This document shows positions 1 through 44,582 of a stretch of 44,582 nucleotides of DNA, piece after piece. This stretch comes from Streblomastix strix. Lineage: Eukaryota. The translations under genes and the position numbers were made by a program. Numbering within the stretch: position 1 is the first letter of the stretch; the number at the start of each line of letters is the position of its first letter. The notes under the pieces were generated by a model that did not search any database, was not told where the DNA came from, and worked only from the letters and a program-made list of their open reading frames with translations. The DNA is taken from assembly GCA_008636045.1 (NCBI GenBank), contig SNRW01000013.1, forward strand, positions 1 to 44,582. Reading direction: 5' to 3'.

Positions 1-3000
1 TTATTATAAAGATAGATTCAATAAAATGATATAGTAAAATAATTTTAATTGTACGAATTAGAATAAGAAGAATAAAAAAAGAAGAAATAGAATGAAAAAT
101 AATAGTTTAATAATAATAATTAACTTTTTGAAGAGAAACATTTGAAAGAAAAAGAATAGAATAAATTATTTGATACTTAATCGCTTTCATTCATTCCTCA
201 AAAATAATAAATATTTTAGTCTCCATCTGGTTCATCATCTTAATAATAATACAGTTAGTAGAAAGAAAAAGAGTATAAATTAATTAATTAAACTAATATT
301 CCAAGCCCTTACTTAAAAAATAGCTAAGTAAAAATAAGTAATAATAATAATATATTCTCTTAAACACTTTATCTCTTACAAAAAATGCAAATATAAGCAT
401 AATTAATATAATTTAATATATATGAAACATAGATATATACAGTTAGAGTGAAAAAAAAGAAGAAGAAGTAAATAATTAACTTGAATATAAATGAACATAT
501 TACTGAAGAATTGATTTAATAAAATGATATGGAATATCAATATATGTAATAAATAAGATTTATTCAAAATAATAATAGATAGTCAAAAAGATATATCATT
601 CATAATGTTAATATGAATTTTAATGCTGATTTATTATTTGCATCATCATTATTATAATTTGCAATAATATAAGAACACTAATAATTATTACAATATAAAG
701 AAATCATGAATTAAGAAAAATAACAAAGAGAATTTATACTTCAGATGTATGATATGATTGAAACAGAGAATATGAAGATTGAACAAGACAAATTATAGAA
801 TAACTAAGAAGAAAGATAAGAAATAGGCAAAAGTACTAATTTTATGAGAGAAGATGATGATAATACTTCTGATAAATAATAGTTAGAAAATGCAAATATT
901 AATATTAATTATCTATTTGGTGATTAATTCACCTCTCCTGTCAACTCTCGTGTTGTTCAACCTCCTTCTTCCATTTATCTTCCTCTTCCTTCATTATCAG
1001 AATTTGATCCGTCAACGCTACCCCTCCCACAAACATATCCTTCTGTTTCTAATTATTTTAACTACGAATCTCCAGCTAAAAGATAAAAATATGCGTATGA
1101 ACCGTATTATCCTAGTTCTTAATTGCTTTCATCTGAAATTCTTCCTCCTCCATCTCCCCATTAATTATAGCTCATTTTATTACATTAATAATTTAACAAT
1201 ATTCTGAATAGCTTATAGGAAGATGATGAAAATAAAGATAGTCAAAGAAATATTCATGATAAATAGTAAGAAGAATAAAAGGATATTTCTTAAATTTACT
1301 AATAAGATTATATATGGATGAAATTAAATTAAGGAATTGAATTAATAAAAAAGATTATTTTGATTAACAAAATGAATGATGCTCCTTTTTATTATAAAAG
1401 TCATTCTCATTCCGCATCACATTCTCTTTCTTCTACTTCATAATAAATTAATTCTCTTTTGTTCCCTACTACACTTTTATCTTCTTTTTAACTATAAATA
1501 GATAACGGTATTAAAATAAATGTAGGAAATAGAGATATAATGTTAGTATTTAGTATTATGATTGAAGTAAAAAGAGTGATAAAAGAAATGGAGAAGATAA
1601 AAAGAGAGAAAGAGAATAGAAATAAAGAGAAAATAAAATAGAAGAGAGTTAATAATAAAGATAAATAAAGAAAAAAGAATGAAAAGAAGAAGATTAAGCC
1701 AGATTTTGATAAAGTTAGAGAAATTAAAAAAGATATTACGCACAATCCTCCTTCTCCAAAGTCTATTTCTTCTTATTAATAATCTATATTATCATCTTCT
1801 TTATCATCACTTCCTTTATCATTCCAACATCCATCTTCATCATCATCTTCATCCTAATAAACCTTATCTCCACCAAACCTTACACTTAATGTTCCTCTTC
1901 TATCAATACCTACTCTTCCCACACTTATTCACTCATAAACAATTTCAAATGCATCTTCTTCATCTTTATAATAATTACTTTCTAATTCACCTTCCATTTT
2001 CTTTCTTTCTAATTCGTAATCACATTTATCTCCAATTTCGCTTCTTCCATCCTATTCGTCTCTTTTAAATCCTATTCTTTCTCATTCTAATGATTAACAG
2101 TATCAATAACAATAGCAACTTCCAGACTCTCAGATTATCTTAAATATTGCAAAATAATAATAAACGAATATTAATAATTTTATTAATTTTATTAATCCAA
2201 ATTCTCTTATTAATTAATCTCAATTTCCATTAACTCCATTTTGGTTCATTCCGTAATTTATTAAATATATATAATCTTCTATTTTATATTTTAATATTAA
2301 TATAAGTGAAATTTAACTAAATGTATTCGGAGAATAGAAATTGTTTATAAACTAATAATATAATGAATATGATAGAGATTGTTTAGAAGACGATCTAATT
2401 GAAGTATAACAACAAGGAATTGCTTAATTTGTGGTTTAATCTGAGAATATTGAAGTAAATTTTGCTTTATGCGCATGCGGAGCTTAAGATGATGGTTGGA
2501 AGGAAATAAACTTTTAGAAGATGAAAAAGAATACTTTAAAGGAAATAGGAAAAGAGGAAGATAAAGAATAAAATGAAAAAGAAGAAATATAATTTTGGAA
2601 AGATATTGTTTATTTTGATAAAGAAGATATTTCCCTTCCATTTATTAGTACATCCAATGAGCTAGGCAAAAAATAGACCAATTAAGATTATTCTCCTTCA
2701 TATTCATCTACCACATTTTCTTCTCTCATTTCTTCCCCTTCTACTCACTCGCCAACATCTTTAATAATAGTTTAGAGTTAATCGTCACTTACTTTATCTT
2801 TATTTTATTATAATATTCATATTGAACAATATGAACCAATAATTGAATAATTTATTATAAATTTTTTTATTAAACCTTAGTAATAAATGAGTTAAAGGAT
2901 TGATGATGAAAGAGTAAAGAATTTATTAGACTTAAAGGTTGAATAAAATATGAAAAATGAACAAATGCAGAATATTTAGAAAGATAAAAACAAAGAAAGA

Positions 3001-3737
3001 GAGTAATAATAACTTGATTCAAATTATTATTTTTCATAATCAATATAAATTTTAAATAACACAAAAGGAAGATAATACCCAATTGATTCTAAATTTATTT
3101 TAAAGAAATTTAAAAAATTATATAAATCATAATCTTCATAATTATCTCAAAATTACTAATTTATTTATGATATTTTAATGCACAGGTTGCAAGAAGCTAG
3201 TATAATTACTTATATTCCTCCTTCTTTCTCTGTTTCTTTTAATTAATAAAATCAATCAAAATATTCACAGTAATCTATTAATCTTAACGTATCAGCATCA
3301 ATGATTGAGTCGTTGTATAATATAATTTAATTTTGGCTTTAAAGTGAAAATTGGATAAATATAATGAAAATTAAGAAAGAAAAGAAAGAGATAAGAGAAA
3401 TGTAAGGAGAAGGAGAATGGAATTTTGCAAAAGATATTAATTTAGAAGAAGAAGAAATAGAAGAAGAAGAAGAATAATAAAATAGCAAAATAGAATCACC
3501 TTAGCAATAAAAAATATTATAATAAATAAAGAATTCGTCACAATCATAATATATATTAAAAAATATTACTGGATCTACTATTAATTTGAGATTCATTGAT
3601 ACTGAATAAGATTAAATTTAATACTTATAAGACTATAATACTTTATCAACTCCACCTTCTTCTTCTTTTTCGTAATAAGAAATTTCTATACCTACTTATA
3701 CAGAATATAACATTCCCTCTTATTTATTATATAAGCA

Positions 3738-3816
<79 letters not shown>

Positions 3817-6800
3817 TAATAAAAGAGTTAAACATTATTAAAATAAGAAAGCGAACAATATATATTTGATGATGATGATTATTATTTCTACGGAAATGTT
3901 ATTGCAAAAATTAATAAATAAAAATTTGGAAGAAGAATACGGTAATTAAATAAAAAATAAATGTTATAAAGAATCTTATTAAATAATAAAAGAAATAACA
4001 AATTATTATCAATACAAATTGAAGGATATGAATAATTGCCTTTTATTGATATTTAATATATTGACTGTGCAACTTTTAATCTTATTCCAAAAAATAATAA
4101 TAAATTTAAAATATAATAATAATTAAGAATAAATTTGTAATTATAATAAGGATTTAAATACCTAACATTTAGCAGTAATATATGTATAAAAAATGATACT
4201 AATATTGCTCTTATTCCTTTCTTATATTGTTATGAAATAGACACAGAGAATATTAATTGTGATAAAGAATAAATTGGGGAAAATGATAATTAGAGTGTTA
4301 AAGAAATATAATTAGATAAATAAAATCCATATTCATCGATATCTTCTCCATATTCATCAATATCATCACAATTTTCATAGGTTTCATCACCTTATTCATC
4401 TCTTTCTTCATAATCATCCAAATAATCACCTAAATAATCATCCAAATAATCACCTAAATAATCATCTAAATAATCTTCTCATAAGACTTAGATTAAGAAT
4501 CATTCATTTTCATCTTCGAAAATATCTCCAATATCTTCATTATAAACATCTTAATAATAATAATAGGAATAGGAATAATAAATATAATTAAAGTAAATTC
4601 CTCTCTCTTCTTTTTCATTACCCTTTCTTTTACCTAATTCTTCTATATTTATTCCATTAATTCCTCATTTATATTCATTTTCATTTAAACCTACAAATGG
4701 AAATGATTAAGAAGGGTATTAAACAATAAAAGAATGGAAAGAAAGTAAGCAAATTATTTTAAATGATTAAATTTAAATAGATAGATTCGATTCTAAGGAA
4801 ATAAAAAGAAGAAATGAATATATAATATGTGAATAAGAAAAAATATTAACTTCATCATAGTAATCATCGCCGCAATCTCCTTTAGAAATGACATTCTATC
4901 TTTCCATTAATAATATAAATAATGATTAAATTTATTAATATATTGATAATATAAATGAAAATTTGAGTTAGAATAAGAAAAATATAGGAAAATATGATAA
5001 TAATTAATAGTCAAAGTAAAGAATGGCAAAAAATAATATATTTGGAAATTAATAATTCACTTTTTCTCATTTTGAAGACCCAACAAACAATATTAGCAAT
5101 AACACTACTTCATCATTTACCCTATTCACTCTTTCACCTCCTCTTTCTCTATATAATGCACTTCCTCTTACTATAGCTGTTGAACTATTCATTCCAATTG
5201 GACAGACATTAATCGAATTAAAACAAATTGATAAATAATATTCAAATGAAAGAGAATATTAGAAAATTTAGAAAGAGATAAGTAAAAATCAATAATTAGA
5301 AAGATATTATAGAGGATAAATGATGAATGTATCTAGATAAAAAGATGCAGATTGTTGCCCTCCTTAACATACTGATAATATACTTGCACAATAATTACAT
5401 TAATTTGCCTTGTAGGATGAAAGAGAAGTTGAAGGAGATGAAATATTTTTAATTAATTAACAATAATAAATTCATTTTCAAGTAGGAAGAAGTTATCCTT
5501 TATTAACAATGTTTGGAAATGGGTTAAAGAAAAGAATGATTAGGAATAGCAATAATAATAAGCAAATTTTATAAATACAATCAAAAAATAATCCATTAGA
5601 TTCTTCACTTGCACATTATTACTAAAAATCATAAGATACACTTCATTCAATAATTATATTCATTTAACCAGGAAATAATTAGTATTTATATCATTTTCCG
5701 ATGAATTCAAATATTGCTATTAGAACATGTTATGCAAAATTAAGATATGTGAAAAAATAGAAATTATAATTAAATTAAAATTAATAAATTAATAATGAAA
5801 AAAAGATTGAAGATGAATTTAATAATTAATATTAAAGATCCTTAACTGCCGAATGTGGAATCCATTGGTCAAAGTTATATCTTTTACATGAATAATTATA
5901 ATAAATATAATTCTAATAACAATAAGAAATTAAGAAGAATAAGTAATAAATAAAAGAGAATGATAAAGGAAAGAAATAATATAATTATAAATTAAATAAT
6001 AATTAATATTAATCATTTATTCCTTCATCAAGGTTATTATTTATTGAATCAACAGCTATTGTAATGGAAATTCAGTAAGATTATTTATTATAAAATAAGA
6101 AAAAGAACATATTTAATTCTTCTTCATCATCGTAATAGCAGCAAACATTTAACATTTTATTCTATTCACCTTATTGGATTATAAATTAAACAGGAATAGA
6201 ATTAATATATTAAGAATAGCAAAGTGTAAAATAAATATAGGAATAATAATTAATTAACTAAATCTTAGAGCAAAATAAAATTAATTAATAAATTAATTTA
6301 AATAATATATCAACAGCCTCTGTGCCTTCGGATATAGTTATTCATCTCCCATATAATATTATTGACGAGGATGATTAATTGGATAAAAAATCAAAAAATG
6401 AAAGAATAATTAGAGATGAAGAACAAAATGAATAGCAATTGAATATTTTTCGTTAATACCCTCTTCCTTTCACATTTCATACATCTCAAATTCTGTATTA
6501 ATCTTAAGATAATGATAATGATAATAAATCTATAATTTAGTCTTCCTCTCATCCTCCTTCTCCTTCTTAATAATAAACTTCAAATTCACAACAATAATCT
6601 CTTTTATCCATTAATCCTCTACTCTGTCTACGCGTTGCACACCCTCGAATAGAAGGAAAAACTGAAGGAATTGATATTAATTCTTTATTTAATCCAAAAT
6701 CTCTAATAATGATAGATGAATAATAAGCTCATGAAATTTGTATTGTTTCTGAAAATGCTTTATTTCCATTTTCAAAAACTAAAACAATAGTAATATCTCA

Positions 6801-9800
6801 CAGATTTTAGTTTATTAATAAAAACGAACAATGGGATATTTGTGTGAGAGAATGGAAAGGAAAAGAGATGGAGAAAGAAGTTAAATTCAATTAGATTGAT
6901 AATAATGATTTTATTGTGGTGTAATGTAGAAATAAAGGATAAAAATAAGATTAATCAATTGGATGGACATGGAAAGATAAAGATAGCATTGGATTTAAAA
7001 TGAAATTGATATAAATTGCTGTTGTTAGAAGAAAGAATACAAAGAAAATTAAAAATAAAAGAGCAGGAATTAATATTAGAAATATAAATCCGAATAAATT
7101 GAAGTGGTCAGGAGCTATTCATATAGATAATGTTGAAGATTCAACAATTCTTTTATCATCATTTAGAAATAATATTAATAATATTAATTAGAATAAATAC
7201 AATAAAAACATAAACATTACAAACAATGAAATTAAACTTCCTTCTGAATCTCTTTATTCATTTTCATCAATCTCTTCTGTTCATTATTAAAAGAATATTT
7301 AATATTAATAATAAATATAATAATAATAAATGAATAAAAATTTATTTTCTCTTAATTCTAATTATTTGCAAAAAATTGATAACAATAACAACGATAAAGA
7401 TGAGTATGACTATAATTACAATGATATAGAAAATAATAATTTATCTTTAGTTCATGGTTTATTAATTCATTTTCACCCTTATGAAGATGAAGTAACAAAA
7501 GCAATAAAAATTGAGATGCTTGTTGAATAATGTAAAGAAATTTCAGAAGAAATAGCTGAAAACGACTTATTGAAAAAATAAAATTAATAAAAAGACAATG
7601 ACGAAGATGATGAAGATTTTGATGATAATAGTTCTTCATCTTCTTTAAATTCTTTATATCAAAACTTAGAATAATCTAAAGAGTAAAATGAATAATAGAT
7701 AGAAAGTGATTTTTCATCTTCATCTTCTCCTATTTTTAATTCTTCTTCCTCATCAACAACATTGCAATTTGAATTAGAAAAATAGGATATAAGAAAGGAG
7801 AAAAAGTTAAATAAGAAAAAAATTGAAAAACAAATTAATAATAATTAATTAAAAAATAGCTTTTCAACAAATTTAATATAAAATATATCAATAACCCCAC
7901 CATTCGTAATAAGAAATAAAACTCATTATTGTTTTTCAATATAATAAGAGGGTTTAGAACTTGAATAAATATTTATTTCACCTCACTCATCAATTCCGTT
8001 TGCTCAATTTGACTAATTGTTGGTTCCAAAGATGATTATAATAATTCATCCTTCACTTACTGGGTTTATTAATCGGAATATTTTATTGAATTTAAATAAG
8101 AATAAAGATAAAGAAAACGATTTTGATTCGATTTCAATAATTTCAAAATAATAATTTGATAAGGATGACATTTAATCATAGAATTCAACAGAAAAAGATT
8201 CTGTTTCATTGCTTAGCAATAGTAAAAGAAGCAATCATTCATAATCTTACACCCACTCTCATCATTCGACATCAGAGTATATCCATGAATCAGTTGGAGC
8301 ATCAATAACAATTAATATACTTGAAATGAAAACTTATGATCCAATTTCATTTGTCGATAATTAAGGAAATAAATAGCAATTTACTATTGTTTGTGGAACA
8401 GATGGTCCTGCTAGAGTAATTGATATTATAGCATTTGAATAATAAAATGATAATATTTAATAATAATTAGAAAATATTATGTAATAAGAAATGATTCAAT
8501 TTAATGAATTAGATAATGAATAAACTGAAAACATAGAAATTTACTAAAGAAGAAAGAGAATAATTGATGAGAGATTAAATAAAGCAAAAATAGGAGTTGA
8601 ATTTATTTTTCTTATTCAATAAATATGTATTTCATTTGTATCAACAAAAGGAGTAACGAGAAAGATAATTAGACTTAATAATAATTAATAATAATCTATA
8701 TAGCAAAGAAAAATCAATTAGTCATTTCGTCCATTTGAATTTTGCTTATTATCTTTTTCAGATATCAATTTACTATTTAGGAGAGATGGATAAATAGATT
8801 AGTTAGAAACATATATTAATAACATTTAAGTAGACAATCATATTCCTAATTCTTTATTTAATGTTATTTTAAGTACTGTAAATAGTAATGAGTAATATAA
8901 TGAAAGAAAGAAGGCGCTTGAATTGCAACTGCTCATTCTTCCAACATTAAATAATAGAACACCCAATAAAACATAAAATAATTCAATTTTATTATTTATT
9001 AATAATGGATATTTTTCTTTGGGTGAATTTGATATAAGAATGGAAGAAGAATTTATCAGAAGATTTATAAGATATATTGATGAATTGAAAATTATTAACT
9101 TATTCTAAGCAATATAAAAATCAATCAGTGAAGCATAATAAAATATTAATAATTCTAATTCTAACTCTAATATATTAGAAAGAAAAAGATATTAAACAGT
9201 AAGAAGATAGTAGGAGTATGATATCAGCAATGATAAAAATAAATAAATTAAAGAATAAGATAATGAAAAGTAAGACAATTTTTATTCACATCATTTTTTT
9301 GATTAAGAAACAAATATTAATAAGAATTCTATTTAATTGTTTAATTTAAATCGTGTAATTCCATAATTAAATAGAGATGATGAGATTGATAAGAATAATT
9401 ATTCTGATTTTGAAATGAAAGGATTATTTGAAACTAACTTGAATAACATTAATATAAAACAATATGAAGATAATGAAACTAGATTGGCAAAATTTGATGA
9501 ATATCAAAGATTGAGGAGAAAAAAACCTATTAAAAAATATGGACACTTTATTTTTATTGAAGAATTTGAGATTAGGCCAACGTCATTTAACATAGTGTTT
9601 AAGAAAGCAACTACTAAAGATTAAGAAAATTAAGATGATGAATAGTAAGAACAAGAACAATAAGGATGGATTACTTGGGGAAGAGATGCGATTTTATGGG
9701 GAGTCAGAAGCCCAATAAGTTTGGCAATGTCTATGGTCGGGGCAGCCGTAGCGAATATTGACACAAAAATTGGCCTTCATGAATTAAAGATGAAATTTGT

Positions 9801-11005
9801 GTATGAATAACTTGAGGAGATTCTTGAACGATTAAGAGTTCACTATTTTTCAGCTTTTAAAAGAAACATTTATAATGTATGAAATTTTATAATTAATTAA
9901 TAATAAATTTCTTTATTTATTATCATAGCTTATATCTGGAGTAGAGATAATAGGTAATCCGATTGGTCTAGTTTAAAGTTTAGGAAGTGGTGTTTATGAT
10001 CTATTTTCAGAAACAGCCAAGGGATTCGAAGGAGGACTTTATGGATTTACAGGTGGCTTATTGAATGGAGGATAAAAAATGATAAATAAAACCATATATT
10101 CTGTGAGTGATACAATTACGCGCATTTCATCATCGATTTCAAAAGGTATTTCGGTTGTTACTTTTGATAATGATGAAAGACTTGAAATAGATCAACATGG
10201 AAACAAAAGACTGGTTTCTGAAAGGAGAGTAGATACAAGAGGTCAAGAACCTCAAAATCCTGCTGAAGGTTTGGGAAAGGGAATTCATGCATTCGGAATG
10301 GATGTTTGGAAAGGAGTGAGTGGAGTTGTATAGAAACCAATAGAAGGACTTGAGCGATAAGGAGTATCTGGATTAGTTAAAGGAATTGGATAAGGGTTGC
10401 TGGGATTAGCTTTATAACCAATCAATGGAACACTAAAATTAGCAACAAAAACATTTGAAGGAGTAAGAAATATGACAGGGGAAAGGAGAGATGTAGTGAG
10501 TTGGATTAGATAAATTCGATACATTGGTTCATCTCATGTTATTTAGCCATTCAATGCGTTGCATGCTGAAGGATTTACATGGACTTTAAGTGCAACAGAC
10601 TTACTTCAAGGAGAGGACATACGAGGTCACAGTCTTGTTAGGCGCACAGATCTGCGTGTAATTGTTGTAACCAGCTTGCGCATTATGTATCTTGGCGAAG
10701 TATGGGGATCGGGGGGACAGTTTGAATTGCGCTGGGAATTTCCTATATCTGCAGTACGAAATGTAGAAATTGAAGGCTTAGATATTGCATTAATCATCAA
10801 TGTACATTCGATCGAAAGATAAACTAATGGTTAAAAAGATCAGATCGGACGCTATGATGGTATAAGCAATCCATAATTTAATACTGATCTATTAACTCAT
10901 AATTTCAGAGATCAGTAGCGAGTATTGATCCGCGTTGATGATGCTTCAGTATCAAGACGGACAAAGCTTATGCTGGAAAAGGTGATAAGCTCAAAATCTT
11001 TTTGA
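1..11005 (+). CDS. VPS13: VPS13-family bulk lipid-transfer protein, 5'-partial; exons <1..9876 and 9929..11005 (about 3,650 aa in window; TAA/TAG=Gln)
   Basis: Frame 1 stays open wherever spot-checked if TAA/TAG are read as Gln. VAB/SHR-BD-type repeat motifs are present (FYSPYWIINQTGIELIY ~6160, TIVISHRFQFINK ~6785, KWSGAIHIDNV ~7100, PPFVIRNKT ~7897). The spliced C-terminus reads HYFSAFKRNIYN|LISGVEIIGNPIGLVQSLGSGVYDLFSETAKG...GLGKGIHAFGMDVWKGVSGVVQKPIEG...GLVKGIGQGLLGLALQPING, typical of the VPS13 C-terminal/ATG2_C glycine-rich helices, followed by a PH-like segment (VIVVTSLRIMYL...LRWEFPISAV). Ends at TGA 11003-11005. Confidence 0.9.
3742..3816 (+). repeat. (AAT)25 coding microsatellite = poly-Asn tract in VPS13
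   Basis: Perfect AAT array in phase with VPS13 frame 1. Confidence 0.9.
9877..9928 (+). other. 52-nt spliceosomal intron in VPS13
   Basis: GTATGA...TCATAG boundaries and very AT-rich interior. Removing it joins frame 1 to frame 2 and restores the conserved VPS13 motif IYN-LISGVEIIGNP. Confidence 0.85.
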
Positions 11006-11408
11006 GATTTGTTTGTGAATATTGTAATATTTTTTATTTCCTCGTCATTGGAATTATTTTTATATCAATAAAAATTAAATTCTTTTCAATTAATGAATTT
11101 TTATGGATTAATTTTCTCAATAAATTAAAATAATTAAGTGGATTGAACTATATGATTCATTTCTAAATAATTAATAAGCAATTTTTAGACAATTAACTCA
11201 AGTTAACTATATATAAAATAAAATTTGATTGAACCAAAGCTGTACAAGCAAAATATAAATAATTAAAATAAAACTTACTTTCCAACAGCCATAACTCATC
11301 TAAATATTATTTTATACTTGAATTAAAAGTTAAAATATATTATTATTATTATTTTATATATCACATTCCCCAATTTATTTATTTAATATAACAGAACATC
11401 ATTTTGAA

Positions 11409-11825
11409 ATGACAACAGAAACGTTAGCTATTATAAAACCTGACGCTTATTAACACAGGCTTGAAATAATCGATATAATCAAAGAGAATGGATTTATAAT
11501 ACTACATGAAAAAGAAATTTTAGCTTCAAAAGAACTCGCTTCTCAATTTTACAAGGATCATGTTGGCAGATATTACTTCGAGAAGCTTATTAATTTTATG
11601 TCTTCGGGACCTGTTATTATTCTCCATCTTGCAAAAAAAGATGCTGTTATTGAGTGGAGGAAACTTATTGGACCTACAAATTCAAATGAAGCTCGAGAGA
11701 AGGTACCAAATACAATACGGGCAAAGTTCGGAACGGACGGAACTCTGAATGCTGTACATGGAAGTGGGAATGCCGAAGAGGCTGGATAGGAAATCAACTT
11801 TTTCTTCCCAAAATAAGGAAATTGA
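11409..11825 (+). CDS. ndk: Nucleoside diphosphate kinase (group II/NME5-7-like), 138 aa
   Basis: MTTETLAIIKPDAYQ(TAA)H...FYKDHVGRYYFEKLINFMSSGP...WRKLIGPT...TIRAKFGTDGTLNAVHGSGNAEEAGQ(TAG)EINFFF. The IKPD, FYxxH, MxSGP and NAxHGS (phospho-His) motifs are all present. Ends at TGA. Confidence 0.93.
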
Positions 11826-12342
11826 TTAAGTGCACAATAATAATTCATAAATATGCAGGTTAATAAAATTTGGCATTAGTCATTTCAAATTTTCATATTC
11901 ATATTTATTATCATTTTAATTTATCAATAAACTGAATGAGTGCAATTAAATTACAGTAAATATTAAATTTAATTTTGAATTTGTTTTAATTAATTATTTG
12001 AATGAATTTGAAAATTTTTCATTTTAAGATTTAAATATTATTTTGAAATTTTTTACAAATAATTCATTGAAATTAAGATAAAGTTCTATTATAGAGAAAC
12101 TACTATAACAATAACATATATTATTATTGAATTTAATTTAATCCAAAAAGAATTAACAAATATTTTATTTAATTCAATAATATAAAGAAATTTTCCCCAA
12201 TTTAAAAATAATTATCTCTTTCAATCTGTGTTTATAAAATGCGTTCAATAATTAAATTTCATAAAATGAAAAATATTTATTAATTCAATAAATTTATTTC
12301 TGTACAAATAACAACAACTTTAACCAAGAAAATGAATCTTGT

Positions 12343-12348
12343 TTTGTC
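12343..12348 (+). repeat. Target-site duplication TTTGTC (left; right copy 31823-31828)
   Basis: Left flank ...GAATCTTGT-TTTGTC and right flank TTTGTC-ATGATTATAC... rejoin to match the paralogous empty site GAATCTTAT-TTTGTC-ATGATTATAC at 39307-39331. Confidence 0.92.
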
Positions 12349-12625
12349 AATAATATAGCTAGGACGTCAATAGGGTATTTCATTTTTTTCCAGTGTTTTG
12401 CTCATTTTTCATTGAATTTCTGTGTTATTTGCTAAAGATGTTACAATTTTGAGCCTTTGAATTTTGAGCTAGTCTGAAATTTTTGGCCTTCAGTTTACGA
12501 TAACGGATTTTGAGCGAGCATTTTCATCGCAAACGAATTTTTAGCGTTTCGCATTTTTGATAGGGTAATTCATAAAAAAGCGATGTTTTGATAATTTTGA
12601 TGTGAATTTGTTCGTTAATATTATC
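12349..12625 (+). repeat. Left terminal inverted repeat (277 bp)
   Basis: Reverse complement of 31546-31822, with about 8 substitutions counted by eye. Begins AATAATATAGCTAGGACGTC. Confidence 0.95.
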
Positions 12626-12869
12626 GGTGCAGCTCAAAATTTAGCTCTTAAATCTGTTTGAAGCCGAAATTTTCGAGATTTAGTTTCATTTTAGTATTTG
12701 CGTGTTTTAGAGCTGTAATGTAAGATAATTTTAATGTAATGTATATAAAATGCATGAAAATAATATTGTCATCCATTATTTGCACTATCAAATAATACTA
12801 GCATATTCATACTTGATCCGATTTTCTGAGCCAAAATAAAAATAACTTTTCAAATCCTACATTAATTAC

Positions 12870-12980
12870 CGATCTTGATCTGATCTGATCATGATCGGAT
12901 CTACAACCTCCCCAAATTTATTTTTTAAAATTTTTTTATGTCCAGAATTCGATCTCGATCTCGATCTCGATCTTGATCCG
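12870..12980. repeat. Subterminal clusters of GATC-core short repeats
   Basis: GATCTTGATCTGATCTGATCATGATCGGATC (~12871-12901) and TCGATCTCGATCTCGATCTCGATCTTGATCC (~12949-12979). Confidence 0.75.
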
Positions 12981-13008
12981 GCGGTTTAAAACTAATTTTA
13001 GAAAAATT

Positions 13009-13081
13009 TGCCACTTATCGGTGTCGAACCTAAAACATTAAAATTTACGATGCAAACTCATGTCCACAGAGCTATTAAAGC
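13009..13081 (-). ncRNA. tRNA-like RNA polymerase III cassette (pseudo-tRNA / candidate viral small RNA)
   Basis: Minus strand reads GCTTTAA TA GCTC TGTGGACAT GAGT T TGCAT CGTAAAT TTTAA TGTT TTAGG TTCGACA CCGAT AAGTGGC A, 73 nt with tRNA spacing. It has an A-box-like TAGCTCTGTGG, a B box GGTTCGACACC and a paired D-stem, followed by a TTTTT terminator. Acceptor, anticodon and T stems pair poorly. Confidence 0.5.
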
Positions 13082-13114
13082 TAACACAAAAATAATATTT
13101 ATATATATTTATAA

Positions 13115-13525
13115 TCATTTTTGACAGAAAATTGATTTACTATTTAAAAATTCTGGTCTTCGTTTTTTTATTGAATTCCAATTATCAAATTCTTCCTAAG
13201 TCATATCATCATTTTTGTCTTTTGACATCAAATAATAAAATTCCCAATAATCTTACCAATATTATTAAAATTCTGATCTTTTTTCGTAAGGAACAAGCAT
13301 TTTTGGTTCAAGAAGATCAATATATATATTATATTGTATTGATTTTGGTAATTGCTTTATAAATTACGTTTATTATCTCATGTATGAATCTCTTTTCCTC
13401 TTAATTTCTTCTAAATCTACATAAGAATCATATTTAAGATGATTTTCAATTTCTGCAACTATGGAAATTTTATTGCTTGTCGACGATGTTGAAGTTGAAG
13501 TCATTTCTTTTTGGTTGTCTTTCAT
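13115..13525 (-). CDS. Viral hypothetical protein, 136 aa
   Basis: ATG-to-TGA ORF under TAR=Gln (MKDNQKEMTSTSTSSTSNKISIVAEIENHLKYD...QQYWQDYWEFYYLMSK...), divergent from pPolB. Confidence 0.65.
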
Positions 13526-13717
13526 AGAAAATTAAAATGTTTAATTAAATAAATAAGTTTAATTAAATAAATTAAATAATTTAATAAAAAATAAATTAAA
13601 TAATTTAATAATTAATTATTATTTTATTAAATTATTAAATTATATCTTAGTTAAAAATCTTTTTCGAGATCATTTTAATTTTAATTAAACCCACTCATAA
13701 TTTCAAAAATTGTTTCG

Positions 13718-16700
13718 ATGACACGAAATTATACTCGATAATAAGTGAATGAAATTGGTAGATTATTTGGACATAATTATTCAAGAGTTAATTTATAAGC
13801 TGGTTAATTCTTAATATAAGGCTTGTTTTAAGAGTATGGCGTTGATGAACCATATGATTACTCCCCTGAATTGATTTAGAAAATTATTGATGCAGTAAAA
13901 TTAAAGCAACAATAAGAAAAATAAAGACAGTAAAAATTACTTGATGATTTTTATGAATGGTCTAATTAAGTAACTTTAGAATAGTTAGGATTGAAATAAC
14001 CATCAAAAGAGATTCCTTAGGAGATTCCTTAGGAAAAAACTTAGGAAAAAGAAAAAGAGATTCCTTAGAAAAAGCATTAGAGAAAAACCTCATTAGAATT
14101 AAGAATTGAAGAACATAATAAATAAATTGAAGATTTACCTGATGAATTTTTTGAAAATTTTACCAAGCATGGCGTAAGTTAGATGGAAAAAGATTTACCA
14201 AAAGAATATGATAATCTATAAGTTGTTGTTAAATAACCAATTGCTAAATAAAAAGTAAAAATAAATGAATAACCATAAAAATAAAAAACTAAGATTTAAA
14301 TTTAATATCCAGTTTATAGATCTGATTTATCACCATAATTTGTTAATGAATAATTGAGAAGACTAGGTAAATAAACCGATGATCTCTCAAATTAAGCAGC
14401 TTTAGAATTGTTATCGTTATAATTATAAACATTAAACTACGATGATTCTAAATTATCAACTGAAGCTAGAATTAGAGCGTTTTTAGATAACTCTATTCCG
14501 GATTAACATTAAGAACAAGATTTGAATTTCTTATAACCATTAACATCAGAAGCAATTTCAGATATTCGTGATAGAATTGATAATCCAAAAAATAATAGTG
14601 AAATTAGAATATAAAAGGAATAACTTAATGAAAAATACAAGAAGATTCACTAAGAATTTAATGATATTCTTGAAGAATAACTGCAAACTTTTAAGATGGC
14701 TGATGAAGAAATAATAGCAGAAACATATAATTTTAATGATAAAGAACTAAAATAAATAGAAATTGAAGGCTTAATTGAAGAATAAGATAAATCACTTTTA
14801 TTAACTGAGCCAGTTAATTTATTGTAATTTTTATAATGTTTGAGATAAGCAAGAAGATAACATCCACAGCAATTAAAAGAAATTAAAGGAAAAATTGATT
14901 AAGACGGAAATGAACCTACTCATACATATATAAACAATTAAATAACTTCATTGGATGATATTCATAGATTTATTAAAGAAGTTTTTGAAAAAGAAAAAGA
15001 AAATCATTTTAAAATTGCTGTTGATTTCGGATATATACAAGAATATTAAGATGTAACTCCTGAAGGAGAATAAATATTAGAATATGACTCAAAATTTCCA
15101 AGAAAAAATTTAACACCATTGAATATTAAATCGCTTATTACAAGTTAAGAAGATATGGATACTTACGATAAATACATAGAAACAATAATAATCAATAATT
15201 AAGAACGAACTGAAGAATCTACAAAACATCATTTCATAGCAGTATTTTCAATGATTGTTATAGCTTATCGTATTCCATTTGCAGGTAAAGCTATTCCTGA
15301 GTTATAGAAATTTATTAAACGACGTGAAGTACATTTCGTTGAATCTCCATATCCAAATAATTGTTTCTTTGAAGCTTTATCATATTTATCAATGCCTGAT
15401 TCGAAAACTAATCGTTATAGATCTTAAAATAGAGTTGCTGAAGGAATTAGATTAATAATTTAATATTACAGCTTATCTGGCAATTCTGCTAAATGTAGAG
15501 ATGTTTAAAATTTTCTTGCTGATTTAAAGGATTTGATTTAGCTGCTGATGGTAAGAATATTGCAAAAAGAATGAATATAAATATCTGTGTCTATGCGTTT
15601 AAAGAAGATGAATAAGGTAACTCATTCTACTTAGATCATGTAATAAAATCATTTAATTATATCTTAGATGAAAATGAAACTCAAGTATAAGAGCAAGATC
15701 CACAAAATTTTAATATATTACTTCTTTAATTCTAAAATCAAGCTCATATATTATATGTTTCTGATCCAGAAGCATTAACCGGTTATAGATATTGTCCAAT
15801 ATGTAAGCTTCATGGTATTAAAATAAAAGATAAGAACTGTAATTCTGCGAGAGATTTTGAAAGACATGTTGAGAAATGTAAGTTAAATAAAGGCAAGCAA
15901 GTTCTACTATCATCATCTCAAATTCCATTTGCTCCACATATTTACGGTAATTAAACTTATATGCATCTATTAGCTAATGAAATGATTGATAAATTTAAAC
16001 CTACTCAATATTATATCACATATGATTTTGAGACTGTTGAGCGAAATATTAATAAATACTTTGGTAAAAAGAAGGATGAAAAGAATGATGCAGGTTAATA
16101 AATAAGTAATTCATTCTAAAACTCAATACTTGAACCATTATCAGTTGCAACTACAATTAAATCTAAATCTGGAATTAGAACAATCTATTACGATTTACGT
16201 TAAGGCCCAAGTTTTATAGAAAAATGGTTAGAAGAAGTATTTAAAGCTGCTGAATAAATTAAATAAGACAATAGTTATAATGATCCAGAAGTTCCTTATG
16301 AAATTCCTGTTCCAGTTGTTGGTTTTAATTCTGCACACTTTGATATGATATTTGTATTACCATATCTTACAAATAAAGATTGGCACATAGTTTAAGGTGG
16401 ATATCTTGGTGATTTCTCACATATTAAGCGAGTAGAAGTTAGACATAAAATAAGCAATGTAAAAATATAATTCTTAGATATTGGTATGTTTATGACTAAA
16501 ATGTCATTAAAAGAAGCTGCTGAATCATTCGGTGATGGAAATAAACAAGATTTGAAAGGAATATTTCAATATACAGAATTCAACTACGATAATTTTAATG
16601 AAGTGCTATCAAAATCCGAACCATTTGCTTAAACTGATTTCCTAAACTTACTCAAAGAATAAACATTATCTGATAAAGATTACTAAATTTATCTCGAAGA

Positions 16701-18885
16701 TAGCAAAAATTTTAAAACAAGATGGGAATATCTGAAGTATTATAATGAATAAGATACAAAAATTATGATAAAACCTATTGATAAACTAATTTAAATGAAT
16801 TTTAATAATGGTATTGATATGTTTAACTATGTTTCTATGGCAAGTTGTGCAAATGCTATCAAATATAAGATTGCTTGTGATGATTTCGATTTAAATGCTC
16901 GTTATGAAAATAAATCTGACACTTCTCTTATAAATTATTAGACATTCAATTTAACTGAATAATATTGGGGTATTAAAGTATAAAATTATAAAAAATAAGA
17001 TATTAAAGCTGGTAGAGATGTTTCAAATAACGTGAATTAGTCAGATTATGTGTATTTCAAATAATAACTTGAAAAAGGCTCTTGTTGGTATTGTTAAGCA
17101 AGATTTACTAAAACTAATCTTCCAACACTTGATAGAATCGATAATAAACTTGGTCATTCAAAAGATAACGTAAGATTAGCATGTTAATATTGTAATGTTG
17201 CAAGAGCTAATAGAGATGATAAAATATTTCGATTAAAAATATAACTTAAAAGATATTATTAAGCAAAACAATTGCCTATGCCATTAACAGATGAAGATAC
17301 ATATCATGAATTAAGAAACGGAATTACAGGTGGATTAGCTAATGCTTTTCATAGATATAATATTTCAGGAACAACTCATATAAATAAATTGAAATTATCG
17401 GAAAATAAAGTTGTTAGTTATGATTTAGAACATATTATGACACATATTACAGGTTTTGATTTCAATTCATTGTATCCATCTGTTTACAGTGGACTTTAAC
17501 ATGAATTTATTAGATATACTGGTCATTAAATGTATATGCCTGGCTATGAATTACTTAGAATTAATTGTGTAACTGAAAAATAAAAACAATTAGGATTAAA
17601 TATTATTGATAATTAATTAAGATTCTCTTTACAAAAATCTGACGTAGATAAAGTAACAATGTTCGTAGCATCTGTTAAAGGTCAAATCGACGAAGAATAT
17701 CTTAATGATTTTATTAATTGTCCACCAATAATTAGGAAATATAAATATAAATGCTTGGAATCTGTGATTGGTAAACTGATGTATGAGCATTAATTGAAAA
17801 ATAATTTACCAAAAGATAGAGATGAATGCAAATTAACTGTATTATTATCAACAATGGGTGAATACATGGATTTCTATTCATATTACTTATGGTTTCTTAT
17901 TGATGATTGTCATTTCATAATTGATGATATCAAAAACATTAAAACTTTCTCAAAACATTTAGGATTTGCACCATTTGTTAAACATTTCAGTAAATAAAGG
18001 CTCACAGCAAAATTATCTAAGAATGCTGGATTAGATTAATATAGTAAAATAATTATGAACTCATCTTATGGTTCTGATGGTATGAATTAAGAACATTTTA
18101 CAGATGTTAAGATATGCGATAGAGATGAAACATTTAGAGCTCATTTATATGGCAAATTTAAATCGGATCGTAAGTTAGGCGATAATAATTATGCTGTGGA
18201 ATATGAAAAAGAAAAATTTAGTTGTAAAACTTGCATTTAAGTAGCATTTGCTGTATTAGATTGTTCTAAGTATTGGTTTATGAGTATTTATTACAATTTC
18301 CTTTGCAAATGTATTGATTAATAACGTTTTCATGTTGTTTACTGTGATACAGATTCAATGATGTGTGCTGTATCAGGTGATCCAAATTAAGATTATCGTT
18401 AAGGATTCTCTGCAATAATTAATGAATAAAAAGTTTATGATGAAAATTTCTACAAATTCTTCCCAGATCCTAATAAAGACATATATGATGAAAAGAAATT
18501 ACTTGGAGTTGCATATGAACATTGTGGAACAACTATGATTGCATTAGCACCTAAGAATTATTGGTTAGATTAACCATTTGATAAGAAAGAACCTGAAGTA
18601 ATTAAATTGAAAGGATTAAATTTAAAACTCAATCCACAAATTAATAAGGAAGCATACATATAAAATTTCAAAGAAGGAACTGTAGTATAAGGTAAAAATA
18701 AATCATTAAGATAACATATAGAGCATAACTAGTAAAATGAAATACTTAGTCGAATGAGTAGAGTTGAAACATTTAAGAATGGTATTACAGGAACTCATAC
18801 AAAAATGATATGCTTAGCAAATGGATGTTGTTGTCCGTATGTTTACTAATTATCAGCAGATAACTATAGTGTTGAAAATCTATGA
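13718..18885 (+). CDS. polB: Protein-primed family B DNA polymerase with long N-terminal (terminal-protein/vOTU-like) region, Zn finger and inserted HNH-like domain; one -1 frameshift at ~15523-15529
   Basis: Frame 2 runs 13718-15574 (…PNNCFFEALSY…). Frame 1 runs from ~15523 to TGA 18883-18885 and contains FKGFDL…ININICVY…AHILYV, CPIC…H…C, Exo I YDFET, Exo II GFNSAHFD, Exo III YNEQD, CWYC…TLDRIDNKLGHSKDNVRLACQYCN, GITGG, Pol A DFNSLYPS, Pol B KIIMNSSYG, Pol C YCDTDS, APKNY and KLKG. Confidence 0.93.
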
Positions 18886-18930
18886 TAATAGTAAATAATC
18901 ATTTAATTTTATTTTTGATTTAATTCAAAC

Positions 18931-20349
18931 ATGTCTTTCAATTAGGATGATTTTGGTGTTCCACGTAAAGGTGGTCATTTCTTAAGAAAACCTTAAAAAC
19001 GAACAGAAGAAGAAATTCTATAAGATATTTTGAGTAGATATTCTGATGATACTGATGAAAATCAAAGATAAAATGAAGTTGGTAAATAAAGATTTATTGA
19101 AGGTATGGCAGATCTAATGAATCTAGGAATTAAAGAAATACTTGATAAAAATAAATCATTAAATTTTGAAGATTTCATTGAAAAATTAAATATACATGAA
19201 TCGTATGAAGAATTACCAGTTATGAGTAAATTTGCAAATTTTATCAAAATCGGAGGTAAATCATTAATTAATTGGTTTAATGAATATGTTGATATATTAG
19301 TTGCTAGAGGATAAAGAAGAAAACATATTGGAGAAGATATTAATGAAGGTAGAAGATAATTAAGATAAATTGTGGAATTTCCATTCAAATCAAAGTTAAA
19401 ATTATTTGAAAGAGCAAATTAAATTAAATTGCGACCATAAATTGATATCGATGAAAGAATAAATGTTCCTGATTATCAAATCAAATAATTATGCAAGAAA
19501 TTTGGAAGACCTTACTTTTCACAATACACAGGTTCATGGGAAATTGATTTAGTATTCTCGATGAATCCATTAATAAAACACGTTAGTTAAATATATTTAT
19601 TCTGCATTAACATTAATACTAAATATCTTGTTGTATATCCTATACGTGAAAAAACAGCAGATGAAATTCTCAATGCATTAATAATTTTAACAAGAAATTT
19701 CAAAGTAAATTATATCAGAGGTGATGGTGAAAGAGGATTTACAGCAGCAAAGTTAATAGAATTTTATAGGAGTAATTAGAATTCTTTAATTCACAGTTTC
19801 TTCATTAGTAATGCCGCTGCACCATTTACAAATCATAATGGAGTAGTTGATTCAGTTATAAGAACTATAAGAAATGCATTCGGATTAGATGAAAGAGCAT
19901 TTGCAAACAACAATTTAATGCAATAGATGGTTGAAATTTATAATAAAACTCCTCATAGTGCATTCAATAACTACTTTACTCCAAAGTAAGTCAATTAAGA
20001 TGAAGATCTTGAAGAAATATTCATAAGAAAACATAATAAATAATTATAAGAATAAAAGAAAATTTAAGTGCTTGAAGGATTGCATAATTTTTAGCCTGGA
20101 AATATTTTAATGATTCATGTTGATTATTCTCGTACATCACATTCATTTGCAAAATAAAGAAGAAATTTTAATGAATTAGCAGAATTTGTTAGTTATGTTC
20201 ATGGAAATGTTTGTTGTAACCTATTAAGGCCATTTAAAGAATTACGTAGGATTGAGATTCAAATATATTACTGTAAATATGTTTGCAAAAATATTGAAGA
20301 ATTATTTACACCTAAATTTAAAGATTATCGATAAGTATTCTTAATTTGA
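18931..20349 (+). CDS. Retroviral-like (rve) integrase, 472 aa
   Basis: GSWEIDLVF…YLFCININTKYLVVYPIREKTADEI…YIRGDGERGF…NHNGVVDSVIRTIR…MVEIYNKTPHSA…TP is the pattern of Polinton-type integrase cores. Consistent with the 6-bp TSD. Confidence 0.88.
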
Positions 20350-20417
20350 AAATTTTCATTTAATAATTTTTTATTTATTTTTTAATTTATTAATTTTTAT
20401 TTATTATCAAATTACGT

Positions 20418-20804
20418 ATGCAAAAAGAAGAAATTTAAGAATTAATTATTTAAACTTTGGATGAATTATAGCCTCAATTATTTAAAAAAGATGATGATTA
20501 AGTCAGTAAAGTTAGCACTCGTGGAAGAAAACGTAAATATTAATCTTAAGAAGAAGCAAAAGAAAGTTAAAAATAATAGAGTAAAATAAATGCTGCAAAA
20601 GCATCATTAAATAAAAAATTCTTTAAAACTCATGCAACAGATTCATAATAATAATTAATTAAGAGACTTCAAAAAATAATATTAAATAATGACGTTTTGA
20701 TATAAATACATGATATTGTTGATTAATACGATGAAAATATAATTAAATTAAAGAATGTTATTGCTTAAAGCTAAGAAATTTCATAAGATGAAGAATAAAA
20801 ATGA
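20418..20804 (+). CDS. Viral hypothetical basic/coiled-coil protein, 128 aa, possible DNA-binding
   Basis: ATG-to-TGA ORF containing TRGRKRKYQSQEEAKESQK (AT-hook/NLS-like basic motif followed by a helix). Confidence 0.7.
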
Positions 20805-20861
20805 AGTTAAAACTTTTTCTTATCAGTACTCATTGCATTCGCGCTCTAAAGAGTATATTTT

Positions 20862-22151
20862 TCAATCGTCATCAGTTTCATCAGTTTAACTTCCACTTCC
20901 ACCTTTCTTAGTTACCTTTTAATCTCCAAATATTTCTAATGCTGCTTCTTATTCATTTAATACTTTACTATCAATTTTTACTCTTTCTCCCGGTCGTTCT
21001 AGTTCTTCCATATCTCTTTACATAGCTTGCTAATGAGTAAGTATATTAATAGCTTATTCATATGAATATGTTGTTTATCCAAAATTGACTTCGAATGTTA
21101 ATTCATTTCTTTTCGTTCTTGCCCATTATACTTCAGCTGCAATTAAATCATATAGATCTCCTAATTCTGATAGTGGCTTACCTGAATATAATTAGTTAAA
21201 TACATTTATTGCAAGCTTATTTATTGCATTATATTTTTTCCTTGTATCTGGAGTACGATACAATTTGAAATAATCTGTATCCCTAAAAGCTGCTTTAGAT
21301 TAATCATTAGCATTCATAGCAGCAAAATATCCAATAAATTTCTTCTTCCAAATATATGGTGCACATTTTAAGTAAGTCATCTGTTATCTTAATCGTGTTT
21401 ATTGATCTGCTTATTTATTTATTACATGACCCAAACTCTTAAGCACAATTTATACAGCTTTATTGAATAGTTATTTACCAATTGCTGCAGGAATTAACGG
21501 TCTAATTGATTCATCATACCAAGTACCATAGTTATGTTCTCTTCTATTAGCTTTTTTAGGATATGCACCATAATATTAGTTCAATAAGAATCTTTATTTA
21601 GGTTCAACAGCACGATAACCATCAATAGAGTAAAATCCTGAAGGATTAGTTACAATAACATTATTAGGAGTATTAATATCTCTATCAAGATCTTCTGATT
21701 TAACTTTCCTTCCTTTTTCTTACAAACCTCTATCAGTAATCCAATTTGCAGCACTTTCTACATTAACTAATGCTTTTACTCTTTTAATATCTTTTGCTAA
21801 TTTGCCAACTAAAGTTAATAAAGCTGGTCCAGCTTAATCAGCTAATACTCTAGCTTATGCTTATCGTTATACAGCAAATCCACCTTATCTTCTCATAATT
21901 TCGTCAAAACTGACATTAGTTCTTGGTCTTTAAGGTTTACGAGCGTCTCTAATAATTCCTATATATCTTCCTTAATTCTTTATTACTGCTGGCAGATATT
22001 AATCATCTTTATATTATTCCTAATATGCTTTACGTCTACGAATTTCTTAAATGAGATCACTTGTTGGAATTTATGATGAGCTTGATGATGAGCTTGATGA
22101 TGAAGGTTATTATAAGAAGGCTCTTGAAGATATTAGTTCAGATCCATACAT
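20862..22151 (-). CDS. Viral hypothetical protein, ~429 aa (alternative in-frame ATG at 22181); possible core protein
   Basis: Long open frame under TAR=Gln (MYGSELISSRAFLQQPSSSSSSSSSQ…EDLDRDINTPNNVIVTNPSGFYSIDGYR…) ending at TGA; Arg/Lys-rich N-terminal half. Confidence 0.75.
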
Positions 22152-22225
22152 TGATTCTTTACGTAAAAGATAAAACTTCATATGAGTTCATTAATTGCAA
22201 ATGAAATGTTCAATTTAATTTTAGA

Positions 22226-22882
22226 ATGAACCAAATAATTAGAAATATGGATGAAAATCACGAGTTAAAGCAATCAGTTTAATCCGCATGGACGAACACT
22301 AAATAAATTAATGTGAGTTAAGTTTTAAGATCGTCGTCACCAAGTTAAGCATCTTTATAAACATTAGTTTCACCAAGAGCTATATAAACTATAGTTGAAG
22401 TTAAATCACCATTCGAAAAAGATCCTCAACCTATTTAAATTTCATCTCGAAGAAGATCATCAATATTTGAAGAAACAATAACTCCAGATCCAACAGTTTG
22501 TAAATGGTTATTAGATATCATAAGTGAAGATGAACATATGATTAAAGAATCAGCTCATTTCATTTTATCATAGCCTTAATTGACTCGTGTTGTTGCATAT
22601 ACTTATGAAGTTCCTGAAAGTTAAGTTGAAATACTTGTTGAAGATGAAACTTGTTGTAGCAAATTCTGTAATGACGGAACTGTAACAGTAACTGATATTG
22701 CAATTTCAAATGTAAATATCTTAACGTTAGACACAGATAAAGCAAATTTATTGAGAGATTCTTATAAAATATGTCTGTAAAAAGTTAGAAAAATATCATC
22801 AATATTAGATTTAGGAGAGATTTCATCAAGAATTATGCGAGCAGTATCATCAGGATTGATGTAAGTTTTATCTAAGGTATGA
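22226..22882 (+). CDS. Viral hypothetical protein, 218 aa
   Basis: ATG-to-TGA ORF with a Ser/Pro-rich N-terminal half and an ETCCSKFC motif. Confidence 0.7.
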
Positions 22883-22931
22883 TCATAATAATAGATAATA
22901 AATTTATTTTTGTTGAAAACACCGAATTAAA

Positions 22932-25829
22932 ATGCTTGACGGGGACTTACATATGTTAGATGTTGTCTTGAAACATGATGAGACATTATTTGGATCGAAT
23001 CGTACAAATACTATTGGAATTGTGGAATAAATTACAAATATCAATAATTAAATCAATATGATTAATAACGCACCTGCACCTGATGTATATACAAGAACTG
23101 AAGCAATTGAGTTATTTGATAACAAAGCCGACAAAACTGATCTTGATGAATATTACAGTAAATCTGAAACTTATGCTAAAGTTGAAGTCTATAATAAAAC
23201 AGAAGCTGATGAATTTCTTGATGAAAAAGCTAATGTTGGCACTTCATACTCTAAATCAGAAGATGATTCATTGCTATTATTGAAAGCTGACAAAACTTAG
23301 TTAATAGATTCATATTCAAAATCAGAAGATGATGCATTGCTATTACTGAAAGCTGACAAAACTGAGTTAATTGATTCATACTCTAAATCAGAAGATGATG
23401 CATTGCTATTATTGAAAGCTGACAAAACTGATTTTGATGAATATTACACAGCTGGATAGGTTGATGAAATGCTTGATGAAAAAGCTGACAAAACGTAATT
23501 GATTGATTCATATTCAAAATCTGAAGATGATGCATTATTATTATTGAAAGCAGATAAAACTCAATTGATAGATTCATACTCTAAATCGGAGGATGATGCA
23601 TTACTAAATAATAAAGCTGATATTGGAGTTTCTTATACAAAAGGTGAAGATGATGCATTATTATTATTAAAAGCTGATAAAACTTAATTGATTGATTCAT
23701 ACACAAAAACAGAAACAGATACCAAATTAGCTTTGAAAGCAGATTAATCAACAACTTACACAAAATCTGAAGATGATGCGCTATTATTAGCAAAAGCTGA
23801 CAAAACAGACTTAGAAAACTTTGTAGATCTGTCTTCAGCTCAAACAATAACAGGACAAAAATAATTTGGAATAGTTAGTGTATCTAGCATATCAAAACTT
23901 ACTAAAAATGATGCATCAATTCTTCTCGCTGGTGGTGGTGATATGCTTGTAAGTAGTTTAGTTACATAACCATAATTATAAGAAGTCAGAGATATTGCAT
24001 CAGGAAGATCAAAAGGTCATGTATTCGATACATTATAAGATTTAAATGATTGGATGGCTATTCCTGATAATGTTGCAACTCTTGTTATTGGAGATAATTT
24101 ATATATAATTGATTCATAAGTTACAGATTATTGGTGGGATGGAACTTAACTTAGAGAATTAGAAACTTAACTGCCAGATTTAACTAATGTTGTAACAACA
24201 CTTGGTGAAGCAACTGGAAGTGGAAATGCAATAACTGATCTATAAATTGATGGAAATATATTGACTCCAGCTAAAAATAAAAATTTCATTGATTTGGAAT
24301 ACAATCAGACGATAACTGGCTAAAAAACATTCACAACAACTATTCATTCTGTTGGTATTACTTATTTAGATTACGATAATTCTAATGTAATTTTAGCTGG
24401 TGGTGGAGTTAGAGCAATTGCTGATATTTAAGGTGCTTCATACACAAAGGCATAAGATGATGCGTTACTATTACTTAAAGCTGACAAAACATAACTGATA
24501 GATTCATACAGCAAAACAGAAACAGATACTAAATTAGGTTTGAAAGCAGATTAATCAACAACATATACAAAATCAGAAGATGATGCGTTATTGTTATTGA
24601 AAGCTGATAAAACTTAACTAATAGATTCATACAGCAAAACTGAAACAGATAACTTATTGAATGATAAAGCAAATCAATCAACAACTTACACGAAATCAGA
24701 AGATGATGCATTGTTATTGTTGAAAGCTGATAAAACATAAATAATAGATTCATATACAAAATCGTAAGATGATGCGTTATTGTTATTGAAAGCTGATAAG
24801 ACTCAATTAATCGATTCATACACTAAAACTGAAACAAATAATCTCTTAAATAATAAAGCAAATCAATCAACAACATACACCAAAACAGAAACCGATAACT
24901 TAATAGCATAGATTGATGTTGCAGATGTTGATTTGAGCAGCTATTACACGAAAACTAAAACTGATGAATTATTAGGTGAGAATGCATATACAACTGATCT
25001 AGAAAATTATGTTACATTAGGCACTTAATAGGTAATAACTGCAAATAAAACTTTTCAGAATCCATGTAGATTCACAAGTTCAATTGATGGAACGGGAACA
25101 ATTACTGGATCATCATTTGTCAAATCAGGTGCTGATGATAGCGTTGTATTACTTGGAGCAGGAGGTACTAAGCCAATATCTGAATTTGGTGGAAGCGTTG
25201 ATGATTCGAATTATGTGAAGAAAACGGGATAAGAGCTTTAATTAATTCATGGGGTATTACGAAGAGATGATGATGAGGTATCAATGTTAGAGTATGATGA
25301 AGATTATTTGACAAGATTAGAAGTTGACAGAAAACTAACAAATTATGTTAATAAAACAACAACGCAAACAATTGCAGGATCAAAGACTTTTTCTAGTAAT
25401 GTTACTGCTTCGGGATTTGCAAAAACAAGTAAAGATGATACGTCTGTTCTATTAGCAGGTGGAGGTGACATGTTGATATCAGCATTTGGAGGGGCTGAAG
25501 ATATTACTTCGACAGTTTCTAGTTATGGAGCTAATATGGTATTTACAAACACTACATTTATCAAAATTGGGAAATTGAGACTATTCAGAGGCACAGTTCA
25601 TCCATATAATAATATTTCTGCATCTTCATCGGATAGTGTAGTGTCATTAAGTTTTTTAAATCATCCTGCTTCAGATACTCCATTAATTGTTGCAAGAGAT
25701 ACAACTAATTCAATAAAAATGTATGTATCAGCAAGCAATTCAACAATATACGTTAATACTACCACTTCTTCATGGGCTAATACACTCGAAATAACAATAT
25801 ATGGTTGGTGGATTGCGCCATAAGGTTGA
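22932..25829 (+). CDS. Phage-tail-fibre-like repeat protein (putative virion fibre), 965 aa
   Basis: Two arrays of 19/22-aa repeats (SYSKSEDDALLLLKADKTQLID; 57/66-bp period). Four QT/VIxxxKx/TF units, each followed by a (I/V)LLAGGG-like motif. A C-terminal beta-rich tip ends ITIYGWWIAPQG. Confidence 0.75.
23244..23810 (+). repeat. Coding tandem repeat array 1 of the fibre gene (66/57-bp units)
   Basis: TCATACTCTAAATCAGAAGATGAT… recurs at 23244, 23310, 23376 and onward. A second array lies at ~24438-24900. Confidence 0.85.
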
Positions 25830-25883
25830 TATCTCTGATGCAATGAAAACGTTAATTAAATATTTATTTTTGTTTATGATCAA

Positions 25884-27515
25884 ATGACAGTATATATTGA
25901 CGAAAAATTACTTGAAGCTGCTGGATTAACTAATTTTCCAGAGTTATATGCTTATATTAAAGAACAAGAACCAAAATCAAGTGAAGAATAGCCATAACTT
26001 GTTCCAATAGGTGAATAAACGTTATAAGAATAAGTTAAATAGAATGCTGCAATAATTAATGATGAAAATAATGAATTTATACCTCCACTAGTTGAAAATG
26101 TATAACCTAAAGTTGATTTATAAGATTAACTTGAGTTAGCAGAAGGTTGTACATGGTTGGTTAATTAATAAATGTAATAATTGAGTGTTTCAAAAAAGAA
26201 AGTTACTTACAATTTCTCATTAAAAACAACAAAATATTTTCATGGATATATATTTGAAAATTGGCCTGAATAAGCAAAACCAAGAATTGAAGATAAAATT
26301 ATTATAATAGTAGGATCAGATTCATTGTAGAAAAATAATATATTCGGATATATTGATTAAAATGGTCCTTATATTTCATTAGATGGAGATGAAGATATAT
26401 AATCTGGTATTACTATTATTTTATCAGGCACTTATTATACAGAATATACACCAATTAAACAAGCTTTACATGATAGCAACAATGATAATAAATTAGACAT
26501 ATAAGATACATGGAATGAAATTGCTAAAGGAGGAGAATATAAGACATAATCTTGGGTGTATGAAATTGTAAAGCATTAATCAGATGTACTTGAATAGAAA
26601 TCATTAGGACCAGAATCTGCAAAATATAATTGGTTAAGTAGCAATTTATTAATTGATCCAGTTTCAATATATGGTCCTGATAGAGCAATGTTTTATTTGA
26701 TTGATGGACCTCAAATCACATTTAATTTTAAGTCTAATGTTAGTGATAATTCATTAAATTACTATAAAGTTTTTCAAAAGATTAATCCAAGATTGCTTAC
26801 ATAAAAAACTAAATATTTTACTGTACATCCTTGTTAATATGAATTCTATGCTCATATGGATGTGAAACCTAACGGAGATGCCGATATATTTAATAAAAAT
26901 AAGATGGAAGTGAAATTCAATGGTTAACCTGGTAATAGAGATGTAGAATTTGCTGGTACATATATTAATGATACTTATGTAAATCCTGAATCAACAGATC
27001 CTTAAGCTGATAATAAAGCTAAATCAAAAATAGATGAAGTAATAGTACAACATGATAGTAAAATTGGAAGAGCACCATTATTTACTGATTATACAATAAC
27101 TGATTTAATGGATTAGGTTCAATTTGCTGATTATTTTAGAAATGGATAGATTGAAATAATTAATGAAGGTTATTCTCCACCAACAATAATAAAAGATAGT
27201 ACATTATATCGAGTAAATGACGGAGTGAATAATTTAATTGTATTCAATTTTTATATTGAATAACTAGATAATAATAATGTAAGCTCTAATTTAATGCTTT
27301 GTTGGTTACCTGATGAAATTGTTCCATTAACTAATAAATATTTCCCTTCATCATGCTATATAACTGTACCAGCATAATCATATTTTGATAAGAGATCATC
27401 AAGTTATGCAAAGATAGATTCTGGTGATAAAGGGCTATATATTCATCTAAGTGATCCTGTACAAGATACTAAAAGAGGTAGAGTTTATTACATAAGTGGA
27501 AGTTATTACATTTGA
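25884..27515 (+). CDS. Viral protein with three tandem beta-rich receptor-binding-like domains, 543 aa
   Basis: ATG-to-TGA ORF with three internally similar segments (VTYNFSL…NWPEQAKP…ILSGTYY; ITFNFK…INPRLLT…EFAGTYI; IVFNFY…WLPDEIVP…YISGSYYI). Function is inferred. Confidence 0.65.
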
Positions 27516-27632
27516 GCTCATTGTATTCGTACTCTACTAACTATGTTAGCGCTCTAAAGAGTAAAGAGATTACAGTAATTATTCATGAAGTTAATATTTT
27601 TGTTAAACCGAAACAAGAATACAATTAAAAAG

Positions 27633-27944
27633 ATGGCCGTAGGTTTGTTTCATAAAATAAAACAATTAGCATCAAAAGTTGGCAAAGGATTATAATGGGT
27701 AAATGAAAAAGTTGTAAAGCCGGTAGTTCTTCCAGCAATGAAGTAATTTAGTGGTATAATTCCTGGTGGAGGATTAATTAGAAAAGGAATAGAAACAGGT
27801 TCATCTGCACTTGATGCATTCTATGGATAAGGTTCATAATAAGACTTCAAAGAAAAATATAATGATTTATTAGATGATCCATACTTAAGAAATTTACCGA
27901 TTGATTAACTAAGTAGATTAATAAAACTTAGAGGCAATTAATGA
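27633..27944 (+). CDS. Small protein (103 aa) with N-terminal cationic amphipathic helix; candidate membrane-penetration/internal virion protein
   Basis: MAVGLFHKIKQLASKVGKGLQWVNEKVVKPVVLPAMKQFSGIIPGGGLIRKG…, located directly upstream of the putative MCP. Confidence 0.7.
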
Positions 27945-28015
27945 ACATAAATATGAAACTTAAGAATGATTAATGACGAAGTTAAGAGATTATTTTTGTT
28001 CTTTCACAAATCAAC

Positions 28016-29729
28016 ATGAATCGTTTTCTAGCTAAAGCAATCTAAGTTCAAGGATTAAATACAATTGAATCTCAACTTGAATCAAATGCAGTGACACCGT
28101 TCAAAAATGATGGTGAACATCACTATTCAATTAAAGAAATTAAACCTGAAAGTTAGATGCCAGCATTATTTGATAAAGAAATTATTATAAGTTTATCTGA
28201 CAGTGATCATGATGTAACTTAGATACAAAATTCATTCTTATCAATTGTATTGACTGCAAATCTATAGTTCGATAATAAATTCGATTAATTTGATGATGCA
28301 TATAAGGATGGTGTAGTTTTATTTGTAGGATTGAAGTCAGGAAGTAATATAATTCGTGAATATACTGTTTATCATCGAGGAAGAACTATTGATGGAAGCT
28401 TATAGAATGATGCAACAAACTGAATCATTCATTTATAACACTATCAAGCCAAAATCAGAGAAAAATAACAGAAAACATATTCATTCGTTATATGAAAATA
28501 TCCATAAATTTGATACTTCAGCATGTGGAACTTATATAACTATGAGAGAAATTGAAGAAGCAATTGGAAATTAAACAAGTGTACCATATTTGATGCCAGT
28601 TAGATTCAGAATTTCAGTTCCTTTAGATGATATACTTATTTTCTCAGCATTTACAGATTATCCTAATGGAATGTTTGGAGATCTTAAGATTAAATTCAAA
28701 ATCAATCCAAATGCTTTCGTATTTGCTTAAGTTAATCCAACAGTATCACTAGCAAAATATTATACAATGAATAAAGATGAGTTATTGAGTTCAGGATAAT
28801 AAAAATTGATGGATATTGATCTCTTCTTCCGTAATTGGAGCTTAACATTCTAATATACGAAATAATTTACATAACTTGGATGTACAGCTGATTTAATAAC
28901 AAGTATCAAAACTGAAGAATTAACTCAAAGTGGTTTGAAGAATTTAATTTGCGATATTAATCCAGTTACGATTTCAATAAAAAATTACGTAGTAACTGAA
29001 GTTACAGCAAATATGGCTGGATATAAAGCAAATGATGCATGTTTGGCAAGAGTTAGAGATTTCTTTAGTACTAGAGCTTTTGTAGTTCCTGCATAAAGAG
29101 TTGAAATTTGGCCATTTCCAACTTCTGCAACACTTACAGGAATAAGAACTTCATAAAATATTCCATTATCTCATGTTACAGATTTTGTATTGCTATTTCC
29201 TAAAGATGCTAGAGCAACAACTTGCTTTGAAAATCCATGTTATTAAAATATGTAACTTACAACTTGTGGAAGAAATTTCCCAGATATGCCAATGAATACT
29301 ACTGATTAATAATTCTTCCAATTATAATTGAATGCTAGTAATTTAGATCTATTATTTGAAGCAACTGATGAATTTGAAGATGCATTAACTACACCTAGAA
29401 ATACTGCAACAAGAAGACTTAATCCACATACAGATTTAACCTCATTCATGATTTCATTGCAATGCGAGAGAAATAGTAATGGAACTCTAACTTTTGATGG
29501 ACTTGATACAATGAATTAGAATACATCTGTTGAATTAAGAGGTGCACCAATTTATTAAGGAATTACAGATAGTTATTATAATGTAGATACTAATGGAAAA
29601 CGACCTCCACCTCCAATTCTACGTACAGTTCATGATACATTCTGGTTATTTAGTCCTAATCAAGGTGGTTCAGCTCATTATGATACAACACATTCATTTG
29701 ATGAAGTTGTAGGAGAAATTGGAGCTTGA
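28016..29729 (+). CDS. Probable double-jelly-roll major capsid protein (~570 aa), interrupted by a 1-nt insertion at ~28417-28419
   Basis: Frame 2 runs from ATG 28016 to TGA 28421-28423 and continues in frame 3 to TGA 29727-29729; removing one A from GCAACAAACTGAA gives ATTESF. It is beta-rich, with strand patterns SNIIREYTVYHRGRTID and QNMQLTTCGRNFP in the two halves. Its size and position beside the penton-like gene and ATPase fit an MCP. Confidence 0.7.
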
Positions 29730-29828
29730 GAATGAAATTTACAAGCGACGAGCTTCGCAGTCTCTTGATTATAAATAATTAATTGAATAAATAAATAAAT
29801 TAATAAATTATTTTTATTTTTATATCAA

Positions 29829-30251
29829 ATGTAAGTTGCAGAAAATAAGAAACATTTCATTATAACTCGAGATCTTACATAAAATGAATAGCACTCATTC
29901 CAAAGAAGATTACAAGTAGATTTCGTAAATTCATAGAATGAAAGAAAAATAACGTTTATTTAATGTGTAGTTCCATGGAAAGTTAAGAAATATTTCTATG
30001 ATTTGAATTTACAAGAAGATGATGAAACAACTCCAATAGATCATATGAAGATATCATTTCATTCAACTTTAGTTCAAGAAGAATAATATAACGATTATTA
30101 TGTTGGTTAATGTGATGAATAAAGAGCTTAAAAAATATTTCCTCAAATGAATCGTAGACCTATGATTTACTTTTGGTTTAAGGATCAAGATGGAAAAGAT
30201 CTTGATGTAGAACATATGGATTTCATAATTGAATTACTGTTAGAATATTGA
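29829..30251 (+). CDS. Probable minor capsid (penton) protein, compact single jelly-roll, 140 aa
   Basis: The C-terminus IYFWFKDQDGKDLDVEHMDFIIELLLEY matches the 'hxhxhxDxxGxxhxh…hxhxLxh' ending typical of Polinton/virophage pentons. An internal ISFHSTLV is also present. Confidence 0.65.
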
Positions 30252-30403
30252 ATGAAATGTATATATGAGTTATTTTTCATTGAATGAAACATTGTGACAC
30301 ACTGTGACACGATATGTCTCGTATGATATTTGATAGCAGAGCTGGAAGTCGAACTAGAATACCTCAAAAACCAATCATTTAAAATGTACCAGAGATATAA
30401 ATA

Positions 30404-30712
30404 ATGGAGAAATTTAATCCAGATGTAATAATTTTTGACAATGTGAATGAATTTAAGTAATATTTAGCAATGAATAAGGAAGAAATGGAGAAAAAATCTA
30501 CGTTGAAACTAAATATGTAATATAAAATTAGAGATGGTTATAGAATTACTAGATTGAAAGGTATAATATCATTAAGACTATGGCCTAAGGAAATGAAGTT
30601 AGAAAAATAATCAGAAACTATTGAATAGATGCAGAATATAGATTAAAGATTGGAAAATTTAATAAATGCATTGTTAATTAAAAATATAATCACAGAAGAA
30701 GATTTAAACTGA
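30404..30712 (+). CDS. Viral hypothetical protein, 102 aa
   Basis: ATG-to-TGA ORF (MEKFNPDVIIFDNVNEFKQYL…YRITRLKGIISLRLWP…) with a C-terminal coiled coil; convergent with the ATPase. Confidence 0.7.
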
Positions 30713-30753
30713 AAATATAGATATTTACATGCAAACTTCGTTTTCATGAATTT

Positions 30754-31530
30754 TCACGATAAGATTTCAATTGTAGTTCCATCAATATTATATTTAACTA
30801 GTAATGCTTCTCTTTTTGGAAGTTATACATATTATTACCAGAGTTCTTCTTTAACAATTGGAATAGAAGATTAATAGAAGAACAAATTAAATTTTTATCT
30901 ATTAAATGCACCGAAGAAATAGATTGAATCAACATTTGATTTAATTGCAGCATCAAGACCAATAATATCTTACAAGCAAAGGAAATAAGTGATTCTTGGC
31001 TATCTATTTTTAAATAATTTCTTGAATAATGGACTCATTTTATTTTTGAATATAGACATTGCATCATCAAATAGTACGATTGTATGTGGAGATTTAATTT
31101 TAAAATCATTAGCACCAGTTTTATCTAATATACTTTAACGTGAATCTTATTCTAAATACTTATCAATTTTATGTTGTATTACTTAATCATATGCTTATTT
31201 TCCTTCAATTAATTCATCAAGAACACCATTTATTTCAGCATATGGTACGATTTTAGTTGGAATTTTAATCAAATGCTTCATTTTTTAATAAGTTTGGTCG
31301 TTATTAGTATCTGTAACATAAATAAATAGAGTATAACAATGAGATTTTAACTGACTCAGTTTAATTAATTCCCTGAAAACATTGTAAGTTTTACCGCTAC
31401 CTCGTTAACCAATCAATAAATTAATTGAATTGTAAGTAAAATTAAGCTCTTTATGAATTGAAGACTAAATATCATGCTTATCTTAATCAATATTCGATAA
31501 AAGTGCGTTTACGTGTCTAGTTAAAGCCAT
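30754..31530 (-). CDS. A32-like (FtsK/HerA superfamily) genome-packaging ATPase, 258 aa
   Basis: Walker A LLIGQRGSGKT, Walker B IVLFDD, then NRQPRITYFLCLQD (Arg finger plus conserved Gln) and IKSNVDSIYFF. Both motif Gln residues (GQRG, CLQD) are TAA-encoded. Confidence 0.92.
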
Positions 31531-31545
31531 TCTTATTTAATACGA

Positions 31546-31822
31546 GATAATATTAACGAACAAATTCACATCAAAATTATCAAAACATCGCTTTTTTATG
31601 AACTACCCTATCAAAATTGCGAAACGCTAAAAACTCGTTTGCGATGAAAATGCTCGCTCAAAATTCGTTATCGTAAACTGAAGGCCAAAAATTTCAGACT
31701 AGCACAAAACTCAAAGGCTCAAAATTGTAACATCTTTAGCAAATAACACAGAAATTCAGTGAAAAATGTGCAAAACACTGGAAAAAAATGAAATACCCTA
31801 TTGACGTCCTAGCTATATTATT
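31546..31822 (-). repeat. Right terminal inverted repeat (277 bp)
   Basis: Ends GACGTCCTAGCTATATTATT. Inverted copy of 12349-12625. Confidence 0.95.
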
Positions 31823-32099
31823 TTTGTCATGATTATACTTTATATATTATGGGGAAATAGATAGCTATATCTATCATAAATTATTGGACATTTTAATATT
31901 GCGAATATATTTAAGTGAGTAGACAAAAATTATGAAGTTAATATAACAAATTCAACATAAATAATTTGATCAATTAATTTTGGTAAAGTTAAATAGAGAA
32001 ATAATTATAATTGATACATAGAATGAATCGGATATATTCATTCACGTTAAGTAATTCGTCTATAAAGTTAAAGGGTTCAATTTTCATTTATTAAACTTA

Positions 32100-32870
32100 A
32101 ATATTTATTCTTTTCAGCGTTTGCAGTTAATGTATTAAATTAACGTACATTTTCTAATACTTAAGCTCTTATTTGTTCACTAACTATTCCATAAATCCCG
32201 CTAAATACACATAATAATGATACTTCCATAGATATTGGTTGAGGATAGTTATGAATAGTTAAATTCTTCAATCCATCAAGACGCACCTATGCAAATTCAT
32301 CATCCATTTTATCAATGGTTCCATCATTCGTAATCTATTATCCAAATATTCTTATTATTTTCAATTTCTCAAATTCCGCTTTTGGTATTTCAATATCAAC
32401 ATTCCATGATTCTAACATATCTCTTAGATTCGTTAAATGTGTCATGTTAGCCCAATCATTAATCGTTTCATATTTAAGTGTTTCTCTAACATTATTCTTT
32501 GTTTCTCGAATAGATGTGTTTGGACCAACAACACGATTTTATACAAGATCTATTTACATTGGATCATCTTCAAATTATTTATGCTTATACATTTATGCAA
32601 ATATATCAATTTCAATGCTATCCAATCCAATACATTTTATATATCAAATACTAGGTAGATGATATCCATTTTTATTATAATATACACGTAATCGTCCATG
32701 AGCTGTTTTAATTAATCCAACATTAGCAGATAAAATATTATCAGTTATTTTTTAGCGAATCTCATCAATCTTTTCTTTAAATAGATTCTTCTTAATATAG
32801 AAATCAATTACACATAAATTTCCATATTCTACAAATGTTAAATCGATTAATTTACCTGTAACTTAAGTAG
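32100..32870 (-). pseudogene. Decayed primase-polymerase (Prim-Pol/AEP-like) gene fragment
   Basis: VTGKLIDLTFVEYGNLCVIDFYI…NVGLIKTAHGRLRVY…QNRVVGPNTSIRETKNN…; homologous to 37328-39160, with degenerate catalytic motifs and no start. Confidence 0.7.
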
Positions 32871-33282
32871 TTATGTGAAAATGGAGAGTGCTTACACTGA
32901 AAAATAAAATAAAATAATGTAAAATTAATAATAATAATATTTAAATTATTTTATTCAAATGATGCAAAATTATAATTTTTTTTATTTTTTACATTTTCTA
33001 ATATAAATCAGCTGGTAAGAAAAAGAATTGAATCGTAATATAGCATACAACTGATATAAAATTACACATGTAAGAGTTTAATATATTATCTATTCGTAAT
33101 TGACTTTAACTACTTTATAATTACTCTAAACTCTTTAGTTATTCATAATAAATAGAATCTTATTTTATTTATAAACTTCAATTTATTAAAGATTCTTCTT
33201 CAAAATTGTGTGAAATATAATTATAAAGTTTATATTTTTATGAAAATAATATAGAATAATAATTATTAAATATTTATAAAAA

Positions 33283-33356
33283 AGCCCCCGGTGGGATTCG
33301 AACCCACAACCTTTTGATTACAAATCAAACGCAATATCCAACTATGCTACGGAGGC
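33283..33356 (-). tRNA. trnT: tRNA-Thr(UGU)
   Basis: GCCTCCG TA GCATAGTTGGATATTGC G TTTGA TT-TGT-AA TCAAA AGGTT GTGGG TTCGAAT CCCAC CGGGGGC T forms a full cloverleaf, followed by an oligo-T terminator. Confidence 0.95.
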
Positions 33357-33788
33357 TCTCATTAAACGCTGAGTTACATTCTTTGTTCTTTATATACTTA
33401 ATAGCCTTAATTTTCTCAATATTCTCATGCATAAGTTCTGCTCTAAGATAAAAAATAATTTTAATAAAATGATAAATTTCAATAATCTTTTTATTTTAAT
33501 TATTTTTTTGAATTTAAAATTTATAAGTATTATAGCCTGATATACACTATTGATTCTTAATATAATATATTTATTATATTGATTCCAATTCCATAAATAT
33601 TCAACCATATGTGTGGAAATTAAAGCTACAAATTAATTTAAAAATGTTGTAAATATTTATTCTATTTCTATTCATTCAATTGTTTTCTCAATTAAAAAAT
33701 TGGTAAAAATAAAAATAAACTCTCATATAATTTTAACTTTATTTATATATGCATATGTAGCATATATGTTGTATATCATAATAATATA

Positions 33789-35550
33789 GGACACCATCAA
33801 AGATTAACTGGATGGATCTGGTGAAAATCTTAATTTTTTAAAAAATATCATATGTTAATTTTACAAATATATTTTAAGGTATTTTATGAATAATGTCATA
33901 AATTTTAATTATCAATATTATATTATGTACATATATGTAATAAAAATGGGTACAATATACATGACGAGTCGCGCGCCTCTATATATATTATTATTCGCTT
34001 CGCTCGCAAAGATTTAATGTCGATATAATTTCTAATTATAATTTAAATAATAAAAATAAAAATAAAAATAAAAATTGTGTATTTCTAAAATTTAATAAAA
34101 CGATAATGTATTTCATGAAGAATGTGCTTCATCACGTACATTATCGCTCGCTTCGATTGATAAATTAATTTTATTATATTTTTTTCTCTCATTTATTAAA
34201 ATTGTTAATATTTTAAATTAGTTTAGATTTTTCAAACACTTCAATGGAACTAAATCAGCGAATTTTTAACGTTGGATAACTGAACCGGATTTTATGTATG
34301 CAGAGGCAACAATGAAGTTGTTCATTGATGCTAATTAGTTTTCTGAAACTAAAAAAATGTCCAAGGTGTCTTAGAAGTCTAAATCAAAGTGATAATGGAA
34401 TCGGAGAAAGAATTTGCAGATGTTATTGCACCATTCCTAAATTTTCACGTACATGGCGATTTGAAACTTCACTTTTCAGAAGAAAAAAAGAAATTGATCT
34501 AATTATGATGACAGCAATTCATTTTTGGTTACATTTAACACAAAAATAGTCATCAGAACTTTCCGAACTTTCTCATCTAACTACTTCAAAGTTATGTAAG
34601 TTGTGTAGAAGATCTAGCGCTTTAGAAAAAATAAATAATTTTATAAAACTAAATGGCTACAATAAAACAATAAAAATCGATGAGATGGCTGTGTACAGAT
34701 GCAAATACAATATTTGATGAAGAAATGTCCAACAATATAGGTTTTTTGAGCAGTCGAAAGGGACGAATTCGGTATAAATTCAATGAATATATATATAAGG
34801 AAAATATTAAATCGCGCAAAAGAAACCCTATATCAAATAATCAGAGATTTCATTACAGAATGTTCACACTTTTTCAGTAACTGCTGGAAAGTATATGACT
34901 CGATACAATAAATTTCTGGAATGAATTTCCGTCTCAAGAATGTATAATTATTATTTTTTTTATATTTCAACAAACGTTTTTATAGATCAAACACTCAAAA
35001 TACTTTGTGGATCCTATAACCAAAGCTCGTACCAACATGTTTGAGGGTAATTGGATCCTTCTTAGAAATTTCTTCCCTAGACATGGTTTTACAGCTTTAT
35101 ATTTAAATGAATATATATAATCATATATATAGTAAAAAATAAAAATTTCTATCTTTTTACAAAATCTCTTATGATCTATTCTGAAAAATCATTCGTAAAT
35201 GGAACGATGCAAGATGATGAACAAGATGATGACTCCGATGGTAACGATAGATATTCCCAACCGACATTTTCAATACAAAAAGACCAAACTCAATAGCCGA
35301 CATATGATACATGGATTGAAAATCCAATTTCACGAGAAAACAGGCCAAAAGACCAGTTAAAAGACCTTTTAACTGTTATGATTTAATCTACGATACAGAT
35401 ATTGCCTATTATGTTGATAATGTATTAATTTAACCAACCGATACACTATTATCATTAACTAATTGTTAATAAAATTTCAAATTTTTTTTAAAAAAATTCA
35501 ATTTATTTTTTATAAAAACTTAAATTTTCTCCAGATCCATCCAGTTGATC
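33789..35550 (+). mobile_element. Decayed Merlin (IS1016/ISXO2-like DDE) DNA transposon, copy A
   Basis: Inverted repeats GATTAACTGGATGGATCTGGTGAAAAT (33802-33828) and ATTTTCTCCAGATCCATCCAGTTGATC (35524-35550) flank the transposase remnant. The outer right end appears lost. Confidence 0.75.
34243..35120 (+). pseudogene. Merlin/ISXO2-like transposase pseudogene, copy A
   Basis: Across frameshifts and stops: CPRC…CRCYC Zn ribbon, KLNGYNKTIKIDEMAVYRCKYN, ETLYQIIRDFITECSHFFSNCWKVY, KHSKYFVDPITKARTNMFEGNW. These correspond to the family consensus VEIDES…KYNRG, TL..II…SDCWKAY, NHS..FVDP.TG.HTN.IE..W. Confidence 0.85.
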
Positions 35551-35551
35551 A

Positions 35552-35847
35552 GTAGTAGGCAAAAGACACACATTGTCAAATAGAATTAAAACTTAAAAAT
35601 AATGAGAAAGTGTCGGTGCTGAAAATGATAAATAATAATGAAAAATGAAAAAATTTATGAATAAAATGAATGAAAATAGAAAAATAGAAAAGTATATATA
35701 AAAAAAATATGAGTAATTTATGAAAAAAGAAGAACAAAAAAGATAAATTGTAAGGGATTATGAAGATAATTTTTGATGATCAATAATGGGATAACTTTAT
35801 TTTTGAGATTAAATTACATTGGTCAATGTGTTTCTTTTGCCTACTAC
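35552..35847. mobile_element. MITE-like element (~300 bp) with ~30-bp TIRs, copy A
   Basis: GTAGTAGGCAAAAGACACACATTGTCAAAT (35552-35581) and ATTGGTCAATGTGTTTCTTTTGCCTACTAC (35818-35847) are inverted repeats around a non-coding A-rich interior. Confidence 0.7.
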
Positions 35848-36463
35848 ACTTGGATATTATTTTAGAAAATGTAGTTTATATAATTATTTTATTTTTGAAA
35901 ATTTTTTAAAGATTAGAGAATTTTAGTTTATTCGTACTGAAATAGTATAAGAAAATATGTGGGGCCTTCAAGGTTTTTCAATGATATATGATGAATGTAA
36001 AATTATAAATTGTAATGATGAATAATAAATAAATAGTTTGCTGAGCTAAAGCGAAAAGAAAATATTATATATGGAAAATATAATTAAAAATTAAGGTTAG
36101 TTGATGGAATTGAAAGTGACCAATTGCTGTAGAATCACAAATAAACAACATTTTTGAATCCCTCGTATATGATATGACCTTATAGAAGAATATGAACGAG
36201 ATATGAAAAATTGAGAAAATTGATGAGATTTTGATGGCTTATTTAATTATTTTAATTATAATATATAGCCAATAAAAAATCAAAATATATAAAAAAAAAT
36301 ATAAATGTTTTCTGATTAACTTGAGAGTTGGTATCTTAATCAATGATCGCACGCTTATCACGAAAATGATACCAAAAGTTAATGATTGAACTGACGGTTC
36401 GGTCAAACTAAGCGGATTAATGTGATTAATAAATGGTATAGATAAATTGATTGATTTACTTAA

Positions 36464-36904
36464 GTGTCCATGATCGAAGAAATGTTATTAGTGTGTATGT
36501 GCTGGCGCTGTGGATAAATGATATGATTTGACCATGTGTCCATTATGTCAATTGTGTCCATGGTCGAAAAATCCATTCTCCGTTTCCCGCCATATTCATC
36601 ATAATGCCATTGGATTTCTGCTTTGGACATTCTGTATTGGTTTGAAGAACTAGCGAACAAAATAATATAGGTCATTATTGTGTATTGCCATATGGCATTT
36701 GCTTAGATTGCTCAAAAAATAATTAATGGTCATTTATGATAATATTTATTGTGATGGCATTATCTATGTCAGCTTCACCTGCTTTTGTAAAGCAAAGTGT
36801 CTATGGTCGAAGAAATGTTATTAGTATGTATGTGCTAGCGTTGAGGATAAATGATACGATTTATCTATATGTCCATTGTGTCTATTGTGTCCATGGTTGA
36901 AAAT
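36464..36904 (+). repeat. ~108-bp imperfect direct repeats (36464-36572, 36797-36904; partial third copy ~37151-37200)
   Basis: Shared core GTCGAAGAAATGTTATTAGT.TGTATGTGCT.GCG.TG.GGATAAATGATA.GATTT…TGTGTCCATGGT.GAAAA. Confidence 0.8.
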
Positions 36905-37327
36905 TTCTATCAAAAGAATCTTTCATTAGCCATATTGCCATAAATTAAATTGAAATTAATGTGATTATTATTTGAATTGTTTAATGAAGTGATTTGTCCA
37001 TATATACAGACGTGCAGGGTTAGATCCTCTAAAATTAGTGAAACAAAATTGTTCGGTCGGTCGCTTGAAGTCATAATCTGTACAAATAGAAGCCATCGCG
37101 CGAAAGCAATGGCAGACCAAATGAATGATGAGACAAATTTTTGTCTTATCATTAGTGCATATGTGCTAGCGGAGTGGATAAATGAAGTGAATAATCTATA
37201 CAAGACAAAAGACAAGACAAGACAAATCCTAGAGATGCCAGCAATTTTTGTCTGCCAAATATCATATGTCATAAATTAAATTAAATTTATTCTATGAAAC
37301 TATTTGAACTTTTTATCCGTAACCAAA

Positions 37328-39160
37328 GTGGCAACACAAGAATTCTCAAATGATAAATCAAACCAATAATCAACCGTGAAATATGAGACACTTGCGAAAG
37401 GATCAAAACGCAAATGTATCCGTAAATCAACTGAAAAAATTACTGCGCTAATGAACCAAATGATTAATGAGCAAACAAATGAACTGACAAATGAACAGAG
37501 AAGTGAAGAGAAACATGAATATCGACTTAATGATTAACGAATTTCAGAAGGAGATTTGGACACATGACTTGCAAACTTATAATAAGTATATAAACTAGAA
37601 AAAATAAAGATGTGAACTTATTTCTTGAATCAATATAACCATTAAGAGAGTTGTATGTGTAACTATAAGATGAAAAAACAATTATTGAACGTGCAAAAGA
37701 TATAATTAGTAACACGGTGAACAATACAAAAATAGGATAATAAGAAGGCAAGAAATCATAAATAACAGGTAAATTAATTGATCTATCATTAATGGATGAC
37801 GATAATCTTTGCGTAATTTACTTTGATATTAACAAGAAATTACCAATAGAAGAGATTGATAAAATAAGATAGAATATAATTGGTAATATGCTTCCTGTTA
37901 ATGTAGGATTAACTAAAACTACACATGGAGGATTGCATGCTTACTGTAATAGAAATTCTTAAAGATTACCATCCAATCGTAATGTAAAAGTAATCACAAC
38001 AGATAATTTTGATATTGATGTGTTTGCATAAATGAATAAATAAATAATAGAAAATAGATATGAAAATAGCGTATTAGTTTAGAATCGAGTTGTTGCTCCA
38101 AATACATCAATTCGAGAAACAAAAAATAATAAAAGAAAGATACATAAATATAAAGCAGTTAATGATTGGGAAAATTCATCTAATTTAGTGAGCTTGTGAG
38201 AAATACTAGATAAATGGAATGTAGATATTGAGATGTCACTTGAAGAGCATGTATAATAGTAACTAGATAGAAAATTTGGCAAGTAAGTTACAGATCATGG
38301 TACAATTGAATAGATGAATGATGAACTTGCATAATCATGCGTAGATGGATTGAAAAATCTTGATATATGTATCTATCCTTAACCGGTTAATGTGGAAATA
38401 TCCCTTCTAAGTATATTTTCAGGATTATATGGCATCGCTAATGAATTGATTAGACTATAAGGAATAAATAATATACGCTAATTCAATAAGCTATCTGCAA
38501 ACGCTGATAAGAACTATGGATAAGCTTCATCTAATGGTGAACGTAAGCCTAATCTATGGATCCTTACAAAAATCCTAAGGTATCATAATAAAGATTACTA
38601 CGAATAGATAATTAAATCATTATTGAAAAAGAATTGTGAAGTTAAAAAATAATCGAAAATATTTGATACGGTTAAACAAATTGAGAAGCATGAAATTAAC
38701 CTGAAAGATGTGTTCACATTAATAGATGTATCTAGTAAAGCATTAAATGGATTATATTAAATTAATTAGAATTAGTAGCTGAAGATTTGCTTAAAATAAT
38801 AAAGGTTGTACCTTGCTAAAACGGATGGTGTTTTATCATTAAAGATTAGGATTGTTTACATAATACTAATACAATTCATTATAAAAATATGACTGCTATC
38901 TATGATTAATTACGTTCAATAAAACTATGGTAAGATGGGAAAAATAATATAACTGCAATTGATGCTTTAGAATAATATCATTCACTATTCGAGAAGGGAG
39001 GTATAAGATTCATTAGTTAAAACCCTAAGATTTTCAGTGTATTCTAAGGATATAAGTACTTACAATTAGAAGAACTAAACTATACAAAAATAGATGGATT
39101 CTTAGGATTAGTGAAAGATACTATCTCTGCAAATGATGAATTGATTTATGAATATAATTT
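37328..39160 (+). pseudogene. Primase-polymerase / D5-like primase-helicase pseudogene, truncated before the helicase P-loop
   Basis: ITGKLIDLSLMDDDNLCVIYFDI…VGLTKTTHGGLHAYCNR (Prim-Pol DxD-like and T.xGG.H.Y motifs)…KIFSVFQGYKY…GFLGLVKDTISANDELIYEY. It has an in-frame TGA at 38197-38199, frameshifts near 37600 and 38765, and is cut off by duplication copy B. Confidence 0.75.
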
Positions 39161-39594
39161 AATCCAAAAAGAATTTAAAAATAATTATCTCTTTCGATCT
39201 GTGTTAATAAAATGCGTTCAATAATTAAATTTCATAAAATGAAAAATATTTATTGATTCAATAAATTTATTTCTGTACAAATAACAACAACTTTAACCAA
39301 GAAAATGAATCTTATTTTGTCATGATTATACTTTATATATTATGGGGAAATAGATAGCTATATCTATCATAAATTATTGGACATTTTAATATTGCGAATA
39401 TATTTAAGTGAGTAGACAAAAATTATGAAGTTCATATAACAAATTCAACATAAATAATTTGATCAATTAATTTTGGTAAAGTTAAATAGAGAAATAATTA
39501 TAATTGATACATAGAATGAATCGGATATATTCATTCACGTTAAGTAATTCGTCTATAAAGTTAAAGGGTTCAATTTTCATTTATTAAACTTAAA

Positions 39595-40362
39595 TATTTA
39601 TTCTTCTCGGCGTTTGCAGTTAATGTATTAAATTAACGCACATTTTCCAATACTTAAGCTCTTAGTTGTTCACTAACTATTCCATAAATACTGCAAAATT
39701 CACTTAATAATGATATTTCCATAGATATTGGTTGAGGATAGTTATGATTAGTTAAATTCTTCAATCCATAAACGCACACTTATGCAAATTCATCATCCAT
39801 TTTATCAATGGTTCCATCATTCGTATTCTATTATCCAAATGCTCTAGTAATTCTCTTTTATTCATATTCCGCATATTGTATTTCAATATTAACATTCCAT
39901 AATTCTAATATATCACTTAGATTCGTTAAATGTGTCATGTTAGCCCAGTCATTAATCGTTTCATATTTAAGTGTTTCTCTAACATTATTCTTTGTTTCTC
40001 GAATGCTAGTGTTTGGGCCAACAACACGATTTTACACAAGATCTGTTTATATTGGATCATTTTCAAATTATTATGCTTGTACATTTATGCAAATATATCA
40101 ATTTCAATCTTATCCAAAATAATGCATTTCACACATCGATTTGCAGGTAAAATATATCCACTTCTATTTCAATAAGCATGTAATCCTCCATGAGCTGTTT
40201 AACTAATCCAACATTAGCAGGTAACATATTATCAGTTATTTTTTAGCGAATTTCATCAATCTTCTCTTTAGGTAGATTCTTGTTAATATAAAAATAAATC
40301 ATACATAAGTCACCATCATCAACCAAGGTTAAATCGATTAATTTACTAGTAACTTAAGCAGT
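39595..40362 (-). pseudogene. Decayed primase-polymerase fragment, copy B
   Basis: Paralogue of 32100-32870 (…NVGLVKTAHGGLHAY…QNRVVGPNTSIRETKNN…). Confidence 0.7.
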
Positions 40363-40774
40363 TATGTGAAAAAAGAGAGTGCTCCACAATGAGAAATATA
40401 ATAAAATAATGTAATATTTTTAATAATAATATTTAAATTATTTTATTCAAATTATGCAATATCATAAATTTTTTTTATTATAATATTTTCTAATATAAAT
40501 CAGCTGGTAAGAAAAAGAATTGAATCGTAATATAACATATAACTGATATAAAATTACACATGTAAGAGTTTAATATATTATCTATTCGTAATTGACTTTA
40601 ACTACTTTATAATTAATCTAAACTCTTTAGTTATTCATAATAAATAGAATCTTATTTTATTTATAAACTTCAATTTATTAAAGATTCTTCTTCAAAATTG
40701 TGTGAAATATAATTATAAAGTTTATATTTTTATGAAAATAATATAGAATAATAATTATTAAATATTTATAAAAA

Positions 40775-40848
40775 AGCCCCCGGTGGGATTCGAACCCACA
40801 ACCTTTTGATTACAAATCAAACGCAATATCCAACTATGCTACGGAGGC
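40775..40848 (-). tRNA. trnT: tRNA-Thr(UGU), second identical copy
   Basis: Same sequence as 33283-33356. Confidence 0.95.
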
Positions 40849-41283
40849 TCTCATTAAACGCTGAGTTACATTCTTTGTTCTTTATATACTTAATAGCCTT
40901 AATTTTCTCAATATTCTCATGCATAAGTTCTGCTCTAAGATAAAAAATAATTTTAATAAAAATAAGAAATTTAAATAATCATTTTATTTTAATTATTTTT
41001 TTGAATTAAAAATTTATAAACATTATAGCCTGATGCATACTATTGATTCTTAATATAATATATTTATTATATTGATTCCAATTCCATAAATATTCAACCA
41101 TATGTGTGGAAATTAAAGCTACAAATTAATAAATAAATATTATAAATATTTATTCTATTTTCATTCATTCAATAGTTATCTTTATTAAAAAAATCGGTAA
41201 AAAATAAAAATAAACTCTCGTCTAATTTTTAATTTAATTATATATGCATATGTAGCATATATGTTGTATATCATAATAAAATT

Positions 41284-43044
41284 GGACACCATCAAAGATT
41301 AACAGGATGGATCTGGAAAAAATCATAATTTTTAAAAAATGAAATATGATAATTTTACAAATATATTTTATAGTATTTTATGAATTATATCATATTTTTT
41401 TATTAACTATATTATATTATGTATATATGTAATAAAAATGATAACAATATACGTGACGAGTCGATTGACTCGTCACATATATTATTATTCGCTTCGCTCG
41501 CAAAGATTTAATGTCGATATAATTTCTAATTATAATTTAAATAATAAAAATAAAAATAAAAATTGTATATTTCTAAAATTTAATAAAACGATAATGTATT
41601 TCATGAAGAACGTGCTTCATCACGAATATTATCGTTCGTATCGCAAGTTAAATTAATTTTATTATATTTTTTTCTATCCTTTATTAAAATTGTTAATATT
41701 GATAATTAGTTTAGATTTTTCAAACACTTCAATGAAACTAAGTCAGAAAATTCTTAATATTGGATAACAGAACCGAATTTTTATGTATGCAGAGGCAACA
41801 ATGAAGTTGTTCATTGATGCTAATTAGTTTTCTGAAACTAAAAAAATGTCCGAGGTGTCATAGAAGTCTAGAACCGAGTGACAATGGAATCGGAGAAAGA
41901 ATTTGCAGATGTTATTGCACCATTCTTAAATTTTCACGTACACGGCGATTTGAAACTTCACTTTTCAGAAGAGATGGAAGAATTGACCTAATTATGATGA
42001 CAGCAATTCATTTTTGGTTACATTTAACACAAAAATAGTCATCAGAACTTTCCGAATTTTCTCATCCAATTGCTTCAAAGTCATGTAAGTTGTGTAGAAG
42101 ATCTAGCGCTTTAGAAAAAATAAATAATTTTATAAAACTAAATGGCTACAATAAAACATTAGAAATCGATGATATGGCTGCATATAGATGCAAGTACAAT
42201 ATTGGATGAAGAAAATGTCCAACAATATGGGGTTTTGAAGCAGTCGAATGGGACGAGTTAGACAAAAATTCAATGAATATATATATAAGAAAAATATTAA
42301 ATCACGCAAAAGAAACCCTACATCAAATAATCAGAGATTGCATTGCAGAAGGTTCACACATTTTCTGTGACTGCCAGAAAGCATATGATTCGATGCCATA
42401 TATTTATAGAATGAATTTCACTCTCGAGAATGTATGATTATTATGTTTTATATAAAAACTAACATTTTTATTGATCAAACACTCAAAATGCTTTGTGGAT
42501 CCTATAACCAAAGCTTGTACCAACATGGTTGAGGGTAATTGGATACATCCTAGAAATTTCTTCCCTAGAAATGATTTTCCAGCTTTTAATTTAAATGAAT
42601 AAATATAATCATGCATATACTGTAAATATATAATAAAAATTTCTATCTTTTAATAAAATCTCTTATGATTTATTCCGAAAAAACATTCATAACTGGAATG
42701 ATGCTAGATGATGAACAAGATGATGATTCAGATGGTGACGAGGGATATTCCCAACCGACATTTTCAATACAAAAAGACCAAACTCAATAGCCGACATATG
42801 ATACATGGATTGAAAATCCAATTTCACGAGAAAACAGGCCAAAAGACCAGTTGAAAGACCTTTTAACTGTACCGATTTAATCTACGAAACAGATCCTGCT
42901 TATTATGTTGATTGAATTCTAATTTACTAACCAATACACTATTATTATTAACCAATTATTAATAAAAAATCTATATTTTTTTTAAAAAAATTCAATTTAT
43001 TTTTTATAAAAACTTAAATTTTCTCTAGATCTATCCAATTAATC
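41284..43044 (+). mobile_element. Decayed Merlin/ISXO2-like transposon, copy B (transposase remnant ~41732-42610)
   Basis: IEIDDMAAYRCKYNIG*RKCPTIWGFEAVE, ETLHQIIRDCIAEGSHIFCDCQKAY, KHSKCFVDPITKACTNMVEGNW, with degenerate inverted ends like copy A. Confidence 0.8.
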
Positions 43045-43045
43045 A

Positions 43046-43339
43046 GTAGTAGGCAAAATAAACACATTGCTTTATGGAATTAAAACTTAAAAATAATGAG
43101 AAAACAATAGTGGAGTATAATTAATCATAATGAAAAATGAAAATATTTTATAAATAAAATGAATGAAAATAGAAAAATAGAAAAGTATATATAAAAAAAT
43201 ATAAGTAATTTATAAAAAAAGAAGAACAAAAAAGATAAATTGTAAGGGATTATGAAGATAATTTATGATGACCAATAATGAGATAACTTTATTTTTGAGA
43301 TTAAATTACATTGGTCAATGTGTTTCTTTTGCATTCTAC
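43046..43339. mobile_element. MITE-like element, copy B
   Basis: More degenerate copy of 35552-35847. Confidence 0.6.
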
Positions 43340-43717
43340 ACTTGGGTATTATTTTAGAAAATGTAGTTTAAATAGTTATTTTATTTTTGAGAATTTTTTA
43401 AAGATTAGAGAATTTTAGTTTATTCGTACTGAAATAGTATAAGAAAAAAGAGGGGATCTCCATGATTTTTCAATAATATATGATGAATGTAAAATCATCA
43501 ATTGTAAGGATGAATGAGTAATAAATAAGTTGCTGAGCTAAAGTGAAAAGAAAATATTTTATATGGAAAATATGACTAAAAAATTAATGTTAGTTGATAA
43601 AATTGAAGGTGACCAATAGTTGTAGAATCACTAATAAACAACATTTTTGGATTCCATTATATAATCGTCATTTTTAGATAATATAATTTTTTTGCTTTAT
43701 TTATTTAATTTCAATGA

Positions 43718-44329
43718 TGTGGAACACTCTCCATATTCTCATAACTACTAACTTATCACTTCATCAACTGTCATTAATTATCTTCAACTAAATCATCTCA
43801 GTCTTCTCTTTCTAATATATCAAGTCCAATAGACTAATCATTCTCTATTAACACACTAAATTCTACACTTTAATAATCTCTGGGAAAAGAAAAAGAATAA
43901 GAAAAAGTAACTGAAGAAAATTCTAAAGAATATGAAGAAAAAGAAGTTGTTTTAGCAGGAATCAAGAAAATAGGAAAACTAGCATCCACAAAAAGCTCGA
44001 CTAAGGCAGCACCCAAAATCAAAAAAGGAACAAATACAGTCAAAAAAACATCTAAAGCTGCTTCTTTAACTCCTGCATCACAAAAGAAAGAAGATGATGG
44101 CAATGCTCCCGCACCAAACGTTGCATTGCCAGGGATCACATCATCAACAGCACATTTGACAATCGCTAATACAAATGTATCATCGACTTCATCTGCACCC
44201 ATACCACCCACATCACCGACCTCACCAATTTCACCAGCATTCACTGCAAGTTCAACAAAACGCGCTGTTCATTCGAGACCAAAGTCTGCATCAAAAAAGA
44301 AAGTAGAAGAAGGAACTGAAACTACAAAG
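43718..44329 (+). CDS. Low-complexity Ser/Thr/Lys/Pro-rich coding fragment of unknown function (no in-frame ATG; possible intron 44330-44421)
   Basis: Higher-GC open frame 2 (…KEKEQEKVTEENSKEYEEKEVVLAGIKKIGKLASTKSSTKAAPKIKK…PIPPTSPTSPISPAF…), followed by an AT-rich GTAC…CAATAG segment. Confidence 0.4.
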
Positions 44330-44582
44330 GTACAAAAATTAAATAAGTAATAATTCATTGTTTCATTAATTATTAAATTATTTTAATTGCATTATGATTT
44401 ATTTTTATATATTACCAATAGTCCCACTTTGGCAATTGAGGAATGTATATATAATATTCAACAACATCACCTTTATTGAGTGATTACCATCAACTATTTG
44501 AAGTGATTCTTCTGGCCACTCCCCAAACAATGTTTACAATGGGGTGGCCATTTTAAAAACTGCAAAAGAAAGGATATAGCGC

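Follow-up and report, generated by a model that had tools for sequence, protein, structure and literature searches.

The closest described relatives of the element reported here are endogenous viral elements of the oxymonad Streblomastix strix. In the available portions of Bellas et al. 2023 (PMC10120064), the Metamonada capsid group is seeded by Trichomonas vaginalis and its S. strix members share the translation table of their host; S. strix contributes 820 capsid hits in one cluster, corresponding to about 11% of the genome according to a table, and its capsids are about 32% identical to those of Trichomonas. One S. strix capsid model is a double jelly roll with a Foldseek match to the Sputnik capsid (3j26, E 2.6e-12), and five S. 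strix contigs are drawn in Dataset S1 (PMC10120064). The S. strix elements of cluster MMPC_40 in that paper have the same capsid family, likely host and genetic code (TAA and TAG, together TAR, read as glutamine) as our element, and a Polinton-like virus in this code is already in print for the family and its likely host. The novelty claimed in an earlier note on this DNA is thus lost, host, capsid family and shared code all being found there. The available text of the MMPC_40 paper is silent on gene order, on repeats and target duplication, and on penton and fibre; a literature search, with subscription journals largely outside its coverage, brought up no paper that takes a full S. strix element as its subject and no account of the complete Metamonada-group gene map. 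The same note's 'undescribed group' is right in that the Metamonada elements are still ungrouped in the available part of a recent preprint (Bellas and Sommaruga 2026, 10.64898/2026.06.19.733378), but the group itself has been described (PMC10120064). Three further sources, taken together and in their accessible parts, place Trichomonas capsids outside the Polinton clade and record both giant viruses with recoded genomes and a virophage with an ochre tRNA (PMC13524828, PMC6905037, 10.64898/2026.10.13.758929).

The Mavericks of T. vaginalis, as far as the available sources describe them, belong to the same capsid group and are of the polymerase-plus-integrase type. T. vaginalis is a standard-code host, unlike that of the element. 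Resemblance to the Polintoviricetes (animal Mavericks/Polintons and adintoviruses) lies in a DNA polymerase B of the protein-primed kind (pPolB) with a likely terminal-protein and vOTU (TP-vOTU) front and an inserted homing endonuclease, and further in a likely retroviral-type (rve) integrase, an ATPase and terminal repeats; a 6-bp target duplication is typical of these viruses, as in the element. Unlike them, the element has no Ulp1/adenain protease pattern, and the Metamonada capsid, in the sources as available, lies outside the Polinton cluster, its group unplaced. Tetrahymena thermophila uses code 6, like the host of the element. The Tlr1 element integrated in its genome has both of the capsid genes besides an rve integrase and an ATPase (Yutin et al. 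2015, PMC4642659, available portions), with a helicase instead of the pPolB, and is an earlier case of such an element in a recoded host.

We describe here an element that is very probably an integrated, frameshifted copy of the published Metamonada-group family of Maverick/Polinton type, likely from S. strix, a protist of the termite gut, and read with TAR as glutamine. The suggestion that this is an endogenous Maverick/Polinton-type virus adapted to a recoded protist host is supported.

Element boundaries and insertion site

The element occupies positions 12349-31822 (19.5 kb) of a 44,582-nt stretch of DNA, the whole of which is referred to as the window. Its boundaries are as follows.

12343..12348: target duplication TTTGTC, left copy (6 bp; empty site near 39315)
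12349..12625: left terminal inverted repeat (277 nt; a run X3 contig has the same end)
31546..31822: right terminal inverted repeat (pairs with the left arm)
31823..31828: target duplication TTTGTC, right copy (6 bp)

The terminal repeats, the longest inverted repeat of the window, have 8 mismatches over 277 nt (97% identity), which rules out a chance origin. These repeats and the target duplication had been claimed before and are confirmed. A paralogous repeat near 39170-43650 provides the empty site: it runs uninterrupted and contains TTTGTC once (near 39315), so that the flanking DNA is continuous there and, by this control, the element is truly inserted. The window sequence is equally compatible with a duplication of 8 bp if the repeats are shortened by one base; however, a contig of run X3 matches the element exactly beginning at 12349 (from contig letter 208 on), favouring the 6-bp duplication. 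The element end in this contig suggests another insertion site.

The insertion point coincides with the start of one copy of a duplicated 4.3-kb block (31822-36162 and 39315-43655, 90% identity) that makes up the insertion context. Each block copy contains a tRNA-Thr(TGT) gene along with two kinds of decayed remnant: primase-like fragments, and a transposase-like frame with a zinc ribbon, which we take to be IS1595/Merlin-like and for which Pfam gave no informative match. A primase-like gene with an HGGLH motif lies at 37564-39242 and has two relatives in inverted orientation (32108-32865 and 39601-40346); the three copies are decayed, about 69% alike, possibly derived from another virus-like or transposable family, and the HGGLH gene has no Pfam match. 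An element of about 300 bp with 51-nt inverted ends starting (A)GTAGTAGGC is present at 35552-35847 and 43046, and in run X1 the same end motif recurs, as a loose end, at position 18448, suggesting that this small element also inserts into sibling polymerase genes. Just inside the left end of the viral element, the subterminal region 12810-12990 contains GATCTC/GATC tandem motifs and is perhaps a promoter or origin element.

Genetic code

Translation with code 6 yields 15 ATG-to-TGA frames corresponding to 13 tightly packed genes, which cover 90% of the element. This agrees in number with the 13 open genes of the earlier note, except that polymerase and capsid are not single open frames. Every gene contains internal TAR codons and all end in TGA; in-frame glutamine is encoded by 276 TAA and 43 TAG codons (319 TAR), against 71 CAA and 7 CAG (78 CAR). 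With table 11 there are just five ORFs of at least 80 aa within the element and the longest stretch per element frame is 22-193 aa, which bears out part of the earlier description of the genes as invisible to standard ORF calling; the phrase is nevertheless overstated, because public databases already contain proteins of the family, entered as hypothetical and translated with code 6. The glutamines of the GQRGSGKT and CLQD motifs of the ATPase are encoded by TAA, as had been noticed.

The reading of TAR as glutamine was upheld against distant relatives of the capsid protein. These were 64 representatives of 500-680 aa among 147 new capsid matches, all less than 50% identical to it, to which the two pieces of the capsid were aligned separately. 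Opposite the 22 TAR codons of the capsid gene the relatives have glutamine at 397 of 1270 residues (31%), compared with 3.6% at non-Gln codons, and at three TAR columns glutamine is present in 62, 56 and 47 of the 64 relatives. We disregard the corresponding count for S. strix paralogues, whose deposition under code 6 makes it circular.

VPS13 and nucleoside diphosphate kinase, the host genes on either side of the element, use the same code. The VPS13-like gene (385-11005) is very long and of low complexity, and contains a likely 52-nt GT-AG intron near 9878-9929; together with the shared code of the flanks, this intron rules out a bacterial origin. TCAA(A/C) stands directly before several viral start codons (18931, 25884, 28016 and 29829) and resembles the short initiator-type leaders of metamonads.

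The presence of internal TAR in every gene, conserved glutamine positions included, could be taken as a sign of selection, with the codons serving as an active barrier or a regulatory switch instead of being a product of drift under the host code. We regard this as very improbable: the TAR share of glutamine codons in the element (319/397, 80%) matches that of the larger VPS13 piece (304/372, 82%), the TAR codons are spread over gene classes while TGA ends all genes, and there is no tRNA gene within the element. The host-range barrier proposed in the earlier note holds as a logical one-way consequence of the 319 internal TAR codons, but selection for such a barrier finds no support in a TAR share so like that of the host gene.

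Predicted replication, integration and packaging genes

Four frames are assigned to these functions.

13718..15574, + strand: polymerase gene, 5' piece (ends past a frameshift near 15520)
15571..18885, + strand: protein-primed DNA polymerase B, 3' piece (inserted endonuclease VII/HNH domain)
18931..20349, + strand: likely retroviral-type integrase, 472 aa (acidic motifs EIDLV, RGDGE and VVDS)
30754..31530, - strand: P-loop ATPase, 258 aa (Walker A and B, downstream R and Q motifs)

The 3' piece of the polymerase has the catalytic motifs and matches Pfam DNA_pol_B_2 (PF03175, E 6.8e-9, above the cut-off), a PHROG DNA polymerase (1.3e-14) and a PHROG endonuclease VII (3.5e-11). The 5' piece, assigned by motif, likely comprises the region of the terminal protein together with half of a vOTU-like protease, namely the half with the Cys motif (NNCFF); the His motif of this protease sits across the polymerase break. 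The terminal-protein/vOTU domain order is borrowed from Krupovic et al. 2024 (10.1101/2024.03.18.585575), where, in the portions available, polintons have a TP-vOTU front and endonuclease insertions in the polymerase. A high-depth contig of run X1, seen also in X4, omits 1141 polymerase bases (16205-17347), which suggests that a variant of the family with this internal deletion is abundant.

The 472-aa protein is likely a retroviral-type integrase, as judged from its acidic motifs, the third acidic residue being D, and the target duplication fits this; the Pfam rve_3 match (E 0.045) is below the cut-off. The 258-aa protein matches Pfam ATPase_2 at 1e-4, below the cut-off, and a terminase PHROG at 5.5e-6, and is likely an A32-type packaging ATPase, with no A32-specific profile match in Pfam, PHROG or a PDB sequence search.

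Capsid and other genes

The remaining frames include the capsid gene, in two pieces, and candidates for other virion components.

13115..13525, - strand: 136-aa protein (Pfam and PHROG without match)
20418..20804, + strand: 128-aa basic/coiled protein (32% identical to a locus L004 ORF along 68 aa, pairwise E 5e-10)
20862..22181, - strand: 439-aa conserved family protein (18 of 18 homologues named S. strix)
22226..22882, + strand: 218-aa protein (no function assigned from Pfam or PHROG)
22932..25829, + strand: 965-aa repeat protein, likely virion fibre (18 KA[D/N] units)
25884..27515, + strand: 543-aa protein (two weakly similar domains of about 105 aa; putative receptor-binding role)
27633..27944, + strand: 103-aa protein (strongly amphipathic N-terminal helix; conserved upstream of sibling capsid genes)
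28016..28423, + strand: major capsid protein gene, 5' piece (98% to residues 1-134 of intact 570-aa P0001)
28392..29729, + strand: major capsid protein gene, 3' piece (after a frameshift near 28420; 96% to P0001)
29829..30251, + strand: penton (minor capsid) candidate, 140 aa (position after the capsid gene)
30314..30712, + strand: 132-aa protein (no function assigned from Pfam or PHROG)

The reference for both capsid pieces is P0001, an intact 570-aa S. strix capsid protein. The capsid of the element is predicted to be a double jelly roll from the published model of a family member; its profile retrieved nothing from PDB by sequence search. The 140-aa protein that follows has what we assume to be a penton-like C-terminal pattern and has one homologue of the same length (82% identity). 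AlphaFold with these two sequences gave a pLDDT of 33 and a PDB sequence search no match, so that the penton label given to this protein earlier is unconfirmed.

The 965-aa protein resembles phage tail fibres, with matches to phrog_5004 (unknown function, 3.9e-30), a tail fibre PHROG (9.9e-5) and the L-shaped tail fibre of PDB 8hqz (6.5e-5), and is likely a virion fibre. The 543-aa protein had been described as a triple receptor-binding-like protein. With hand-picked limits, two of its domains align weakly (z 3.5), as proposed, but the third is doubtful (z 1.9), AlphaFold of the protein alone gave a pLDDT of 31, and there was no database match, PDB sequence search included. The N-terminal helix of the 103-aa protein has a hydrophobic moment above that of 99.1% of 5495 other 18-mers, and a possible role as a membrane-penetration (entry) protein may be read from this. 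The 128-aa protein is possibly DNA-binding, and the 439-aa protein has no match in PDB or, as a window protein, in Pfam.

As previously noticed, there is no recognisable maturation protease: no Ulp1/adenain pattern or Pfam match was found in the 15 frames, five proteins of which are without assignment and could hide a very divergent one. The element departs in this from a strict definition of Polintoviricetes. Absence of the protease is normal for Polinton-like viruses, all of those studied by Yutin et al. 2015 lacking it according to the available portions of that paper (PMC4642659).

State of the copy

Two breaks interrupt the coding capacity of the element, one near 15520 in the polymerase gene and one near 28420 in the capsid gene, each a one-base shift in a short homopolymer. 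The copy, earlier described as full-length, is complete in its ends and repeats but is not intact. Two separate genes at each break are ruled out by the intact P0001 and by sibling contigs that keep the frame.

The nature of the shifts, and the finding that all four contigs over the polymerase break keep the frame (three of X1 and one of X2, with X3 and X4 lacking cover), raise the possibility that the copy is intact in the cell and that both frameshifts are errors of assembly or amplification; many breaks in such elements are assembly artefacts according to the available portions of Bellas et al. 2023 (PMC10120064). We consider this possible but somewhat improbable. The frame-keeping contigs carry other differences and, like P0001, are likely siblings of the element rather than the same copy; they concern the polymerase break, and the capsid break is without read cover. 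The host site is itself a decayed repeat, and the 3% divergence between the terminal repeats (8 of 277 positions) leans towards some age. Because the contigs and P0001 are likely siblings, decay and assembly error are not separable, and we treat the element as a frameshifted copy.

Differences among siblings were examined at 40 positions, the best supported of 852 variants and not a random draw from them: 38 are coding, two create stops, and 19 of the 38 are synonymous against 20% expected, so that the family seems to have been under selection in the past.

Family membership and history of recoding

A search with the capsid returned 265 proteins among 4262 candidates, and all 120 among the matches listed are named Streblomastix strix; the element capsid belongs to the MMPC_40 S. 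strix cluster of Metamonada-group elements. The capsid example folded by Bellas et al. 2023 matches, by eye, a 562-aa subgroup (PMC10120064, available portions). The TAA/TAG reading as glutamine is common to the S. strix members, and the protein-primed DNA polymerase B (its gene frameshifted), the terminal inverted repeats and the 6-bp duplication are those of Mavericks/Polintons. No locus was found in IMG/VR with this element's proteins and end, several of the back-translated patterns containing glutamine and so liable to miss TAR codons, nor was one found when metagenomes were scanned with the polymerase.

A quick, midpoint-rooted tree of 50 rows, without a labelled outgroup, was built from ten S. 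strix capsids and, of the 64 relatives, the first 40. The ten S. strix rows make up a single clade with an SH-aLRT of 100, and P0126 and P0133 group with it (99). P0126 leads to four loci, in all of which the capsid frame ends in TAA; its locus L001 and the relative L003 have no in-frame TAR codons, and 28 and 29 CAR codons, respectively. The nearest relative read out is thus standard-code, suggesting that recoding likely followed entry into the S. strix host, although the protein libraries probably under-represent code-6 relatives and bias nearest neighbours towards the standard code. One entry followed by drift is the simplest reading, because the TAR share matches that of the host gene. Beside the capsids of standard-code relatives lie a homologue of the 128-aa gene (L004) and a fibre-like segment (L002), and the fibre and the 128-aa gene are therefore not special to the recoded branch. 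These homologues, and the protease-free Polinton-like viruses in the available portions of PMC4642659, weigh against the atypical gene set of the earlier note.

Discussion

In the cycle that we envisage, the integrase would join the repeat-bounded linear DNA to the chromosome and create the 6-bp duplication; replication of an excised copy would start at its ends and be carried out by the protein-primed polymerase, with the terminal-protein part likely cut off by the polymerase's own vOTU-like domain, and the ATPase would fill a double jelly-roll capsid bearing penton and fibres. Translation of the element genes would need host ribosomes that read TAA and TAG as glutamine. The lineage likely entered its host once, from a standard-code ancestor; AT-biased drift would then have put TAR at glutamine positions, as in host genes, and this filling would have confined the virus to hosts with the same code. 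Intact siblings would supply polymerase and capsid to this copy, unless its frameshifts are assembly errors.

It is unlikely, in our estimation, that the family spreads only as an intragenomic self-synthesizing transposon whose capsid, penton and fibre genes are relics and which forms no particles. The capsid gene of this copy is broken, short, partial or fused forms are common among the sibling capsid proteins, and the IMG/VR scans gave no viral-contig locus, all as a transposon would have it. However, intact capsids of 562-570 aa are kept over 65-96% identity, the sibling penton candidate is of unchanged length, and many such breaks are assembly artefacts, as reported in the available part of PMC10120064.

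With the element taken as a viral copy of the Metamonada-group family, a broader proposal can be put forward tentatively, and we doubt that it holds in full: the Metamonada elements may be a deep, unclassified integrating double jelly-roll lineage whose distinct virion would combine a minimal penton of 140 aa with phage-like fibres and an amphipathic entry protein, and would lack a maturation protease. The S. strix branch would still form particles but, having entered once, would have been locked by its recoding into a single host lineage. If true, this would be a clean eukaryotic case of the genetic code closing the host range of a virus.

Added here to the published family are an end-to-end gene map with ends and empty site, the two breaks, and a standard-code neighbour. 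The map serves a virus group that specialists still cannot place, and the history is a testable one: the one recoded clade, which has expanded to hundreds of copies, counts a standard-code relative among its nearest neighbours. If particles are found, the family would provide a natural test of how host code limits a eukaryotic DNA virus.

Follow-up and report, generated by a model that had tools for sequence, protein, structure and literature searches.

A tRNA-derived cassette without a cloverleaf near one end of a Polinton-like virus of Streblomastix strix: a putative TFIIIC site

Near the left end of a Polinton-like virus in the genome of Streblomastix strix, an oxymonad flagellate of the termite gut, we found a 73-nt minus-strand stretch (positions 13009–13081 of the window, i.e. 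the whole 44,582-nt stretch of DNA analysed) that, judged by similarity above chance, is derived from a tRNA, has lost the cloverleaf and carries a consensus B box. By analogy with sites known in other organisms, the B box would make this cassette a DNA site for TFIIIC, with the role of a boundary or of a Pol II roadblock; we give this reading, including the putative binding, a probability of roughly 0.45. An insulator or TFIIIC-binding site was one of two functions offered by an earlier reading (hereafter the sequence-only reading), and this putative function is likely the best fit. Many protist genomes are full of endogenous Polinton-like viruses, whose non-coding control elements are poorly known.

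A tRNA-derived cassette with broken stems

The cassette was numbered 1–73 from window position 13081 down to 13009, beginning with G1 and ending with A73, and the A- and B-box consensus and tRNA numbering applied to it are those that we take to be canonical. The minus-strand tRNA spacing described by the sequence-only reading held over all 73 nt. The A-box-like element that it described is present at tRNA spacing (index 8–18; 13064–13074, minus strand), but the invariant A14 is missing: a T replaces it here, sister copies have A, and the count of strict A plus B boxes is 0 for this copy because A14 fails. The B box GGTTCGACACC (index 52–62; 13020–13030, minus strand) agrees with the consensus. 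Two letters past A73, a run of five T (T5; 13002–13006, minus strand) resembles a Pol III terminator; T5 also stands directly downstream of both host tRNA-Thr genes, and is present in 3% of local 10-nt windows. Two hallmarks of type 2 Pol III genes, the B box and the oligo-T terminator, were thus found as had been described.

The D-stem, reported earlier as paired, is indeed the sole paired stem (4/4; three Watson–Crick pairs and one G-U). The seven positions of the acceptor stem give two Watson–Crick pairs, two G-U pairs and three mismatches, and the anticodon stem pairs at 2/5 positions in the register of the sequence-only reading and at best at 4/5 with an 8-nt loop (11 registers tried). 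The loss of these two stems had been recognised; to it must be added the T-stem, which is also broken (3/5). With its acceptor, anticodon and T stems unpaired, the cassette is not a functional tRNA gene. Scoring with tRNA models, proposed earlier as a check, gave no tRNA call: ARAGORN, Rfam at E ≤ 10 on 12960–13130 and a host-tRNA covariance model all left the cassette uncalled, as expected because the stems are broken, and ARAGORN matched it only at threshold 80, as one of 8 calls.

Similarity to tRNA was compared with dinucleotide shuffles of the 19,474-nt element. The cassette is the element's best match to the host tRNA-Thr (41/74 letters), a value reached in 1 of 300 shuffles, and its combined box score was equalled in 5 of 1000. 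Loose A and B boxes at tRNA spacing arose in 19 of 300 shuffles. A chance match in AT-rich DNA could appeal to the strict B box alone (12/300 shuffles), to a stem-inclusive score of 23.5 (reached in 138/400 shuffles, with one site in coding DNA scoring higher) and to the missing covariance-model matches, but it has to contend with the tRNA-Thr identity, with the box score, and with sister alleles (A14, T20, G45, C48) that shift towards the tRNA consensus, as we take it to be, at positions where this copy departs from it and which the sequence-only reading had not seen. A chance match is largely refuted already, and we consider it very improbable; the tRNA ancestry supposed from the start is thus supported. 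The cassette is likely a former tRNA gene that a forerunner of this family of Polinton-like viruses took from its host. Assignment to a parent tRNA was ruled out, since the anticodon arm is 1–2 nt short and the would-be anticodon varies among sisters. A search of viral sequences with the cassette motif returned one match, unrelated and no tRNA, and a search of prokaryote genomes returned none.

The Polinton-like virus and its surroundings

In the AT-rich window, long ORFs appear under translation table 6 (TAA/TAG = Gln) and none under table 1. The element that holds the cassette spans 12349–31822 (19,474 nt) and is bounded by 277-nt TIRs, the left at 12349–12625 on the forward strand and its inverted partner at 31546–31822 on the reverse strand, with eight mismatches between them. 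A 6-bp TSD lies at 12343–12348 (forward strand), its second copy at 31823–31828, and an empty paralogous site was found near 39315; with such TIRs and TSD, the insertion is young. The gene for protein-primed PolB (pPolB; 13718–18885, forward strand, two frames) matched PF03175 at E 6.8e-9 and has 65 relatives. Long TIRs with a 6-bp TSD and a protein-primed PolB are marks of Polintons/Mavericks, and they support the location within a Polinton-like virus that had been proposed for the cassette.

Three further genes were assigned as probable. A probable rve-type integrase (18931–20349, forward strand) rests on a weak rve_3 match (E 0.045, under cut-off), with which the 6-bp TSD is compatible; a probable P-loop packaging ATPase (30754–31530, reverse strand) matched ATPase_2 at E 1e-4, also under cut-off; and a probable double jelly-roll (DJR) major capsid protein is encoded in two frames at 28016–29729 (forward strand; 265 relatives, low-confidence model). 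The best 120 of these 265 relatives are all named S. strix, with identity up to 96%, and for a full-length relative with a low-confidence model (pLDDT 37) DJR capsids ranked first, at E of at least 0.008 and none at E ≤ 0.001. The integrase, ATPase and capsid matches are all under cut-offs, yet they point in the same, probably Polinton/Maverick-like, direction. Sequences of solved structures gave no match, and no Pfam match to an adenovirus-type protease was found among the 15 element ORFs scanned. The pPolB gene, the capsid gene and a host VPS13-like gene (385–11005) each occupy two frames; assembly indels are as likely as decay for the split viral genes, because the host gene is split too. 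At 22932–25829 a viral ORF of 965 aa contains numerous tandem repeats of 22 aa and matches nothing in Pfam; its product may be a fibre or other structural protein.

In viral_contigs, no relative was found with pPolB, a pPolB alignment or a capsid alignment as query, and a metagenome scan gave eight distant pPolB loci at 34–45% identity. None of the eight holds a tRNA or a similar cassette, and none is confirmed to reach the corresponding end of its element. In a distant pPolB element on metagenome contig L004 (1–11493), ORFs that by eye resemble transposases separate the polymerase from an ORF of 543 aa.

The DNA beside the element contains a host duplication (31822–36162 and 39315–43655; 7.5-kb spacing, 90% identity), both units of which carry an identical tRNA-Thr(TGT) and the second of which retains the empty insertion site. 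A host inverted repeat of about 760 nt (32108–32865 and 37759–38513; 69% identity) matches 39601–40346 too and probably belongs to an old repeat family. We rejected the idea that the virus targets tRNA genes, its insertion being 1.46 kb away from tRNA-Thr.

On its 5′ side the cassette follows ORF-A (136 aa; 13115–13525, minus strand), a co-directional frame whose stop codon lies 33 nt upstream. ORF-A is a real gene, because 10 of 13 listed changes fall at third codon positions (p = 0.002); no family was found for it, nor any relatives among proteins of 74–238 aa. ORF-A ends in TGA, and visual inspection ruled out a SECIS element, whose helix does not pair above the putative quartet; tRNA-like 3′ processing of its mRNA is unlikely, as the acceptor and T stems are broken. 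Between the cassette and the left TIR lies a block of short tandem units (12861–13001, no strand assigned) with 11 GATC in 141 nt, i.e. 78 per kb versus 2.5 in the element body; it is found at the left end only, and its units are candidate protein-binding repeats for replication or packaging.

Sister copies and the pattern of change

The region is present in three DNA runs (X1, X2 and X3) of three studies, the first of which is possibly the source of the window and hence not independent of it. No RNA run turned up for 12349–15500, a result without bearing on expression. X1 contains the window's own haplotype as a 546-nt contig with zero differences, so that the cassette is no assembly error. 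X2 and X3 gave one contig each across the cassette, and a narrow comparison over 12985–13105 gave five contigs, all from X1, to which changes were allotted by hand from depth sums; the absence of X2 and X3 there may be a false negative. Two of these five overlap by 30 letters at loose ends and are therefore likely one haplotype, leaving four X1 sisters. For X2 and X3, the differences considered are 40 of 229 rows.

A14 and G45 occur in all four X1 sister haplotypes and in X2 and X3, and C48 in all but one. Because these letters are kept there, the sister family is closer to tRNA than this copy is. The A box is perfect in one X1 sister, fails at one position in each of the other three, and is perfect in X2 and X3 among the differences listed. 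A check by hand found that none of the listed sister changes restores pairing in the acceptor, T or anticodon stem; given this and the short anticodon arm, the cloverleaf was likely dead before the copies diverged. The loss of the fold, first claimed for a single copy, thus extends to every copy seen (four X1 sisters, X2 and X3). As the TIRs differ at 8/277 positions, most of the sister divergence is older than this insertion.

The X1 sister of highest depth has an apparent hairpin-like insertion of about 27 nt, flanked by TA, in the D-arm (13068–13070, between index 13 and 14). Deduced from two loose ends, it ends 3′ in a near-consensus A box at an about unchanged distance from the B box (by eye), and it could represent part of a diverged cassette or else a duplication of local sequence. 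One X1 haplotype shares two interior letters with this copy and others with the sisters, and is mosaic-like.

Of the two boxes whose conservation across copies had been proposed as a check, the B box showed no listed change and the A box varied. With box limits fixed after the variants were seen, the positions listed as variable in the X1 contigs were 0/11 in the B box, 5/11 in the A box and 14/33 in the between-box region (3′ D-loop, anticodon arm and variable loop; 13031–13063, minus strand), where indels occur as well. The B box differed from the between-box region (Fisher p = 0.009) and from the A box (p = 0.035), and the A box fared no better than the interior (p = 1.0). Uniform decay of the cassette is therefore rejected on the listed data, in which differences less than about 30 nt from piece ends are hidden and four, in three X1 contigs, are unplaced; if all four lay in the B box they would erase the contrast, but shared contig ends suggest otherwise.

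In the one sister that spans the whole region, the B box lies more than 30 nt from the piece ends and is unchanged, while 12/33 interior positions differ, against about 10/88 in the flanks (p = 0.003). Set against the same flanks, the 0/11 of the B box is not significant (p = 0.6), nor does it differ from the third positions of ORF-A (9/128; p = 1.0). Changes common to the three runs are more frequent in the interior (7/33) than at ORF-A third positions (9/128; p = 0.02) or in subterminal DNA (12/197; p = 0.01). The non-box sequence 3′ of the B box is nearly invariant too, and no change is listed in the T5 run of the sisters. If the interior changes at the neutral rate, the B box is constrained; if instead the flanks are the neutral part, the interior is unusually fast. 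Uniform decay agrees with neither case. The contrast may reflect a fast interior instead of a conserved box. Transcription-associated mutagenesis as the source of a fast interior was unsupported, the inner 5′ flank not being divergent.

A putative TFIIIC site, its rivals and known systems

According to the reading that we prefer, the tRNA-derived stretch would have been kept as DNA after loss of the fold. Its B box would bind host TFIIIC, and the bound factor would separate the last viral gene from the element's left end, as a boundary or as a roadblock to Pol II. Judged from yeast geometry, TFIIIC would act alone, with no stable TFIIIB/Pol III complex, and RNA made there by Pol III, if any, would be incidental, short and unstructured, with its end at T5. 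Pol II roadblocks are described at tRNA genes, where in yeast a TFIIIB roadblock halts Pol II about 65 nt short of the tRNA and a TFIIIC block lies 17–19 nt upstream of box A (passages of PMC5052057). Scaled to the cassette, the TFIIIB stop falls within ORF-A and the TFIIIC stop about 20 nt past the ORF-A stop codon; this geometry and the eroded A box would therefore favour a TFIIIC-only site, by extension from other organisms. As precedents, yeasts have TFIIIC sites that consist of a B box only and play boundary roles, and C. elegans has ETC sites that resemble tRNA pseudogenes (both in passages of PMC6950938). Against a TFIIIC site stands the S. pombe tDNA barrier, which, as described in part of PMC2040200, requires Pol III plus TFIIIC. 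Three findings also count against it: the B box is no significantly better conserved than the flanks, the near-invariant non-box 3′ part is not required by a pure B-box model, and a strict B box stands at only one end of the element. If a borrowed TFIIIC site is what the cassette represents, it would suggest a means of terminating the element's last transcript or of insulating the element from host chromatin, and scans with ARAGORN or Rfam would overlook a class of viral Pol III elements.

The cassette might instead be a neutral relic, a captured tRNA long dead that hitch-hikes subterminally, with recombination among virus lineages and small numbers producing the patchy divergence; it would then record merely an old tRNA capture. 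We hold this to be possible, if on the unlikely side. It agrees with the B box changing not significantly less than its flanks, with four haplotypes, including this one, that each break one A-box consensus position, with the mosaic-like haplotype and the apparent D-arm insertion, and with ascertainment, since the site was noticed for its intact boxes. It is harder to square with the rejection of uniform decay, with an interior that varies between several sister pairs and not along one branch alone, and with the near-consensus A box in which the probable insertion ends.

The other function offered by the sequence-only reading, an analogue of adenoviral VA RNA, was not borne out, although the tRNA ancestry, viral location, lost fold and unchanged B box and T5 of that interpretation stood. 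A functional Pol III small RNA of 75–80 nt, a trans-acting decoy that occupies RNA-binding or RNAi proteins of the host, would account for the A box, B box and T5 at gene spacing, for 5′ and 3′ ends that show almost no listed change even at non-box letters, and for the fast interior, which could reflect diversifying selection; viral Pol III RNAs with tRNA-like promoters (TMERs, EBERs, VA1) are known (part of PMC8223928). Yet the would-be transcript does not fold stably (z +0.5 at both 73 and 80 nt; longer spans, +0.95 and +0.17; host tRNA control, −1.9), no terminal stem, central domain or apical stem of the VA RNA kind was found, and the interior is free to vary, indels included. Erosion has reached the A box, the last codons of ORF-A would lie under a TFIIIB footprint, and PKR, the main target of VA RNA, is a vertebrate protein. 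Moreover, active tRNA genes stand out by divergence of their inner 5′ flank (part of PMC6130373), and no such divergence was seen here, 13082–13101 having 0 changes common to the three runs. We therefore regard such an RNA as improbable, and its extension to oxymonad Polinton-like viruses at large, which would express, for use as a trans-acting decoy against host RNA defence, a Pol III RNA of tRNA origin that is fixed at its ends and rapidly diversifying inside, as slightly more doubtful still. If true, the decoy would be a protist counterpart of VA RNA in the Polinton lineage, overlooked by tRNA scanners through its lost fold.

That the cassette is the head of a tRNA-derived SINE inserted in the virus, and the GATC repeats the tail of that SINE, would suit a head followed by short tandem repeats but not a T5 run immediately after the head, nor the X1 contigs, of which 5/5 run on into element-like flanks or one another and 0/5, at 80% or more, are dispersed copies with unrelated flanks; with no second copy in the window either, we hold it highly unlikely.

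Among known systems, adenovirus VA RNA resembles the cassette in its type 2-like internal promoter boxes with oligo-T and in belonging to a virus of the Polinton–adenovirus lineage. VA RNA is about 160 nt long, and the cassette, with about half that length, differs also in its clear tRNA register and protist host. Unlike VA RNAI as described in part of PMC2275154, it lacks a paired terminal stem, a central domain, an apical stem and the GGGU/ACCC pair, both motifs being absent from the 73 nt; it does not belong to the VA RNA family. The TMERs of gammaherpesvirus 68 likewise combine a DNA virus with a tRNA-like Pol III promoter; they retain tRNA-like structure and add miRNA hairpins (part of PMC8223928), whereas here the fold is lost, the terminator immediate and no prominent downstream hairpin present.

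Virophages and Polinton-like viruses carry folded tRNA genes (parts of PMC6905037 and PMC12220804); such viruses thus acquire tRNA genes, a plausible origin for the cassette, but theirs are found folded by ARAGORN or Rfam, whereas the cassette is invisible to both and cannot decode. Endogenous Polinton-like viruses of S. strix have been described as a Metamonada group (part of PMC10120064), with which this element shares TAA/TAG = Gln, pPolB, TIRs and S. strix-named capsid relatives; the word 'tRNA' is absent from the main text of that paper. In the mostly non-subscription literature, supplements excluded, we found no Polinton described as carrying a tRNA promoter whose fold is dead, a result that the tRNA tables in PMC12220804 and PMC6905037 or the supplementary files of PMC10120064 might alter. 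That literature gave no confirmation of tRNA genes in Tlr elements.

ETC sites and tDNA barriers resemble the cassette in a kept B box, subject to the unplaced differences, a weak A box and no tRNA fold. The CeRep3 ETC sites of C. elegans share its tRNA-pseudogene origin (part of PMC6950938), and tDNA roadblocks share the co-directional Pol II gene just upstream (part of PMC5052057). Unlike ETC sites, the cassette lies in a virus or transposon, is single and not clustered, has kept T5 and is a putative site read from the sequence alone.

Follow-up and report, generated by a model that had tools for sequence, protein, structure and literature searches.

The window, the whole 44,582-nt stretch of contig SNRW01000013.1 that was analyzed, comes from Streblomastix strix, an oxymonad protist of the termite gut. 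It contains a 19.5-kb element (12349-31822) bounded by 277-nt terminal inverted repeats of 97% identity. The element is flanked by a 6-bp target duplication, which was proven against an empty site (39316-39321) in a 7.49-kb host repeat; a duplication of this length is expected of an rve integrase, as described in PMC12220804. The element is a Polinton-like endogenous virus with the following features.

12349-12625, + strand: left terminal inverted repeat, with target duplication at 12343-12348
13718-18885, + strand: protein-primed DNA polymerase B region in two overlapping frames (13718-15574 and 15571-18885); PF03175 at E 7e-9, above the cut-off; phrog_1907
18931-20349, + strand: integrase-like ORF; rve_3 at E 0.045 only, with a fitting 6-bp duplication
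22226-22882, + strand: 218-aa ORF upstream of the fibre gene, included in 22 of 120 gene models
22932-25829, + strand: fibre gene, 965 aa with TAR read as Gln, from ORF translation
25884-27515, + strand: 543-aa neighbour predicted to have two, possibly three, fibre-head domains (low-confidence model)
27543-27944, + strand: small ORF with a basic amphipathic N-terminus; no family match
28016-29729, + strand: probable major capsid gene in two overlapping frames
29829-30251, + strand: probable minor capsid (penton) gene, 140 aa, by position; no family match
30754-31530, - strand: probable packaging-type P-loop ATPase with Walker motifs; ATPase_2 at E 1e-4, under the cut-off
31546-31822, - strand: right terminal inverted repeat, with target duplication at 31823-31828

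The probable major capsid protein had no match in Pfam, PHROG or the PDB and no relative in the viral contigs. We take the ORF at 29829-30251 to be the penton protein from its position and a motif, and the ORF at 27543-27944 is presumably a membrane-lytic protein, given its resemblance to adenovirus protein VI; sequence related to the latter ORF also follows the 543-aa gene in other copies. An adenovirus-type protease was looked for in Pfam and PHROG, and none of the element ORFs scanned matched a protease family. Since the polymerase and capsid genes are each split between two frames, the window copy may be inactive.

Within the polymerase region, an HNH/endonuclease VII-like insert interrupts the frame at 15571-18885, at about its aa 470-560. 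The element ends start with AAT (12349-12360); canonical Polinton ends carry an AG repeat. No family match was found for the ORFs at 20862-22181 (- strand, 439 aa) and 20418-20804 (+ strand, 128 aa), the former of which is basic and might act as a core DNA-binding protein. On the host side, the element is flanked by a VPS13-like gene (385-11005) and a nucleoside diphosphate kinase gene (11409-11825), and a host unit is repeated at a spacing of about 7.49 kb (31822-36000 and 39315-43492; 12199-12357 and 39172-39330). Each copy of the unit holds a tRNA-Thr(TGT) gene (33282-33357, 40774-40849; - strand), and the virus is inserted in one copy. Three decayed gene copies in both orientations (37564-38892, + strand; 32077-32954 and 39570-40097, - strand) had no Pfam match; judging by a motif we assume them to be primase-like, and they are possibly the remains of another element.

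It takes the reading of TAA and TAG as glutamine (NCBI table 6) for the fibre gene to open as a single 965-aa frame, which bears out the recoding proposed in the earlier note on this DNA. Thirty such codons lie in the ORF, and reading the region with table 11 yielded only fragments of 80-179 aa. The gene is laid out as follows.

22932-23087, + strand: conserved N-terminal segment (aa 1-52), matched in 40 of 120 sequences at a median of 65%
23088-23816, + strand: shaft array 1, 19/22-aa beta-layer coiled-coil units
23817-23966, + strand: neck module 1 (QTITG...LLAGGG)
23967-24191, + strand: central 75-aa module, common to phage/prophage-type proteins
24282-24431, + strand: neck module 2, BppL_N-like (PF18338 at E 3e-4, under the gathering cut-off)
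24432-25001, + strand: shaft array 2, which matches residues 460-528 of DT57C LtfA
25002-25340, + strand: neck module 3 and an acidic stretch (aa 761-803)
25341-25499, + strand: neck module 4 with a conserved pre-head box (about 25429-25466)
25500-25826, + strand: head domain, class A of ten, a predicted phage RBP/fibre-head beta-barrel

The N-terminal 52 aa, the central module (aa 346-420) and the acidic stretch were absent from the earlier note, as was the second head-bearing gene downstream. Elsewhere the layout agrees with its description: YxKxExDxLLxxKADK repeats lie in two arrays (the strict motif occurs eight times in the 965-aa protein), the terminal domain is distinct (aa 857-965, 109 aa), and the 57/66-bp DNA repeats form two arrays (23243-23806 and 24439-24828) with periods of 66 and 123 (57 + 66) nt. 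The four QTIxGxKTF...LLAGGG modules are likewise present, although the literal QTIxGxKTF is found in two of the four and the literal LLAGGG in two, the rest being variants.

KA[DN][KQIV] occurs 18 times in the protein, and 2000 shuffles of its residues never gave more than 3. A solved trimeric tail fibre, the SF370.1 tail-fibre hyaluronidase of a Streptococcus pyogenes prophage (2C3F, an alpha/beta coiled coil), has a beta-layer coiled-coil tandem that sixteen 19/22-aa units of the S. strix shaft match; PMC4786415 gives the tandem consensus as LxxKADKxxVYTKxE. Six units have this hexad spacing and ten a nonad form three residues longer, and none arose in 5000 shuffles. Unlike 2C3F, the S. strix fibre has its 16 tandems in two arrays that combine hexad and longer nonad spacing, and no hyaluronidase domain was found in it. 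At least one beta-layer tandem is present in 106 of the 120 fibre sequences. As PMC4786415 describes them, the beta-layer proteins found were all homotrimers save one pseudo-threefold monomer. Judged by its sequence, the fibre protein appears to have a repetitive shaft of this known trimeric type. Among the ten core units, 720 codon pairs showed 214 synonymous and 75 non-synonymous differences, indicating that the protein, and not merely a DNA repeat, is conserved.

The likeness to phage tail fibres claimed earlier was recovered with PHROG, in which the fibre matched phrog_5004 (E 4e-30) and the tail-fibre family phrog_10305 (E 1e-4), and in a match of array 2 to phage DT57C LtfA (E 6.5e-5), a trimeric protein whose residues 460-528 are unresolved in the cryo-EM model described in PMC10713586. 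We also searched 1.84 billion representatives with a profile for fibre relatives. The five proteins least S. strix-like among the matches listed carry the same tandems and a phrog_5004 match, and three of the five also match tail-fibre families. The best relatives outside S. strix matched PHROG tail-fibre or phage families, in line with the phage reading of the earlier note. A tblastn search against 50,697 phage records gave one weak match. A host cytoskeletal repeat protein was considered and rejected; the best homologues were not cellular eukaryotic proteins outside mobile elements.

Neck modules start at aa 304, 459, 700 and 812, with glycine boxes at 331, 487, 740 and 840, and their motifs reached a maximum of 1 in shuffles. 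PF18338 (BppL_N) scored 13-21 bits on the necks of the window fibre, below the gathering cut-off of 25.8, and exceeded it in two of nine relatives scanned (P0008 and P0063; 29.2 bits). The necks align with the beta-layer of TP901-1 BppL, the BppL-like neck start lying at aa 804-845 (E 0.46).

The central module is non-repetitive and had no Pfam family match; its identity to prokaryotic-type proteins is 42-60%, and 20 columns are invariant across eight rows. Relatives were found in 227 viral-contig stretches (43-56% identity in the 80 kept), one of which lies in a tail gene flanked by tape measure and endolysin. A further 27 loci came from bacterial genomes, whose titles point mostly to gut anaerobes. 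The module also occurs in proteins with PF18454 or PF13884 domains, which we take to be Mtd_N and the S74 chaperone, respectively. Among its best 120 matches, S. strix was the only eukaryote named. An unrooted tree of 79 columns, built after removal of rows more than 90% alike, placed 17 S. strix rows on one long branch, separate from 59 others (SH-aLRT 99). A pattern search detected a shaft or neck motif in none of 96 carriers outside S. strix, which argues against a single phage donor. The simplest reading, in which the direction of transfer is drawn from the distribution of the module, is that it was acquired once, long ago, from phage. A metagenome scan with the middle block of the fibre returned 95 relatives, of which 80 were kept; the 18 that were translated were all open under table 11, and none was an S. 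strix-like element.

A very common group of viral contigs of ~150 kb (L008-L080, match at about 10001-10231) also encodes the module, within an 800-aa protein, and high profile scores of P0142 and P0274 suggest that the module is duplicated in some proteins, one of them an S. strix copy. An SH3-like identity was not accepted, the PDB profile matches being weak (best E 0.003).

The C-terminal domain is predicted to be a phage-type receptor-binding head with a fibre-head/RBP beta-barrel, class A being the class that was folded. In the model of a 179-aa piece (aa 785-963), pLDDT was about 90 over piece residues 71-179, which make up the head. Foldseek with this model placed the TP901-1 RBP first (E 8.5e-5), and phage proteins led the viral library. 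In the VIA comparisons, the Listeria phage PSA RBP (gp15) scored Z 10.9 (rmsd 2.2, 99 aligned), the bIL170 head 10.6 and TP901-1 9.9. Thus the predicted fold is that of the lactococcal TP901-1 BppL, p2 and bIL170 RBP heads and of PSA gp15 (Z 8.8-10.9), at 9-14% identity; those heads sit on a baseplate, whereas the S. strix head would sit on the long shaft of an icosahedral-type eukaryotic virus. Zamilon Zav_19/20/1 and the adenovirus fibre have the same fold on a double-jelly-roll-type virus, but the S. strix shaft would be a beta-layer coiled coil and not a beta-spiral or collagen. As bioRxiv 2023.01.23.525297 describes, the fibre-head fold is common to unrelated viruses including virophage, adenovirus and reovirus, so that likeness of the head supports its function and not its origin. 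Of the phage derivation proposed in the earlier note, the part concerning shaft, neck and central module stands, while for the head it is not provable.

Alternatively, the fibre could be a vertically inherited one of Polinton/adenovirus type, its phage likeness reflecting convergence of simple fibrous motifs. This would agree with the fibre-head fold of Zamilon Zav_19 (Z 7.7), reovirus and adenovirus (Z at most 6.5), with the beta-layer tandems that PMC4786415 also describes in bacterial adhesins, and with codon use, in which no foreign trace is seen: TAR makes up 0.77 of the Gln codons in the fibre, 0.78 in the polymerase and 0.82 in the host VPS13 gene. The fibre being so like the host in this respect, no trace of a recent arrival is left. 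However, the phage heads, at Z 10.9-8.8, outrank the heads of eukaryotic viruses (Z 7.7 or less), and a non-repetitive central module with its degree of identity to prokaryotic-type proteins, named in no other eukaryote among those best matches, is hard to ascribe to convergence. We regard vertical inheritance as quite unlikely.

To compare copies, we used 120 sequences: the window protein and 119 of the best 120 of 372 fibre matches, all of which were named Streblomastix strix. The match that was dropped is the window's own gene model, which fuses the fibre ORF to three downstream ORFs via false introns. The copies were studied as public automatic gene models rather than DNA, and because such models contain false introns, artefacts may account for short arrays and for some of the joins. 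Array 1 measured 44-296 aa in 32 copies and array 2 29-434 aa in 71 copies, where the low values may be model artefacts; this several-fold variation agrees with the length change that the earlier note had anticipated from the DNA repeats. The variable tip that it had anticipated was also found: with ten seeds chosen by eye, a head could be assigned to one of ten classes in 85 of the 120 sequences, the other 35 being without a head. Median head identity was 79% within classes and 15% between them (60 full heads), and profile comparison did not firmly link classes C and D/H to the others.

We then set head class against a tree of the 205-aa middle block, using the 50 rows in which the middle block was complete and a head was present. 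On this tree, classes E, C, D, A and F were scattered like shuffled labels (E, 13 changes against 13.8 when shuffled; C, 13 against 12.4), whereas class I was clustered (2 changes; 0 of 500 shuffles). Taken together, the nine head labels were slightly clustered (25 changes against 29.2; 3 of 200 shuffles). An AU test on 49 rows, one long branch having been dropped, rejected monophyly of classes A (p 0.0015), C and E, with p down to 1e-101; the classes were defined before the tree and the three tested were chosen after it. The window copy belongs to a starred clade of six, whose heads are A, A, H, C, F and C, and 17 of 980 different-head pairs had a middle block at least 90% identical. Since head class is mostly at odds with the shaft tree, heads have likely been exchanged between copies. 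Among 55 full heads of classes A-H, 40 retain the pre-head box of neck 4, and none of the five of classes I and J does. Contigs of four runs converge on this box and leave with different flanks; we infer that it is a candidate crossover zone.

It could be argued that the fibre is real but that head swapping and length variation are assembly or gene-model artefacts of a repeat-rich, amplified genome. A node of many contigs at the pre-head box fits a collapsed repeat as well as a crossover zone, and the gene models do fuse adjoining genes via false introns. By contrast, the window neck-to-head join was bridged in all three studies, without difference by X3 record 17 and X1 record 4 (independent assembly of a single sample, which may be the source) and, in two further studies, with differences (X2 record 12 and X4 record 25). 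In addition, a 4758-nt contig (X3 record 22) matches the middle block and the downstream gene, with ~1690 unlike bases in place of the window's 1423, and the ten head classes exist irrespective of any joins. An artefact is in our view unlikely, and exchange between copies is preferred.

The 543-aa neighbour would be a second, multi-head adhesin. Its model is poor (mean pLDDT 45), and within this low-confidence model aa 73-188 match the same heads as the fibre does (Z 10.8 and 10.1) and aa 402-543 match fibre heads weakly (Z about 6); a Foldseek search with the same low-confidence model returned no match at E 0.001. All of its 18 relatives are from S. strix, and six of them have locus tags next to that of a fibre copy. 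For Zamilon several fibre proteins per virus have been proposed, whereas here the neighbour would carry several heads in one chain.

Taken together, we consider it likely, with good confidence, that the gene encodes a homotrimeric virion attachment fibre with a conserved anchor, a beta-layer shaft, necks and an exchangeable C-terminal head. The conserved N-terminal segment (aa 1-52) would anchor the fibre on the capsid, and the repeats would form a beta-layer coiled coil, followed by the necks and the receptor-binding head. A homotrimer is proposed because the beta-layer proteins described in PMC4786415 are homotrimers or pseudo-threefold, and a location on the virion by analogy to Gezel-14T Ltf. 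At about 0.15 nm per residue, the 433 aa of the two arrays would span ~65 nm. Unequal crossing-over between 57/66-nt units would change fibre length, and homologous recombination in the conserved neck just upstream of the head would exchange heads, thereby retuning the receptor, probably a glycan, on the host cell or a helper virus. The shaft, neck and central module were likely taken from gut phages long ago, once in the case of the central module.

Could the copies instead form a host-domesticated family of surface adhesins, for example for holding ectosymbiotic bacteria, and not be part of a virion? The presence in a single genome of hundreds of variants, bearing heads of many kinds, would suit such a family, as would a fibre frame that is whole in the window copy while the polymerase and capsid genes are split. 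Yet no signal peptide or membrane anchor was apparent by eye in the fibre sequence, the same viral neighbours are kept beside copies, and many copies are truncated or broken, as the 35 without a head illustrate. We consider domestication very improbable and retain the virion fibre. S. strix does bear a coat of ectosymbiotic bacteria, and a more speculative extension of the virion fibre, which we hold to be doubtful, is that the shuffled library of phage-type heads recognises bacterial surface glycans, with the virus docking on the ectosymbiont coat as a way to its host and being retuned by head exchange at the fixed neck box, beside a second multi-head adhesin.

Two aspects are already published: such elements read TAR as Gln, and Polinton-like viruses carry phage-like fibres. 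PMC10120064 reported endogenous S. strix viruses that use the host code; these Metamonada-group viruses share host, code and element type with the one described here, and the words fiber, fibre and tail do not occur in the main text of that paper. In PMC12220804, Polinton-like viruses are described with modular fibres of phage type, BppL_N and phage tail repeats among their parts, and the Ltf protein of Gezel-14T was detected in particles (bioRxiv 2022.07.28.501842). As described there, these are likewise long modular proteins of protist endogenous viruses with phage tail repeats and BppL_N-like modules; the S. strix fibre, unlike those fibres, has no S74 chaperone, collagen or laminin G match. 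The available text of PMC12220804 does not name S. strix, and head exchange among copies was found neither there nor in the available text on Gezel-14T Ltf. In the open literature, taken without supplements, we found in print neither S. strix fibres nor head exchange in endogenous Polinton-like viruses, nor the fibre architecture, a ten-head repertoire with exchange in one protist genome or a multi-head partner; papers behind subscription and the supplementary material of PMC10120064 and PMC12220804 may bear on the point.

These results bear on cell recognition by Polinton-like viruses. Of the "hypothetical" gene models of S. strix, hundreds appear to encode viral fibres, many of them fused to neighbours by false introns. 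The results also document fibre modules of phage type within a eukaryotic virus, in a gut habitat that the two share. One genome holds more than 100 near-sister fibres that have their shaft in common and bear ten alternative heads, each about 100-120 aa long. Because these heads are small enough to be expressed and screened on glycan arrays, receptor specificity and its turnover are directly testable.
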